In this document: piece by piece, positions 1-64,000 of the stretch
Layout of the letters: every line of letters starts with the position of its first letter
Numbering within the stretch: the first letter of the stretch is position 1
Assembly (NCBI GenBank): GCA_965223415.1
Contig: OZ245002.1
Coordinates: 1,856,001-1,920,000, forward strand
DNA from: Myxococcota bacterium
GTDB taxonomy: Bacteria; Myxococcota_A; UBA9160; UBA6930
Length of the DNA stretch: 64,000 nucleotides
Direction of reading: 5' to 3'
Notes under the pieces: generated by a model
The model's input: the letters and a program-made list of their open reading frames with translations, nothing else
Databases searched by the model: none
What the model was told of the DNA's origin: nothing
Made by a program: the position numbers and the translations under genes

Positions 1-556
1 CTAGGTTTGACTTCCCAGCACCTGTCGAGCCCACGACTGCGCTGTGCCGGCTTACCAGTCCTCCCACGCTGATATCCGCTGAGATACCCGAAGCAGAAGC
101 GATGGTGCCGATGGGAACGGTCCCCTTTTTCTTACTGGTCCAGCCGTATATGGTCCGAAGGTCTTCAATCGTGACCAGGTGTACCTCGTCACCAACGGTG
201 GGATACTGTCCGACTCCCCTCTCGAACTCTCCACCGAGGCCCTCCCCGAAAAGGACAATCGTCATCCACCGATAGCCTGAGAGCTTAACCTGGGTGTCCG
301 CCTCGAGCGCGACGACGACTGGCTCGGAGCCGGCCGGCGGCGCGGCATCTGCCCCGATCTGTGTGCACACACCGTAGAGGTTGGTGTACCCGAGAGGGAT
401 GCGGAGAAATCCGCCGATCTGTCCCACCCGATGAGACTCACCGCCGACCAACACCAAGGTGGACGGCATATCCTCTCGCATGCGTACGCGAACGATGGCG
501 CCAGAGACCGATGCGACTTGACCTACGTAGGTGGGGTCCGCGAGAGCCATCGTCAT
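1..556 (-). CDS. herA: HerA-family ATPase/helicase (HAS barrel plus Walker A), partial, runs off the left edge
   Basis: Not in the ORF track. Manual translation from ATG at 556, directly after the sir2 TAG at 559-557, gives MTMALADPTYVGQVASVSGAIVRV...RVGQIGGFLRIPLGYTNLYG...FERGVGQYPTVGDEVHLV...LVSRHSAVVGSTGAGKSNL, typical of a HerA N-terminus with Walker A. Confidence 0.9.
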   Translation of the reverse strand, partial: MTMALADPTYVGQVASVSGAIVRVRMREDMPSTLVLVGGESHRVGQIGGFLRIPLGYTNLYGVCTQIGADAAPPAGSEPVVVALEADTQVKLSGYRWMTIVLFGEGLGGEFERGVGQYPTVGDEVHLVTIEDLRTIYGWTSKKKGTVPIGTIASASGISADISVGGLVSRHSAVVGSTGAGKSNL

Positions 557-1765
557 CTAACCCGCTGTCATCGATCCGAGAAGCGCACAGAAGCAGGCGA
601 AATCACCGATCTTCATTCGGCCCGCTCCAGATCCTTCTCCGGCTCCTTCACCCGCTCCTGCAGTCTCGAAGACCAGCCTCAATAGGGAGGGACTTTCAAC
701 GGCGGCCCACGCGGCGCGCTGGCCACCGATGATTCCGCTTTCCGGGCCGAGAACGATCATGTTAGAACGCTGCAACGCACGTCGCGCGAGGTCGGCTTCC
801 TGATCCGGCTCGTTGAATTGTAGGGCGTACACATGGGTTCGGGGTCTGTTCTCAAGAGCCCCGAAGATCAGATTGTTGATGTGTTCGTCGCTAAAGCTGA
901 ATCCTGCGACGACGAGCAGCGCATCATCTTGGTCGAGGAAGCGGCTAAGGCGGTCGGTAAACGCGACATAGGGTTGCTGACGCGATTCGTCGTACTTCTG
1001 GAACGACGGCAGGATCATCTCTCCGGCCGGATCCGGTTCGCCCCGCGTGATCCGCTCTCGTCCGTTGACCAACGTGCGACGCCATGTGACGGAGCCGTGC
1101 ATCTTCCACAGGCGCGTCCAGTTTGCACCTGGCGCGGTCTCCGACCGACGCAGACTGTCCGGGTGGAAGAACGGTCGATATCCACCCACGAAGCCATCGA
1201 ACGTCGGCACCCGCTCGCTCTCAAGGGCGTGTTCAATCAGCACGTCGTAGTTCACAGTGAAGATCTCTACGGGTTGCTGACGCGCCGTCTTCACGAGCCA
1301 TCGCGCAAGCTGCCGATGCGGGAGATTGTCGCCGATTGCGGCCAGATTGGGGTTGACGGACTCCGCGATCGTCCTTCGGATCGACTTCTCGAGCTCGTCG
1401 AGTTCTCCTCTTCCGAGGCCGCACAACGTATCTGCGTCACTGACGGCGGAAAGCATCATGCGGACGCGGGAGAGGATGCTCTCCACGTTTGGATTGACTG
1501 CCGTTTCCTTGCATTCATTTTCGATCAGGTCCCAAGCAGGTGCGAACTTGTCGCCGAGTTCTCCTGCCGCCGTCTTGCAGAGCGCGGTCAATTCTGGCAC
1601 GGCCGGAATGAGAGGTTTCTTGCTGCCGTCGCCGCTCTCAACTGTGACAGCACAGGAGGTTCCCGCACCAAACAGAAAGGCGATCGGCTTGTCGTGGCGC
1701 GCGAGATGGTCCTTCAGATCGGAGAGGATCTTCTGGGTGTCGTGTGACGGCGGCGCGTCGCTCAT
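557..1765 (-). CDS. SIR2-like (SIR2_2) NADase of a Sir2-HerA defence system
   Basis: Motifs FLFGAGTS, FTVNYDVLIE, LWKMHGSVTW and GFSFSDEHIN. Coupled to herA. Likely start is ATG 1765, because the ORF-track start at 1783 lies inside the IS end. Confidence 0.9.
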   Translation of the reverse strand: MSDAPPSHDTQKILSDLKDHLARHDKPIAFLFGAGTSCAVTVESGDGSKKPLIPAVPELTALCKTAAGELGDKFAPAWDLIENECKETAVNPNVESILSRVRMMLSAVSDADTLCGLGRGELDELEKSIRRTIAESVNPNLAAIGDNLPHRQLARWLVKTARQQPVEIFTVNYDVLIEHALESERVPTFDGFVGGYRPFFHPDSLRRSETAPGANWTRLWKMHGSVTWRRTLVNGRERITRGEPDPAGEMILPSFQKYDESRQQPYVAFTDRLSRFLDQDDALLVVAGFSFSDEHINNLIFGALENRPRTHVYALQFNEPDQEADLARRALQRSNMIVLGPESGIIGGQRAAWAAVESPSLLRLVFETAGAGEGAGEGSGAGRMKIGDFACFCALLGSMTAG

Positions 1766-1941
1766 CCGCTTGCTCCCTGTCATTTCTCACGGGCATGACT
1801 CACCTTTTCTCACGGGCATGACCCAGGCCTGACCGCGGTTTTCTCACGAGCATGACCCACCCCAGATGGGGGGGGCTCAGGAGGAGGCCGGTCCCGTGGC
1901 CGACCCAGGCCATTCTGCGGCGCCAGAGGAGGCGCAGGCAG

Positions 1942-3654
1942 ATGGCGTATCGCGAGGTCGGCATGTGGGAGATTCTGGAGGTGCTCCGCCGGGCGCACCG
2001 AGGCGAGAGCCAGGTGGCGATGGCGCGGGCCACGGGGCACACGCGCAAGACGATCCGGCGCTACGTGCAAGTCGCCGGGGAGCTGGGCTGGGTCGCCAGG
2101 GGGCCGAGGGAGCCGGATGAGGCCCTGGCCCAAGGGGTGGCGGCTCGGGTGCGGCCTGTGCCCACGCAGCGCGACGCGGGAGAGAGCGAGGCGCAGCTGG
2201 CGCCGCATGCCGACCGGATCCGAGCGTGGCTCCAGCCCGAGGCGGGTGGCCGAGGACTGCGGCTGACGAAGGTCTACGACCTGCTCGGGCGCGAGGGCGT
2301 GCGCGTCCCCTACAGCTCGCTCCACCGCTTCGCGGTCCGCCACTGCGGGTTCCAAGACCGGCGCCGGGTGACGGTGCGCATGGCGGCGGTGGCCCCCGGC
2401 GAGCTCGCCGAGGTCGACTTCGGCCGCCTCGGCATGGTCTGGGATCCGGAGACCGGGCGCCGCCGCACCGTTCATGCCCTGATCGTCACCCTCGTCCATA
2501 GCCGCCACCAGTACGTCCACGTGACCTACGGCCAGAAGCTCCCCGATCTGCTCGAGGGGCTCGAGGACGCCTGGGCGTTCTTCGGCGGGGTCCCGGTGCG
2601 CGTGGTGCTGGACAATCTGAAGGCGGCCGTCACGAAGGCCGACCGCTACGAGCCGATCTTCCAGCGCACCTTCGCCGAGTACGCCCACTACCGCGGCTTC
2701 GTCATCGATGCCGCCGTGCCTCGGCATCCCAAGGGCAAGCCCCACGTCGAGCGCCAGGTGCAGTACGTGCGCGAGCGCTTCTTCCGTGGCGAGCAGTGGC
2801 TGGGACGCGACCACGTGCAGCGCGAGGCCGCGCGCTGGTGCCTGGAGGTCGCCGGCCAGCGCACTCACGGGACGACGCGCAAGAGGCCCCTGGCCGTCTT
2901 CGAGAACACGGAGAAGCCGGCTCTGCAGCCCCTCGTGCGCCCGCGCTTCGATCCGCCCACCTGGGCCGAGGCGAAGGTCCACCCCGACCACCACGTCCAG
3001 TTCCAAAAGGCCTTCTACACCGTGCCCACCCGCCACGTGGGCAAGCGCGTCTGGGTTCGCGGCGACTCGAAGCTCATCCGCATGTACGTCGACGGCGAGT
3101 GCATCAAGACCCACGAGCGCGTGGACCCTGGCTGCCGCTCCACCGACTACCACGACTATCCGCCCGAGCGTGCCCCCTACGCCATGCGGGACCCGGAAGC
3201 GGCGATCCGCCAGGCGCGCGACCAGGGGCCTCACATTGGGCGCTTCGCCGAGAAGCTCCTGGCCGGCCCCTTCCCCTGGTCCAAGCTCCGCCAGGCCCAG
3301 AAGCTGCTTCGCCTCGGCCACAAGTACGGCCTGCCGCGCGTCGACGCCGGCTGCCGCAGGGCCCTCGCCTTCGACCTCATCAACACGAAGCGCCTCGAAC
3401 GCATCGTGGCCGAAGGCATCCAGCCGCTCGGCGACCCCAGCACCCCCGGACAGCTCCTGCTCCTGCCGCCCCGTTTCCTGCGCCCGCAAGGGCACTTCAC
3501 CCACCCCAACGACAACCCCGACAAGGAGACCACCCCCCATGACGACCGAGATCAACCCGTCCCTCAAGACCCTGCTCAAACGCCTGAAGCTCTCGGGCAT
3601 GCTGGCCACGCTCCCCGATCGCGTGGCCTACACCCGGAAGACGAAGCTCCCTGA
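1942..3654 (+). CDS. istA: IS21 transposase IstA (DDE)
   Basis: N-terminal HTH, GELAEVDFG, VLDNLKAAV and KGKPHVERQV motifs. Start taken as MAYREV at 1942. Confidence 0.92.
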   Translation: MAYREVGMWEILEVLRRAHRGESQVAMARATGHTRKTIRRYVQVAGELGWVARGPREPDEALAQGVAARVRPVPTQRDAGESEAQLAPHADRIRAWLQPEAGGRGLRLTKVYDLLGREGVRVPYSSLHRFAVRHCGFQDRRRVTVRMAAVAPGELAEVDFGRLGMVWDPETGRRRTVHALIVTLVHSRHQYVHVTYGQKLPDLLEGLEDAWAFFGGVPVRVVLDNLKAAVTKADRYEPIFQRTFAEYAHYRGFVIDAAVPRHPKGKPHVERQVQYVRERFFRGEQWLGRDHVQREAARWCLEVAGQRTHGTTRKRPLAVFENTEKPALQPLVRPRFDPPTWAEAKVHPDHHVQFQKAFYTVPTRHVGKRVWVRGDSKLIRMYVDGECIKTHERVDPGCRSTDYHDYPPERAPYAMRDPEAAIRQARDQGPHIGRFAEKLLAGPFPWSKLRQAQKLLRLGHKYGLPRVDAGCRRALAFDLINTKRLERIVAEGIQPLGDPSTPGQLLLLPPRFLRPQGHFTHPNDNPDKETTPHDDRDQPVPQDPAQTPEALGHAGHAPRSRGLHPEDEAP

Positions 3655-4345
3655 GCTCGACCTCCTGGAGCTCGTCCTTCAGGACGAAGTCGATCGCCGC
3701 GACCACAAGAACCTCGAGACGCGCCTTTCCCGCGCCGGCTTCGAGGAAGAGCAGACCCTCGAGGCCTTCGACTGGGATGCCCCCGTCACCTTCGATCGCG
3801 ATCGCGTGAAGGACCTCTTCTCCCTCGGCTTCCTCGAGCGCCACGAGGACGTCATCCTGCTCGGCCCCGTGGGCGTGGGCAAGACCTTCCTGGCCTCCGC
3901 CCTGGGACACGCCGCCTGCCGGGCCGGGCACCACGTCCTCTTCCTCCGCGTCGACCGCATGTTCCACTGGCTCCACCAGTCGCGAGCCGACCTCTCGACC
4001 GAGAAGGTCTTCCGACGCCTCCTCGCCCCGGACCTCCTCGTCCTCGACGACTTCGGCCTCCGGCGCCTCTCCGCCGAGCAGTCGAGCGATCTCTACGAGG
4101 TCGTCCTCGAACGCCACCGCCGCGCTTCGACGATCGTCACCAGCAACCGCGCCATCGAGGAATGGATCCCCCTCTTCGACGACCCCATCCTGGCCCAGAG
4201 CGCCCTCGACCGCCTCGCCCACAACGCCTACCAGCTCGTCATCGAGGGCGAGAGCTACCGCAAGCAACAGCGCCCCGGCGAAATGCCGACCCACACCCCC
4301 GCCAATCCCCAGCGCCGAAGCCGCCGCCGAACCCGCGTCCGCTGA
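3539..4345 (+). CDS. istB: IS21 helper AAA+ ATPase IstB
   Basis: Begins MTTEINPSL; motifs GPVGVGKT, LLVLDDFG, TSNR and ALDRLAHNA. GGAG lies upstream of ATG 3539. Confidence 0.93.
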   Translation: MTTEINPSLKTLLKRLKLSGMLATLPDRVAYTRKTKLPELDLLELVLQDEVDRRDHKNLETRLSRAGFEEEQTLEAFDWDAPVTFDRDRVKDLFSLGFLERHEDVILLGPVGVGKTFLASALGHAACRAGHHVLFLRVDRMFHWLHQSRADLSTEKVFRRLLAPDLLVLDDFGLRRLSAEQSSDLYEVVLERHRRASTIVTSNRAIEEWIPLFDDPILAQSALDRLAHNAYQLVIEGESYRKQQRPGEMPTHTPANPQRRSRRRTRVR

Positions 4346-4486
4346 CGCCAAACAAGGAGCGTGCTACCTCATCCACCGGCCCGGGACCCATGGGTCAACC
4401 CCGTGAGAATACCTGGGTCATGCCCGCGGGAATCGACACTCCCTCCTCAGCCGTAGGTTCCGGCGCGCGGCCGGATCCCTCGTGCC

Positions 4487-4681
4487 CTACCGTCCCTGCC
4501 CGGACTTGTTCTTCGTGGCATCTACCAGTCTGTAGGTCATTCCCTTCCTCGGGGTCGGGGGAAGACGCTCGCCCTTTACCGAGGTGACCTCCTTGCCCTG
4601 CCCTCCCCGGGGCCCGGTCTGCTGATACTGACCGGATCTCGGCACCTTGGCGCCTGGTCTGAGCTTTCTGAACTTGCCCAT
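4487..4681 (-). CDS. YjzC-like small basic protein (64 aa)
   Basis: MGKFRKLRPGAKVPRSGQYQQTGPRGGQGKEVTSVKGERLPPTPRKGMTYRLVD matches the PG..P.SG.Y...GPRGG...GxxLPPT pattern of YjzC-like proteins. GGAGG Shine-Dalgarno upstream. Confidence 0.75.
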   Translation of the reverse strand: MGKFRKLRPGAKVPRSGQYQQTGPRGGQGKEVTSVKGERLPPTPRKGMTYRLVDATKNKSGQGR

Positions 4682-4747
4682 CTTTGAACCTCCAGATGCG
4701 TCCGGGCTAGCACCTGCGGCCCGGCCCACTCAACAAAACGCATCATC

Positions 4748-4793
4748 TTGACGATTTCTATGAGAATGATACTTTAGGCGGACGGGCTCGCAA
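4748..4793. promoter_or_regulatory. Putative overlapping divergent sigma70-type promoters
   Basis: Plus strand: TTGACG (4748-4753), 16 nt, TACTTT (4770-4775) with TGn extension. Minus strand: TTGCGA (4793-4788), 16 nt, TATCAT (4771-4766). This is an AT-rich patch in GC-rich DNA, with an imperfect ATCAT...ATGAT dyad. Confidence 0.5.
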
Positions 4794-4811
4794 GGGCCCC
4801 AGGGAGGAGAG

Positions 4812-5948
4812 ATGGCCGGCGAGTCCATCGCTGCAAACGTCGCCCGGCTACGGCTGGATCGGCGGCTAACCCAGGAGGAACTCAGCCGAAAGGCCGGGCT
4901 CTCGCGGGTCGCGCTCGGGAAGATCGAGCGGGGAGCGGTCGTACCGCGGGCCCAGACTCTGGCCGACCTGGCCAAGGCGCTCGGGGTCTCGGTCGGTGAG
5001 CTTGTGACCCCGGTCCGGCCCCTTGAGACCGTGCGGTTCCGGGCCCATGCGCGGGTGCATTCCCGGGAGCAGATCCTCGCCGAGGTCGGGAAGTGGCTGG
5101 ATGCGTATGCAGCGCTCGAGACCGAGCTCGGGGACGCCCGGCCATTCCGCTTCGCGGCCGACGCGGGCCGCACCGTGCGCGGCACTCCGGTCAACGCCGC
5201 CGCGGCGGCCCGCGTAGCCATTGGGATCGGGCCCGAGGAACCCGTGCGCGACATCTGCGGGCTCCTGGAGGAGAACGGGGTCAAGCTCCTGCTGCTGGAC
5301 AAGAAGAGCGAATCGTTCTTCGGTCTCAGCGTCGGAGCGGGGGACGGTGGGCCTGCCGTCGTCGTGAATACCTGGGACCGGATCTCCGTCGAGCGCTGGA
5401 TCTTCACCGCGGCGCACGAGCTCGGGCACCTTCTGCTCCACCCTGCGGAGTACCAGCGCGACGCCACGGAGCTGCCGCTGCCAGCGGAGCGGGAGGCCGA
5501 CACCTTCGCGAGCCACTTCCTGATGCCCGAGGCCGCATTCGCGAAGGAGTGGGAAGAGACCCGGGGCCACCCGCTCCTCGTCCGCGTTCTCAAGGTCAAG
5601 CGCATCTTCAGGGTGAGCTACAAGACCGTGCTCTATCGCCTAGTCGAGTCCGGACGCGAGGCCAAGGGCGTCTGGCCCGCGTTCCAGGGCCAACATCGAG
5701 GCCACTTCGGCAAGACCCTTCGGAAGGCCGAAGAGCCCAAGGCGCTGGAGAAGAGCGAGTTCGCATGGAACTGGAGCCGCGCCGGCGAGCCGGAGGGACT
5801 CTCACAGCACGATTTCGTCGAGGATCGCCTCTCGCGACTCGTGCGGCAGGCGCTCGAGCAAGAGCACATCTCTCTCGGGCGCGCCGCCGAAATCCTGGGT
5901 ATCACCCGCGAAGATATGAGGAAGCAGGCGCGTGAGTGGGCGGGGTAG
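4812..5948 (+). CDS. XRE HTH fused to ImmA/IrrE (M78) metallopeptidase
   Basis: HTH segment LTQEELSRKAGLSRVALGKIERG. Zinc motif FTAAHELGHLLLH...EREADTFASHFLMP. C-terminal ISLGRAAEILG. SD GGAGGAG. Confidence 0.92.
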   Translation: MAGESIAANVARLRLDRRLTQEELSRKAGLSRVALGKIERGAVVPRAQTLADLAKALGVSVGELVTPVRPLETVRFRAHARVHSREQILAEVGKWLDAYAALETELGDARPFRFAADAGRTVRGTPVNAAAAARVAIGIGPEEPVRDICGLLEENGVKLLLLDKKSESFFGLSVGAGDGGPAVVVNTWDRISVERWIFTAAHELGHLLLHPAEYQRDATELPLPAEREADTFASHFLMPEAAFAKEWEETRGHPLLVRVLKVKRIFRVSYKTVLYRLVESGREAKGVWPAFQGQHRGHFGKTLRKAEEPKALEKSEFAWNWSRAGEPEGLSQHDFVEDRLSRLVRQALEQEHISLGRAAEILGITREDMRKQAREWAG

Positions 5949-5954
5949 ATACCG

Positions 5955-6449
5955 ATGGCGCGAACGGTCCTTCTCGCCGACGCGGACGTGCTCATCGACT
6001 ACCGCGAATCGGAGATCGGAATCCTCGAGCTCGTGGTGGAGCATCTCGGGCGAGTCGTCGTGCTGGCGCCCGTGCTCGGCGAGGTTCGCGGCGTGACGAA
6101 GACCCAATGCGCGAGTCTCGGCCTTGAGGTTGTCGATGTGGAGACGGAGCAGATGCTGCGGGCCGCCGAGGTCGAGTCGAGTGTCTCCTTCAATGACCGC
6201 CTGTGCCTCGTCGCATGCCGGGACGAAGGGTGGACCTGCGTGACGAACGACGGCGCGCTCCGGCGCCTCTGCAAACGGCATGGCGTCCAGACTAGGTTCG
6301 GCCTCGGCTTGATGGTGGATCTCGTTGCGGGGGGCGCCCTCACGAAGCGGCGTGCCGTGACGGTGGCGCGACAGATCCAGGCTGCGAATCCGCTGCACGT
6401 CAACGAGCACGTCTTGAGCCGTTTTCTCGCTGCTCTCCAAGACCTGTAG
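5955..6449 (+). CDS. PIN-domain ribonuclease-like protein
   Basis: Acidic PIN residues in LLADADVLID, VLGEV, SFNDRLCL and VTNDGALR. Starts 6 bp after the XRE-ImmA gene. Confidence 0.8.
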   Translation: MARTVLLADADVLIDYRESEIGILELVVEHLGRVVVLAPVLGEVRGVTKTQCASLGLEVVDVETEQMLRAAEVESSVSFNDRLCLVACRDEGWTCVTNDGALRRLCKRHGVQTRFGLGLMVDLVAGGALTKRRAVTVARQIQAANPLHVNEHVLSRFLAALQDL

Positions 6450-6470
6450 GGCCAGAGGAGGAGGAGTTTC

Positions 6471-9400
6471 ATGCGTCTCCAAGACGAACAACTTCTCTTG
6501 TCCGCCTCCGATCTGTCGGCCCACTTGGGCTGCCAGCACCGCACGCAACTCGACCGCCGCGCCGCAATCGGCGAGCTCGAAGCGCCGCCGCCGGATCCGA
6601 TGTTGGCCGTCCTCCAGGTGCGCGGCCTTGCGCATGAGAAGGCGTACGTCGAGCATCTGGAGCGGATCAGATCGATCCGTCGAGTCGCTCTGGCGGATTC
6701 GGCGCTCGATTTTGATGGGATGGCGGCGACTCGGGAGGCGATGGCGTCCGGCGCCGATGTCATCACCCAGGCTCCGCTCGTAGAGGGCCGCTTCCGGGGC
6801 GTCGCCGACGTCCTACTGCGCATCGACCGGACCTCGCCGGTCCTGGGGAAGTGGTCCTACGTCGTGGTGGATACCAAGCTCGCCACGGAGACGCGCGCGG
6901 GAACAGTGCTGCAGCTCTGCCTCTACACCCGCATTGTCGGCGAGATCCAAGGCCTTCTTCCGGAGGAGTTCTGGGTGGTGTCGCCGGGCGGTCTGGAGAG
7001 CCCCGAGAGGTTCCGAACGACCGACTACCTGGCCTTCGCGCGACGCATCGAGCAGCAGGTCAGGGAGGCCGTCGATGGCGCCCTGCCTGAAGAGCCTACG
7101 GCCCCGGAACCCGTCAACGAGTGCGACATCTGCCACTGGTGGAGTCGCTGCGACAAGCGGCGCCGCGAGGCCGACCACCTCTCCTTCGTAGCCGGGATCA
7201 GCCGCCTGCAGCGGCGTGAGCTGGAGCGGGTGGGAATCAGCACGCTCACCGCACTCGCGAGCGCAGCGTTCCCATTCGAGCCGGCGCCCCAGCGGGGATC
7301 CGGGGAGAGCTACGAGCGAGTTCACCACCAGGCCCGCGTGCAGCGGGACTCGATCGGGAAGGCACCCGTCGTGGAGTTCCTGCCCGAGGCTGGGGAGTCC
7401 GGGGCAGAGGCGCGTCGGCTCGGGCTGGCGCGCCTGCCGGAGCCTTCGCCGGGAGACGTCTTCCTCGACCTGGAGGGTGATCCTTTTGTCGAGGGCGGCG
7501 GGAGGGAGTACCTCTTCGGCTGGGTAACGATCGGAGACGATGGAGAGCCCGTCTACACCGCGCGTTGGGCGCTCGATGCCGCGGCGGAGAAGACCGCCTT
7601 CGAGACCCTGATCGACACTCTCCTGGCCCGGTGGGAACAGCATCCGGACTTCGCGGTCTACCATTTCGGCGTCTACGAGCCAGCCGCGTTGAAGCGCTTG
7701 ATGGGTCGCCACGCGACTCGCGAGGAGGAGCTGGACCGGCTTCTCCGCGGAGAGCGCTTCGTGGACCTACACGCCGTGGTGCGCGAGTCGCTGCGGATCG
7801 GCGTCGAGACCTACGGCCTCAAGCAGCTCGAGGCGGTGCACGGCTTCGAGCGCGACCTCGAGCTTCGGGAAGCCACACTGCACAAGCACCGGTTCGAGCG
7901 CGCACTGGAACTCGAGACCCCCGACGACGCGCCCGAAGGTTCCGCAGAGGGTGTAGAGCGCTACAACCGCGACGATTGCGTCTCGACGTGGCGGCTTCGC
8001 GACTGGCTGGAGGAGAGGCGAACCGAGCGGATCGAGGTCAGCGCTGAGCTGCCGCGCCCCGTGCTAGGCGAAGGCATCCCTTCGGAGGAACAGGAAGAAC
8101 GCTCCGCCGAGATCCAGGCGCTCATGAACGCCCTGCTCGAAGGCGTGCCGGACGCGCGCGACGCCCGGAGCCCTGAAGAGCAGGCTCGCTGGACACTGGC
8201 GCACCTTCTGGAGTGGCACCGCCGCGAGGGAAAGGCTGGCTGGTGGGAGTTCTTCCGGCTCGCGGACCTACGACCATCGGACCTGCGCGACGAGAAGAAC
8301 GGGCTCGTGGGCCTCGAGTTCGTAAGCCGCACGCAGGAGGGAAGGAAGCTCCCCGTCGATCGGTATCAGTTCCCCCCGCAGGATCACGATGTTCGCCCGC
8401 GCCGCGACCTCTACGCCGCGAAGGACGTGAAGCTCGGGACCGTGGAGGACATCGACCTCGCCGCCCGCACTGTCGATGTGAAGAAGCGGCGGGATTCGGT
8501 CGATGTGCACCCCGAAGTCGTCTTCGCGCACGAGAACGTGCCGGCGAAGCCGATCCCCGCCGCACTGCAGCGACTCGCCCAGGAGGTGGTCGAGAACGGC
8601 GTCGAAGGGCCGGGGCGGTTCCGTGCCGCTCGCGACCTGCTTCTGGGACGTCCTCCACGTCTGCGCTCCGGATCCACGGGCGAACTCGCTCACGAGGGCG
8701 AGACGACCCGCGAGTCCGCGGTCCGGCTCGCGCTCGACCTGGCAGAGAGCGTCCTTCCCATCCAAGGGCCACCGGGGACGGGAAAGACCTACACGGGGGC
8801 TCGTGTCGTGTGCGAACTCGTGCGCAAGGGACAAAAGGTCGGGATCACGGGCCCAAGCCATAAGGTGATCCGGAACCTGCTCGACGAGCTGGTCAAGGCG
8901 GCCGCCGAAGACCACCTGAACCTCAGCATCCTCCAGCGCGTCCGCCAGGGCACCGTCACCAAGGGCAGGCCGATCCAGGAGAGCGATAAGTCCGACTGCT
9001 TGTCCACCGCTCTGGCAGCCGGAGAGGTAGACGTCGCGGCAGGCACGGTCTGGGCGTGGGCAAGGGAGGACACCGAAGCCTTGGTGGACACCCTGATCAT
9101 CGACGAAGCGGGCCAGCTTTCGTTGGCGAACGCGATCGCGGCGTCCACCGGCGCGCGCAACGTGATCCTCCTAGGCGATCCCCAGCAGCTGGAGCAGCCC
9201 ATCCAGGGTAGCCATCCGGAAGGCTGCGACACCTCCGCCTTGGAGCACCTGCTCGGCGAGCACGACACCGTGCCGCCCGACCGAGGCCTCTTCCTGGACA
9301 CGACCTGGCGGCTCCACCCGTCGATCCGTGCCTTCACGAGCGAGCTCTTCTACGAGGACCGGCTCCTCCACCACGCTCAGTGCGAGGGACAGGCTCTGAT

Positions 9401-9911
9401 CGGGCCCACCCCGTTTTCCGGTGCGAATCTCTGGCTCGAACCGGTCGAGCACACCGGGAACACCAGCTCCTCACCAGAGGAGGTCGAACACATCGCCCAG
9501 CTCGTAGAGGCGCTTGTGAGGCCGGGGATCGAATGGGTCGACTTCCATGGCGTTCAGCGGCCCCTCACCCACGAGGATCTCCGCATCGTCTCGCCGTACA
9601 ACGCCCAGGTCGCTGCTCTGAAGAGCGCTATTCCGGCGGCAGCGGAGAACATCGGAACCGTGGATCGCTTCCAGGGCCAGGAGGCCCCGGTGGTGATCTA
9701 CTCCATGACGACGAGCTCCACTGAGGAAGCCCCTCGCGGCCTGGAGTTCCTGTTCAGCCTGAACCGCCTGAACGTCGCTACCTCTCGCGCCCGCTGCACC
9801 TGCATCCTGGTTGCGAGCCCCTCCCTCCTCGACGCCGAGTGCAGGACGCCGCGACAGATGAAGCTGGTGAATGCGCTTTGCCGGTATCGGGAACTGGCCC
9901 GGACCGTGTAG
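6471..9911 (+). CDS. TM0106-family RecB-like nuclease / RNase H-like / SF1 helicase fusion
   Basis: LSASDL...GCQH, ADVLLR...DTKLA...QL (PD-D/ExK), CDICHWWSRC, DVFLDLEGDP, QGPPGTGKT, IDEAGQ, GDPQQL, GTVDRFQGQE and NRLNVATSRA. Confidence 0.9.
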   Translation: MRLQDEQLLLSASDLSAHLGCQHRTQLDRRAAIGELEAPPPDPMLAVLQVRGLAHEKAYVEHLERIRSIRRVALADSALDFDGMAATREAMASGADVITQAPLVEGRFRGVADVLLRIDRTSPVLGKWSYVVVDTKLATETRAGTVLQLCLYTRIVGEIQGLLPEEFWVVSPGGLESPERFRTTDYLAFARRIEQQVREAVDGALPEEPTAPEPVNECDICHWWSRCDKRRREADHLSFVAGISRLQRRELERVGISTLTALASAAFPFEPAPQRGSGESYERVHHQARVQRDSIGKAPVVEFLPEAGESGAEARRLGLARLPEPSPGDVFLDLEGDPFVEGGGREYLFGWVTIGDDGEPVYTARWALDAAAEKTAFETLIDTLLARWEQHPDFAVYHFGVYEPAALKRLMGRHATREEELDRLLRGERFVDLHAVVRESLRIGVETYGLKQLEAVHGFERDLELREATLHKHRFERALELETPDDAPEGSAEGVERYNRDDCVSTWRLRDWLEERRTERIEVSAELPRPVLGEGIPSEEQEERSAEIQALMNALLEGVPDARDARSPEEQARWTLAHLLEWHRREGKAGWWEFFRLADLRPSDLRDEKNGLVGLEFVSRTQEGRKLPVDRYQFPPQDHDVRPRRDLYAAKDVKLGTVEDIDLAARTVDVKKRRDSVDVHPEVVFAHENVPAKPIPAALQRLAQEVVENGVEGPGRFRAARDLLLGRPPRLRSGSTGELAHEGETTRESAVRLALDLAESVLPIQGPPGTGKTYTGARVVCELVRKGQKVGITGPSHKVIRNLLDELVKAAAEDHLNLSILQRVRQGTVTKGRPIQESDKSDCLSTALAAGEVDVAAGTVWAWAREDTEALVDTLIIDEAGQLSLANAIAASTGARNVILLGDPQQLEQPIQGSHPEGCDTSALEHLLGEHDTVPPDRGLFLDTTWRLHPSIRAFTSELFYEDRLLHHAQCEGQALIGPTPFSGANLWLEPVEHTGNTSSSPEEVEHIAQLVEALVRPGIEWVDFHGVQRPLTHEDLRIVSPYNAQVAALKSAIPAAAENIGTVDRFQGQEAPVVIYSMTTSSTEEAPRGLEFLFSLNRLNVATSRARCTCILVASPSLLDAECRTPRQMKLVNALCRYRELARTV

Positions 9912-10028
9912 CTGCCCTTCCCCCCAATCCCCGGGACCCGTCCGACCCAGCGATTCCCTTGCTCCTACCCCTCAGAGCGTGGACCCACGCGTCGATGGTC
10001 GCGCATTGCCGAAGCCCCAGACGGCGAG

Positions 10029-12824
10029 TCAAAGGGATAGAGCGGGGCGGTTGTGCTTGCGAAGGATCTCAGGCAGGTCGGAGGCCCGGAAGGAGACGTC
10101 CCAGGCCCAGCGGCCGAAACCGCCGTGCTCGTTGACGGCCTCGGCCCACTCGGCCAGGTAGCTGCGCTTGGTGCGCTCCTTCGGGGCGTCCTGGCCCTTC
10201 ACCTCGAGCACGAGCTTGGTGCCGTGGGTGAGCTGGATCAGGAAATCGGGCCGGTACTTGTGGACGCCACCCTGCCAGACGTAGACGACCTCGAAGCCGA
10301 GGTGGTCGTTCTTGACCCAGGTGGCGACGTTGTCGTCGTGATCCAGGGTGAAGGCCTCGGCCGCCTCCCAGGTGCTGTCGTAGACGCAGAAGTTGATGTG
10401 GGAGCGCTTGGTGTGCTCGCAGGGCTTGGCGGTGTACCAGGCGGGCATGTCCCCCGTGCTCCGCAAGGGGCGCTCGCGGTCCAGCACCAGGCGCCGTTCG
10501 ACGGCGTTCTCCGGGCGGATCCGGTCGAAGAGGTGCTGGACGATGCGGTTCATGTTGAGGGCCAGGAGCACCCGGCGCCGGAGAGGATCCTGGTCAAAGA
10601 TGGGCGGCTCGATTTGGACGCGCCGAGCCTCCAAGAAGCGCTGGACGATGCCGACGAGCTGGCCCAGCAGAGCCTCGCGGCCCCCCTGCCATCCAGGCTC
10701 GATCCGGTCGTACTCCTCTGCGGCGATCCGGAAGGCCAGGGTCTGGAGGCGATAGCGGCGGCCCAGGTCTTCGAGGTCAATCTTGGAGATCTTCGAGACG
10801 TCGGGCTTGCCCTCGACGGTGGGGGCCATCTCCACGAGCGTCGGGGTCTCGTAGGCGTCGAGCTTCAGTAGCGGGACGTCCTTCGGGTCGAGGACGAGTT
10901 TCTGGCCGTAGACCTGGTCGATGCGCACCACGTTCGGCCAGGAGATCTCGAACTCCTTCTTCTCCGGATCGGGCTCGACGCGAACCTTCGGCTTCTCGGG
11001 CGGCGGGGGCGTGGCATCCCCTCCCTCGTGGGGGAGGAAGGTGAAGGGCACCCCGAAGATGTTCACGTACTCGGGCCGGAAGAGGCCGTCGTCGCCCTGC
11101 TCGTAGGACGTGCGCCGCAGGCCTCGGCCGACCACCTGCTCGCAGAGCAGCTGGCTCGTGAAGGCGCGGAGGCCCAGGATGTGGGTCACGGTCTTGGCGT
11201 CCCAACCCTCGGAGAGCATCCCCACGGAGATCACCTTGCGGACCTGGGCGCCGAGCTTGCCGGGCTGGCCCACGGTGTCCACCGTCCCGCGCAGCAGCTC
11301 GGCGAGCTCGTCCTTGGTGAGCTTCTTCTTCGGCCCCTCGTCACCTTCCTCACTGGCCGGCGGGTCGTCTGCCGAGACCGGCTCCTCTTGCGCCTCGGCC
11401 TTCTCCAGCACCTTCGAGTCGATGTGGAGCGTGGTGTCGGGGTTGCAGAGCCCGGGGATGTCGATGCGTCCCCGGTCGAAGGCGTACTTGATCCGGGCGG
11501 CCGTCTCGGTCCGGTTGGCCACCGTGATCATCACCGGCGGGGTCGGAGCGCCGTCCGCCTCCCAGCGTTCGAAGGTCTCCTCCCAGTCGCGGCCGAGCAG
11601 GTAGTAGGCCGTGGTCACAAGGTCCGGGAGGTTCTCGTGGGGCTCGGCCTTGCGATTCAGGTCGTCGGCCACGTGCGGGTAGATGTGGAAAAGCTTCGGG
11701 CGGTAGGTCTGGGCGTCGAGTTCGCCCCATGAGCGCACGACCACGCGCGGCGTCTTCACCAGCCCGGACTCGATCGCGTCCGACAGACCGAAGTCGCTCA
11801 CGATCCACGAGAAGAGCGACTCCTCGGCGGCGCGCTTGCCGGTCGGGGTGAAGGGTGTGGCCGAGAAGTCGTAGCAGCCAAGGATCCCCCGGGCACGGTG
11901 GATGCGGTCCAAGCCGCCGACCCACTTGGTGGCCTCCTCGCGCTCAGCCTTGGTGGCCTTCACCGCCTCCCCGGCCGGAAGGCGCCAGGCGTGGTGGGCC
12001 TCGTCGTTCAAGACGAGCAGGTTGTGCGCGCCCGCCAGGTCGCCCAGCACCGCGCGTACGTAGGCCTCGTCGCTCTTCGGCCCCCGCTTGTCCACGCTGC
12101 GCTTCTTGGAGATCTGCTCGGCGCTCTGCCAGTCGAGCTTGTGCCAGTTGATGACCCGCACCTTGCCCTGGCGGAGCTTCTCCCTGAGGGCGGGCGGCAC
12201 CACGTCGAATCGGTCGTAGTAGTTGTCGGGGTCCTCGGGTTTCAAGACCTCCAGGCGGTTGCGGACGGTGAGCCCCGGCGCGACTACGAGGACGCTCCTG
12301 GCGAAGCGGCGATCCTGGGGGTTCGCCACCTTATTGAGCACGTGCCAAGCCACCACCATGGCCATGACGATGGTCTTGCCGCTGCCGGTCGCCATCTTGG
12401 CGCACAGGCGCGAGAAGCCGCCGCCGTCGCCGTCGATCTCGATGCCCTGCCGGTCCGCCGCGGGGGCCTCGGTGAGCCAGATCAGGGTCTCCACCGCCTC
12501 CAGCTGACAAAAGAAGAAGCGGCGGCTCTCGAAGGTCTCCGGATCCTGCCAGTGTTCAAGGAGGCGCTTCGTGATGCCCGAGACGCCGGGATACCCAGCC
12601 GCCCGCCAAGCCGCTACGCGGGGGCGGATCTGGTTCACGAGCGGCAGCTCGATGAAGGTTCCCGGGTCCTGGAAGGAGTCGAGGCCCGGCGTGGCCACCA
12701 CGTAGCCCGCCGGTCGCCGGCCCGCGACGCGCTGGAACTTCTTCGCCTCGTGGACGTAGCCCCAGTGCTCCTTGGGCTCGTCGAAGGGCGTGTTGATGAT
12801 AAGGTGGTCGATGCCTTCGGCCAC
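10029..12824 (-). CDS. Type III-like restriction enzyme Res subunit (SF2 helicase plus PD-(D/E)xK nuclease)
   Basis: KMATGSGKT, NDEAHH, SATP, LSEGWD, QVVGRGLRR and C-terminal YRPDFLI...LEVKG. Confidence 0.9.
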   Translation of the reverse strand: MAEGIDHLIINTPFDEPKEHWGYVHEAKKFQRVAGRRPAGYVVATPGLDSFQDPGTFIELPLVNQIRPRVAAWRAAGYPGVSGITKRLLEHWQDPETFESRRFFFCQLEAVETLIWLTEAPAADRQGIEIDGDGGGFSRLCAKMATGSGKTIVMAMVVAWHVLNKVANPQDRRFARSVLVVAPGLTVRNRLEVLKPEDPDNYYDRFDVVPPALREKLRQGKVRVINWHKLDWQSAEQISKKRSVDKRGPKSDEAYVRAVLGDLAGAHNLLVLNDEAHHAWRLPAGEAVKATKAEREEATKWVGGLDRIHRARGILGCYDFSATPFTPTGKRAAEESLFSWIVSDFGLSDAIESGLVKTPRVVVRSWGELDAQTYRPKLFHIYPHVADDLNRKAEPHENLPDLVTTAYYLLGRDWEETFERWEADGAPTPPVMITVANRTETAARIKYAFDRGRIDIPGLCNPDTTLHIDSKVLEKAEAQEEPVSADDPPASEEGDEGPKKKLTKDELAELLRGTVDTVGQPGKLGAQVRKVISVGMLSEGWDAKTVTHILGLRAFTSQLLCEQVVGRGLRRTSYEQGDDGLFRPEYVNIFGVPFTFLPHEGGDATPPPPEKPKVRVEPDPEKKEFEISWPNVVRIDQVYGQKLVLDPKDVPLLKLDAYETPTLVEMAPTVEGKPDVSKISKIDLEDLGRRYRLQTLAFRIAAEEYDRIEPGWQGGREALLGQLVGIVQRFLEARRVQIEPPIFDQDPLRRRVLLALNMNRIVQHLFDRIRPENAVERRLVLDRERPLRSTGDMPAWYTAKPCEHTKRSHINFCVYDSTWEAAEAFTLDHDDNVATWVKNDHLGFEVVYVWQGGVHKYRPDFLIQLTHGTKLVLEVKGQDAPKERTKRSYLAEWAEAVNEHGGFGRWAWDVSFRASDLPEILRKHNRPALSL

Positions 12825-12831
12825 GGTGCCC

Positions 12832-15525
12832 TCAGTCCAGCGGGATCACGCGGAGGGACTCGATCCCTCGGTCGTCCACGATCTTGACCGCGATGCGTCC
12901 GTGGGCGCCCTTGGCGAAGGGCAGCGACACGGTGCCCCGGTACGCCTCAATGGCCTCCTCGTCGATCTCCGCCTTCAGACTTCGGGCTATCCGCGCCCAG
13001 CCGTCCTTGGGCCCCGCCATGGGAAAGAACATCTGGCGCGGGTAGAGGCTGCGGCCGTCGTAGTCGGTATCGAGCATCCAGAGCGCGATCTTGGCCACGT
13101 CGCCGCTGTCGAGCTTGCCAGTCCGCGTGTCGTAGTAGTCGAAGCCGTGGATCTCCACCTCGAGTAGGCCCTTGTGCTCATACTCAGCCGCGTTCCGCAC
13201 CTCGACGTCCGGCTGGCCGACCAGCCAGAAGGACTCGTTGCTGGCGCGCTTCTTCTTCAGGTCCTCCGTGAGAAGATCCGGGTTCATCTGCGCCTTGAGG
13301 AGCGTCATCCCCACCTTCGAAGGAGTCAGCTCGTCGATGTCCTTGGCTGCCTCCGGGTCGAACTGGAAGGCGGCGAAGACCAGGAGCCCCGGCTTGGGCG
13401 CGAGCGTCCGCGCCTCTTCCCAAGCGGACTCCACCGCCCGTTGCTCCAGTGGCGCGTGCTCGGGACCGAAGTGGATCACTACGCGCTCCGGCTTGCCCTC
13501 CTCGCCCGGATCGGTCTCCGCCTCGGCGTGAAGCCAGCGTGTCCCCTGGAGGGGCTCGACGCGAGTGAAGCGGATGCGCTGCCCGGTGCGGCCCCGGATC
13601 CCGGTCTTGAGCAGCTCCTCCCGCCACTCGGCGTGGCGCAGGGTCTCGCCCTGGCGCGCCACCGAGGAGTCTGCCGGCGCGGGTGCCCCCTCGGAAGCCG
13701 CCTCGGCCGCGGCCTCTACTGCGGCCTCATCCACGGGCTTCACCACCGGCGCGGGGACAGCCTCCACGGTGAAGGGCCCTGCGATCCGTGCCTTACTCTT
13801 GTCGACGAGCGGCTGGTCGTAAAGGGTCTCTTGGTCCGCGTACTTGGCGATCGCCGCATCGATCTCCTCGCGGCTCATGCCCTCAGTGATCTCTGGATTG
13901 TTGGCGATGCTTTTCAGGGTGATGTGGGGAACAGTCTTGTATACGAAACCGCTCCCGACGCCTTCGTCAGGGTGTTTCAGCTCATAGAAGTCGTACAGAG
14001 CCGTCGCCAAGCGCTGCTTCGCCAGAGCAGTGGCGACTCTCGAGGTGTCGCACGTGGCCCAGCGCCGACCCCATTGTTCGGCCACGTAAGCCGTGGTTCC
14101 GGAGCCGCAAGTAGGATCGAAGACGAGGTCACCGGGGTCCGTTGTCATGAGGACGCAACGCGCGATGACCTTCGTGACGGTCTGAACAACGTAAACGTTC
14201 GGCTCGAGAAAACTCCCAGCGCCGGTATCCGTCCAGACGTTTGTGAGCGGAAGGACGGGGAAATCCGCGAGATAGCGAACGTAACGAAGCGAATTGGTGG
14301 TCGGATGTAGTCGCCCAGCAGCGGAGAGCCTGTCAAGCCCCTCAGGATTGGTCGTCTTCCAGCGCTGGTTGTACTTCTTGCCCGCGTGGGTGTACTCGGA
14401 GCGCGGGTTCTCAGATTCGAGAGACGTCGGTTGAAAAACCCTCGCGCCATGGGGGATTCCCGAAGGACCCTCACGCTCCGTGGCTGCCATCGGCCTGCGG
14501 TGACCGCCAACCTCGAGATACCGATAGCCCGAATCACCGCCAGTGCGCTTCTCGAAGTACAGCTGATTGAACTTCACCTTCCTGGCATCGCGGGCGTACC
14601 AGATCAAGAAGTCAGACGTACCGGGAAGCAACGATTGCGAAAGGCCTCCGGTCTTCTGAACGACGATGACCTTCACGAAATTCTTGTAGCCGAAGACCTC
14701 ATCGAGAAGCTCTCTCACGTGGTGCAGGTTCTCATCGCTGATCTGAACGAAGCAGCTACCACTTTCGTGGAGAAGGTCCCTAGCCAGTAGCAGCCGGTCG
14801 CGGAGGTACGTAAGGTACGAATGGAGGCCCAACTCCCAGGTGTCGCGGAAGGCCCGGATGGTTTCCGGCTCTTGGGTCAAATCCTCATCCTTCCCGTCCT
14901 TCACTACCCGGCGGTTCACAAAGGGCTGGAAATTGCTCCCGTACCGGATGCCGTAGGGCGGGTCGATGTAGATCATCTGAACCTTGCCGCCCATGCCCTC
15001 CTTCTCGAGCAGCGAACTCATGACGAGGAGCGAATCACCGGCAATCAGGCGGTTGGTCCAGCCATGGGGGTGCTTGTAGAACTCGAGGGCCTCGCGAAGG
15101 GGTGGATTCTCCTCGGGCTTCTCGAAGAGCGCGAGCTGGCTGGGGCCGGTCTGCGAGGCCCCGCCGCCGCCCGCCGGATAGGCGCCGTTCCGCTTGCGCA
15201 CAGCGGACAGGATGGTCTTCGGGTCCATGCGCTCGTGGACGTGGAGCGAGACCGTGGGGACCTCGAAGCTCGTGTGCTCCGCCTTCCCAGCCCACTGGAG
15301 CGAGGGGTCGAGATGCGGGTCGTAGGCGTAGGCCTTGCGGGCGGGCTCCGGCGGGTCGGTCTCCGGAGTGACCAGGCCGACCGGCGGGTTGTTGGCCCGC
15401 TTCTCGTGCGTGTGCTGGTACTGCTCGATGGGCTTCTTGCCGCCGGCCGCCTTCTTGCGGCGGCCGCCGCTGGCCTTCCGGGTTCCGGTCGCCTTGCCTC
15501 CGCCGGTCTTCTTGCGCGCCGCCAT
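12832..15525 (-). CDS. Type III-like adenine DNA methyltransferase (Mod)
   Basis: YIDPPYG (motif IV) precedes DPTCGSGTT (motif I), the beta-class order. Lies directly upstream of Res. Start taken as ATG 15525 (MAARKK). Confidence 0.92.
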   Translation of the reverse strand: MAARKKTGGGKATGTRKASGGRRKKAAGGKKPIEQYQHTHEKRANNPPVGLVTPETDPPEPARKAYAYDPHLDPSLQWAGKAEHTSFEVPTVSLHVHERMDPKTILSAVRKRNGAYPAGGGGASQTGPSQLALFEKPEENPPLREALEFYKHPHGWTNRLIAGDSLLVMSSLLEKEGMGGKVQMIYIDPPYGIRYGSNFQPFVNRRVVKDGKDEDLTQEPETIRAFRDTWELGLHSYLTYLRDRLLLARDLLHESGSCFVQISDENLHHVRELLDEVFGYKNFVKVIVVQKTGGLSQSLLPGTSDFLIWYARDARKVKFNQLYFEKRTGGDSGYRYLEVGGHRRPMAATEREGPSGIPHGARVFQPTSLESENPRSEYTHAGKKYNQRWKTTNPEGLDRLSAAGRLHPTTNSLRYVRYLADFPVLPLTNVWTDTGAGSFLEPNVYVVQTVTKVIARCVLMTTDPGDLVFDPTCGSGTTAYVAEQWGRRWATCDTSRVATALAKQRLATALYDFYELKHPDEGVGSGFVYKTVPHITLKSIANNPEITEGMSREEIDAAIAKYADQETLYDQPLVDKSKARIAGPFTVEAVPAPVVKPVDEAAVEAAAEAASEGAPAPADSSVARQGETLRHAEWREELLKTGIRGRTGQRIRFTRVEPLQGTRWLHAEAETDPGEEGKPERVVIHFGPEHAPLEQRAVESAWEEARTLAPKPGLLVFAAFQFDPEAAKDIDELTPSKVGMTLLKAQMNPDLLTEDLKKKRASNESFWLVGQPDVEVRNAAEYEHKGLLEVEIHGFDYYDTRTGKLDSGDVAKIALWMLDTDYDGRSLYPRQMFFPMAGPKDGWARIARSLKAEIDEEAIEAYRGTVSLPFAKGAHGRIAVKIVDDRGIESLRVIPLD

Positions 15526-15711
15526 CGGTCCCCCGTCTGCTCTCCGCGGGCCATTGTACCGCCCACGGGTGTGAAACTGCTGAGAACCTGGGGGACAGGC
15601 CACCGCCACGGCCTGGAATGCGTCCTGGTTCTGCGAGCGGATCGCCAGCCTAGGGCCCCTCAGCTTGCTCGGACCCACCGCCTGGTTCTCGCCGCAAGAT
15701 AGAATGCTCGC

Positions 15712-16644
15712 ATGCCCAGCGGTGATCTGGACATGCGCGTGCGGCTCGCGGCGTTCGAGTACCTCAGCGAGCTAGTGCGAATCCATGGCGAGGTGGTACC
15801 CGCTGGAGCGTTGCGCCAGGGATTCGAATACCAGGGACAACGCGTCCCGCTGAAGGGAATCCAAGGGATCTTCAAGCCTGCCGTGCTGCCTGAGCTCCCG
15901 CTTTCCATCACGACGGCGCCACCGGACCCTCGCCGGCCGGCGCCATATGACGACGGATTCACAGCTGATGGCTCGCTGCTCCTGTACCGCTACCGGGGCA
16001 CCGATCCTCAGCACCACGAAAACGTCGGCCTGCGGCGGGCCATGCAGGCGCGCCGACCTCTCGTCTACTTCCACGGGGTGGTGAAGGGGGAGTACTTCGC
16101 GGCCTGGCCGGTGTATGTGGTGGGCGACGAACCGGGGGCCCTGCGGTTCCAGGTGGCAGTGGATGACGCCCACTACCTGAGCGAGGGCTTGGAGGCGGTC
16201 GGTGAGGGTGGCGAGGAAGCCCGCAGGGGTTACATCACGGTCACGACCCGCCAGCGGCTCCACCAGCGCTCCTTCCGGCTACGGGTCCTGCGGGCATATC
16301 GCGAGCGCTGCGCCCTCTGCCGGCTGCAGCATCAGCAGCTTCTCGATGCAGCGCACATCATGCCCGACGCTGATCCTCTCGGAGCTCCGGTCGTCCCCAA
16401 CGGCCTGGCCCTCTGCAAACTGCACCACGCCGCCTTTGACCAGAACTTCATCGGGATCCGGCCCGACCTGGTCGTTCAGGTTCGCCGGGACATCCTCGAC
16501 GAGGAGGACGGCCCGATGCTGATTCACGGCCTGCAGGGTTTCCACGAGCGCCGGATCCTCGTCCCCCGCCGTGCCGAGGAGCGCCCGCAACCGCAACTGC
16601 TCGAGGAGCGCTACCGCAGGTTTCTGGCCGCCTCTCCCGGCTAG
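15712..16644 (+). CDS. HNH endonuclease with N-terminal SRA/PUA-like domain (putative modification-dependent restriction)
   Basis: C-terminal CALC...LDAAHI...NGLALCKLHHAAFD. N-terminal GIFKP...YDD...YRYRG...N.GLR region. Confidence 0.8.
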   Translation: MPSGDLDMRVRLAAFEYLSELVRIHGEVVPAGALRQGFEYQGQRVPLKGIQGIFKPAVLPELPLSITTAPPDPRRPAPYDDGFTADGSLLLYRYRGTDPQHHENVGLRRAMQARRPLVYFHGVVKGEYFAAWPVYVVGDEPGALRFQVAVDDAHYLSEGLEAVGEGGEEARRGYITVTTRQRLHQRSFRLRVLRAYRERCALCRLQHQQLLDAAHIMPDADPLGAPVVPNGLALCKLHHAAFDQNFIGIRPDLVVQVRRDILDEEDGPMLIHGLQGFHERRILVPRRAEERPQPQLLEERYRRFLAASPG

Positions 16645-17377
16645 GGCGACGCCAGCGCGGGCGAGAACCGAAATCGACGGGACGTAGCCAGACCGCGTCT
16701 CGGCCGAGATTGGAGGTAAGTCAGTCGCGACTTGCCGATGTAGGAACCCTTCGACGAAATCGTTGTCGAACCAAGCGGTTCGCCGGAAGTTGACTTGCTC
16801 TTATCTTGCTGAATGCCGATCCCGGCAGTGGTCTGGGGCTACGGCAAGATAAGAGTGGCCCAACGGGCGGCGAAGTCCTTGACCCCGCGTTGGATTTCGT
16901 GGGCCACTCGCTGCGGAGTGGGCCACTTCGGCCCACACGCGGAACGCGCCCGAACCGCACTACTTCGTTGCAGTCGAACCGCAAAGAGGGCGCCGGTAGA
17001 GCCGCGCCATCGCAGCCGATCGACACGCGGTTGGCATCTGTCGCTACCGCACGACGACAGGCTCGCACGCAGCACTCGGCACTGATCTTGTGTGGCGGGC
17101 ACGCACTGGTGGTCGCTGGCTCCCGACGGAGAGCCAGTCGAGCGCGCCGCCACTACGGCGTCTGAGCGGTAGCCACGACGGCACGAGCACTTGCGCGGCG
17201 AGCGCCCGGCTGGCCGCAACGGCACGGCTCTTGCTCTCTCCCTCCACACCTCCCCCGGATGCGGGGGAAGTGTGGAGGCAACAGCCAGCAAGCAGCGAGG
17301 GGATGCCTGAGATGGCGTCGGCTGCCTTGCTGCTCTCCAGCCGGAAGGGCGTCTCCCCTGCGGTACGATGGCAGCTC

Positions 17378-19378
17378 GTGGCGAAGCTCGGGTGCATCCG
17401 GAGCCGCAGGCGCGGCAAGAAGGGCGTTCGGGAGTTCTACCTGGACTTCCGGCCGGTGGGGCGCGTGTGGACGAACCACGGGGTCAGGATGACGGACGAG
17501 GCCACGGCGCGGCGGCTGCTCGAGAAGATCCGCGACCAGGTGGCCGAGGACGTGTCGCTCGAGGAGGTGCTGGCGCGCTACCAGCCGGCCAGCGCACCGA
17601 CCAACCTGGTGCCAACCTGGCTCGAGCGCTGGATCGAGCTCCGCCGCCGCGAGATGGCGGCCGGCTCGCTGTCGCCGAACTTCGTCCGGGAGCTGGAGCG
17701 CTTGGCCGCGCCCGGCGGCCACTTCTCGTTCTTCGACCGGGTGTCGATCCACGAAGTGACGTACGGGCTGCTCGAGGACTGGAGCCTCTGGCTCGCGGAC
17801 CGCGGGCAGAGCCCGAAGTCGCGCCGGAACTACCTGGGCTACATGCGCTCCTTCCTGCGCTGGCTGGAGCTCCGGGGCGAGATCCCGAAGGCACCCCGCG
17901 TACCGTCGGTGCGCGTCGAGGAGCACGAGCCCCGCATCCTCTCCGTCGCCGACCAGGACCTCGTCCTGGCCCACATCCCCGAGGCCGAGCGCGGGATCTT
18001 CCTCGCCCTGGCGCACCTGGGGCTGCGGCCGGGCGAGGCGCGGGCGCTCCAGGTCGCCGACTACCGGGACGGCTGGCTGCACGTGGACAAGGCCGCCAAG
18101 TCGAAGTCGGTGAGCGCGGAGATCCGCGGCACGAAGACGGGCAAGCCGAAGCGGCTCCCGGTAAGCGAAGAGCTGACAGAGTGGATCGCGCGCCACGTGA
18201 ATCCCGCTGGCCGCTTCTCCGCCGCGCCCCTCTTCCCGAACCCACGCACCGGCCGGATGTGGCCGCACAAGGCGCTGGCGCGCATCTGGAACCGTGCGCT
18301 GGAAGACGCCGAGCTCCCGCACGTCTCGCTCTACGAGGGCACGAAGCACTCGATGGCGACCGACGCGATCCGCCGCGGCGTCCCCGAGCGTGCCCTCCAG
18401 CGCTTCCTCGGCCACGCCTCGGTTCAGTCCACCCGCCGCTACGCCCGCCTCGCCGACAACGCGCTCATCGAGGTCCTACGCCCCGCATCCCGGCGCGACG
18501 ACGGACTTGGCGACAAGTTGGCGACAAGGGTTCCCGAACCGAAGCTGAGAAGAGACAAGGACTTGCGCGTGGGCCCTCCTGGATTCGAACCAGGGCCCCT
18601 ACTCGATCGCCAGAACCTTCACCTCGAACTCCAACGCCTGCCCCGCCAACGGGTGGTTGAGATCCAGCACGATCTCCTCCCCCTTCACCTCATGCACCCG
18701 CACCGGCCGCTTGCTCCCATCCGCCGCCTGCGCCACGAGCTGAGCCCCAGCCTCACGCGCCCCTTCCGGGATCTCCGCGGCAGGCACAGTCCGGAACAGC
18801 TCCGAGTTCACCTCGCCGTACCCCTCGGCGGCGGTCAGCGAGACATTCTTCTCGTCGCCGACCTTCATGCCGAGGAGCTCCTTCTCCAGCTCGGGGAGGA
18901 TCTGGCTCGAGCCCTGCTCGTAGGTGAGGGCTTCGCCGCCGACGTTGGTGTCGGCGACGGTACCGTCGGTGAGCTTCAGGCTGTATTCGATCGAGACGCG
19001 GTTTCCATCGCTGATCACGGCAGGCTTGTCCCCTTCCTGGGCGTGGGCCTGGCCGAGTGCCAGCATCAATACACACAGGAAGAGGGTCATCCCCGTCGTC
19101 GCACGGGACGTGGAGGGCACGGCGGGCTCCCGGTTCGTGGGGACGCGGGGGTCCCCGTGATTTCCGCGGCGACGGCCTCCGGACCTCTTCCGGGGCATCG
19201 TCGCTGGAACCGAAGCGTCCGGGCGCGCCTTCGCGGGCTCGTGCGAGCGAGAACGATCGGATCCGGCGAGGGTAGCAATCGGCGGGCAGTGCGCTGGAGC
19301 CGCTCGCGGCCGGGGCGGGGAGGTGGGCCCTGCACGATTCGAACGTGCGACCCTCCGGTTATGAGCCGGGTGCTCTAA
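17378..19378 (+). CDS. Tyrosine integrase; homology ends near 18600 and the frame runs on antisense to the FKBP gene and tRNA
   Basis: GLRPGEARAL, TK, YEGTKHS and LGHASVQSTRRY. Probable GTG start at 17378 (uncertain). No stop codon until 19378. Confidence 0.85.
   Translation: MAKLGCIRSRRRGKKGVREFYLDFRPVGRVWTNHGVRMTDEATARRLLEKIRDQVAEDVSLEEVLARYQPASAPTNLVPTWLERWIELRRREMAAGSLSPNFVRELERLAAPGGHFSFFDRVSIHEVTYGLLEDWSLWLADRGQSPKSRRNYLGYMRSFLRWLELRGEIPKAPRVPSVRVEEHEPRILSVADQDLVLAHIPEAERGIFLALAHLGLRPGEARALQVADYRDGWLHVDKAAKSKSVSAEIRGTKTGKPKRLPVSEELTEWIARHVNPAGRFSAAPLFPNPRTGRMWPHKALARIWNRALEDAELPHVSLYEGTKHSMATDAIRRGVPERALQRFLGHASVQSTRRYARLADNALIEVLRPASRRDDGLGDKLATRVPEPKLRRDKDLRVGPPGFEPGPLLDRQNLHLELQRLPRQRVVEIQHDLLPLHLMHPHRPLAPIRRLRHELSPSLTRPFRDLRGRHSPEQLRVHLAVPLGGGQRDILLVADLHAEELLLQLGEDLARALLVGEGFAADVGVGDGTVGELQAVFDRDAVSIADHGRLVPFLGVGLAECQHQYTQEEGHPRRRTGRGGHGGLPVRGDAGVPVISAATASGPLPGHRRWNRSVRARLRGLVRARTIGSGEGSNRRAVRWSRSRPGRGGGPCTIRTCDPPVMSRVL
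18507..18528 (+). repeat. Tandem 11-bp direct repeat TTGGCGACAAG x2 (putative integrase arm-type sites)
   Basis: Exact tandem repeat about 40 bp from the tRNA-like att fragment. Confidence 0.6.
18569..18600 (-). repeat. tRNA 3'-end fragment (T-arm plus acceptor strand), probable att site
   Basis: Minus strand A-GGGGC-CCTGG-TTCGAAT-CCAGG-AGGGCCC-AC aligns with the nearby tRNA A-GGGTC-GCACG-TTCGAAT-CGTGC-AGGGCCC-ACC. Confidence 0.8.
18599..19090 (-). CDS. FKBP-type PPIase, SlyD-like, with N-terminal signal peptide
   Basis: VSIEYSLK...LEKELLGMKVGDEK...AEGYG...VLDLNHPLAGQALEFEVKV. Leader MTLFLCVLMLALGQAHA. Start position uncertain. Confidence 0.88.
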   Translation of the reverse strand: MTLFLCVLMLALGQAHAQEGDKPAVISDGNRVSIEYSLKLTDGTVADTNVGGEALTYEQGSSQILPELEKELLGMKVGDEKNVSLTAAEGYGEVNSELFRTVPAAEIPEGAREAGAQLVAQAADGSKRPVRVHEVKGEEIVLDLNHPLAGQALEFEVKVLAIE

Positions 19379-19396
19379 CCCCTGAGCTAAGGGCCC
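19324..19396 (-). tRNA. tRNA with CAU anticodon, most likely tRNA-Ile2 (lysidine)
   Basis: GGGCCCT TA GCTC AGGGGTTA GAGC A CCCGG CTCATAA CCGGA GGGTC GCACG TTCGAAT CGTGC AGGGCCC A forms a cloverleaf. G1:C72 excludes initiator tRNA. Followed by CCT, so CCA is not fully encoded. Confidence 0.9.
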
Positions 19397-19445
19397 GCCC
19401 CGATGCTAGCGGTTGCGCGCCTCGCGGGGGCCGACTCGCGCGGGC

Positions 19446-19760
19446 CTAGGCCTCGACGATGTCGGCCTTCGTGGTCTCGATGAAAGCGACGACTTCGGCG
19501 CGCTCGCGGTCGGGCACCGAGAAGGTGTCGAGGGTCACGTTCAGGTGGGCCATGAAGCTGGCCCAGTCGCTCTCGCTGATGCGCATCCCCTCGTGGGAGG
19601 TCTTCATGTCGCGCCCGGTGTAGTACATGGGGCCGCCGGCGCTGAAGGCGAGGAAGTCGATCAGGAGCTGCTTCTCCCGGGACACGCCGTCGGCGCCGCG
19701 GTGCTGCCAGAAGCGGCCGAGCTGGGGGTCGGCCATCAGCCGGGAGAGGAGATCGTTCGC
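19446..19760 (-). pseudogene. Group I truncated hemoglobin, 5'-truncated
   Basis: ANDLLSRLMADPQLGRFW...GGPMYYTGRDMKTSHEGMRI. In-frame TGA at 19763-19761 where the usual SLYERLGG N-terminus is expected. Abuts the transposase. Confidence 0.75.
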
Positions 19761-19777
19761 TCACGGGGATCGGTCGC

Positions 19778-20869
19778 TCAGTCCGCGTAGCGAAGTCGGT
19801 GAGTCCTCTGCCTCGCGAGGCATCGCGTGCGGATCCGGCCGCGGTAGCAGGCCGTGAGCCAGGGCGCGAGCTCCTGGCGCCACGGGAAGAGGCGACGCGA
19901 GAGGATCTCGTTCACCGAGAGCCGTGTCGGGACGATCCCGAGCTGCACCGCCGGGGGATCGCTGCGCTTGCCCTCGGCGCTCCACTTCACGTAGTTCCGC
20001 CACACCACCCAGATCGCCGCCCGGTACAGCGCCCCCTGCCTCCGCTTCGAGAACGCGATCGTCTCCCGCTTGTGGTTCGCGCTGCCGTGGCGCAAGAGCA
20101 GGTCCGCCAGGTTGATCGGGAAGAGCGGGTTCTTCGCCGTCCTCGCCTTGCGCGACGACGTCGTCTCGTGGACGATCCTCCGCCCCGGGAGCCGGCGAAG
20201 GGCCCCGGGGTAGCTCGGATGCTCGTCCGAGCGCACGACGACCTCCGCGCCCTCCGGCACGATCCGGCCCACGAGCTCCTGGACGGCCTTGCCCGTGGCC
20301 CCGGGGTCCGGACGCCCGTGGGCCTGCTCCAACCGCTCGCGCTTCGCCCGCTGGGCCTTCGTCATCGTCCCGCTCCTCCGCAGCTCGGCCTCGTTGAAGC
20401 CGTAGACGTAGTGGGACGCGCCCACCACCAGGTTCAGGTCGAAGGGCCAGTACTGGCCGGACTCGACGCTGCGGAAGCCGTCGAGGGCCAGGGGCTCGGC
20501 CGGCACCCGGGGCCGGAGGCGCTCGTGGAAGAGCAGGCAGTGGCGCCCCAGGCGCTCGACCTGGCGCTGGAGGGTCGCGTGGGAGACGCCCAGCTCCTGG
20601 GCGATCTGGCGCAGGCCACTGCAGCCGCGCATGCGGAAAAACAGCGTCTCCAGGAGGTCGGGGGCGCGGAGCCAGTAGGTGGGGGAGAACGTCGGTTCAC
20701 TGAACGAGCGGCGGCAGTGTTGACAGAGGTACCGCTGGACGCGGTCGCCGCGGCGGGGGCGGGAGAAGAAGCCCTTCTTCTTGAACCGCCAAGGGCCCGA
20801 ATTCGTGTGGGAATCACATGTGGGGTTCGGACAGTGCGGGGGAACGAAGGTAGCGCCGGCGGTCGGCAT
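19778..20869 (-). mobile_element. IS1/IS1595-like DDE transposase (zinc ribbon, HTH, DDE)
   Basis: CPNPTC...QRYLCQHCRRSFS, LRQIAQELGVSHATL, LDGF, RSDEHPSY and KRETIAFSK. Element ends not resolved. Confidence 0.7.
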
Positions 20870-20920
20870 GACCGCCCTTCACCGCACGTTTCATGCCGGA
20901 CCCATTCTTCGATCCACAAC

Positions 20921-21517
20921 TCAGTCCCCGAGGTGCAGCCGCTTCTCCCGCGCCCGATCCCGGAGCTCCGCCGCGAGCGCCTGGCGCGCCTCGTCTCCCT
21001 CCGTCGTCTCCAAGCGCTTGGCGACGCTCTCGAGCAGCTCCGCGTCCGCGCGGGCGCGGCGGGTGAGCACGCTGGCGAGCTCGTCGATGGCGGCGGCCAC
21101 GCCCGCGAGGCGGTGGCCGGCGCGGAGGCGGGTGGGGGTGGTGTAGTGGCCGTCGGCCAGGCGGTGGAGGGTGTATCGGAGGGAGGAGGTGGGGCCGAGC
21201 ATGCGGTGGGTCTCGACGACGACCAGGGCCATGGCGGCCAGGCACACGGCGAGGCCACTCGTGACCAGGGCGGCCCAGCCGAGGGGGGAGGCGTCGGCCA
21301 GGGAGCGGGCGATGCTGGCGTCGTGCTCGGCGAGGGTCTGCTGGAGGAGGTAGGTCTCGTGGTGGATGCCGGCGGCCAGGAGCAGGACGCCGCCGAACAG
21401 GATGGCAGCGACGGTGGCGGCCAGGCCGAGCTGGTAGCGGGCGTCGATGACGACGGTGCGGCGCTGGCCGAGGACGAAGCCGAGGAAGCGTGGCGTGGCG
21501 ACGACGGGCTCGGACAT
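20921..21517 (-). CDS. Membrane protein with two TM helices and a HAMP-like domain
   Basis: RRTVVIDARYQ, TM helices, then THRMLGP...LADGHYTTPTRLRAG...IDELA. Confidence 0.65.
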   Translation of the reverse strand: MSEPVVATPRFLGFVLGQRRTVVIDARYQLGLAATVAAILFGGVLLLAAGIHHETYLLQQTLAEHDASIARSLADASPLGWAALVTSGLAVCLAAMALVVVETHRMLGPTSSLRYTLHRLADGHYTTPTRLRAGHRLAGVAAAIDELASVLTRRARADAELLESVAKRLETTEGDEARQALAAELRDRAREKRLHLGD

Positions 21518-21575
21518 GGGGGTACCTCCTGGCCTCTGGATCGGACGAGCGGGAGGTCCTTCGGTGTGGGCGCCG

Positions 21576-22187
21576 TCACGGTCCGCTGGGGGCGACGGGA
21601 GCTCCGGCAGCGCCGTGCTCGGCATGGCAGCCCCGGCACTCCCGGTCGATGCGCTCCCGAACCAGGAAGTAGACGATCCCGCTCCCGCCCCGCTCGTGCA
21701 CCGCGTGACACGAGACGCACACGGGCACGTCCTCCGCGTCGTGCTCCGCCACGCCATGGAAGGCCTCCAACGTGAAGCCCGGCGCCGCCGAGCCGCGCTG
21801 GGTCGGATGGCAGCGGCGGCAGGCGTCCTTCGAGAGATCGAAGGGCATGGCGTCCGGCTCCTCGAAGGCGCCGGCCAGGTATCGGACGCCGTCCCACGCC
21901 GCGAACGCCTTCACCCGCGCGTGCTCCATGGGCGCAGCGCCGGCGTGGCAGTCGATGCAGCGGAAGGCCGAGTCCTCGCGCTCCTCGACCCAGCCCCGCC
22001 CGTGCACGCCCGCCAGGCTCACCGGGATCACGCGGTCGAAGTCCTCGCGGATCTCCTGATGAAGTGGCGTCGCGTCGGGCAGGTGGCAGGAGGTGCAGAA
22101 GTCGTTGCGTTGCTCGAGGTGGTCGGTGACCGCCCACGCGAAGCCGCCGAGAAGCATCAGGAGCGCGAGGAGCCCGAGCGGTCGCAT
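21576..22187 (-). CDS. Pentaheme cytochrome c, NapC/NrfH-like N-terminus
   Basis: N-terminal membrane anchor; five CxxCH motifs: CTSCH, CIDCH, CRRCH, CVSCH and CRGCH. Confidence 0.85.
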   Translation of the reverse strand: MRPLGLLALLMLLGGFAWAVTDHLEQRNDFCTSCHLPDATPLHQEIREDFDRVIPVSLAGVHGRGWVEEREDSAFRCIDCHAGAAPMEHARVKAFAAWDGVRYLAGAFEEPDAMPFDLSKDACRRCHPTQRGSAAPGFTLEAFHGVAEHDAEDVPVCVSCHAVHERGGSGIVYFLVRERIDRECRGCHAEHGAAGAPVAPSGP

Positions 22188-22257
22188 GCGCGGCGAGTTT
22201 CAGCAACCGGACGCGGTGGCACAAGCAGCACGAGCAGCGGCGGCTTCGGAACCGCGC

Positions 22258-23442
22258 TCAGCTCCCCTCCTCGGCGGCTTCGAGCATGCCCTGCAGGCGC
22301 CCGACGCTCTCGACGAACTCGTCCATGAACTCGTAGATCACCTCGGCGCTGCTCTTCTCCTCCTTCATCCGCCCGACCACCTGGCCAACGGGCATGCCGA
22401 CCAGTGCCTGGGCCTTGGCGCCGTCCTTCCGCGCCGCCAGGCCGATGCGGGCCTGGGCGTCGGCGGTGGCCATGTACTGCAGCGGCATGGGCAGGGTGCC
22501 GGGGCACTCGGGGCGCTCCCAGGCCTCGGTCCAGGCGGTGCGTAGGAGCCGCGCGGGCTTGCCGGAGAGCGAGCGCGAGCGCACGGCGTCGCGCGGGCCG
22601 GCCCGGAAGAGCTTGCCCTTCACGAGGGGGGAGACGTCGGCTTCGCGCACGCCGAGCCACACGCTGCCGGTCCAGATGCCTTGGGCGCCCAGGGCCATGG
22701 CGGCGGCGGCCTGGCGTCCGCTGGCGATGCCGCCGGCGCCGAGCACGGGGGTGGGGGCGACGGCGTCGACGATGTCGGGCAGTAGCACCATCGAGCCGAT
22801 CTCGCCGGTGTGGCCGCCGGCCTCGGTGCCCTGGGCGACGATGATGTCGACACCCTGCTCCTTCTGGCGCAGCGCGTGCTCCACGGTGCCGGTGAGGGCC
22901 GCCACCTTCACGTCGTGCTCGTGGGCCAGGTCGATGATGTCCTTCGGCGGCGGGCCGAGGGCGTTCACGAGCAGCTTCACGCGCTCGTGCTTCAGCGCGA
23001 TGGCGACGTGGTTGCGGCCGCCGCCTTCGGTCCATCCCAAGAGGCCCTGCTGGCCGGCGCCGCCGGTGCCGGGATCTCGCTCGTGGTCTTTGGGCAGCAG
23101 CGGCACCTCGTACTCCTCGAGCACGGTCTCGATCCACGCGGTCACCTCCGGCGGGATCATGCTCTTGAACTGGACGGCGTCCTCGGCGTCGCCCTTCTTG
23201 CCGAGGCCGGTCTCCTTGCCGATGTGGCCCATGGGCATGACGGTGTCGACGCCGTAGGGCTTGTCGCCGGTGTGCTCGTCGATCCACTTGCACTCGATCT
23301 CGAGCTGCTCCGGGCTGAAGGCCAGGGCGCCGAGCACGCCCAGGCCGCCGGCGTTGCTCACGGCGGCCACCACGTCCCGGCAGTGACTGAAGGCGAAGAT
23401 GGGGACGTCGATGCCGAACAGGTCGCACAGCTCGGTGCGCAT
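22258..23442 (-). CDS. Nitronate monooxygenase / FabK-like flavoprotein
   Basis: MRTELCDLFGIDVPIFAFSH, AQGTEAGGHTG and LGAGGI. SD GGAGGAG. Confidence 0.9.
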   Translation of the reverse strand: MRTELCDLFGIDVPIFAFSHCRDVVAAVSNAGGLGVLGALAFSPEQLEIECKWIDEHTGDKPYGVDTVMPMGHIGKETGLGKKGDAEDAVQFKSMIPPEVTAWIETVLEEYEVPLLPKDHERDPGTGGAGQQGLLGWTEGGGRNHVAIALKHERVKLLVNALGPPPKDIIDLAHEHDVKVAALTGTVEHALRQKEQGVDIIVAQGTEAGGHTGEIGSMVLLPDIVDAVAPTPVLGAGGIASGRQAAAAMALGAQGIWTGSVWLGVREADVSPLVKGKLFRAGPRDAVRSRSLSGKPARLLRTAWTEAWERPECPGTLPMPLQYMATADAQARIGLAARKDGAKAQALVGMPVGQVVGRMKEEKSSAEVIYEFMDEFVESVGRLQGMLEAAEEGS

Positions 23443-23453
23443 GGGGCTCCTCC

Positions 23454-24125
23454 TCAGGATGCGGGGACGATCTCGTGCAGGTTCTTCGGAACCTCGGTGG
23501 CGCGGCCGTGCTGGAAGCGCAGCGCGCACTGGCCGCAGCCCTGGCCGAGGGTCTCGTGGGCGTCGACGCCCATGTTCATGAGCCTGCTATAGGTGACGTC
23601 GGCGAAGTTGCAGTAGGGCGAGAGCTCGCGCACGTCCTGGGCTGCGTACCACTTGTTGACGGCGCACTCGTCGAAGACCATGGAGATCTCGCCGCCGGGG
23701 CCGTGCTCGACCCGCCACACGAAGTCCTCGGTGTAGCGTTTCTCCTGGGAGCGGCGGGCCTGGCGCTCGAAGTAGCGGCGGGCCAGCCTCGAGAGCGCGA
23801 GCCGGCCGATCGCACGCAGCAGCCAGGCGGGCTTGCGGCGCAGCCACGCGTCGAAGGCCTCCTGACAGGCGCGCACGCTGTCCGCGGCGCTGAGCCCGTG
23901 CTCGCGCATGGCGCGGTGTAGCGCCACGATCCAGCCGTTCGTGGTCATCACGCCCTGGAAGACGTTGCGGCGCCCGCCAATGTCGGGCACCTGGGGGCGC
24001 AGTCGCTCGTACTCAGGGCGGGCGGCGACGACGATTTCGTCGGCCCGCGCCGCGCCGTGGTGGCGGACCAGGACGGGGCGCACCTCGCGCAGGAAGACTT
24101 CGAAGGTGCGGTAGCGGACGGGCAT
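23454..24125 (-). CDS. L-2-amino-thiazoline-4-carboxylate hydrolase-like protein
   Basis: C-terminal ECAVNKWY...YCNFAD...TLGQGCGQCALRF pattern. Confidence 0.65.
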   Translation of the reverse strand: MPVRYRTFEVFLREVRPVLVRHHGAARADEIVVAARPEYERLRPQVPDIGGRRNVFQGVMTTNGWIVALHRAMREHGLSAADSVRACQEAFDAWLRRKPAWLLRAIGRLALSRLARRYFERQARRSQEKRYTEDFVWRVEHGPGGEISMVFDECAVNKWYAAQDVRELSPYCNFADVTYSRLMNMGVDAHETLGQGCGQCALRFQHGRATEVPKNLHEIVPAS

Positions 24126-24145
24126 GGGGCGACCTCACGGGTCCA

Positions 24146-24935
24146 TTGTACGCTAGCCGCGTGATCTGGGCGGACGACAGGGACCGCGGGCTGCCCATCG
24201 TCGGCCAGGGCGCCGGCAACGCGATCGGCCAGGTGGTGTTCGTCGTCGCGGCGGCCGTCCTCGCCGGCGTGATCAGTGCGCGCTGGGGCGGGAACCTGTG
24301 GCCCCTGTCCTGGCCGCTCTGGGCCCAGGTGCTGCTGGCGATCATCGCCGCCGAGGGGCTCGACTACTGGCGCCATCGCCTGGAGCACCAGGTGTCGTGG
24401 CTCTGGCCGATCCACGCGCTGCACCACGATCTCGACCGCATGAACGTCATCAAGTCGAGCCGCGGCCACTTCCTCGACATGTTCTTCCGCAACCTCGTGG
24501 TCTATGCGCCGCTGGCGCTGGTGGGCGCGCCCATGGAGGTGATGCTCTCCTACGCCGCCGCGGTCACCGTGTTCGGCCCCCGTCGCCCACGCCAACGTCG
24601 TGGTCCCGGCGCCGCGCTGGCTCTACCGCCTCGTGCTCACGCCCCAGGTGCACTGGCTGCATCACGCCCGGCCGATGGCGCTCTCTTGCAGCAACTGCGC
24701 AAACGTCTTCCCCTGGGGGGATGTGCTCTTCGGGAGCTTCGAGCATCCCGACGACCACCCGATCTTCGAATACGGGATCGAGGAGCCCCGCCAGCCCGAA
24801 GGCTTCCTGGGACAGCTCGTCGCGCCCTTCGAGGACTGGCGTCAGGCAGCCAGCGGGTTCTCGTGGAAGGCCGCGGGCACCTCCTCGGGCGCCAGCTTGA
24901 CGAGGTCGTCCTCGGTGAGCGGCCCCTCCGAGTAG
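24146..24935 (+). pseudogene. Sterol desaturase / fatty-acid hydroxylase family, frameshifted
   Basis: His boxes YWRHRLEH and IHALHH in one frame; AHAN and HWLHH in the next. One extra C in the C5 run at 24577-24581. Confidence 0.75.
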
Positions 24936-25441
24936 GCATGCTCGCCGGCGCCGAGCCCGTCCTCGTCGAACACGAAGGAGAGACAGGTGCGCTTGGTCGC
25001 CTGGTAGACGGCCTCCGGGTCGTCCACCTCGATGCCGAAGATCGGCTCGAGCAGCTGGCCCGGGTAGAGCTGGTGGACGAGGCCCTCGACGAAGACCACG
25101 TCGGTGCCGACCACGAGCTTCTCGACCTCGAAGTGGATCAGGTAGATGTTCGACTCGATGAGCCCGCGGTAGTGGGTCTCCAGCTCCTCGTAGCTCTGGG
25201 GCGCGCCGAAGCGGGCGCCGTAGGTGGCGTAGTGCTGGCGCTTCTTCGAGCAGGTGGCCATCAGCGTCTCGTAGTCGCCGGAGGCCTCGGCGCGGGCGTG
25301 GTCGATGAAGTTCTGCAGGATCTGCCGCCGCCGTGGCTCCTCCAGGGTCTCGAGGTGGCGCTCGGCCACCTCGACGACGTTCATCGGGTCGAACCGCGCC
25401 ATGTCGATGGGCTTGTTCTCCAGGGTGTGGCCGATGTACAT
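24842..25441 (-). CDS. SnoaL/NTF2-like fold protein
   Basis: MYIGHTLEN...HARAEASGDYETLMAT...FDEDGLGAGEHAY. Starts 2 bp after the upstream gene's stop; SD GGAGG. Confidence 0.6.
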   Translation of the reverse strand: MYIGHTLENKPIDMARFDPMNVVEVAERHLETLEEPRRRQILQNFIDHARAEASGDYETLMATCSKKRQHYATYGARFGAPQSYEELETHYRGLIESNIYLIHFEVEKLVVGTDVVFVEGLVHQLYPGQLLEPIFGIEVDDPEAVYQATKRTCLSFVFDEDGLGAGEHAYSEGPLTEDDLVKLAPEEVPAAFHENPLAA

Positions 25442-25443
25442 GC

Positions 25444-28056
25444 CTAGCTTCCTCCCTCGGAGCGGCGGTAGACGGTCGCTCCTTCCTTGATCGTCTCGAG
25501 GACGACGAGATTCCGAAGCTCCGCCGTCGGAATGGCGAGCGGATCCCGGTCGAGGATCACGAGATCGGCGAGCTTGCCGACCTCGATCGAGCCTTTTCGA
25601 TCCTCTTCGAAGAGCTGGCGGGCGCCCTCGATCGTGCTGGCTTCGAGGGCCTGCTGCACGGAGATCCGCTGGTCGGCGCCGATTACGCGGCCACTGCGGG
25701 TGCTGCGCTCGACGGCGGTCCAGATCAGCAGGAAGGGATCGACCGGGTGCACGGGCGAATCGTGGTGCAGGGTGACGGAGAGCCCGCGGTCCAGAGCGGA
25801 GCGCGCCGGGTTGAGGCGCTCGGTGCGCTCCGGGCCGTAGATGACCTCTCGGTGGAAATCGCCGAAGTAGAAGTTGTGGGCGACCTGGAAGGTGAGGGTG
25901 ACGTCCAGATCTTCGAGCGCGTCGAGCTGGTCCTCCTGGGCCTGCTGGAGGTGGATCAGCTGGGTGCGGCGGTCGTCGCCGGGGAAGCGCGCCTCGGCCT
26001 CGCGCAGCGCGGTGATGCACTGGTCGAGGGCGGCGTCACCCAGGGCGTGGATGGCGAGGGGGACGCCCGCCTCGTAGTAGGAGGCGACGATCCGGTTCAT
26101 GCGCTCCTGGTCGGCGATGGAGGAGTAGCCGCGATAGCCCTCCTCGCCGGGGAGCTGCACGTGGTACGGCTTGCGCAGGAAGGCGGTACGGCCGGGAGAG
26201 CCGCCGTCGAGGTTGATCTTGCCGCCGCCGACGCGGAGGTGGTCGGTGTAGGCCGGGGTGTGCGCCGCTGCGGTCTCCGCGGCGGAGCTGGTCGCGAAGA
26301 AGAGGAAGGCCACCACGTCGACGGGGATGCGCCCGTCCGCCGCCAGCCGGCGCAGCAGCGTGAGGCTGCTCTCGTCGGCGGCCATCTCGGTCACGGTCGT
26401 GTAGCCGTTGCGCACGTAGAGATCGAGCGCCTGCTCGACCAGACGCCCAGCGCCCACCGCGTCGCCGAGCAGGCCTCCGGCGGCGCGCATCATCACCGGG
26501 ATGTGGGCCGTCTCCTCGAGGATGCCGTTCGGCTCGCGGCTGCCCGGCAGGCGCTGGATCACGCCGCCCTCGGGCGCTACCGAGTCCGCGGTGATACCGG
26601 CCAGCTCGAGGGCGCGGGAGTTCAGCACGCTCTGGTGGACGGAGAAGTGCAGCAGGAAAATGGGGACGTCCCTGCTGACCGCGTCGAGATCCTGCTTCGT
26701 CGGATGGCGGCCGTCGGCGAGCATCGCGTTGTCGTAGCCGAAGCCGAGCAGCCACTCGTCCGGGCCACGGGGCTTGCGCTCGAGCTCGGTCCTCAGGCGG
26801 GCCTGGATGTCGGCGATGCTCGTCACGTCGCCGGCGGGGGGCGGGTCCATCGGAACGGTCGCCAGCTTGAGGCCGGTCTGGACCAAATGACTGTGGGAGT
26901 CGATGAAGCCGGGGAAGAGGGCGCGGCCGCCGAGATCGGTCCAGGTGGCGCCGACCGATGCAGCCTCACGAGCGCTCTCCGGGGTTCCGACGTGGGTGAT
27001 CCGACCATCCGTCACCACGACGGCTTCCGCGCTCGGCTGCGCCGGGTCCATCGTGAGGATCCTGCCGCCATGGAAGACGCGGCCGGCCTCGAGGCGGCCC
27101 GCGACGCCGACGATGATCTCCGCCAGCTCCGGGCCGGCGTCCTCCTGCAGGAAGTGGCCGGCGTTCTCGATGGTGCGGTGGGGCTGGCCCCGGGCTCCGG
27201 GGACGCGCTCGCGGAACACCTGGTCGCCGCCGCGGGTGATCGGGTCGCCGTCGCTGAAGGCGAGCACGAAGGGCTTCTGCCAGGCCTCGAACACCTTCCA
27301 GGCGGCGCAGTTCGCGGGGATGGCGGGGTCGTCGGCGGAGATGGGGACGAGGGAGGGCATGATGCGAGCGCCGGCTTCGTAGCGGGTGTCCGGGAAGGGC
27401 GCCTCGTAGGCGGCCCGCACGTCGGGGCCGAGCTCGGTGGTCGTCGAGGCCTCGATCAACCGGCCGATCGGGAAGACCGGGGTGTAGCGGGAGAACACGA
27501 GCCAGGTGAGGAAGGGGAGCGGGTTCCCGGCAGGAGCTCCCTCGGCAGCGGGGAGGCCGGTGTTGCCGATCACCACGGCGGCGAAGCGGTCCGGGTCTTC
27601 GGCGACGACGCGCAGGCCGATCAGGCCGCCCCAGTCCTGGCCGAAGAAGACGGCGTCCTGGAGGTCGAGGCGGCGCACCAGCTCGGCCTGCACGCCCACC
27701 TGCATGGCGTAGGAGTAGTCGTCCTTGCGGGCGTACTTGTCGGAGCGGCCGAAGCCGACGAGATCCGGCGCGACGACGCGCAGGCCGGCCGCGGTGAGCG
27801 GCGGGATCATCGTGCGGTAGAGGTAGGCCCAGCTCGGCTCGCCGTGAAGGAGGAGCACCGGGCGCCCGTCGCGCGGGCCTTCGTCCACGTAGTGGATGCG
27901 CAGGCCGTCGATCTCCTCGTAGTGCGGCTCGAAGGGCCAGTCGGGGAGGTCGGCGAAGCGCTCGTCGGGCGTGCGGAGGATTTCGCCGGGCTCGCCTCCG
28001 CCGCCGCAGGCCGCGAGCAGGAGGCCTACGAGGAGGGTCGCCGTGGTGGATCGCAT
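25444..28056 (-). CDS. Lipoprotein: haloalkane dehalogenase fused to amidohydrolase-3 (YtcJ/NfdA-like)
   Basis: Lipobox LLAAC. Dehalogenase motifs HGEPSW, QDWGG, FSDGDP and AGHFLQED. Amidohydrolase motifs PGFIDSHSH, KINLDG, HALGD, HHDSP and GSIEVGKLADLVILD. Confidence 0.88.
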   Translation of the reverse strand: MRSTTATLLVGLLLAACGGGGEPGEILRTPDERFADLPDWPFEPHYEEIDGLRIHYVDEGPRDGRPVLLLHGEPSWAYLYRTMIPPLTAAGLRVVAPDLVGFGRSDKYARKDDYSYAMQVGVQAELVRRLDLQDAVFFGQDWGGLIGLRVVAEDPDRFAAVVIGNTGLPAAEGAPAGNPLPFLTWLVFSRYTPVFPIGRLIEASTTTELGPDVRAAYEAPFPDTRYEAGARIMPSLVPISADDPAIPANCAAWKVFEAWQKPFVLAFSDGDPITRGGDQVFRERVPGARGQPHRTIENAGHFLQEDAGPELAEIIVGVAGRLEAGRVFHGGRILTMDPAQPSAEAVVVTDGRITHVGTPESAREAASVGATWTDLGGRALFPGFIDSHSHLVQTGLKLATVPMDPPPAGDVTSIADIQARLRTELERKPRGPDEWLLGFGYDNAMLADGRHPTKQDLDAVSRDVPIFLLHFSVHQSVLNSRALELAGITADSVAPEGGVIQRLPGSREPNGILEETAHIPVMMRAAGGLLGDAVGAGRLVEQALDLYVRNGYTTVTEMAADESSLTLLRRLAADGRIPVDVVAFLFFATSSAAETAAAHTPAYTDHLRVGGGKINLDGGSPGRTAFLRKPYHVQLPGEEGYRGYSSIADQERMNRIVASYYEAGVPLAIHALGDAALDQCITALREAEARFPGDDRRTQLIHLQQAQEDQLDALEDLDVTLTFQVAHNFYFGDFHREVIYGPERTERLNPARSALDRGLSVTLHHDSPVHPVDPFLLIWTAVERSTRSGRVIGADQRISVQQALEASTIEGARQLFEEDRKGSIEVGKLADLVILDRDPLAIPTAELRNLVVLETIKEGATVYRRSEGGS

Positions 28057-28076
28057 CGGGGCCCAGCCTACCGCGT

Positions 28077-28964
28077 ATGCTCTCGGGTGTGTCGACGAGG
28101 TCGGAGCGGGCGGCGGCTCTCGGGCTGCGCGCGGTGGCGGCGCTGCTCGTGCCGCTGCCGGAGCCGGTGGCGCGCGGGCTCGGCCGGGGGGTCGCGCGGC
28201 TGGCGTACCCCTTCGCCGGGGTGCGGCGGCGCATGCTGCGCCGGCACCTGACGCGGGTGACGGGAGACGCGTCGCTCGCGCGCCAGGCCTATGCCAGCTA
28301 CGGGCGCTACTGGGCGGAGATGCTGTGGGCGGACCCGCAGCGAGCCGACGCCATCGTGGAGCATGCAGGCGTCGAGGGCTGGGCTCACGTCGAGGCGGCG
28401 CGCTCGGCGGGCCGCGGGATGGTCTTCGCGCTCCCGCACCTGGGGAGCTGGGACGTCGCCGGCCTGCTGGGTGCGCAGCGGGGCCTCGACCTGCTGGCCG
28501 TGGCCGAGATCCCGGCCCACCCGGAGCTCGAGGCGTTCTTCGCCCAGCGGCGTCGGGGCCTGGGCATCGAGGTCGCGCGGGCCGACGGCTCGACGCGCCT
28601 CGCCATGCAGCTCGTCGGTCACCTTCGCGAGGGAGGCGCCGTGGCGTTGCTATGCGACCGTGATCTCGCCGGCGACGGCCCCCGGGTGGAGTTCTTCGGC
28701 GAAGAGACGAGCCTTCCCGCGGGCCCCGCCGTGCTCGCCCTCCGCACCGGCGCCGCGCTGCTCCCGGCGGGCGCCTACTTCCGCCCGGGCCGCGGCCACC
28801 GCCTCGTCGTCGAGCCGAAGATCGAAATCCCGCCCGCCCCCACCTCGGCCGCCCGCATCCACGCCACCACCCAGTCCCTCGCCCAAGCCCTCGAACGCGT
28901 CATTCGCGCCGCCCCGGACCAGTGGCACCTCCTCCAGCCCAACTGGCCCTCGGATGGTGGGTAG
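28077..28964 (+). CDS. LpxL/PatA-family lipid acyltransferase (PIM acyltransferase-like)
   Basis: YGRYWAE, LPHLGSWD, LLCDRDL, VEFFG...LPAGPA and PDQWHLLQPNW. Confidence 0.85.
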   Translation: MLSGVSTRSERAAALGLRAVAALLVPLPEPVARGLGRGVARLAYPFAGVRRRMLRRHLTRVTGDASLARQAYASYGRYWAEMLWADPQRADAIVEHAGVEGWAHVEAARSAGRGMVFALPHLGSWDVAGLLGAQRGLDLLAVAEIPAHPELEAFFAQRRRGLGIEVARADGSTRLAMQLVGHLREGGAVALLCDRDLAGDGPRVEFFGEETSLPAGPAVLALRTGAALLPAGAYFRPGRGHRLVVEPKIEIPPAPTSAARIHATTQSLAQALERVIRAAPDQWHLLQPNWPSDGG

Positions 28965-28976
28965 CGGAGTAGATCG

Positions 28977-30104
28977 CTAACTCGATTTGTTGAGCAGAGG
29001 ATCCGGCCCCCTGCTTAACATCTCGTATTGGTGCTCGAGTTGGGGGGCGATTCGGTCCCAGCGGTGGGCCTGGGCGGTGCGGAGGCCGGCTTCGGTGAGG
29101 GGGTTGGCGCGGGCGGGGTCGCTGAGCAGGTCGACCAGGACGCGGGCGAGGTCGGCGGGATTGCGGCTCTCGAAGTGACGGCCGTTCGTGCCGTCCTGGA
29201 TGAGGACGCGGTAGCCCGGCGTGTCGCTGGCGACGACGGGACGGCCGCTGGCCATGGCTTCGAGGAGGACGATGCCGAAGCTCTCGTTGTGGGTGGAGGG
29301 GAAGCAGGCGACGTCCGCCCGGGCGTACCAGGCGGGGAGTGCTTCGTTCGGGGTGTCGCCGGCGGCGAAGACGACGGCTCCCGGCGCCAGGCGGGCGGCG
29401 AGCTGCTCGAGGCGGCGCCGCTCGGGGCCGTCGCCGACCAGCAGGAGCCGGGCCTCCGGCACCCGGGCGCGCACACCGGGCATCGCGCGAACCAGCACGT
29501 CGACGCCCTTGCGTGGATCGAGGCGACCCACGAAGAGGATCGTGGCGGTGCCCGGCCGCGGTGTCGGGCGAAAGCGGCTCACGTCCACGCCATTCGGAAT
29601 GATCGCGTATTCACCCGGGAAGTAGCGCTCGATCAGGTCCCGGGCGACCTCGGACACGGCGATCCGCCCCTCGATCCGGGCCATCACCCGCCCCAACGGG
29701 CGGCGCAGCAGCCGGTAGGGGAGATCCGACTCGGCGCCGGCGTGGAACGTCGCCGCCACCGGCACGCCGTTGCCGAAGGCGAGCCACACGGCGGCGGCCG
29801 GCAGGAGCGGCGTCAGGGGCTCGTGGACGTGCACCACGTCGAAGCGCCCGGGCATCAGGAGCGCCCGGAGGCGGCGGAGCAGCCCCGAGCCCAGGGTCAC
29901 GCCCGCGCTCGCGCCCTTCCAGGGAATCGGCACCCGCCGGCCGACGCGCACCACCTCGGGCCCGTCTTCGGCGAGCGGCGGCCCGGGCGCCAGTACCGTC
30001 ACCTCGTGTCCCCGTTCTGCCAGGGCCGCGGCACTTCCCGCCACGTGCTCCGCGACGCCGCCCGGGTGGGGGTGGTAGCTCGCGGTGACGATCGCGAGCT
30101 TCAC
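28977..30104 (-). CDS. GT4 glycosyltransferase (PimA-like)
   Basis: VKLAIVTASYHPHPGGVAEHV, DVVHVHEP, TFH, VGRLDPRKG and ESFGIVLLEAMASG. GTG overlaps the radical SAM stop (GTGA). Confidence 0.88.
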   Translation of the reverse strand: MKLAIVTASYHPHPGGVAEHVAGSAAALAERGHEVTVLAPGPPLAEDGPEVVRVGRRVPIPWKGASAGVTLGSGLLRRLRALLMPGRFDVVHVHEPLTPLLPAAAVWLAFGNGVPVAATFHAGAESDLPYRLLRRPLGRVMARIEGRIAVSEVARDLIERYFPGEYAIIPNGVDVSRFRPTPRPGTATILFVGRLDPRKGVDVLVRAMPGVRARVPEARLLLVGDGPERRRLEQLAARLAPGAVVFAAGDTPNEALPAWYARADVACFPSTHNESFGIVLLEAMASGRPVVASDTPGYRVLIQDGTNGRHFESRNPADLARVLVDLLSDPARANPLTEAGLRTAQAHRWDRIAPQLEHQYEMLSRGPDPLLNKSS

Positions 30105-31675
30105 GCCGCGCTGCGGGCGCGCGCAGATGGGTCGCGCTCGAGCCCGGCGACCACCTCCTCGGGAAGCCACGCGTAGTACGCACCGAGCTGCCGCCGCACG
30201 CCGCCGCGGTAGAAGGAGGGCGCGGGGCCGCCGCTCTCGAAGGCCTGGTACTCGGCATCGGTCTCGAAGCGCCCCGCGAGCTGGGCGTAGTAGCGGGCGC
30301 GACGCGCCGAGGCGACCGAGCGCACCAGGGCCATCCACCGCCCGGCGGAGAGCGGCCCGTGCCGGTTCCCGCGAATCCGCCGCGCCGTCGCCCGTGCCCC
30401 GTAGGAGTGCCCCAGCACACCGGCCAGGCCCCGGTAGAGATCCGCCGCCTGCCCGTGCGCCAGCCGCATGTTGTGCAGCCAGCTTCCGTCGAGGAACTGG
30501 AACGGCACGTCCAGCAGGCGGCCCGCGTGGCGCGTCTCCATACCCATCGGCGAGGCATCGCCGAAGGCGGTGGCGATCGAGTGGGAGGGGAAGGCCGCGG
30601 GCACCCGCTCCACGAACTCGCGGGTGAGGGCGAAGGCGTCGTGGCCCGCGTCCTCGTCCAGCCCCCAGACGAAGTTCGTCTGGGTGTAGGGGATGTGGCG
30701 GGTGATCATCTCCGCCTGCTCCGCCACCGCGTCGAGCTTCGCGCCGCCGGACTGGCCCCGCTGGCGGGCCTTGTCGTGGAAGCCGTACCAAGACTCGACG
30801 CCGACGAACATGGCCGTGAAGCCATTGCGGCCGAGGCGCGCGACCCGGGCCTCGTCGAGGATGGAGAGGCTGCTCTCGGCGAGGAACTTCACGCCGCCCC
30901 GGGGCACGGCCTCCTCGATCGCGTCGAGGGTCTCGTCGAAGCGGACGGCGAAGTTCGGATCGTGCCACGAGAGGGCGGGAACGCGCATCGCCTCCTGCAC
31001 GAAGGCCAGGTCTTCGACGATCTGCTCCCGGGGCAGCGTCGTGTAGGCCACCGTCGCATCGACGCAGAAGCGGCACCGGTAGGGGCAGCCGAGGCTCGCG
31101 ACGCTCGCCAGGGCGCCGGGCGTGAGCCCCTTCGCCAGGACGGTGCGCGCGAAGGGCCAGCGCTCGCGGACGCCTGGAAGATCGGCCAGGGGTCGCTTCG
31201 CCCGCAGCACGACGCCGGCCTCGGGAAACTGGTGGGGGGAAGCCAGCAGGTCGCGCACCAGCTCCGCGTCCGCCGTCTCGGCCACGTAGTCGAAGTGGCG
31301 GGCGGCCTGCCGCGGGTAGGCGCGGGCGTGGGGGCCGCCGAGCACGGTCACCGTGCCGCGCTCGTGGAAGCGCCGGGCGACCGCGTAGGCCAGATAGGCC
31401 GCGGAGCTGAAGGCGCTCACGAACAGCACGTCCAGGTCGTCCGGGAGCTCGCGCTCCAGGTCCTCGTGGCCGATGTACGCCAGGTAGTGCACGCGGTGGC
31501 CCGCGGCCGCCGCCCAGGCAGCCACCGCCTGGGGCATGATCGACATGAAGCTCGGATGCACGAGCCGCGAGTAGGGCGTGTGGACCGGGCGATTCGCCAC
31601 CAGGTCGAGCACCCCGACGCGCAGCGACCGCGGCCGTCGTCGCCGCAGGGCCAGCGCCAGGGCCCGGGCGCTCAC
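30101..31675 (-). CDS. B12-binding radical SAM enzyme
   Basis: N-terminal cobalamin-binding-like region (VLGGPHA) and GCPYRCRFC (CxxxCxxC). Confidence 0.85.
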   Translation of the reverse strand: MSARALALALRRRRPRSLRVGVLDLVANRPVHTPYSRLVHPSFMSIMPQAVAAWAAAAGHRVHYLAYIGHEDLERELPDDLDVLFVSAFSSAAYLAYAVARRFHERGTVTVLGGPHARAYPRQAARHFDYVAETADAELVRDLLASPHQFPEAGVVLRAKRPLADLPGVRERWPFARTVLAKGLTPGALASVASLGCPYRCRFCVDATVAYTTLPREQIVEDLAFVQEAMRVPALSWHDPNFAVRFDETLDAIEEAVPRGGVKFLAESSLSILDEARVARLGRNGFTAMFVGVESWYGFHDKARQRGQSGGAKLDAVAEQAEMITRHIPYTQTNFVWGLDEDAGHDAFALTREFVERVPAAFPSHSIATAFGDASPMGMETRHAGRLLDVPFQFLDGSWLHNMRLAHGQAADLYRGLAGVLGHSYGARATARRIRGNRHGPLSAGRWMALVRSVASARRARYYAQLAGRFETDAEYQAFESGGPAPSFYRGGVRRQLGAYYAWLPEEVVAGLERDPSARARSAA

Positions 31676-32877
31676 AGCTCCACCGGAAGCGACGAGAGCC
31701 CCCGCGACACGACCGCCGGCTTGCGCACCGCGTCGCCGGCGAGCTTCATGCTGGGGAAGCGCCCGAGCAGGCTGCCCAGGGCCAGCTCGGCCTCGGCACG
31801 GGCGAGCTTGGAGCCCATGCAGTAGTGGATGCCGGCGCCGAAGGAGACGTGTCGGTTCGGCTGCCGGCCCAGATCGAGGACGTCCGGCGCGGCGTGGACC
31901 GCCGGATCGCGATTCGCGGCCGCGAGTCCAAGCACCACGAACGCGCCCTCGGGAACCGTACCCCCCGGAAGGCGCAGCACGCGGCGCGTACGGCGCGCGG
32001 TCACCTGGGTGGGCGGATCGAAGCGCAGGAACTCCTCGACGGCCGTGGGAAGGAGCTCGGGTCGGGCGCGCAGCCGCTGCTGCTCTCCCGGGTGCTCGAG
32101 CAGCGCAAGCATCGCGTTGCCGAGCAGGTTCGTCGTGGTGAGGTGCCCGGCGCCTAGCAACAGGGCCGCGATCGCGAAGAGCTCGCTCGGGCTGAGCACA
32201 CGGCCTTCCCGCTCGGCTGCCACCAGCGCGCTCATCAGGTCGTCTCGCGGCCGGGCGCGTCGCTCGCGAAAGGCGTCGCCCAGATAGGCGTGCATCTCGA
32301 GCGCGCTGGCCTGGGCCTTGTCGAGCTTTGCCTGGGGCACCAACGGGTCGAGCAGCGCGCCCAGATCCTGGGACCAGCGCTTGAAGACGTCGCGCTCCTC
32401 CGAGGGCACGCCCAGGATGCCGGCGATGGTGATGCAGGGCAGGGGGAAGGCGAGGTCGCGGATCCAGTCGAAGCCGCCGTCCCGCCCGGCCCGGCCGAGC
32501 AGCTCGTCGATGGTGGCCTGGATGCGCGGGCGCTGGCGGGCCACCACCACCGGGAGGAAGGCCTGGTCGACGAGTCCGCGGATCCGGGTGTGGTCGGGCG
32601 GATCGAGGAACATCAGCACCTTGCGGAACGCATCGGCCAGCTCCCGGAGCTCGGGCCGCAGCTCCGGGAAGGCCGAGTGGCTGATCTCGTCCGGGTCGCC
32701 CCGGGCGACGCTCATGGTCGGATCCCGCAGGACCGCCAGCACGTCGGCGTGGCGGGTCAGGAGCCAGGCGTCGAAGGGCGCGTAGTGGAAGACAGGGGCT
32801 TCCTCGCGCAGGCGACGGTATCCCGGGTAGGGATCGGCCAGATGGGCGGGGTCGAGGGGATCGAAGTCGAGTGCCAC
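31672..32877 (-). CDS. Cytochrome P450
   Basis: DPPDHTRIR, AGHLTT, EEFLR and FGAGIHYCMG heme motif. Probable GTG start at 32877. Confidence 0.93.
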   Translation of the reverse strand: MALDFDPLDPAHLADPYPGYRRLREEAPVFHYAPFDAWLLTRHADVLAVLRDPTMSVARGDPDEISHSAFPELRPELRELADAFRKVLMFLDPPDHTRIRGLVDQAFLPVVVARQRPRIQATIDELLGRAGRDGGFDWIRDLAFPLPCITIAGILGVPSEERDVFKRWSQDLGALLDPLVPQAKLDKAQASALEMHAYLGDAFRERRARPRDDLMSALVAAEREGRVLSPSELFAIAALLLGAGHLTTTNLLGNAMLALLEHPGEQQRLRARPELLPTAVEEFLRFDPPTQVTARRTRRVLRLPGGTVPEGAFVVLGLAAANRDPAVHAAPDVLDLGRQPNRHVSFGAGIHYCMGSKLARAEAELALGSLLGRFPSMKLAGDAVRKPAVVSRGLSSLPVEL

Positions 32878-32980
32878 GGTGGGATCGGGTCGCGCGTTGC
32901 TGAACGGGCGGACATCAGGGTACCACCCCCTCGAGCGTCCACGGTGGCCTGCAGGACCGGCCCCCCGAATAGGGGGTGCG

Positions 32981-35900
32981 TCACCCGTCGAGCAGCTCCC
33001 AGGCCGCTCTTCCGTCCGGCGTGCTCTCGCCGTCGCGAAGCTCACCGACGGCGCTCCGGAGGAGCCCGCGCCCTTCATCGCCGCGGCCGTGGCGCCCGAG
33101 CCAGCGGGCCAGGCTGGTGGCCGCCCGAAGCGCGAGCCACACGGAGCCGCGGCGCTCGGCCGCGTCGAGGGCCGCGCGCAGGTGGGCTTCGGCTTCGGCG
33201 TCGTCGCCGCGACGGATCAGCAGCTCCCCCTTCCGGCGCTCGAGCTCCGCATCCCAGAAGTGGGCATCGAGCCCGTCGGCGAACTGAAGCCCGGCGTCGA
33301 GGCTGCGCAGGGCATCTTCCGGATCGCCGACGAAGGCCTGCGCCTCGGCCAGCATGTGCACGAACATGGGCGCCCCCACGATGGCACCCATGGCGGAGAG
33401 CGCGGCGATCGCGCCCTGGGCCAGCTCCAGACCCTCCGGATCTCCCTGGGTACTGCGTGCCCAGCCACGCAGCAGCTCGCCCAGACGATGCTCGAGCACG
33501 AACCCGTACTGCTCGCCGATGGCGATGGCCTCTTCCGTGCGTGTCACCACCGCCTCGGGCTCCTGGCGAAGGAAGTGGAGGATCGCGAGGAAGTCGAGGG
33601 CGAAGGCCACGACCAGCGGATGCGCGCCGGCCGCTCTCGCGTCGGCGAGGACGCGATCCGCCTCCAGCAGGCCGCGCTCCGGCTCGCCGCAGTGGCAGCG
33701 GGCGATGCCCGCGAAGACACCGGCGATGACGCCGGGATCCTGCCCGTAGCCCGGCGCGAGCCCCTGATGCTCCTTCGGGTCCCAGAGGGCGAGTGCGCGA
33801 TCGAGGTGGGAGATCGCGAGCGCCCACTCGCCCTGGTAGTAGGCGGTGGCGCCGGCGGTCACGTTGGCGAGCAGCTCGAGGACCGGGTCGCCGGCTGCGC
33901 TCGCCATGTCCAGCAGCTCCAACGCCAGCGCGCGGGAGGTCCCGAGATCACCGCGGGCCTGGTAGAACGCCGCCAGGCCCCAGGTGGAACGGAAGAGCAG
34001 GTCGTCCTCTCCCAGCTTCTGACTGAGCTCGCGGGCGCGGGCGAAGGCTCGCTGCACCTCCTCGCTGGCGTAGCCCTCGACGGCCATGAGCGGCTTGCCG
34101 AGGCCCACCTGCAGGCGCAGCTCCCGGACCTCCCGCATGGCAGCCTCCGTCGATCCCGTCAGCAGCTCGAGGCCGTGGCGCAGGTGGGCCACGGCTTCGG
34201 GATGGGCGGAACGCTCGCCGGCGAGATCCCCGGCGCGCTGGTACCAGTCGATCGCCGCTTCCCGCTCTTGCGCCTCCTCGTAGTGACGCGCCACGGCCTC
34301 CGGCGCCTCGCTCGCGCGTTGGGGAAAGCGGCTCTCGAGGATCTCGCCCACCCGCCGGTGCACCTGCTGGCGCTGGCTCTTCAGCAGCGATTGATAGGCG
34401 ATGTCCTGGATCAACGCGTGCTTGAAGGAGTACTCGGCCAGCGGGCCGAGGCCGCGCTTGTAGAGGAGCTCCGCCTCCACCAGCTCGCCGAGGGCCCGGG
34501 CCACGATGTCGGCCTCCCCGTCGAACACGGCCTCGAGCAGCTCCACCGGGAAGGAGCGCCCGAGCACCGAGGCGAGCTGCGCCACGTCCTTCGCCTGACC
34601 GAGGCGATCGAGCCTGGCCATCAACGAGTCGTAGAGGGTCGACGGAATGGCCAGGTCGAGCACCGCGCTAGCCAGCTCGTAGCGCTCTCCCTGCTCCACC
34701 AGGAGGCCGGACTCGATGACCATCTTCGTCAGCTCCTCGACGAAGAGCGGCACGCCGTCGGTCTTCTTGACGATCTGCCCCACCACCTCCGCCGGCAGCG
34801 ATCGGCCACCGGTCACCGCCTCCGCCAGCTCCGAGACCTGCCGGCGGGTGAGGCGGTTCAGCGAGAGGTGCAGGATCTCGCTGCGATCCGCCCAATGGGA
34901 TTCCCAGCCGGGCCGCGAGGTCATCAGCACGAGAATGCGCGCAGTCGGCACCTGGTCGAGGAAGAGACCCAGGAGCTCGTTGGTCGAGGGGTCGACCCAG
35001 TGCATGTCCTCGACGACCAGGCACACCGACTGCTCCTCCGCGAGCTGCAGCAGCCAGCCGTCGAGGGACTCGAGGATGCGGTGGCGCTGGGCCTCCGGGC
35101 TGAGCGTGCTGGGCCGATAGGGCGGCGGCACGCGGAGACCGAGCAGGCGGCCGAAGATCGGCACCATCTCCCCGGTGTCGAGCCCCACCTCGGCGAGCGC
35201 CGCCTCCAGTTTCGTGACCTTCTCGGCCTCGTCGTCGGTGGGCGCGAACAGCACCTGGTTCAGGAACTCCACCACCGGGTGGAGCGGACTGTTCTCGTGG
35301 TAGGTCGAGCAGCGGCCTTCGAGCCAGGTGTGCGTCTCGCCGGAGATCTCGCGCCGCAGGACATCGACCAGCCGGCTCTTGCCGATGCCGGCCTCGCCCT
35401 TCAGCAGGATCACCTGGCCGTGGCCGTCCTTCGCTTGCTCCCAGCGGTCGAGCAGCAGCGCCACCTCCTGCTCCCGACCCACGAGCTGGGTGCGGGGCAC
35501 GAGATCCGTCGCGTCGAAGGCGTCGCCTTCGCGCAGCGCGAGCACACGGTGCACGAGCACCGGGCGCGCGACGCCCTTCAGCTCCTGCTCGCCGAGGGAC
35601 GCAAGCTCGAACTCGTCCCCCAGCAGGCGGCGGGTGGCTTCGCTCGCCACCACGCAGTCCGCCGGCGCCACCTCCTGGAGGCGGGCGGCCACGTTCACCG
35701 TCTGTCCCAGGGCCAGGGCCTGGGTCTGCCCCTGGCTGCCCATCTCCCCCACCACGACCGGGCCCGTGTGGACGCCGATGCGCAGCTGGAGCCTGCGCTC
35801 GTTGCCGCCGGGCAGCTCCTCGGCCAGCTTGCGATTGACGTGGGGCATGGCGTCGAGGATGCCCAGGGCGGCACGCAGCGCCCGATAGGCCGTGTCCTCG

Positions 35901-36289
35901 TGGGTCCGCGGATAGCCGAAGTAGACCAGGATGCCGTCGCCCAGGTACTGGGCGACGTGGCCCCCCAGGGTGCGCACCACGTCCTCGCACATGCGCTGGT
36001 ATTCGCGCACGGCGGTGCGCAGGTCCTCGGGGTCGAGGCTGCCGGCCAGGGAGGTCGAGTCCACCAGGTCGCAGAACAGCACGGTGAGCTGGCGGCGCTC
36101 GCCCTGGGCCGCGCGGGCCGGCGCCGGCGGCGGGGTCGCGGCGAGCTCGACGCCACATTGGGAGCAGAAGCGGGCGGTGGAGGGGACGAGCGTGCTGCAG
36201 CCAGGACACGGCCTGGGCTGCGCCGTACCGCAGCCCATGCAGAACCGCGCGTCCCCGGGATTCGCTTCGCCGCACTCCGGGCAGTCCAT
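32981..36289 (-). CDS. Double zinc ribbon, class III adenylate/guanylate cyclase, AAA (STAND) ATPase and TPR protein
   Basis: CPECG...CMGCG...CPGC...CSQCG, ERRQLTVLFCDLVDST, YLGDG, NVAARL, GEAGIGKSRL and EDMHWVD. Confidence 0.92.
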   Translation of the reverse strand: MDCPECGEANPGDARFCMGCGTAQPRPCPGCSTLVPSTARFCSQCGVELAATPPPAPARAAQGERRQLTVLFCDLVDSTSLAGSLDPEDLRTAVREYQRMCEDVVRTLGGHVAQYLGDGILVYFGYPRTHEDTAYRALRAALGILDAMPHVNRKLAEELPGGNERRLQLRIGVHTGPVVVGEMGSQGQTQALALGQTVNVAARLQEVAPADCVVASEATRRLLGDEFELASLGEQELKGVARPVLVHRVLALREGDAFDATDLVPRTQLVGREQEVALLLDRWEQAKDGHGQVILLKGEAGIGKSRLVDVLRREISGETHTWLEGRCSTYHENSPLHPVVEFLNQVLFAPTDDEAEKVTKLEAALAEVGLDTGEMVPIFGRLLGLRVPPPYRPSTLSPEAQRHRILESLDGWLLQLAEEQSVCLVVEDMHWVDPSTNELLGLFLDQVPTARILVLMTSRPGWESHWADRSEILHLSLNRLTRRQVSELAEAVTGGRSLPAEVVGQIVKKTDGVPLFVEELTKMVIESGLLVEQGERYELASAVLDLAIPSTLYDSLMARLDRLGQAKDVAQLASVLGRSFPVELLEAVFDGEADIVARALGELVEAELLYKRGLGPLAEYSFKHALIQDIAYQSLLKSQRQQVHRRVGEILESRFPQRASEAPEAVARHYEEAQEREAAIDWYQRAGDLAGERSAHPEAVAHLRHGLELLTGSTEAAMREVRELRLQVGLGKPLMAVEGYASEEVQRAFARARELSQKLGEDDLLFRSTWGLAAFYQARGDLGTSRALALELLDMASAAGDPVLELLANVTAGATAYYQGEWALAISHLDRALALWDPKEHQGLAPGYGQDPGVIAGVFAGIARCHCGEPERGLLEADRVLADARAAGAHPLVVAFALDFLAILHFLRQEPEAVVTRTEEAIAIGEQYGFVLEHRLGELLRGWARSTQGDPEGLELAQGAIAALSAMGAIVGAPMFVHMLAEAQAFVGDPEDALRSLDAGLQFADGLDAHFWDAELERRKGELLIRRGDDAEAEAHLRAALDAAERRGSVWLALRAATSLARWLGRHGRGDEGRGLLRSAVGELRDGESTPDGRAAWELLDG

Positions 36290-36395
36290 CGCCCGCGAGT
36301 ATAGGCATAGTGAGGTGAAGGCCCGCGCCGAACACGGGTGGAACCCCGACGCCGCCTGGCCCAGGCTACGGGTGCGGCTCTTCCGGAGGAGACTC

Positions 36396-38144
36396 ATGGG
36401 ATCCACGTCTCGCGTTCTTGCGCTCTTCCTGCTCTTCGCCTCGCTCGCTTGCGCGAGCCGGCCCGACCCGGTTCCGCTGCCGGGCCAGCCGATCCTGCAG
36501 GGCTTCACGCTCTTCGCCCGGGAGGCCTCGGAGGGGCTGCTCGCGCTCGTCGAGGAGCCGGGCGCCCGGGTGCTCGGCCGCGAGCCGTGGGTCGTCTTCC
36601 TGCCTGCGTCGCCCTCGGCGAAGGGCCTCACCCATCCCCACCAGCGCAGCTACGAGCTGGCGGAGCGCCTCGGCGCCGACCTGGTGGAGCCGGTGCTCGA
36701 GATCCTGCTGCCCTGGCACGCACAGGGCCTCTTCACGCCGGCGCCGCCGGATTGCGGCGCCTACGCCGACGAGGATGCGGAGGACGATCGCTGGGCGGTC
36801 CATCAGATCGCCTCGCCGGCGGCCTGGACGGCGGCCCAGACCGCCGGCAAGCTCGCCCAGCTCGAGGCGAAGGACGTCGTCGTGGGCCACCTCGACACCG
36901 GCTACACGGAGCATCCGGAGCTGTGGCAGGTCGCGAACGGCGTGCTTCCGGTGAACGTGGGGCGCGGCAAGAACTACCTCGGGCCCGGCGCACCGGAGGA
37001 CCCGCTGCTGGGCCTCCCGGCCGTCGACAGCCCCGGCCACGGTACGGCCAGCGCCAGCGTGATCGTGAGCCCGGACGGCTGTCAGCTCCAGGACCAGTGC
37101 GGCTGCGTGCACGGCGTGGCCCGGGGCGGCCAGATCGCGCCGCTGCGGGTGACGCGGCGCGTGGCCTTCTTCAACCAGCTGGCGTTCGAGGAGGCGCTCC
37201 AGGACGTCGCGGCCGGAACGCTGGACGTGGACCTGCTCTCGATCGCCCTCGGCAGCTACCCGACCTGGTCGATGTACCTGGCGCTGCTCGGGGTCGAGAG
37301 CCGCGGAACGCCGGCCGTCGCCGCGGCGGGCAATCGTACCGGGGTCGTCGTCTGGCCGGCGCGCTTTCCCATGACGATCGCGGCGGCGGGCGTGAACGTC
37401 GGCTGCACGCCGTGGACGGAATCGGCCCGGGGACCGGCGGTCGACGTCAGCGCGCCGGCGCATCAGGTGTGGAGGGCCCGGGTCGAACGGGGGCGCTGCT
37501 GGGGAGAGCGCTACAGCAACGACTGGAGCTCGGGCACCACCTATGCGACGGGGCATACGGCGGGAGCCACCGCCCTGTGGGTGGCCCATCATGGCGGCGC
37601 GCTCGCGTCGCTGCGGGCGGCGGGCCTCACCACCGAGGCGCTGCGCCAGCTCCTGGACGACACGGCCTGGCAGCCGAAGCGGGATCCGGACCCGCCGGGC
37701 ACCTACTGTGGAAACGATCCTCCGGCCTGGGACGAGCAGCAGATGGGCCCGGGCATCCTCCACGCCGGGAACCTGCTCGGCGCCGCCCTGCCGACGGTGG
37801 CCAGCATCCCGTCGCCCGTGCGGCTGGGCCTCTTCCAGCTGCCGCTCTTCGCGAGCCTGCTCCCGCCGGACACCCCGGACCCGGCCGCCCGCACCGAGGC
37901 GGCCTACCGGAGGCTGCTGCGCGCCGAGCCCGACGTCCCGCTCGGCGAGATCGCGCGCTACGAGCAGGAGATCCTCTTCCTCTACACCCTCGACGAGGCC
38001 TTCCGCAACGCCCTCGAGCAGTTCGTGAAGACCGCGGCGGAGGCCCCGGGGCGCGCCGATCCCGACGCGGTGTGGCAGGCTCTGCCCCGGGGGCGGGCAT
38101 CGAGCTCCCTGCTCGAGATCAGCGAGGGAAGACGCGCGCCGTGA
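36396..38144 (+). CDS. S8 subtilase-family lipoprotein with Thr at the catalytic Ser position
   Basis: Lipobox SLAC, HLDTG, PGHGT, AAAGN, and SGTTYA instead of SGTSxA. Confidence 0.82.
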   Translation: MGSTSRVLALFLLFASLACASRPDPVPLPGQPILQGFTLFAREASEGLLALVEEPGARVLGREPWVVFLPASPSAKGLTHPHQRSYELAERLGADLVEPVLEILLPWHAQGLFTPAPPDCGAYADEDAEDDRWAVHQIASPAAWTAAQTAGKLAQLEAKDVVVGHLDTGYTEHPELWQVANGVLPVNVGRGKNYLGPGAPEDPLLGLPAVDSPGHGTASASVIVSPDGCQLQDQCGCVHGVARGGQIAPLRVTRRVAFFNQLAFEEALQDVAAGTLDVDLLSIALGSYPTWSMYLALLGVESRGTPAVAAAGNRTGVVVWPARFPMTIAAAGVNVGCTPWTESARGPAVDVSAPAHQVWRARVERGRCWGERYSNDWSSGTTYATGHTAGATALWVAHHGGALASLRAAGLTTEALRQLLDDTAWQPKRDPDPPGTYCGNDPPAWDEQQMGPGILHAGNLLGAALPTVASIPSPVRLGLFQLPLFASLLPPDTPDPAARTEAAYRRLLRAEPDVPLGEIARYEQEILFLYTLDEAFRNALEQFVKTAAEAPGRADPDAVWQALPRGRASSSLLEISEGRRAP

Positions 38145-38533
38145 GCCGAACGAAGACGATCCTGCTCTGGGTGATGGCGGCGGCCTACGTGTTCGCCGGC
38201 TTCAACCACCTGATGAACCCATCCTTCTACGTGGCGATCATGCCCCCGGAGCTCCCCAACCCCGAGTGGCTGAACGTGCTCTCGGGCCTGGCCGAGATCG
38301 TCCTCGGCGTCTACCTGCTCGAGCCCCGGGTTCGCGTGCTGGCCGCGTGGGGGATCATCGCGCTGCTGGTCGCGGTCTTCCCCGCCAACGTCTACGTGGC
38401 GATGGAGAACCTGGGGACCGAGGGCCCGGGCAGCGGCAACGCCATGGCCAACTGGATCCGCCTGCCCTTCCAGGCCCTCTTCGTGGTATGGGCGTGGTGG
38501 TACACGTGGCCGGACGCCGAGGAGGGCGCATGA
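38141..38533 (+). CDS. DoxX-like membrane protein
   Basis: YVFAGFNH...MPP...SGLAEI...VFPANV...WIRLPFQ. Confidence 0.8.
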   Translation: MSRTKTILLWVMAAAYVFAGFNHLMNPSFYVAIMPPELPNPEWLNVLSGLAEIVLGVYLLEPRVRVLAAWGIIALLVAVFPANVYVAMENLGTEGPGSGNAMANWIRLPFQALFVVWAWWYTWPDAEEGA

Positions 38534-39000
38534 CCATCCTGAAACGCATCGGCCAGGTCCTGCTCGCGATCGTCGTGCTCGCCGCGATCGCCTACCCCTT
38601 CCGTCGCGATCCGATCGGCCCGCTCGCCGGCAAGCAGCTCACCGGGACCGAGGCGGCAGCCCCGGACGATTGGAGCTTCACCGACGAGCACATGCTCGTC
38701 GCGTTGGAGGTGCGCCCGGGCGATCCGCACTCGATCACGACCCTCTGCTTCGTCCACGACGGTGCGCTCCATGTGCCGGCCCAGGCTGGAAGCGAGAAGC
38801 AGTGGACGCAGATGGTCCTGGATGACCCGCGCGTGCGCGTCAAGGTGGGCGACGCGATCTATCCCGGGCGCGCGACGCGCATCGTCGACGAGACGGAGCG
38901 GCCCGCGTTGATCGCTTCGGCGGCGAGGAAGTACGAGCGGCTCGCGGGGGGCGAGCCGCCGCCCGATGTGTGGGTGTTCCGGATCGACGCCGCGCCCTAG
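38530..39000 (+). CDS. Hypothetical protein, split-barrel (DDN/PNPOx-like) fold
   Basis: ATGA overlap with DoxX gene; N-terminal TM helix; PHSITTLC...W...DPRVRVKVG...KY...VWVFRI. Confidence 0.55.
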   Translation: MTILKRIGQVLLAIVVLAAIAYPFRRDPIGPLAGKQLTGTEAAAPDDWSFTDEHMLVALEVRPGDPHSITTLCFVHDGALHVPAQAGSEKQWTQMVLDDPRVRVKVGDAIYPGRATRIVDETERPALIASAARKYERLAGGEPPPDVWVFRIDAAP

Positions 39001-39081
39001 GGTGAGCTGTGTCTCAAAGGTTCTCTTGTCGGACTTAGCCGGAAAATGGGGCTTGGTTCATCGTTCAGAGGCGGTTCGGTC

Positions 39082-39801
39082 ATGTTTCAGATCGTTACCG
39101 AGGCCACACGCGAGTCTCTCACCTGGGGTGAGGTAGCGGCCGTTGTGATCCCAGTCCTCACGTTCGGCTGGGCTGTACTCGCGTTTGTTCTGCAGTCTCG
39201 GCAGAAACGATCAGAGGCTGCTCTTCGACGCGAACACGATGAAGCGGATGCGATCATGCTTCGGAAACAGGAGTTGGCCGAAGCGGAGCTTGAAAGGCTG
39301 CGCCAGGTCCTCCATGAACGCGCAGTATTGGACATGAGTCTCGAGGTCGTTCAGGAAGAGGGCACTCCTCAATCGCGCTACGTAGTGAACGTCGAGTGCG
39401 TTCTGACGAACCGTGGAAGCAGGCCAGCGCATCTCCTGTTTCCAGAGAGGATGGGTCTACGGACGTTCGAGATCCGCTTCGACGAAGAAGGAAGGGCTAG
39501 GCGCGTTCGGGAGTACTTCTCGGTGTCGGAGGATGTGGAAGGCCGGGAATTCGGCGGTACGGCCGTCGTTCCTGGCGAGACGCAGCGACTGCCGTTCTTG
39601 GTCTCAGTCGAGAAGCCAGGGTTCTACCTGCTTGTCTTCGCGACGGAACTCAAACAGGTTGACAGGCACGAGCTCATCGAGACCGCGGATGTCGACAGCA
39701 CCAAGCCGATGTCCTGGATCGTCAGCCGATACGTCCAGATTCGGGCATCGGTTAGTCGCGCGTCGCGCGTCCTGCGAGTGTCCGACTTGTCGGGTGAGTG
39801 A
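39082..39801 (+). CDS. Hypothetical membrane-anchored protein with atypical composition
   Basis: Single TM helix, coiled coil and beta-rich C-terminal domain. Visibly lower GC than neighbours. Confidence 0.55.
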   Translation: MFQIVTEATRESLTWGEVAAVVIPVLTFGWAVLAFVLQSRQKRSEAALRREHDEADAIMLRKQELAEAELERLRQVLHERAVLDMSLEVVQEEGTPQSRYVVNVECVLTNRGSRPAHLLFPERMGLRTFEIRFDEEGRARRVREYFSVSEDVEGREFGGTAVVPGETQRLPFLVSVEKPGFYLLVFATELKQVDRHELIETADVDSTKPMSWIVSRYVQIRASVSRASRVLRVSDLSGE

Positions 39802-40088
39802 CTCCGAAGCAGACTCCGCGACGGACAGAGATGCCGTGGGGCGAGCGACGATTCAGGTCTCTTGTTGGTTTCAGGACAGGGTCTCTTCTCGCTGTGCGGC
39901 GAGGCCACGAGCTGCCGCAGCCGCCCGAGGATTGGACGCCGACCAGTCGGCCAGGGCTCCCCAAAGATCTGAGCGAGGGCCCTTCCCCCAAGGGAGACCC
40001 GGGTCGAATAAGTCCGGACGCGTCTCGTCCTACTCCGTGAGCGCAGCCGAACCCGCAGGGGAAGGCGGCGCCGCACAAGGAGTCGACG

Positions 40089-40613
40089 ATGAAACGCTTC
40101 GCCCTGATCCCCCTCGCTTCCCTTCTTCTCCTGGCCCCCGCGCTTCCGGCCGCTGCGAAGCACGCGGATCGGGCGGAGCGCCGCGTCGAGCGGCACGACG
40201 TGCGCATCTGCGGTACGTCCGTGCACGACGCTGCCGCCGTGCTCGAGCGGCGGACCCGGCGGCTCCTGCAGCACGCCCGGGAGCACGTCTGGCATCCGAA
40301 CCGCGCCGAGCGCCGCGCCCTGCGCGAGCTCGCGCAGCTGCGTCGCGAGGCTCGCGAGTTCCGCGACACGACCGAGCACACGCGCCGCGTGCGTCACGTC
40401 GCCCGGGATTTCCGGCACGTCCAGCAGCGCTTCCATGACGCCGCCCGCCGCTTCCGCGCACTCGATCCGGACCGCAAGCTGCGCAAGGACTTCCGCAAGG
40501 TCGCCCTCGCCATGGCCACCCTGGACGAGCAGCTCGACCATCGCGCGGTCTACCACGGCCGGCCGTGGGCGCGTGAGCGCTACGAGGTCGCCTCCCACCG
40601 TCACCGCCACTAG
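40089..40613 (+). CDS. Secreted Arg/His-rich helical hypothetical protein
   Basis: Signal peptide MKRFALIPLASLLLLAPALPAAA; SD AAGGAG. Confidence 0.65.
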   Translation: MKRFALIPLASLLLLAPALPAAAKHADRAERRVERHDVRICGTSVHDAAAVLERRTRRLLQHAREHVWHPNRAERRALRELAQLRREAREFRDTTEHTRRVRHVARDFRHVQQRFHDAARRFRALDPDRKLRKDFRKVALAMATLDEQLDHRAVYHGRPWARERYEVASHRHRH

Positions 40614-40670
40614 CGGCCTCGTCGCGGCCTCCCTCTCTGGCTCTCGAGCCGTTCGTGAGCGGGGGGTGCC

Positions 40671-40705
40671 GAGCGGGCCCTCGGGATCGCCCCGGGGGCC
40701 CGCTC
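40671..40705 (+). terminator. GC-rich hairpin, possible terminator
   Basis: GAGCGGGCCCTCGGG-ATCGC-CCCGGGGGCCCGCTC followed by only TTC. Confidence 0.4.
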
Positions 40706-40755
40706 TTCGTCTGGGGCGATAGCGACGCCGGGATCGAGGTGCGAGACTCCGCCTC

Positions 40756-42117
40756 ATGAGCGCTCCCGCGTCCGCGACCCATGCCGTCGCGGTGATCGGC
40801 GGCGCCACCGCCGGGGCCGAAGTGGCCTCGCGGCTGGCAGACCGCGGATGCACCGTCGTCGTCTTCGAGCAGAACCTGCGTCCCTACGGGAAGATCGAGG
40901 ACGGTCTGCCCCGCTGGCACGTCGGCCTGCGCAACAAGGAGTACACGGCGATCTCGGGAAAGCTCGGGAAGCCGAGCGTCCACTTCGTTCCCGACACCAA
41001 GGTGGGTCGCGACGTCGAGTTCGCGGCGCTGTGCCGGGAGTGGGGCTTCTCGGCGGTGGTGCTGGCGTGCGGGGCCTGGCGGGATCGGCCGCTGCCGGTC
41101 GAGGGCGCCGAGGCCTGGGTGGGCAAGGGGCTCATCTACCAGAACCCCTTCATCATCTGGTTCAACCACAAGCACGAAGAGGGCTACGAGGGCGAGACCT
41201 TCGAGCCCCGCGACGGCGCGCTCGTGGTCGGCGGAGGCCTGGCCTCCATCGACGTGGCCAAGGTGCTGATGCTCGAGACCACCCTCGACAAGCTCCGCGA
41301 GCGCGGCATCGAGGTCGACCTGGTCGAGCTCGAGGTGAAGGGGATCCCGAAGATCCTGGCCCAGCACGATCTCAGCTTCGAGGACCTGGGGCTCGAGGGC
41401 TGCACGATCTTCTACCGCCGCCGCCCCGAGGACATGCCGCTGGCGGAGATCCCCGACGGCGCGGACGAGAAGCGCATCGCGAAGATGCACACGGCCCGTA
41501 AGCGTCTCCTCGAGAAGGCGATGGACAAGTTCCGCTTCAAGCTCGAGCCCCTCTCGGCGCCGGATGCGCTGCTCACCGAGGACGATCGGGTCGTGGGGCT
41601 GCGGCTGCGCCGTACGCGGCTGGAGGGCGGCCGCGTCGTGCCGACCGACGAGACCTACGAGCGCCGCGGTGCCTACGTAATCAGCTCCATCGGCTCGATT
41701 CCCGAGCCGATCGCCGGCATCGAGATGAAGGGCGAGCTCTTCGCGTTCACGAATTGGGACCTGGGGCGCCTCGACGGCTACCCGAACGTGTTCTCGGTGG
41801 GCAACGTGGTGACCGGCAAGGGCAACATCGTCGCCTCGCGCAAGCACGCGGACGAGGTGTACGAGGCGGCTCTCGAGTCCTACCTGGGCCTCGACGAGGA
41901 CGGTCACCGGGCCGAAGCGGATCTCCCGCACGCCGCAGCGACGGCGGCGGAAGCCCAGGCGCACCGCATCGCCGATGCGATTGGCCACACCGCGCCGCCC
42001 TCCGCCGAGGCGCTCGCCGGGATCCTCGAGAAGACCCGCGCCCGCCAGCAGGCAGTCGGCTACGACGGCGATTACGACGCGTGGATCGAGAAGTGCAGCC
42101 CCGGGGATCGGGAGTAG
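40756..42117 (+). CDS. FAD-dependent oxidoreductase (ferredoxin/adrenodoxin-NADP reductase-like)
   Basis: VAVIGGATAG, PYGKIEDG, VVGGGLASIDV and RRRP. Confidence 0.75.
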   Translation: MSAPASATHAVAVIGGATAGAEVASRLADRGCTVVVFEQNLRPYGKIEDGLPRWHVGLRNKEYTAISGKLGKPSVHFVPDTKVGRDVEFAALCREWGFSAVVLACGAWRDRPLPVEGAEAWVGKGLIYQNPFIIWFNHKHEEGYEGETFEPRDGALVVGGGLASIDVAKVLMLETTLDKLRERGIEVDLVELEVKGIPKILAQHDLSFEDLGLEGCTIFYRRRPEDMPLAEIPDGADEKRIAKMHTARKRLLEKAMDKFRFKLEPLSAPDALLTEDDRVVGLRLRRTRLEGGRVVPTDETYERRGAYVISSIGSIPEPIAGIEMKGELFAFTNWDLGRLDGYPNVFSVGNVVTGKGNIVASRKHADEVYEAALESYLGLDEDGHRAEADLPHAAATAAEAQAHRIADAIGHTAPPSAEALAGILEKTRARQQAVGYDGDYDAWIEKCSPGDRE

Positions 42118-42125
42118 GGAGATCG

Positions 42126-43283
42126 ATGCAGCTCAAGTACGGATGCAACCCCCACCAGAGTTTTGCCTCGGCGGAGCCCCTTGCCGACGGCACCGCGCCG
42201 GTCACGCTACTGAACGGCAATCCCTCCTATATCAACTACCTCGACGCCCTGAACGCCTGGCAGCTCGTCCACGAGGCACGGCAGGCGACGGGCCTCCCGG
42301 CGGCGGCCTCCTTCAAGCACGTCTCGCCGGCGGGTGCGGCGGTGGCGCATCCGCTCTCGGAGCCGCTGGCGCGGGCCTACGAGGTGGCGGGCAAGCAGCT
42401 CACGCCTGCGGCCCTGGCCTACGTGCGGGCCCGGGGCGCCGATCCGAAGTGCTCCTTCGGCGACTTCGCCGCGCTCTCGGATCCCGTCGACCTGGAGACC
42501 GCGCAGTTCCTGAAGGGCGTGGTCTCCGACGGCATCGTGGCGCCGGGCTTCGAGCCCGAGGCGCTCGCGATCCTGAAGGCCAAGAAGAACGGCGGCTTCA
42601 TCGTGCTCCAAGCCGATGCCGCCTTCGTCGCGCCGGCCCGGGAGGAGCGCGAGGTCTTCGGCATGAAGCTCGTGCAGGACCGCAACGCCCACCTCGTCGC
42701 GCCCTCGGATCTGGAAGGCGTGGTGTGCGGCGAGCTCACCGAGGACGCGAAGCGGGATCTGCTGCTCGGCCTGGTGGCGCTCAAGTACACCCAGTCGAAC
42801 TCGGTCGGCTACGCCCTGGACGGCCAGATGATCGGCATCGGTGCCGGCCAGCAGAGCCGGGTCGATTGCACGAAGCTGGCCGGCGGCAAGGCGGATCTCT
42901 GGCACCTCGGAACCCACCCCAAGGTGCTCGGCCTCTCCTTCAAGAAAGGCGTGAAGCGGCAGGAGAGGATCAACTGGCGGGTTCGCTACATCGAAGGCGA
43001 CCTCACCGCCTTCGAGGAGCAGGCGCTAGGCGACGCTCTCGACCACCGGCTCGAGCCCCTCACCGACGACGAGCGCGGCGAGTGGATCGCGGGCCTGGAC
43101 GGCGTCTGCCTCGCTTCCGACGGCTTCATCCCCTTCCGCGACAACATCGACCACGCCCAGAAGCACGGCGTCCGTTTCATCGCCCAGCCCGGCGGCTCCA
43201 CCCGCGACGACGACGTGGAGGCAGCCTGCCGCGAGTACGCCATCACCCTCGTACACACCAAGCTCCGCCTGTTCCACCATTGA
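42126..43283 (+). CDS. purH: AICAR transformylase, short form without IMP cyclohydrolase domain
   Basis: Begins MQLKYGCNPHQ; SFKHVSPAG, KYTQSNSV, GAGQQSRVDC, ASDGFIPFRD, QPGGS and RLFHH. Confidence 0.88.
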   Translation: MQLKYGCNPHQSFASAEPLADGTAPVTLLNGNPSYINYLDALNAWQLVHEARQATGLPAAASFKHVSPAGAAVAHPLSEPLARAYEVAGKQLTPAALAYVRARGADPKCSFGDFAALSDPVDLETAQFLKGVVSDGIVAPGFEPEALAILKAKKNGGFIVLQADAAFVAPAREEREVFGMKLVQDRNAHLVAPSDLEGVVCGELTEDAKRDLLLGLVALKYTQSNSVGYALDGQMIGIGAGQQSRVDCTKLAGGKADLWHLGTHPKVLGLSFKKGVKRQERINWRVRYIEGDLTAFEEQALGDALDHRLEPLTDDERGEWIAGLDGVCLASDGFIPFRDNIDHAQKHGVRFIAQPGGSTRDDDVEAACREYAITLVHTKLRLFHH

Positions 43284-43294
43284 GTCGAGAAACG

Positions 43295-43367
43295 TGAAGA
43301 AACGGGGCCAGAGTTTAGAATTCAGTTTCTCCGAAACTGAATTCTAAACTCTGGCCCCGTTTCTTCA
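43295..43367. repeat. Perfect 35-bp inverted repeat with 3-nt loop (REP/MITE-like; may also act as bidirectional terminator)
   Basis: TGAAGAAACGGGGCCAGAGTTTAGAATTCAGTTTC-TCC-GAAACTGAATTCTAAACTCTGGCCCCGTTTCTTCA, between convergent purH and rpoD. Confidence 0.9.
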
Positions 43368-43369
43368 GG

Positions 43370-45193
<1,824 letters not shown>

Positions 45194-45208
45194 GGGGGTC
45201 TCCTTCGC

Positions 45209-46936
45209 TCACACAGCAGGCAGGCGCTGTCTCCGGTTCAGCAATTCAGCGTTCTTCTCGGCGAGCAGCTTCGCGTCGGCAGCGAGCCGGCGGTTCAGCT
45301 CCTCGCGCTCGCGCCTCTCGCGAAGCGCACGGACCTTGGCGAGGGCGTCGCCCAGGGCGCGAGCCGCGAGGGCGCTCTCCTCCAGATCGCCCAGGGCCTT
45401 CGCCGCCAGCTCCGAGAGGAGCCGCCGCGGCTCGCCTTCCAGGCGATCGAGCAGGACGTCGGCGGACGCGCCGCCCGCGATCTCCCGGGCCAGGGCCTCG
45501 AGCTCCGGATCCGGCGCCACCGCCACCAGGTCCTCGGCCTGGGCCAGGAGCTCCGGATGGGCCAGCAGCACCTGGAGGGCGAGCTCGTAGTGACGATGCT
45601 CGGGGCCGCGGACCCGGGGGCCGGCCGGAGCGGCCACCTCGGCGGAGGTGTCGCCGGCCAGGGCCTTGCGCAACGCCGCGTCGATGTCGTGGGCCTCCAC
45701 GCCCGTGGCCATCGCCAGCCGGCGCACGGTCTCGGCCCGCTCGACCGGGTCCGGCACCAGGGCGAGCAAGGGCACGACGGCGTTCGCGGCGTCGGCGCGC
45801 TCCCAGGGCGTGGCCACGCCCGCGGCCACGGCCCGGGCGATGGCAACCTCGAGAGCCGGAGCCGCCTCGTCGATGAGCTGGACGAGCGCCTCGGCCCCCT
45901 CGGCCTGCAGCAGGTCGTCCGGATCCTGGCCCGACGGCAGCGCCGCCGCCGCGACGCGCAGGCCCTGGGGAAGCAGGATCTCGAGGGCGCGCAGCATCGC
46001 CCGCTGCCCGGCGTCGTCACCATCGAAGAGCAGCACCACATTGCGGGTGCGACGGCGCAGGTCCCGGGCGTGCTGCTCGGTGAGGGCGGTGCCGCAGGTC
46101 GCGACCGCCTCGCCCACGCCGGCCCGAGCCAGCGCCACCCAATCGAAGTAGCCCTCCACGACGACGACCCGATCCTTCTTGCGAATCGGCTCCAGTGCGA
46201 AGGGGAAGCCGTAGAAGGCGCGTCGCTTGTGGAAGACCGGGCTCTCCGGCGTGTTCAGGTACTTGGGCTCCTGGTCCTTGCCGATGGCCCGACCGCCGAA
46301 GGCGATCACGCGGCCGCGAGCGTCCTGGATCGGGAAGGTGATGCGCCCGCGCAGCATGTCGAAGTGGCCGCCGCGCTCCCGGGCCTTGAGCAGCCCCGCC
46401 TTCTCGCCGATCTCCGCCGGGATCTGCTCGCGGTGCAGCACTGACACGAGCGCGTCCCAGCGATCCGGCGCGAAGCCGATGCCGTAGCGTTCGGCGATCT
46501 CCCGATCGAGGCCGCGCCCGGCGAGATAGCTGCGCGCGGCAGCACCGTCGTCGCCCATGAGCGCCCGACGGTAGAGGGCCTGGGCGGTGAGGTTCGCGCC
46601 GAGCACCGGCTCGGTCACGCTCGGCGCGCTGCCGCCGACCTCCTCCTTGATCTCGATGCCGACCTCGCCCGCCAGGCTGCGCACGGCCTCCGGGAAGGTC
46701 AGGCCCTCGTGCTTCATCAGGAAGGAGAAGACGTTGCCTCCCTCCTGACAGCCGAAGCAGTGATAGCTACCGCGATCCGGGGAGACGTTGAAGGACGGCG
46801 TCTTCTCCTCGTGGAAGGGACACAGGCCCTTCCAGTTCCGCCCCGCCTTCTTGAGGCTGACGACGCGTCCGATCACGTCGACGACGTCGACGCGGTCACG
46901 CACCGCCTGGATCGTGTCCTCGGGGATTCGAGCCAT
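45209..46936 (-). CDS. dnaG: DNA primase
   Basis: CPFHEEKTPSF...CFGC, KYLNTPES, VEGYFD and FDGDDAG. Confidence 0.96.
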   Translation of the reverse strand: MARIPEDTIQAVRDRVDVVDVIGRVVSLKKAGRNWKGLCPFHEEKTPSFNVSPDRGSYHCFGCQEGGNVFSFLMKHEGLTFPEAVRSLAGEVGIEIKEEVGGSAPSVTEPVLGANLTAQALYRRALMGDDGAAARSYLAGRGLDREIAERYGIGFAPDRWDALVSVLHREQIPAEIGEKAGLLKARERGGHFDMLRGRITFPIQDARGRVIAFGGRAIGKDQEPKYLNTPESPVFHKRRAFYGFPFALEPIRKKDRVVVVEGYFDWVALARAGVGEAVATCGTALTEQHARDLRRRTRNVVLLFDGDDAGQRAMLRALEILLPQGLRVAAAALPSGQDPDDLLQAEGAEALVQLIDEAAPALEVAIARAVAAGVATPWERADAANAVVPLLALVPDPVERAETVRRLAMATGVEAHDIDAALRKALAGDTSAEVAAPAGPRVRGPEHRHYELALQVLLAHPELLAQAEDLVAVAPDPELEALAREIAGGASADVLLDRLEGEPRRLLSELAAKALGDLEESALAARALGDALAKVRALRERREREELNRRLAADAKLLAEKNAELLNRRQRLPAV

Positions 46937-46972
46937 CCGCCCCTGGCTACCCCCCGCGGCTTGGCCTGCGCG

Positions 46973-47170
46973 TCAGCGCGCCATCCGCTTGAGCTTCTTG
47001 AGGGCGCGCTTCCGTGCCGCGGCTGCCTTCTTCTTCTTCCGAATGCTCGGCTTGTCGAAGTATTCGCGGCGGCGGAGCTCGGTCAGGATGCCTGCCTTCT
47101 CCACCTGCTTCTTGAAGCGCTTCAGCGCCACCTCGAAGGGCTCGTTGTCCTTGACCTTCACGACCGGCAT
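46973..47170 (-). CDS. rpsU: 30S ribosomal protein S21
   Basis: [42 protein letters not shown]. Confidence 0.96.
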
Positions 47171-47433
47171 GCGGTTTCGCTCTCCTGGAACGTAGGTCGC
47201 GGACGTGTCACGGGACCCCCCGAGGCCAGCCCCGATCCCCCCTGGACCGGAGCCACCCTTCCTAAGGGAGTGGCCCGAAACGCGCACGCGTGTCGAGTTG
47301 CAGCTGCGCGAAAGCCCCTCGACGGACGAGGTGGGGGGCGAAAAACCTCAAGAAAATCGGAGGATTGGGGCCTTCCACGCGGACGCGGGAAGCTAGCGCA
47401 CGGCCCTCGGGGCATCAACCAGGCCGGGCCGGC

Positions 47434-48266
<833 letters not shown>

Positions 48267-48276
<10 letters not shown>

Positions 48277-48998
48277 GAAGCCGCCTCCAATGCGTCGGCA
48301 AGCTCGATGGAGCCGTCGTAGAGGGCGCGTCCGACGATCACGCCGGCGAGGCCCAGGCGCGCCGCCGCACGGATGTGCTCCAGGTCGCCGACGCCGCCGG
48401 AGGCGATGACGGGAACCCCGACCTGCTCGGCCAGGGCAGCCGTCGCCTCCAGGTTCGGCCCGGTGCCCATGCCGTCCCGCGCGATGTCCGTGTGGATCAG
48501 TGCCGCGACACCCGCATCCTCGAACCGCCTGGCGAGGCTGACGACGTCCACATCGCTGGTCTCGAGCCAGCCCTCGACGGCGATCCGTCCGTCCTTCGCG
48601 TCCACCCCCACCGCCACCTGGCCGGGGAACTCGCGGGCGGCCCGCTTCACGAGCTCGGGATCCCGCAACGCCGCCGTTCCCAGGATGACGCGCTCCACGC
48701 CCAGCTCGATCCACTCCGCGACGCTGTCCCGCGTTCGGATCCCGCCGCCCAGCTCGACGGGAACACCCTTCATCTCCGCCAGGATCGCCCGTACCGCGTC
48801 CCGATTGCAGGGCCGCCCTTCCTTCGCCCCGTCGAGATCCACCACGTGCAGCCGCCGAAGCCCGGCCCCGTGCGACGCGAACCGCCGCGCCACCGCTCCC
48901 GGATCCGCGTCGTACACCGTCGCCGCGTCGTACCGCCCCTGCGCGAGCCGCACACAGCTCCCCCCCAACAAATCGATCGCCGGAATCATCTCGAACAT
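48267..48998 (-). CDS. hisA: ProFAR isomerase
   Basis: [31 protein letters not shown] and TDIARDG. Confidence 0.95.
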
Positions 48999-49048
48999 GT
49001 TGCGTTGGGGGCCGGTTCCGTTTGTTGCGTTGTCGCGTTGGCAAGGGG

Positions 49049-49687
49049 CTAGTAGAGGGGGAGGGCGATCGCGACCTGCTCGGCACCCCAGGTGAGGAGC
49101 TCCTCGGCGGTGAGCCAGCGGGAGCCGCCGCCGGGGTAGCGGGAGGCGTCGAGGAGGTTCTCGGTGAGCGGGCGCTGGGTCTCGTCGAAGTTGCCGGTCC
49201 ACAGGCGCGCGGCGCCGGGGGCGGCATGGAGATCGACCTCGAAGCCCACCGTGGCGGCGCGGGTGGCGCCGGCGGCGCTGCCCTCGCGAGCGACCAGGCG
49301 GTTCAGGGAGCCGAGCAGCACCGCGTCGGCACCGAATTCCCGGGCGGCGAGGGTGGCCACCTGTCTCGGCAGGAGGCGCTTCTCCGTGATGCCCGCCGCC
49401 TCGAGCGCGACCGCCACGTCCGACGGCGGGATCACCTCGACGCCCCGCGCGAGGAGCGCCTCGGCGAAGCGGTTGCCCAGGAGCTCCGCCGCCACGGCGG
49501 CCTCCAGCTCGCCCGCCTTCGTGCCGATCAGTCGCTCCGCGAGCGCGAAGGGCGCGATCGCGACCTTGGTGATCTGCCCCTGGTCGCGCAGGGCCGGGTG
49601 GGCGCGGCCCTTCACGGTCTGCACGCAGCCGGTGATCGACACCAGCAGCGCGAAGAGGACGAGGGGAAGTCGGGTCGCGTTCAGCAT
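49049..49687 (-). CDS. Putative lipoprotein (CsgG/TolB-N-like fold)
   Basis: Lipobox ITGC; KVAIAPF...GADAVLLG...VGFEV...LW. Confidence 0.6.
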
Positions 49688-50331
49688 GCGTCGATCCACC
49701 GTGCGAAGGCGTCGAGCAGACGCCGTCCCGCGTTCTGGCTCTTCTCGGGATGGAATTGAACGGCGAAGGCCGAGCCCCGTGCCACCGCGGCGGCGAAGGA
49801 CAGGCCACCGTACTCACAGGTGCCCACCTCGTCTTCGCTCCGGGCCGGCTCCGCGCGATAGCTGTGGACGAAGTAGTAGACGTCCCGCGCGGGCAGGGCC
49901 TCGAGCATCGGGTGATCGCCGGCGAAGCGCACCTCGTTCCAGCCGATGTGGGGCACGCGGAGCGAGCCGCCCGCCGCGTTCCGCGCCGGGAAGCGCTCGA
50001 CCCGTCCCGCTAGGAGGTCGAGCCCCGGATTCTCCCCGTGCTCGCTGCTCGCCTCGAACAGCAGCTGCAGGCCGAGGCAGAGCCCCAGGTAGGGGCGGCC
50101 GGCGCCGATCCCCTCCCGCACCGCGGCGTCGAGGCCCTTGCCGCGCAGGCTCGTCACCGCGTCGGCGAAGGCACCGACACCCGGCAGCACCACCGCGTCC
50201 GCTGCGCGCACGCCCACCGCATCGCCGCACACTTCCGCGCGCAGCCCGGAGCGCTCCAGCGCCTTGGCGACACTGCGCAGGTTGCCGGCGCCGTAGTCGA
50301 CGACGGCCACGCGGGGGGAGCTGGCGGGCAT
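49681..50331 (-). CDS. hisH: Imidazole glycerol phosphate synthase glutaminase subunit
   Basis: DYGAGNL, PGVGAF, GLCLG, YFVHSY and QFHPEKS. Confidence 0.96.
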   Translation of the reverse strand: MPASSPRVAVVDYGAGNLRSVAKALERSGLRAEVCGDAVGVRAADAVVLPGVGAFADAVTSLRGKGLDAAVREGIGAGRPYLGLCLGLQLLFEASSEHGENPGLDLLAGRVERFPARNAAGGSLRVPHIGWNEVRFAGDHPMLEALPARDVYYFVHSYRAEPARSEDEVGTCEYGGLSFAAAVARGSAFAVQFHPEKSQNAGRRLLDAFARWIDAC

Positions 50332-50333
50332 CG

Positions 50334-50924
50334 CTACAGGGCGCCCTTCACCGAGGGCACGTCGTCGTGGCGCGGGTCGAGCTCGAGGGCCTGGCGCAAC
50401 GCGCGGGCCAGCCCCTTGAACACCGCCTCCACGATGTGGTGGGGGCTCTTGCCGTAACGGAGCTCCACGTGCAGATCGAGTCCGGCGTTCTGGGCGAGAG
50501 CGTAGAGGAAGTCCTCGGCCAGGGAGGCGTCGAAGCGGCCGACGCGATCGTTCTCGAGCGGCACGCGGTACACCAGGTACGCGCGGTTCGAGACGTCGAG
50601 GGACACCTCGACCTTGCTCTCCGCCATCGGCAGCACCTGGCTGCCGTAGCGGCGGATGCCCCGCGCCTCACCGAGGGCCTGGCGGATCGCCTGGCCGAGC
50701 ACGATGCCCACATCCTCGACCGTGTGGTGCAGGTCCACCTCGAGATCGCCCTTCGCCCGCAGATGCAGATCGAAGAGCCCGTGCTTGGCGAAGCTCTCCA
50801 GCATGTGGTCGAAGAACGGGATGCCGGTGGATACGTCGTACTGCCCCGTCCCGTCGATCTCGAAGGCGAGACGGATCTCCGTCTCGCGGGTCTTGCGCTC
50901 GATCGTCGCTGCCCGACCGCTCAT
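50334..50924 (-). CDS. hisB: Imidazoleglycerol-phosphate dehydratase
   Basis: RKTRETEI, FFDHML, HHTVED, HHIVEA and PSVKG. Confidence 0.95.
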   Translation of the reverse strand: MSGRAATIERKTRETEIRLAFEIDGTGQYDVSTGIPFFDHMLESFAKHGLFDLHLRAKGDLEVDLHHTVEDVGIVLGQAIRQALGEARGIRRYGSQVLPMAESKVEVSLDVSNRAYLVYRVPLENDRVGRFDASLAEDFLYALAQNAGLDLHVELRYGKSPHHIVEAVFKGLARALRQALELDPRHDDVPSVKGAL

Positions 50925-50926
50925 GA

Positions 50927-52297
50927 CTAGATCTCCAGCTCCGCCTCGCGGGCGGCCTCGCGCTCCCGTCGCGCCCGGCGGATCTTCTGCAGTCGCAGCT
51001 CCACCGACGCACCGTGGCCCGTGAAGCCCTCCATCTCGGCGAGCCGCATCACGTCGGCGCCGAGCTCCCGCAGCTTCGGCGGCTCGAAGCGCACGAAGGC
51101 CGTGCGCTTCAGGAAGTCGTCGATGCCGAGCGGAGAGAAGAAGCGCGCGGTGCCGCCGGTCGGCAGCACGTGGTTCGGCCCCGCCAGGTAGTCGCCCACG
51201 GCCACCGGCGTGTAGTGCCCGAGGAAGACCGTGCCTGCGTTCTCCACCTTCTTGAGCGCCACGTCGGGTGCGTCGATGGCCAGCACCAGGTGCTCCGGCG
51301 CGTAGCGGTTCGCCACCTCGATCGACTGGTCGAGATCCTTCGTCACGATCGCCGCGCCCCCGGCCTTGAGCGCCGCCCGGGCGATCTTCTCGCGCCCCTG
51401 GCCCTTCAGCTGCTTGGCGATCTGGTCCTGCACCCGCGTCGCGATCGACTTCACGTGGGTGACGAGCACGGCGCTGGCGCCTTCCTCGTGCTCGGCCTGG
51501 GAGATCAGGTCCGCGGCCACCCACGCCGGCGTGGCGGTCTTGTCGGCCACCACCACCACCTCGGTGGCACCGGCCTCGCTGTCGATGTCGACCTCGCCGA
51601 ACACCTGGCGCTTGGCCTCCTGCACCCACGCGTTGCCGGGTCCGACGATCTTGTCGACCCGCGGCACGCTCTCGGTGCCGAAGGAGAGCGCGGCCACCGC
51701 CTGGGCGCCGCCCATCTTGAAGACGCGGTGCACGCCGGCCACCTTGGCCGCCATCAGCACCTCCTTGCGGATGCTGCCGTCGGCCTGGGGAGGCGTGGCC
51801 ATGATGATCTCCGGCACCTCCACCACCGAGGCGGGCACCGCGTTCATGATCACCGTCGAGGGATAGCTGGCCTTGCCCCCGGGCACGTAGATGCCGACGC
51901 GCTGCAGCGCGCGCACGCGCTGGCCCATGAAGCCGCCGCCCTCTTCGCGCATCTCCCAGCTCGAGGGGATGCGTTTCTTGTGGAACTCCCGCACGCGCAT
52001 GGCGGCCTTGCCGAGGGCCGCCCGATCCGCGGGATCGACGGCCTCGCAGGCCTCCTCCCACTCGTCGCGCTGCACCTCGAGCTCGTCCAGCGCGGCGCCG
52101 TCGAACTTCTTGGTGAGGGCCAGGACACCGTCGTCCCCCTCTTCACGCACCTGCTCGACGATCTTCTGGACCTGCTTGCCCAGGCTCTCGTCGCGCTCCT
52201 CCCGCCGCCGGCACAGCTTCTCGAACGCGCGCTCGAAGCCCGCGTCGCCCGCCTGCAGCTGCTTGAGGATCCCCGCCTTCGTCGCACGGCTCGCCAT
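50927..52297 (-). CDS. hisD: Histidinol dehydrogenase
   Basis: GIYVPGG, GGAQA, KIVGPGN, QAEH, APEHL and [13 protein letters not shown]. Confidence 0.96.
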
Positions 52298-52300
52298 CGT

Positions 52301-53193
52301 TCACCCCCCCCCGCCGCGGGTCTTCGACCCGCGACCACCCGCGCCCGGTCCGCGAGGTCCCGGTGCGCCGTCACCTGTTCGAAGCCGGCCTCCTGCAGCC
52401 AGCTCGCCATCTCCTCGGCCTGATGCGGCGCCAGCTCGACGCCGAGCCAGCCGCCCGGGCGAAGCCGCTCCCCGGCCTCGCTCGCGACGCGCTGCAGCAG
52501 CTCGGTGCCGAGGGGCCCCGCGAAGAGCGCCCGCTTCGGCTCGTGGGCGAGCTCCGGCGCCAGCTCCGCGGCGTCGCCTTCCGCCAGGTAGGGCGGGTTC
52601 GACACGATCATGTCAAAGCGTCGATCCGCCACCGGCGCGAAGCCGTCGCCGCACAGCAGCTCCACGCGCTCCGCCAGCTCGAGCCGCTCCGCGTTGCCCC
52701 GAGCCACCTCGAGGGCCGCCGCCGAGAGATCGGTGGCGGTGACCTGCGCCTCGGGTCGCTCCTTCGCCAGCGCCAGCGCGATCGCTCCGGAGCCGGTGCC
52801 GAGATCGAGGATCCGCAGCGCGGTCTCCCCGTCCTCGGTGGCCCGAAGGGCGGCCTCGACCAGCGTCTCGGTCTCCGGCCGGGGAACCAGCACGTCCGGC
52901 GTCACCTCGAGCGGAAGCGACCAGAACTCCTTCGTCCCGAGCAGCAGGGCCACGGGCACGCGCTCCTCGGCCCGGCGGCGCACCAGCTCGCGGAAGCGCG
53001 CCCGCTCCTCCGGCGTCACCGGCTTCTCGAAATCGAGGTAGAGGCGCAGGCGCTCGACCTTTAGCGCGGCGGCGAGCAGGCACTCGGCGTCGAGACGCGG
53101 CGAGTCGATGCCCTTCTCCACGAAGAAGCCCGTGGTCCACTGGAGGAGCTCCAGCACCGTCCAGCGCCGGGCGTCGGCGGCGGGCCGGCTCAC
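52301..53193 (-). CDS. prmC: Release factor glutamine methyltransferase; as sequenced it reads through to 51850, probable true stop at 52301
   Basis: [16 protein letters not shown] and SNPPY. TGA at 52303-52301 is one base out of frame after a G9 run. Confidence 0.9.
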
Positions 53194-54260
53194 AGGTCCT
53201 TCTCCGCCTGCTCGGCGAGGGCGCCGTGCACGCCGTCGAGCAGCTCGTCGAGATCGCCTTCCATGCAGCTCTCGAGCTTGTGCATGGTGAAGCTGGCCCG
53301 GTGATCGGTCACGCGGTTCTGGGGGAAGTTGTAGGTGCGGATCTTCTCGCTGCGCTCGCCACTCCCGACCTGGGCGCGGCGCTCACTGGCGCGCTCGGCG
53401 TGCTGGCGCTCGAGCTCGGCCTCGAGCAGCCGCGAGCGCAGCACCTTCATCGCCTTGGCCTTGTTCTTGTGCTGGCTCTTTTCGTCCTGGCAGGTCACGA
53501 CGACGCCGGTGGGCTCGTGGGTGATGCGCACGGCCGAGTCGGTGGTGTTCACGCTCTGGCCGCCGGGGCCCGAGGAGCGGAACACGTCGATGCGCAGATC
53601 GTTCGCGTCGATCTCGACGTCGACCTCCTCGGCTTCGGGCATCACCGCCACCGTCACCGTCGAGGTGTGGATGCGGCCCTGGCTCTCGGTGCTGGGCACA
53701 CGCTGCACCCGGTGCACGCCCTTCTCGAGCTTGAGCCGCCCGAACACGCTGCGCCCGCCGACGGAGACGATCGCCTCCTTGAGGCCGCCGCCGTCGGTCT
53801 CGGAGACCGAGATCGGCTCGATCTTCCAGCCGCGGCTCTCGGCGTAGCGCGAGTACATGCGGAAGAGATCGCCGGCGAACAGCGCCGCCTCGTCGCCGCC
53901 GGTTCCGGCGCGCAGCTCGAGGATCGCGTCCTTCTCGTCGTTGGGATCCTTGGGGATGAGGAGCAGGCGGATCTCCGCCTCGAGCTCGTCCCGGCGGGCC
54001 TCGAGATCGGCGAGCTCGCTCTCGGCCAGCTCCCGCATCTCGGGATCGTCCTCGCCGAGCATCTCCTTGGCGTCGGCGATGCCCTGCACCGCCTCCCGCC
54101 AGGCGCGACCCGCCTCGAGCAGGGGACGCAGCTCGGCCAGCTGCTTGCCGACGCTGGCCAGCTCGGAGGGCTGCTTCGTCAGGGCCGGATCGGCGAGGCG
54201 CTGCTCCAGCTCCTCGCCCGTCGCCTCGGCCTGGCGAATCTGCTCGGTCCAGTCGGCCAT
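53190..54260 (-). CDS. prfA: Peptide chain release factor 1
   Basis: [13 protein letters not shown] (PxT), [10 protein letters not shown] and RSEKIRTYN. Confidence 0.96.
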
Positions 54261-54496
54261 CAGCTCTCTCGGAACCCGGCCCCGGCGAGCGTCCCTCCCC
54301 GCCCGGGCTCCACGAAGAAGATCAAACGCTTCGGGGGGTTACAGGAGGCCGGCGCGCTCGTGAAGGCGGCCCGGGCCACCGGACGGGCGGCTCGGGCGGT
54401 CTCCCCTGGGCATGCGAGTGCAGCGCGCGCGCGACATGACCGGAGGCTCGCCGATCGGGAGGCGCGGCGCAAGTTCTCGACGAAAAAGGGAAATCT

Positions 54497-56770
54497 CTAG
54501 CGGCGGGAGGCTCGGCGGCGTCCGCCGAAGAGCTCCTCCAGCCAGTCCCGGGGCGTGCGGCGGGGTCGCGGGCACACGCTGCGGGGCGCCGTGCCGGCAA
54601 CGAACCACTCCTCCCGGCCCGGGCAGTGCGGCGCCGCGAGGAGTCCCGTCGCCGGGTCGATTTCGACGCGCTCCATTCCGTCCGGCGGCTCGAACCCGGG
54701 CCCGGCCTCCTCGCCGAGCACGCCGCGCAGGAATCGGGCCGCGATCGGCAGGGCGGCCTTGGCGCCGGTGAGGCCGACCCGGGCGCCGTCATCGAAGCCC
54801 ACCCACACGCCCACCACCAGCTCCGGCGTGTAGGCGACGAACCAGGCGTCCCGGAAGTCGTTGCTCGTGCCGGTCTTGCCGGCCACCGGACCGCGCACGC
54901 CGAGCTTGCCCAGGGTCTTCCCGGTGCCGCGCCGCGCCGCCCCGAGGAGCGCCTCAGTCACCAGGTGGACGGGCTGCGGATCGAACACGTCCCGGGCCCC
55001 CGGGCGCAGGGCGCCCCGGGCGCCGCCGGGCTCGGCCACTGCGAGCAGGGTTCGCGGCTCGTTCGCGAGGCCGCCGGCCGCGAGCACTCCGTAGGCCGCC
55101 GTGATCTCGAGGGGCGTCACCTCGAAGGCACCGAGGGAGAGACTCGGGATCGGGCGCAGCGGGCTCTCCACGCCGAGGCGACGGGCGGTCTCGGCCACGT
55201 GCACGAGCCCCACCTCCATGCCGAGGCGGGCGAAGGGCACGTTCAGGGAATCTTCCAGCGCCGTGCGCAAGGCGACCGGCCCGCGGTACCTGCCACTGTG
55301 GTTCGTGGGCTCCCACCTCGCGCCCTGCACGACCAGCTGCAGGGGCTCGTCCTCCAGGACGGTGCCGAGGGTAAAGCGCGACCCGCCCCGTTCGCTCAGG
55401 GTGAAGGCCGCCAGGGCGACGATGGGCTTGAACACGCTGCCGGGCTGACGGCTGGCGCCGGTGACGCGATCGAAGCCGCCGGCCTGTGCCCGCCGGCCGC
55501 CTACCCAGGCGAGCACGTCGCCGGTATGGGGATCGAGGGCAACGAGCGCCGCCTGGAGCGGGCTCTTCTTGCGGCGCAGGAGCGGATAGCCCTTCTCGAG
55601 CCGGGCGAGGCCCGCACCGACGGCTCCCTTCGCCTCGCGCTGCATGTGGGGATCGAGGCTCGAGAAAATGCGCAGGCCCGCCTCGGCGAGCTCGTCCTCG
55701 TCCACCTCGGCCAAGAGCTCCTTCTCGAGATGGGCGGTGAAGCCCGGCGCCCGAGCCCGCGGCGCGCTGCGCCGACGCACCTGGACGGGCGTGCCCTTCG
55801 CGCGGGTCCACGCGGCCGCGTCGATGCGGCCGTGGGCGTGGAGCGCGTCGAGCACCTGGTCGCGTCGGGCGCGGGCGCGCTCCGGGTGGCGATCCGGGGC
55901 CAGCGCGCTCGGGGCCCGCACCATTCCCGCGAGCAGCGCACCCTCGGCCAGGCTGAGCTGGGCCGCGTCCTTGCCGAACCAGAAGTGCGCGGCGGGACCC
56001 ACGCCGTGGACCGCGCGGGAGCCGTCCTGCCCGAGGTAGATCTCGTTCAGGTAGGCCTCGAGGATCTCGCGCTTCGAGTAACGGAGCTCGAACCAGAAGG
56101 CGAGCGCGACCTCGCGCAGCTTCCGGGTCCACGAGCGCTCCGGTGTCAGGTAGAGGTTCTTCACCAGCTGCTGGGTGAGGGTGCTGCCGCCTTCGACGAT
56201 GCGCCGTTCCTTGGCGTTCTCGAGTGCGGCGCCCGCCACGCGCACCGGGTCGACACCCGGGTGCACGAAGAAGCGGCGGTCCTCCGCGACGAGCACGGCG
56301 TTCACCAGGTCGCGCGGCAGCAGGTCGAGGGCCAGCACGTCGCGGGGCGCGGCGTGCTCCCCGCCCAGCACCGCCAGGCGGAGCGGCTCGAGGAAGAGCG
56401 CGTCCCGCGGCTCGCCGTCGGGCCCGGTGACGGACTCGATGCGCGTGCCCTTCACCTTCACCACGTGCAGCCCGCCGGCCTCGCGACCGTCCGGGTAGTC
56501 GAAGGGCCGCAGGCCGATCTCCCAGCGCGAGGCGCCGAGCCGATAGGCGCCGACGCCGGGCTCGCCGCTCGAGGCGCGGTAGTGGGCCCGCTCCAGGTGC
56601 GCCTCGACGTCCTTCCGCTCCGCCCGCGCGCCGGGGACGAGAACCCAGGGACGGCTGTAGACGGCCGATGCGCGCGGAAGCTTCTGGGCGAGCCGGGGAC
56701 CGGGCAGCCAGGGGAGGACGGCGGCTGCGGCCGCGAGCACCACCACGCCGAGGAGGAGCTTCCGGAGCAC
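54497..56770 (-). CDS. Class A penicillin-binding protein (PBP1b-like)
   Basis: EDRRF, GGSTLTQQLVKN, RKLRE, QPGSVFKP, SLN and GKTGT; UB2H-like segment near the N-terminus. Confidence 0.92.
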   Translation of the reverse strand: MLRKLLLGVVVLAAAAAVLPWLPGPRLAQKLPRASAVYSRPWVLVPGARAERKDVEAHLERAHYRASSGEPGVGAYRLGASRWEIGLRPFDYPDGREAGGLHVVKVKGTRIESVTGPDGEPRDALFLEPLRLAVLGGEHAAPRDVLALDLLPRDLVNAVLVAEDRRFFVHPGVDPVRVAGAALENAKERRIVEGGSTLTQQLVKNLYLTPERSWTRKLREVALAFWFELRYSKREILEAYLNEIYLGQDGSRAVHGVGPAAHFWFGKDAAQLSLAEGALLAGMVRAPSALAPDRHPERARARRDQVLDALHAHGRIDAAAWTRAKGTPVQVRRRSAPRARAPGFTAHLEKELLAEVDEDELAEAGLRIFSSLDPHMQREAKGAVGAGLARLEKGYPLLRRKKSPLQAALVALDPHTGDVLAWVGGRRAQAGGFDRVTGASRQPGSVFKPIVALAAFTLSERGGSRFTLGTVLEDEPLQLVVQGARWEPTNHSGRYRGPVALRTALEDSLNVPFARLGMEVGLVHVAETARRLGVESPLRPIPSLSLGAFEVTPLEITAAYGVLAAGGLANEPRTLLAVAEPGGARGALRPGARDVFDPQPVHLVTEALLGAARRGTGKTLGKLGVRGPVAGKTGTSNDFRDAWFVAYTPELVVGVWVGFDDGARVGLTGAKAALPIAARFLRGVLGEEAGPGFEPPDGMERVEIDPATGLLAAPHCPGREEWFVAGTAPRSVCPRPRRTPRDWLEELFGGRRRASRR

Positions 56771-56772
56771 GC

Positions 56773-57159
56773 CTAACGACTGCCGCCCGGCTCGAGGGCG
56801 TCGTCGATGGCGTCGCGGATCGCGCCGGCGAGCTCGCCGCCCAGCTCCTCGGACCAGCGCCGGGCGCGCTCCTGCCAGGCCTCCACCTCGCGGTCCCAGG
56901 CGCCCCGGCGAGCCGGCCGCCTTCGCGCCGCCTCCCGGCGGGCCGGACGCTCCGGCCGCGGGGAAACGCGGGTCTGGGCCGTGCCGGCCGCCACGTCCCC
57001 GCGCTCGACCCGGGCCCGGTAGCGCTTCGCCCGCTCCCGCTCGAGCTCCCGGTAGTGCTCGGCGGCGGCCTCGTCACGAGAGTCCCAGGCGATGGCCGGC
57101 GCAGCCACGACCAGGCCGAGGACGAGGACCAGAGGCAGGCTGCGGGCGAGGGAGGTCAT
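56773..57159 (-). CDS. Secreted hypothetical protein
   Basis: Signal peptide MTSLARSLPLVLVLGLVVAAPAIA; stop is 2 bp from the PBP start. Confidence 0.55.
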   Translation of the reverse strand: MTSLARSLPLVLVLGLVVAAPAIAWDSRDEAAAEHYRELERERAKRYRARVERGDVAAGTAQTRVSPRPERPARREAARRRPARRGAWDREVEAWQERARRWSEELGGELAGAIRDAIDDALEPGGSR

Positions 57160-57300
57160 GGTGGGCTCGGGGCGCGAGGATACGACGGCCGACGGGATCG
57201 GGGCATTCACGAGGGATACGGCCCGGCCGGGAGCCCGGTTCGCGGCACGCGGCCGCGCCTTCCGGATCGCCCCGTGGGGAGGCCCGGCGGGGAGCGTGGA

Positions 57301-57939
57301 TCAGCCGGGCTGGATCCAGTGCACGAGACGGCCCGTGTCCGGACCGTCACGGCGGACACTGAAGAAGGGCGCACCGGGGCAGGCGGTGCAGCTCCCGGTG
57401 ACGTGCTCGACCCGCCCGATCCCCGCCTCCCGCAGCGCCGCGCCCGCGATCACACCGAGGTCGAGCCACACGTGACCCGGCCGCGACGGGCGGGTCGCGC
57501 CGTCGAGCTCCGCCGCGAAGGGCTCGCGGAGGGCGGCGAGCACGGGCTCGTCCACCTCGTAGCAGCACGGCCCGACGTGGGGACCGACCGCGGCGACCAG
57601 CGCACCCCCCCGGAGCTGGCGGAGCGCCGCGACGCCCGCTCCCACGACCCCGGCGGCCAGGCCGCGCCAGCCGCCGTGGATGGCGGCCACGGCGCGACCG
57701 TGCTCGGCAGCGACGAGGATCGGCACGCAGTCGGCGGTGACGATGCCGACGGGGACGTCCGGGTGGTCGCAGACCACGGCGTCCCCCCAGCCGAGAGGCT
57801 CTTCGCTGGGACCGTGCACCCGCACCACGTCGACTCCGTGCACCTGCTGCGGCCGGCGCAGCCGGTCCGGAGCCGTCGCGCCGCGTGTGCCGAAGCCGTG
57901 GCGCACCGGAAGGGACGACGCGCGAAGGCAGGCGCTCAC
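57301..57939 (-). CDS. pgeF: PgeF/YfiH-family protein
   Basis: HGFGTR, QVHG, TADCVP, HGGWRG, GPCCYEV and FFSVRR; adjacent to rluD. Confidence 0.9.
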   Translation of the reverse strand: MSACLRASSLPVRHGFGTRGATAPDRLRRPQQVHGVDVVRVHGPSEEPLGWGDAVVCDHPDVPVGIVTADCVPILVAAEHGRAVAAIHGGWRGLAAGVVGAGVAALRQLRGGALVAAVGPHVGPCCYEVDEPVLAALREPFAAELDGATRPSRPGHVWLDLGVIAGAALREAGIGRVEHVTGSCTACPGAPFFSVRRDGPDTGRLVHWIQPG

Positions 57940-58865
57940 CCTTCCCGCTCTCCGAGCTGCCGCTCGAGCTCCTGGAGATCCGCCGGCAGGAGAGCTTCGA
58001 AGTGCAGGCGCTCGCCGATGGTGGGATGGGTGAAGCCGAGCGCCGCCGCGTGAAGGGCGGGGCGGCGGAAGCGCACCGGGCCCTTCGCCCGACGGCCGCG
58101 CCCGTAGACCCCGTCGCCGAGCAGCGGCAGGCCGCGGCTGGAGAGATGGACGCGGATCTGGTGCGTCCGCCCCGTCTCCGGCCGGATTGCCAGACGAGCG
58201 ATACCGCTCGCCGGATAGCGCCGCTCCACCTCCCAGTTCGTGCGGGCCGCTCGTGCGTGGCGCGCCGCGACGGACATGCGCTTGCGATCGCGCGGATGGC
58301 GGCCGATCGGCTGGTCGATCCGCCCGCCGTCCTCCTTCGGCACGCCACGCACCCAGGCGCGGTAGAGCCGATCGATTTCGTGGGTGCGGAACTGCTCCGC
58401 CAGCGAGAGGTGCGCCGCGTCGTGCTTGGCCACGACCATCACCCCAGACGTGCCGCGATCGAGGCGGTGCACGATGCCCGGCCGCAGCACGCCGCCGATG
58501 CCCGCGAGATCGCCGCAGTGGTGCAGCAGCGCATTCACGAGCGTGCCCCGGGGATGCCCCGGCGCCGGATGCACGACCAGGCCCGGCGGCTTGTCGAGGA
58601 CGACGACGGCTTCGTCCTCGAAGAGGATCTCGAGGGGAATCGCCTCGGGGACCACCGCCGCGTCCACCGGTTCCGGCGGATCCGCCTCGATGCGATCGCC
58701 CTCGCGCACGTGGGCGCTCGGCTTGGCCGCCTCGCCGTTCAGGTGCAGGCGCCCCGCCTGGGCCCAGCGCTGGACCTGGGCCCGCGGCACGCCGAGCAGG
58801 ACTGCGGCGACCCGATCCAGCCGCTGGCCGGCCTCGCCCTCCCCGACCAGCAACTCGAGGCTCAC
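57936..58865 (-). CDS. rluD: RluA-family pseudouridine synthase (RluD)
   Basis: S4 domain, KPPGLVVHP, GIVHRLDRGTSG and TGRTHQIRVH. Confidence 0.92.
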   Translation of the reverse strand: MSLELLVGEGEAGQRLDRVAAVLLGVPRAQVQRWAQAGRLHLNGEAAKPSAHVREGDRIEADPPEPVDAAVVPEAIPLEILFEDEAVVVLDKPPGLVVHPAPGHPRGTLVNALLHHCGDLAGIGGVLRPGIVHRLDRGTSGVMVVAKHDAAHLSLAEQFRTHEIDRLYRAWVRGVPKEDGGRIDQPIGRHPRDRKRMSVAARHARAARTNWEVERRYPASGIARLAIRPETGRTHQIRVHLSSRGLPLLGDGVYGRGRRAKGPVRFRRPALHAAALGFTHPTIGERLHFEALLPADLQELERQLGEREG

Positions 58866-59128
58866 CAGATGCGGGACGGAACGCCCGAGCTGCGGAAGAC
58901 CAGCACGTCGACCAGCGCGCGCTCGAAGGCGTTGGTCTTGGCCGCCACGTCCGGATCGACCCGCGACTCGAAGTAGGTTCGCGCCTCGCGGATCTCGGGT
59001 TCGAGGCGGGCGAAGAGGTCGTCGTGCTCGATGCCGAGCCGCACCTTCTCCGGGTGATAGCTCATCACGTCCGAGAGGATCGCGCGCGCCAGCCGGGCCG
59101 CCCGCTCCGGATCGACGATCGGCTGCAC
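58862..59128 (-). CDS. Small conserved hypothetical protein
   Basis: AARLARAILSDV..Y...EIREARTYFESRV; translationally coupled within the operon. Confidence 0.7.
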   Translation of the reverse strand: MQPIVDPERAARLARAILSDVMSYHPEKVRLGIEHDDLFARLEPEIREARTYFESRVDPDVAAKTNAFERALVDVLVFRSSGVPSRIW

Positions 59129-59134
59129 GGCGAC

Positions 59135-59791
59135 CTAACGCCGAGCCCGCCGCCCGAGGCTGGGTTCCTCGGGGACGTGCTCGCGGAAACGAGCCATGTA
59201 GCTGGTCGCCACGCGGTCGGCATCGAGCCCGATGCACCGGCAGAGCGAGACGACGAAGCCGCGCGCGTAAACCGCCGCCGGCAGGTCTTCGAACTGGTCC
59301 TGCTCGATGAACTGGAGGTAGGTCGGGTTGATCTTGGTGACCTCGGCGATCTTCTCGAGGTCGATGCCGCGCCGCAGGCGCGCCCGGCGCAGGCGTGCGC
59401 CGGTCCACGCCGCGTCGGCGTCCTCGTCGCCGGCGTCGTCGAAGGTCTCGATCTCGGCGGGCACCAGGTCGACCGAAGCGGCGGCGTTGGATTCGTCGGC
59501 GAACTGCAGGTCGAGATCGAGCTCGACCTCGTCGAGGAGCGGCGCCTCCTGGGGAGCGAGACGACCGTCGTACTCGGCCTTGGTGTCGACGTCCGAGAGC
59601 ACCCGGTAGGCCAGCTCGATGCGCTCCCGCATGGCCTCGGCCTCGCCGTCCTCGTAGAGGGAGTAGGTGGCGAGCCCGTCCTCCGCCCAGGTGGCCTGGG
59701 CCATGCGGTAGGCGCGCTCCACCTCCTCCAGCGAGGCGTCGGGGAGGATCTCGAGCACTTCGTAGTGGGTCATCTCGGAGAGCGGCTTCAT
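59135..59791 (-). CDS. J-like domain (no HPD) fused to RodZ-type HTH
   Basis: THYEVLEI...AYRVLSD...EYD, then GARLRRAR...GIDLEKIAEVTKINPTYLQFIE...VYARGF. Confidence 0.78.
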   Translation of the reverse strand: MKPLSEMTHYEVLEILPDASLEEVERAYRMAQATWAEDGLATYSLYEDGEAEAMRERIELAYRVLSDVDTKAEYDGRLAPQEAPLLDEVELDLDLQFADESNAAASVDLVPAEIETFDDAGDEDADAAWTGARLRRARLRRGIDLEKIAEVTKINPTYLQFIEQDQFEDLPAAVYARGFVVSLCRCIGLDADRVATSYMARFREHVPEEPSLGRRARR

Positions 59792-60747
59792 CGGGGCGAT
59801 CCTGAGGGGCGGGCAGCCTCCACGAGCTTTCCCGCGATCCGCTGAAGGTACACCGCCGCGTCGCTCTCGGGGCGGACGTCCAGGAGGGGCTTGCGGTGGA
59901 GCACGGCCTCCCGCACGGCCGGGTCCCGGTTCACGTAGCCGGCGTAGTCGATCTCGATACCGAAGAACTTGCGGCACACGCTGCGCACGGAGAAGCCCAG
60001 CTTGATGTCCTCGGTGCTCGCGACCTCGTTCACGACCACTCGCGGCTGGAAGCCCTGCAGGGTCGTGGCGAAGCGCTGGCCCTCCTCCGGATCCATCTCC
60101 TCCACGGCGCGCATCAGGTCGAGGGGCGTGCGGATGCCGCGCTCGTTGCGCTGGTCCATGGCCTCTCGCACGCACTCGCGCACGTCGTGCTTCTGGAGGG
60201 CGAGCTGCATGCGTCGGTAGAAGGCGGCCCGAATGAAGGTGTAGGTGTTCTCCACCGAAGTGGGCTCCGGATGGAGCACCAGCAGCCCGTCGTCGCCGAC
60301 CAGGAAGTAGTCGATGTTCGCCGGGTGCGCGCCGGCGCCGCAATCGACGAAGACGAAATCACACGGCAGCTCGCGGAGCGCGGCCAGCAGCTCGGCACGA
60401 CGGGCCGCGTCGGGTTGGGCCGCGGCCAGGTTGCCGTGGGTCGCTGCGAGCAGACCGAGCCCGTGGTGGGGCGTCTCCTGGAGCAGGTGCTCGACCCGGC
60501 TCTCCCGGCCGGAGACGAAATCGGCGAGGCTGTTCCGGGGCGTCTTCACCCCGAGCCAGGTGTGCAGGTTCGGCCCCTCGATGTCGGTATCGACCGCCAC
60601 CACCTTGTAGCCCGCGCGCGAGAGGGTGTGCGCCAGGTTGGCCGAGAGGAAGGTCTTCCCGACCCCGCCCTTGCCCCCGCCGACGGCGACCAGGCGGGCG
60701 GCGGGAAGATGCGCGGCGGGCGGTTGAGGGGGCGTGGGTGCGGTCAC
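59788..60747 (-). CDS. MinD/FlhG-family ATPase
   Basis: Deviant Walker A GGKGGVGKT, DTDIEGPNL, DCGAG and PEPTSVEN. Probable GTG start at 60747. Confidence 0.85.
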   Translation of the reverse strand: MTAPTPPQPPAAHLPAARLVAVGGGKGGVGKTFLSANLAHTLSRAGYKVVAVDTDIEGPNLHTWLGVKTPRNSLADFVSGRESRVEHLLQETPHHGLGLLAATHGNLAAAQPDAARRAELLAALRELPCDFVFVDCGAGAHPANIDYFLVGDDGLLVLHPEPTSVENTYTFIRAAFYRRMQLALQKHDVRECVREAMDQRNERGIRTPLDLMRAVEEMDPEEGQRFATTLQGFQPRVVVNEVASTEDIKLGFSVRSVCRKFFGIEIDYAGYVNRDPAVREAVLHRKPLLDVRPESDAAVYLQRIAGKLVEAARPSGSPR

Positions 60748-60767
60748 GGGGCTCCCGGCCGGCGATG

Positions 60768-61364
60768 CTATTCCGCCAGCTCGACGTTCCAGTACGACGC
60801 GTCCACCACGTTGAGGAACGGCTTCCACTCTTCATAGCGCACACTGGAGAGCATGAGGTTCATGAGCGGCGTCCAACGCGGTCGCTGGGGCTTGCCGCGC
60901 AGCTTCATACCCGCCTGGCGCGGCGTCCGGCCGCCCTTTCGGCGGTTGCAGTCCACGCAGCTCGTCACCACGTTCTCCCAGGTGCTGCGTCCGCCGAGGG
61001 CGCGGGGCACCACGTGGTCCAGGTTCAGCTCCGCCCGGCTCGGCCGGCGCGCGCAGTACTGGCACTCGAAGTTGTCGCGGGCCATCAGGTTGATGCGGCT
61101 GAAGCGCACGTGGCGCTTCGGCAGGCGGTCGAAGGCCACGAGCACGATCACTCTTGGCACGCGCATGGGCCCCTGGGGCGTGCCGATGGCGTCGGCGTCC
61201 CGGGCGACAGCGAGCTGGCTCCAGCCCTCGAAGTCGAAGGTCTGGTACTGCGCATCCACGGCCCGGGCGATGCCCTGATACAGCAGCGAGAACGCCCGAC
61301 GCACCGAGGTGACGTGGATCGGCAGGTACGAGCGGTTGAGTACGAGGACGCTCGAGTTCAGCAT
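60768..61364 (-). CDS. HNH endonuclease (McrA-like)
   Basis: VLVLNRSY, RDNFECQYC, LDHVVPR..GG...WENVVTSCVDCNRRKG. Confidence 0.9.
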   Translation of the reverse strand: MLNSSVLVLNRSYLPIHVTSVRRAFSLLYQGIARAVDAQYQTFDFEGWSQLAVARDADAIGTPQGPMRVPRVIVLVAFDRLPKRHVRFSRINLMARDNFECQYCARRPSRAELNLDHVVPRALGGRSTWENVVTSCVDCNRRKGGRTPRQAGMKLRGKPQRPRWTPLMNLMLSSVRYEEWKPFLNVVDASYWNVELAE

Positions 61365-61385
61365 GCAGGTCGCCCTCGGGGGAGG

Positions 61386-62780
61386 CTACCGGAGGCCAAG
61401 GGCGTGGGCGAGGGCCTGCTCGACGAGCGCGTCCTCCCCCTCCAGCAGCGTGCGGGCGTCCAGCCAGACGCGTTCGTCGCGGGTCCGCGCCAGCACCGGC
61501 ACTGGAGCGGCGCGGAGGGCCGCGGCCAGGGCTTCGGCGCCGAGGTCCCCACCCAGGGCCACGGCCACGCTCGGCAGCTCGAAGCCGGGTAGCGAGCCGC
61601 CTCCCACGGCCCCGGGCACCGTCAGCACCTCGGTCTCCAGACGGTCGCCGGCCCGCTCGCCCAGGCGCTTGGCCAGGGCGCGGGCGCGCTCGCCGACCCG
61701 GTCGACGGGCTCGAGCAGCATGCGCAGCGTCGGGATCTCGTCGCGGCGGTCCTCGAGCAGCAGGCGCAGGGTGGCGTCGAGAGCCGCCATGCCGAGCTTG
61801 TCCAGGCGCAGCGCCCGGGCCAGCGGGCTCGTGCGCAGGGCCGCAACGGCCGTCCGCGTGCCCAGCACGATGCCCGCCTGGGGCCCGCCCAGCAGCTTGT
61901 CGCCGGAGAAGCACACCAGATCGGCGCCCTCGCGCAGCCTCCCCGGCGCAAAGGCGTCTTCGGGCAGGCCCTCGCTGCGCAGGTCCACGAGGGTGGCGCT
62001 GCCGAGATCGTCGATGAGCGGCAGCCCGTTCGCGGACGCGGTGGCGCGCAGCTGCGGGAGGCCCACCTCGGTGACGAAGCCCTGCTGCTCGAAGTTGCTG
62101 CGGTGGACCTTGAGCAGGGCCGCGGTCCGAGGACCGATCGCACGCTCGTAGTCCCGGGGGTGGGTGCGGTTGGTGGTTCCCACCTCGACCAGCCGCACCC
62201 CGGCCTGCTCCAGGATCTCCGGAACCCGGAAGGAGCCGCCGATCTCGACCAGCTCGCCCCGGGAGACGATCACCTCGCGCCCGCGAGCCAGGGCGGCCAG
62301 GGCGAGGAGCACCGCGGCGGCGTTGTTGTTCACCACCAGGGCGTCCTCGGCTCCGGACAGGATGCGCAGCATGCCCGTGAGGGTGGCCTGACGCTTGCCG
62401 CGCCCGCCGCCCGCCAGGTCGAGCTCGACGTCCGAGTAGCCCAGGGAGGCCGCCGCCACAGCCGAGGCGGCGGCCGGCGGCAGTGGGGCGCGGCCCAGGT
62501 TCGTGTGCAGGACGACGCCGGTGGCGTTCACGACCCGACCCGGGCGGGGGCGCGCCAGCTCCTCGGCTCTCCGGCGGGCCTCCCCCTCGACGTCCGGGGC
62601 CGGCTCGCCGCCGTCGAGGGCCGCTCGCGCCCCCTCGACCCCCTCCCGCACCCCGGCCTGGACCGCCCAGGCGGGCAGGTGCGGCTCCGCTCGAGTCAGG
62701 GCCCGGGTCAGCCGATCCACCGAAGGAAGGGAGCGTCGGGGATCCCCTGCGGGGTTCTTGACCTCGGAGTCGCGATCCAT
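61386..62780 (-). CDS. selA: L-seryl-tRNA(Sec) selenium transferase
   Basis: VVNATGVVLHTNLGRA, VNNNAAA, SRGELVEIGGSFR, EVGTTN, KVHRSNF and SGDKLLGGPQAG. Confidence 0.95.
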   Translation of the reverse strand: MDRDSEVKNPAGDPRRSLPSVDRLTRALTRAEPHLPAWAVQAGVREGVEGARAALDGGEPAPDVEGEARRRAEELARPRPGRVVNATGVVLHTNLGRAPLPPAAASAVAAASLGYSDVELDLAGGGRGKRQATLTGMLRILSGAEDALVVNNNAAAVLLALAALARGREVIVSRGELVEIGGSFRVPEILEQAGVRLVEVGTTNRTHPRDYERAIGPRTAALLKVHRSNFEQQGFVTEVGLPQLRATASANGLPLIDDLGSATLVDLRSEGLPEDAFAPGRLREGADLVCFSGDKLLGGPQAGIVLGTRTAVAALRTSPLARALRLDKLGMAALDATLRLLLEDRRDEIPTLRMLLEPVDRVGERARALAKRLGERAGDRLETEVLTVPGAVGGGSLPGFELPSVAVALGGDLGAEALAAALRAAPVPVLARTRDERVWLDARTLLEGEDALVEQALAHALGLR

Positions 62781-63215
62781 GATGCTCCTGGAACAGATTC
62801 AGCGGCCACCGGTTCCCGCGGGGCCCTGCGGAAAGGCAGTGTAGCGGGGCCGGGGTCGAGACCGGAGCGCGGACACCTTGGGGTTCGATTTCGCGTGCGC
62901 TCCTCCTCCCGGCCATCGCCGCTTCCGAGAATCCGAACCACAAACCACCGAGTGAGTCGATTGGCGACACCGCGATCCCAGCTGCCCACCGCCCCCGCGC
63001 TAGCCCGCGGACCCGTGGCCGGGCGGCTGCGCGCGACCGGGTGTCGACGCGAAATCCATACGAGTTCCGGGACGTTGGCTGAGCTGCCCGTCCCGCATCG
63101 CCCGGCGTCGTTGCCTCGGGCGTTGCGCGCCTGAACCCCGCCCCGCCGCCTCTGGCGGCACCCAGCCCAGGTCTCCCGACCGGCCCGATCGGCGCACCCG
63201 AGCCGAAAGGCGGGG

Positions 63216-64000
63216 ATGCAGAACGAGATCCTGATCAATGCCTCACCGGGTGAGACCCGGGTGGCGATCTTCGAGAAGAAGCAGTTCGTCGAGCTCCATA
63301 TCGAGCGGGCGGGAAGCCGCAGCGTGGAGAACAGCGTGGTGAAGGGGCGCGTGACCCGCGTGCTGCCGGGCATGCAGGCCGCCTTCGTGGACATCGGCCT
63401 GGAGAAGGCCGCCTTCCTCTACGCCGGCGACTACGTCGAGAACATCGAGAAGCTCGACAGCAACGAGGGCGATCCGCGCAGCCGCAGGCGGCGGGGCCAG
63501 GGGCGGCGCGTTCCCAACATCGAGACGCTCCTCGAGGAGGGGCAGGAGATCGTGGTGCAGATCGCCAAGGAGCCGATCGGCACCAAGGGCGCCCGCATCA
63601 CCTCCCACGTCTCGATCGCCGGCCGTCACCTGGTGCTGACGCCCTGGGCCCAGCGGGTCGGCGTCTCGCGCAAGATCGATTCCGACCGGGAGCGGCGGCG
63701 CCTCCGCGACATCGTGAACAAGGTGAAGCCCGCCGACCTGGGCTTCATCATCCGCACTGCCGGCGACGGCACCCGCGAGGCCGATCTCGAGGCCGACGTG
63801 AACTACCTGACCACGGTCTGGGACGACGTCCAGATCAAGAAGGATCAGGTGCGGGCCCCGGCCGTGCTCTACTCGGAGCCGCCGCTGGCGCTGCGGGTGG
63901 TGCGGGACTTCGCGAACTCCGACACGAAGCGCATCGTGATCGACTCGCCGGAGGCGCACCGGGAGCTCACCGAGTTCGTCGACAAGTTCGTCGCCGACCC
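63216..64000 (+). CDS. Ribonuclease G/E family, partial, runs off the right edge
   Basis: Not in the ORF track. MQNEILINASPGETRVA...KGRVTRVLPGMQAAFVDIG...VQIAKEPIGTKGARITS...GFIIRT. Confidence 0.92.
   Translation, partial: MQNEILINASPGETRVAIFEKKQFVELHIERAGSRSVENSVVKGRVTRVLPGMQAAFVDIGLEKAAFLYAGDYVENIEKLDSNEGDPRSRRRRGQGRRVPNIETLLEEGQEIVVQIAKEPIGTKGARITSHVSIAGRHLVLTPWAQRVGVSRKIDSDRERRRLRDIVNKVKPADLGFIIRTAGDGTREADLEADVNYLTTVWDDVQIKKDQVRAPAVLYSEPPLALRVVRDFANSDTKRIVIDSPEAHRELTEFVDKFVAD

Follow-up and report, generated by a model that had tools for sequence, protein, structure and literature searches.

A RosmerTA-type rmrA-PIN cassette in a probable mosaic of independent anti-phage modules of a Myxococcota bacterium

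Introduction

RosmerTA (RmrT/RmrA; Millman et al. 2022, Ernits et al. 2023) relies on an antitoxin that combines an HTH at its N-terminus with a HExxH peptidase of the ImmA/M78 type. In RosmerTA and in the related three-component toxin-antitoxin class of HTH-DUF955/PIN pairs (Matelska et al. 2017), the toxin gene is co-oriented and tightly spaced, the systems are mobile, and they are located in defence islands. According to the accessible parts of the sources, PIN-like toxins are among the partners of HTH-ImmA antitoxins (PMC10440598, PMC5499597), and the idea of a self-cleaving repressor has published precedents, both for the HTH-DUF955/PIN pairs (PMC5499597) and for RosmerTA (PMC10440598). 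Transformation with a delta-rmrA construct was reported to fail (10.1101/2022.05.11.491447). HTH repressors and M78 proteases are also combined in CapH/CapP of CBASS and in ImmR/ImmA of ICEBs1, where a single short control region holds divergent promoters.

In Sir2-HerA and the Nezha systems of types I-III, a SIR2 NADase gene is directly followed by a HerA ATPase gene (accessible parts of PMC13434337, PMC11472057 and PMC11514289). Nucleases joined to SF1B helicases are known from Mokosh (MkoA/MkoC), which has a Upf1-like helicase and a nuclease in a single protein, and from eukaryotic Dna2, in which the nuclease is of the PD-(D/E)xK Fe-S type.

Here we describe the first 10 kb of a 64,000-nucleotide stretch of Myxococcota DNA (the window; contig OZ245002.1 of assembly GCA_965223415.1), together with related loci. 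An earlier note had interpreted these genes as an undescribed bidirectional defence module. We consider it likely, with a probability of roughly 70%, that the region is instead a mosaic of independent anti-phage modules that abut by chance, inside a defence island linked to a tRNA-Met gene.

Results

The rmrA-PIN cassette

The rmrA-like antitoxin/repressor gene (4812..5948, forward strand) matches the PADLOC RmrA model PDLC03949 (3.7e-35) and the spr1629 repressor/antitoxin family NF052239. Its product consists of an HTH_3 domain (residues 11-64), an M78 Zn-peptidase domain (residues 183-277; PF06114, 1.3e-16) and a conserved C-terminal helical domain (about residues 285-378). All 21 sequences compared share H202, E203 and H206 of the HExxH motif (H202-E203-x-x-H206). 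The AlphaFold model built from 21 close homologues was poor (mean pLDDT 57.7). Downstream lies the gene for a PIN-domain nuclease (5955..6449, forward strand; PF01850, 2e-7), the likely toxin of the pair. Residues D9, D11, E43, D81 and D99 of this protein are invariant in 21 sequences; a PDB sequence search gave no match. As stated in the earlier note, the first rightward gene encodes an HTH and a HExxH peptidase in a single chain. The operon that it opens is compact, with 6 nt between rmrA and PIN and 21 nt between PIN and the third gene, a TM0106-helicase gene with a strong ribosome-binding site, and neither promoters nor terminators were found between the genes.

We found 41 loci with an XRE-M78 relative that is 66-93% identical. 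They represent no fewer than seven phyla and come from Myxococcota, Latescibacterota, Binatia, Gemmatimonadota, Gammaproteobacteria, Nitrospirales and Acidobacteriota MAGs. Gene calls in these and the other related loci described below were made with our own heuristic. A PIN gene directly follows rmrA in 32 of the 41 loci, and the gap is again 6 nt in 17 of the 22 full pairs. Window positions 4698-8330 align to one of these loci (L011) as a single block with 88.5% nucleotide identity. The flanks of the cassettes hold mixed housekeeping and defence genes, according to a Pfam search with 97 representatives of at least 120 aa, drawn from 196 flanking genes, and SIR2_2, DUF87 and YjzC were absent from these 97 representatives. 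Within 10 kb, Sir2, HerA or YjzC was found at none of the 41 loci and TM0106 at one. We conclude that rmrA-PIN (4698 to about 6470) is a self-contained, horizontally mobile toxin-antitoxin/defence cassette of the RosmerTA type, for which family membership suggests toxicity and a role in defence.

The assignment to RosmerTA rests on an M78 antitoxin with intact HExxH motif and an adjoining, co-oriented toxin gene that travels along with it. The PIN protein matched 0 PADLOC families, and hence no catalogued RmrT model, which leaves membership possible since the toxins of the RosmerTA family are diverse. The cassette differs from RosmerTA in three respects. The last ~100 residues of its RmrA fall beyond the match to the PADLOC RmrA profile, the operon contains TM0106-helicase as a third gene, and there is a conserved pair of overlapping divergent promoters, of which we found no description in the accessible parts of the literature on the RosmerTA class.

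By analogy with the families, the N-terminal HTH would let RmrA dimers occupy a palindromic operator and shut down both of the overlapping divergent promoters. RmrA would also restrain the PIN RNase, for which its conserved C-terminal domain is the probable means. A signal from phage infection or from damage might then switch on the M78 peptidase, so that the RmrA chain is cleaved, PIN is freed and the operon is derepressed.

RmrA could alternatively act mainly as a CapH/CapP-like transcriptional switch for defence neighbours, with PIN controlled by transcription only and not as a protein-neutralized toxin. RmrA does match the CBASS regulator models capP (1.9e-17) and capH (1.3e-7), the PDB chains of CapP and CapH are also found, and genes with SMODS domains are divergent from the cassette in three loci (L017, L025, L032). 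The accessible text of Matelska et al. (PMC5499597) proposes precisely such a transcriptional logic. However, the RmrA models outscore capP by far, and the C-terminal 90 residues are strongly conserved and lie outside the HTH and the peptidase. They show a weak, below-cut-off match (1.4e-4) to UPF0175 antitoxins, which fits a toxin-binding domain, and the constant 6-nt spacing of rmrA and PIN is typical of toxin-antitoxin pairs. In contrast to CapH/CapP, repressor and protease are fused in one chain that is paired with a PIN toxin from its own operon, and the window region has neither separate genes for the two activities nor a CD-NTase/CBASS operon. A purely transcriptional switch of this kind thus appears quite unlikely.

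The control region

The left end of the cassette (4698..4811, no strand assigned; homology to L011 begins at 4698) carries overlapping divergent promoters and a putative operator. Assuming that yjzC starts at ATG 4681, the intergenic gap spans 130 bp (4682-4811). The predicted leftward promoter, with -35 TTGCGA (4793-4788), a 16-nt spacer and -10 TATCAT (4771-4766), was found by a promoter scan, for which 0.0 hits were expected from shuffled sequences. The predicted rightward promoter combines -35 TTGACG (4748-4753), a 16-nt spacer, -10 TACTTT (4770-4775) and a TG at 4767-4768. It escaped the strict rule of the scan because its -10 box matches in only 3/6 positions, and was detected with our own extended -10 rule. 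The -10 boxes overlap at 4766-4775, as noticed before. The imperfect dyad of the earlier note is present as ATCAT (4742-4746) against ATGAT (4766-4770), but it is weak in the window, where a repeat search (seed 6) returned only a GGGCCC palindrome. Of 40 homologous upstream regions, 16 contain its core, ATCAT...TTGACA...ATGAT. The leftward promoter is found at the identical position in 26 of the 40 loci (shuffle mean 0.61, maximum 4), regardless of the neighbour on the left. The two-way promoter is thus real and part of the rmrA-PIN cassette.

This conservation bears on the model of the earlier note, in which the fused HTH-peptidase co-induces a yjzC-sir2-herA arm and a PIN plus TM0106 arm as one selected bidirectional module. 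The model could explain why the divergent promoters overlap in a common -10 region and why their leftward member is conserved in so many cassettes. It also agrees with the lack of space for a separate yjzC promoter, and with divergent genes that start within 400 nt in 19 of 39 related loci, for example SMODS, AAA_14-DUF4143 and KAP NTPase genes. However, the leftward promoter is kept in 13 of 19 loci with a divergent gene and in 12 of 20 without, and therefore does not seem to be selected to drive cargo. Moreover, Sir2, HerA and YjzC are missing beside all 41 related cassettes and TM0106 beside all but one, RmrA or PIN is near the relatives of Sir2-HerA in 0 of 82 loci, and IS elements break the left arm. 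We therefore regard a selected bidirectional module as very unlikely.

A related reading would treat the rmrA cassette as a portable, protease-gated two-way switch, whose conserved leftward promoter subjects the genes on the left to the sensor-repressor of PIN, and which here also drives the TM0106 nuclease-helicase. The left cargo would then be yjzC-sir2-herA in the window, and SMODS, AAA_14-DUF4143 or KAP NTPase genes elsewhere, and TM0106 would be the kind of DNA-end nuclease that is usual as a third partner in this Sir2-HerA clade. If so, a single switch would have set free RNase, DNA-end processor and NADase at the same time before the IS insertions. We consider such a portable switch unlikely.

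One feature of this genome nevertheless runs counter to fully independent modules. The search for promoter-like elements that could serve yjzC gave only the leftward one, which overlaps the rightward promoter, and the yjzC start is only 16 nt from the cassette border at 4698. Both arms may therefore have shared one operator before the IS21 arrived.

The left arm and its inactivation

The yjzC-like gene (4487..4681, reverse strand) encodes a small basic protein of 64 aa and scores 25.0 bits with PF14168, exactly at the cut-off of 25; its relatives score 27.5 and 21.7 bits. The start ATG at 4681 has a GGAG 8 nt upstream. The next gene, sir2 (557..1765, reverse strand), is an intact ORF of 402 aa for a SIR2 protein of the NADase type, which matches PADLOC SIR2 PDLC04093 almost over its full length (1.9e-135, profile positions 4-385 of 395) and PF13289 SIR2_2. 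Its ATG at 1765, with AGGGAG just 5', is likely to be the start, since the alternative ATG at 1783 falls within an IS. The N-terminal part of herA follows (2..556, reverse strand; PADLOC HerA PDLC04105, 9e-32). The adjacent part covers just profile positions 4-322 of 576, so that sir2 has no full-length HerA ATPase gene next to it.

The herA ORF extends leftwards beyond the window to a total of 335 aa and terminates in an IS, and the C-terminal half (profile positions 318-574) is located at a distance of 1.16 Mb, beyond IS elements. The two IS junctions of the split gene share a 7-bp duplication, CCTTCTC, and excision of the IS in silico rejoins the halves to a single ORF of 623 aa. A cointegrate test of the 1.16-Mb separation compared the flanks of the two IS copies next to the herA halves; the inner ones matched (ATCTCA) and the outer ones differed. 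It is possible that the separation is an assembly join across a 2.3-kb repeat.

The second insertion is an IS21-family element with istA and istB (1778..4438, forward strand; NF033546, 208 bits; NF038214, 240 bits), between yjzC and the ribosome-binding site of sir2. It measures exactly 2661 bp, has inverted ends (TGTC...GACA) and a 5-bp target duplication (CTCCC at 1773-1777 and 4439-4443), as expected for the family, and is present in 7 identical copies in the genome. Before its insertion, yjzC and sir2 were 55 nt apart. Now it separates sir2 from its sole candidate promoter. The IS-free joint was absent from the contigs of four runs (two samples, one study), in which contigs break at the IS21 ends.

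The left arm has thus been inactivated by two IS events. We suggest that yjzC-sir2-herA was a Sir2-HerA system for NAD depletion, now non-functional with IS21 in the sir2 leader and a second IS splitting herA. It differs from described Sir2-HerA and Nezha systems in the split herA, in the severed promoter of sir2 and in the YjzC-like gene upstream. YjzC was considered as a component of Sir2-HerA and rejected, as it accompanies 0 of 82 Sir2 loci (tblastn, 1e-3; the 64-aa, low-complexity query is a weak probe). In the sample of 400 further genomes from the phylum, eight have a YjzC-like gene, in no case adjacent to Sir2 or HerA.

The TM0106 nuclease-helicase

The third gene of the rightward operon (6471..9911, forward strand) encodes a protein of 1146 aa that joins a TM0106-family double nuclease (TIGR03491, 244.3 bits against a cut-off of 97.45) to an SF1B helicase of the Upf1/Dna2-like kind. 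Pfam matches are PF13482, PF12705, AAA_11 and AAA_12, and sequence matches in the PDB include IGHMBP2, Upf1, Sen1 and DNA2. The invariant residues are D113, K136, Q148 and Y152, C21, C218, C221 and C227, and D333, E335, D432, Y498 and D502, which we take to represent PD-(D/E)xK, 4-Cys and DEDDy motifs. Judged by its sequence, the nuclease part combines a Cas4-like Fe-S PD-(D/E)xK domain with a DEDDy exonuclease. The match to Mokosh is restricted to the helicase (residues 860-1133) and the PLD nuclease is absent, so that the protein does not belong to this system. Unlike Mokosh and Dna2, it has an N-terminal half of the TM0106 type, with both the Cas4-like nuclease and the DEDDy exonuclease.

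In two relatives (L053 and L054), homology to the window begins exactly at 6469/6470. In the same sample of 400 further genomes, 19 encode a TM0106-helicase, and RmrA, PIN, Sir2 and HerA are absent within 1.5 kb of all 15 near-full-length relatives from the same phylum. The 19 genomes do not overlap with the three genomes of the sample that have a Sir2 relative. The protein is therefore a candidate for a stand-alone defence function in DNA-end processing; in this lineage the gene has been captured behind PIN, and it is probably read from the rmrA promoter.

A TM0106 connection in related Sir2-HerA loci

An unexpected finding concerns TM0106-family double nucleases in the relatives of the window Sir2. 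Of 23 informative close-clade loci, 17 have such a gene immediately in front of sir2, or 18 of 24 if L085, with the end of a fused form, is added; in the distant clade none of 26 loci does. The junction is often an ATGA overlap, and nine full-length forms that were scanned score 215-269 bits with TIGR03491. In the Sir2 tree, the window Sir2 is sister to the TM0106-linked clade (support 94/94). The nearest relatives thus have a translationally coupled TM0106 double nuclease as first gene, of which we found no mention in the accessible parts of the Sir2-HerA and Nezha papers. Neither did we find a description of the TM0106-Sir2-HerA trio elsewhere in the main texts of the openly accessible literature. 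DNA ends have been reported to gate the Sir2-HerA NADase (accessible text of PMC13434337), and a dedicated end-processing nuclease could therefore be a missing upstream step in this clade.

Accordingly, the TM0106 nuclease-helicase and Sir2-HerA of the window could form a functional three-part system of end-processing nuclease, NADase and HerA motor, with rmrA-PIN and yjzC merely intervening. Apart from the clade-wide linkage and the reported gating by DNA ends, this is suggested by the fused helicase form, which adjoins Sir2-HerA in two loci (L101 and L085) on separate branches of the Sir2 tree, and by the catalytic residues that the window TM0106 protein shares with the Sir2-linked forms of 500 aa. 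The presence of both genes within 5 kb may not be due to chance, contrary to what purely independent modules would imply. On the other hand, the two genes are 4.7 kb apart on opposite strands, and the window TM0106 protein is only 23-25% identical to the 500-aa forms. Sir2 and HerA are absent from the vicinity of its closest relatives (72-74% identity), whose genomes also lack a Sir2 relative. The genome of L011, which has the same rmrA-PIN-TM0106 block, gave no Sir2 match, although its completeness is uncertain. On balance, we find a partnership in the window doubtful.

Discussion

The earlier note located the genes, IS21, the gap of 130 bp and the overlap of the -10 boxes correctly. The anatomy of the locus, the borders and conservation of its modules, the conservation of motifs and the IS damage can be regarded as established. 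The interpretation given in the note is supported in part, for the rightward operon and for the idea of a self-cleaving repressor. The reading as an undescribed bidirectional module is not upheld, as the XRE-M78/PIN pair is of a known, RosmerTA-like kind and no bidirectional module is conserved. The note itself had proposed a search for co-occurrence, and had named homologous modules without these cargo neighbours as the outcome that would speak against it. This is essentially what the 41 relatives exhibit.

It is therefore more plausible that independent modules came to abut by chance. A type III restriction-modification pair in the neighbourhood (res 10029-12824 and mod 12832-15678, both on the reverse strand; NF046055, 1076 bits; PADLOC MTase_III, 7.5e-163) is also an independent system. 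The tRNA was the sole match in an Rfam scan of positions 1-20000, and no att repeat of the tRNA-Met gene was found elsewhere in the genome. Repressor binding, self-cleavage, toxicity and anti-phage activity are predictions from the protein families.

As regards the window, the main outcome is that the earlier interpretation has to be corrected. Genes that adjoin in a defence island, and even share a control region, did not prove to be a system once relatives were compared, and half of the originally proposed system is dead. Two observations reach further. A widely transferred RosmerTA-type cassette retains overlapping divergent promoters across phyla, and would in this way be able to bring adjacent genes under its own control. 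As a by-product worth pursuing, one clade of Sir2-HerA systems almost always has a TM0106 double nuclease as its first gene.

Gene content and surroundings

We read the region as a mosaic, with a probability of about 0.7, in which a Sir2-HerA system inactivated by insertion sequences (IS) stands beside an rmrA-PIN cassette of the RosmerTA type, which has conserved divergent promoters of its own, and beside a TM0106 nuclease-helicase that has been captured. The source contig is a single one of 5.83 Mb with about 67% G+C. Family scans bear out the gene list of the earlier note. The minus strand carries the N-terminal part of herA (2-556), sir2 (557-1765) and a yjzC-like gene (4487-4681), the last two separated by a 2661-bp IS21-family element (1778-4438) with TGTC...GACA ends and a CTCCC target duplication. 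The plus strand carries the HTH and M78 peptidase gene rmrA (4812-5948), the PIN gene (5955-6449) and a gene for a 1146-aa fusion of a TM0106 nuclease with an SF1 helicase (6471-9911), after which a type III restriction-modification pair is next (10029-15678, minus strand).

To the right of these lie genes for an HNH endonuclease (15712-16641) and a tyrosine integrase (ORF 17090-19375), a tRNA-Met (19322-19396, minus strand) and then housekeeping genes. This arrangement places the defence genes in a tRNA-linked genomic island, for which a search for an att repeat found none. Farther along, a gene at 32984-36631 (minus strand) encodes a 1216-aa protein in which an adenylate/guanylate cyclase domain and an AAA_16 ATPase occur together with a double zinc ribbon and TPR repeats.

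The rmrA-PIN cassette

In PADLOC, the first rightward gene is classed as RmrA (3.7e-35), with the capP and capH models far lower. A scan with one genome per species gave 41 rmrA loci from at least seven phyla (proteins 66-93% identical). When the window proteins were searched against these loci by tblastn, PIN was found adjoining rmrA in 32 of the 41, the TM0106-helicase in one (locus L011), and Sir2, HerA and YjzC in none, which speaks against the earlier note's proposal of one undescribed module. PIN lies directly 3' of rmrA, with a 6-nt gap in 17 of 22 full-length pairs. From the flanking genes, 196 were selected and grouped into 152 clusters; Pfam matches of the 97 cluster representatives that reach 120 aa were a mix of housekeeping, restriction-modification and other defence-type genes, and SIR2_2, DUF87 and YjzC were absent from them.

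The HExxH motif of RmrA and five acidic residues of PIN are invariant in the aligned homologues; the predicted RmrA structure model was too poor for use. PIN-like toxin genes preceded by a fused HTH-DUF955 gene have been reported before, with self-cleavage proposed (PMC5499597), and so have ImmA-type RmrA antitoxins with diverse toxins, PIN-like among them (PMC10440598; 10.1101/2022.05.11.491447). Judged by sequence, the HTH-M78/PIN pair appears to be a mobile RosmerTA-type cassette; we infer repressor binding and self-cleavage of RmrA, toxicity of PIN and activity in defence.

To the left of several rmrA-PIN cassettes lies a divergent gene of a defence type. At loci L017, L025 and L032, it encodes a SMODS-domain protein, about 190-240 nt upstream of rmrA on the minus strand, and at L012, L014, L019 and L041, which include two phyla, an AAA_14-DUF4143 ATPase.

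The two-way promoter

The 130-bp gap (4682-4811) holds two predicted promoters. The leftward one (TTGCGA-16-TATCAT, 4793-4766) is found by a promoter scan with 0.0 expected from shuffles, and the rightward one (TTGACG-16-TACTTT, 4748-4775, TG upstream) only by the extended -10 rule. Their -10 boxes overlap, as previously noted; the imperfect dyad reported with them is present, but extends to no more than ATCAT/ATGAT. Across loci, a common core is present in the 140 nt upstream of rmrA: ATCAT, TTGACA and, after 13-15 nt, ATGATAACTT, with a GTCAAG motif 3' of it near the ribosome-binding site. By a strict scan rule, and with the -35 required to lie 12-26 nt upstream of the rmrA ATG, the leftward promoter is present in 26 of 40 upstream regions (shuffles: mean 0.61, maximum 4, n=300), which shows conservation and not 26 independent events, since the loci are related by descent. 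According to heuristic gene calls, it occurs about equally often with a divergent gene within 400 nt (13 of 19 regions) and without (12 of 20). The two-way promoter thus probably belongs to the rmrA cassette.

Homology between the window and L011 begins at 4698. The yjzC start codon is 16 nt from this point, and yjzC could therefore be transcribed only from inside the cassette in this genome. Its place beside the cassette promoter is a local juxtaposition. Four convincing YjzC relatives were found in the phylum, and two of them come first in a trio whose other members are an uncharacterised protein (about 200 aa) and an M78 peptidase that lacks an HTH (L166:6454-8448, minus strand; L168:1152-3117, plus strand). 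The trios suggest that YjzC may belong with M78 peptidase modules rather than with Sir2-HerA.

The interrupted left arm

The IS21 element is present in seven identical copies across the genome. Once it is removed in silico, 55 nt separate yjzC from the sir2 ATG downstream (1765); another ATG, at 1783, is part of the IS and not of sir2. An IS-free form of the site was not seen in contigs of four runs, which break at the IS21 ends.

The herA ORF is 335 aa long and reaches profile position 322 (of 576), and its C-terminal half (profile 318-574) is located 1.16 Mb away on the same contig (G000:C1:3017553-3018332). Both halves end at two parts of one 2.5-kb IS with a nested 2.3-kb IS21-family element, and a 7-bp duplication, CCTTCTC, is common to both junctions. 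Excision in silico restores one 623-aa ORF. An IS has thus interrupted herA and left it non-functional, however the repeats were assembled. Either IS elements have mediated a rearrangement of about 1.16 Mb, or the split stems from a join made across the repeat during assembly.

Each herA half adjoins the same 2.3-kb element in direct orientation (G000:C1:1852390-1855572, left of the window, and 3018380-3022345, 1.16 Mb to its right); the inner flanks of these IS copies are alike and the outer flanks differ. The genome is rich in IS, with about 18 copies of the 2.3-kb element and about 8 of the 2.5-kb IS, several nested in one another.

With relatives unlinked, the left arm broken by IS and the promoter probably part of the cassette, the reading as a single undescribed module finds no support, accurate as the earlier observation of the window sequence was.

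TM0106 nucleases and Sir2-HerA

The TM0106-helicase, whose helicase part resembles IGHMBP2, Upf1, Sen1 and DNA2, occurs in 19 of 400 other genomes sampled from the phylum. Within 1.5 kb of 15 near-full-length relatives, no RmrA, PIN, Sir2 or HerA was found; the genes beside them differ from locus to locus and are in many cases defence genes (HsdM, BrxA/B, SNF2, GmrSD, WYL). DNA homology with the two closest relatives begins at the start codon. In the window and L011, 21 nt separate the gene from PIN upstream; it has a strong ribosome-binding site, and neither promoter nor terminator was found in between, which makes co-transcription from the rmrA promoter likely.

A functional link between the TM0106-helicase and Sir2-HerA in the window is doubtful: the genes point away from each other with 4.7 kb between them, the closest helicase relatives have no Sir2-HerA nearby and no Sir2 relative in their genomes, and the L011 genome gave no Sir2 match. 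Metagenomes scanned with Sir2 yielded 79 loci, 36 of them at least 50% identical to the window protein (close clade). In this clade, a TM0106-family gene lies directly upstream of sir2 in 17 loci and is absent from 6, absence being called where 1.5 kb or more of flanking sequence was available; the flank is too short in 13, and in one of these (L085) the end of a fused form is visible. In the distant clade (29-40% identity), the gene is found in no locus and absent from 26, short flanks not counted.

The upstream gene, 0-30 nt from sir2 and often with an ATGA overlap, ends at the sir2 start in L078, L081, L087, L089, L094-L096, L098, L109 and L111. It has PDDEXK_1 and RNase_H_2 domains and scores 215-269 bits with TIGR03491 in nine full-length forms scanned. 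Residues that we take to be Cas4-like Cys, PD-(D/E)xK and DEDDy motifs are invariant in the window protein and the Sir2-linked forms. In L078, the TM0106-family gene is itself preceded by a gene for a UvrD-like helicase.

In the Sir2 tree, the window protein is sister to the whole close clade (94/94 support), all subclades contain the 500-aa nuclease type, and the two fused types sit on separate branches. A nuclease-helicase fusion has replaced the nuclease gene twice; the full fusion at L101:2470-5865 is 46% identical to the window TM0106-helicase. A literature search on TM0106 and TIGR03491 found nothing, and the accessible part of the latest classification treats Sir2-HerA as a two-gene system (PMC13434337). 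The gene order in 18 of 24 informative loci argues for a Sir2-HerA clade with a TM0106-family double nuclease of about 500 aa (Cas4-like and DEDDy) as its first, probably translationally coupled, gene.
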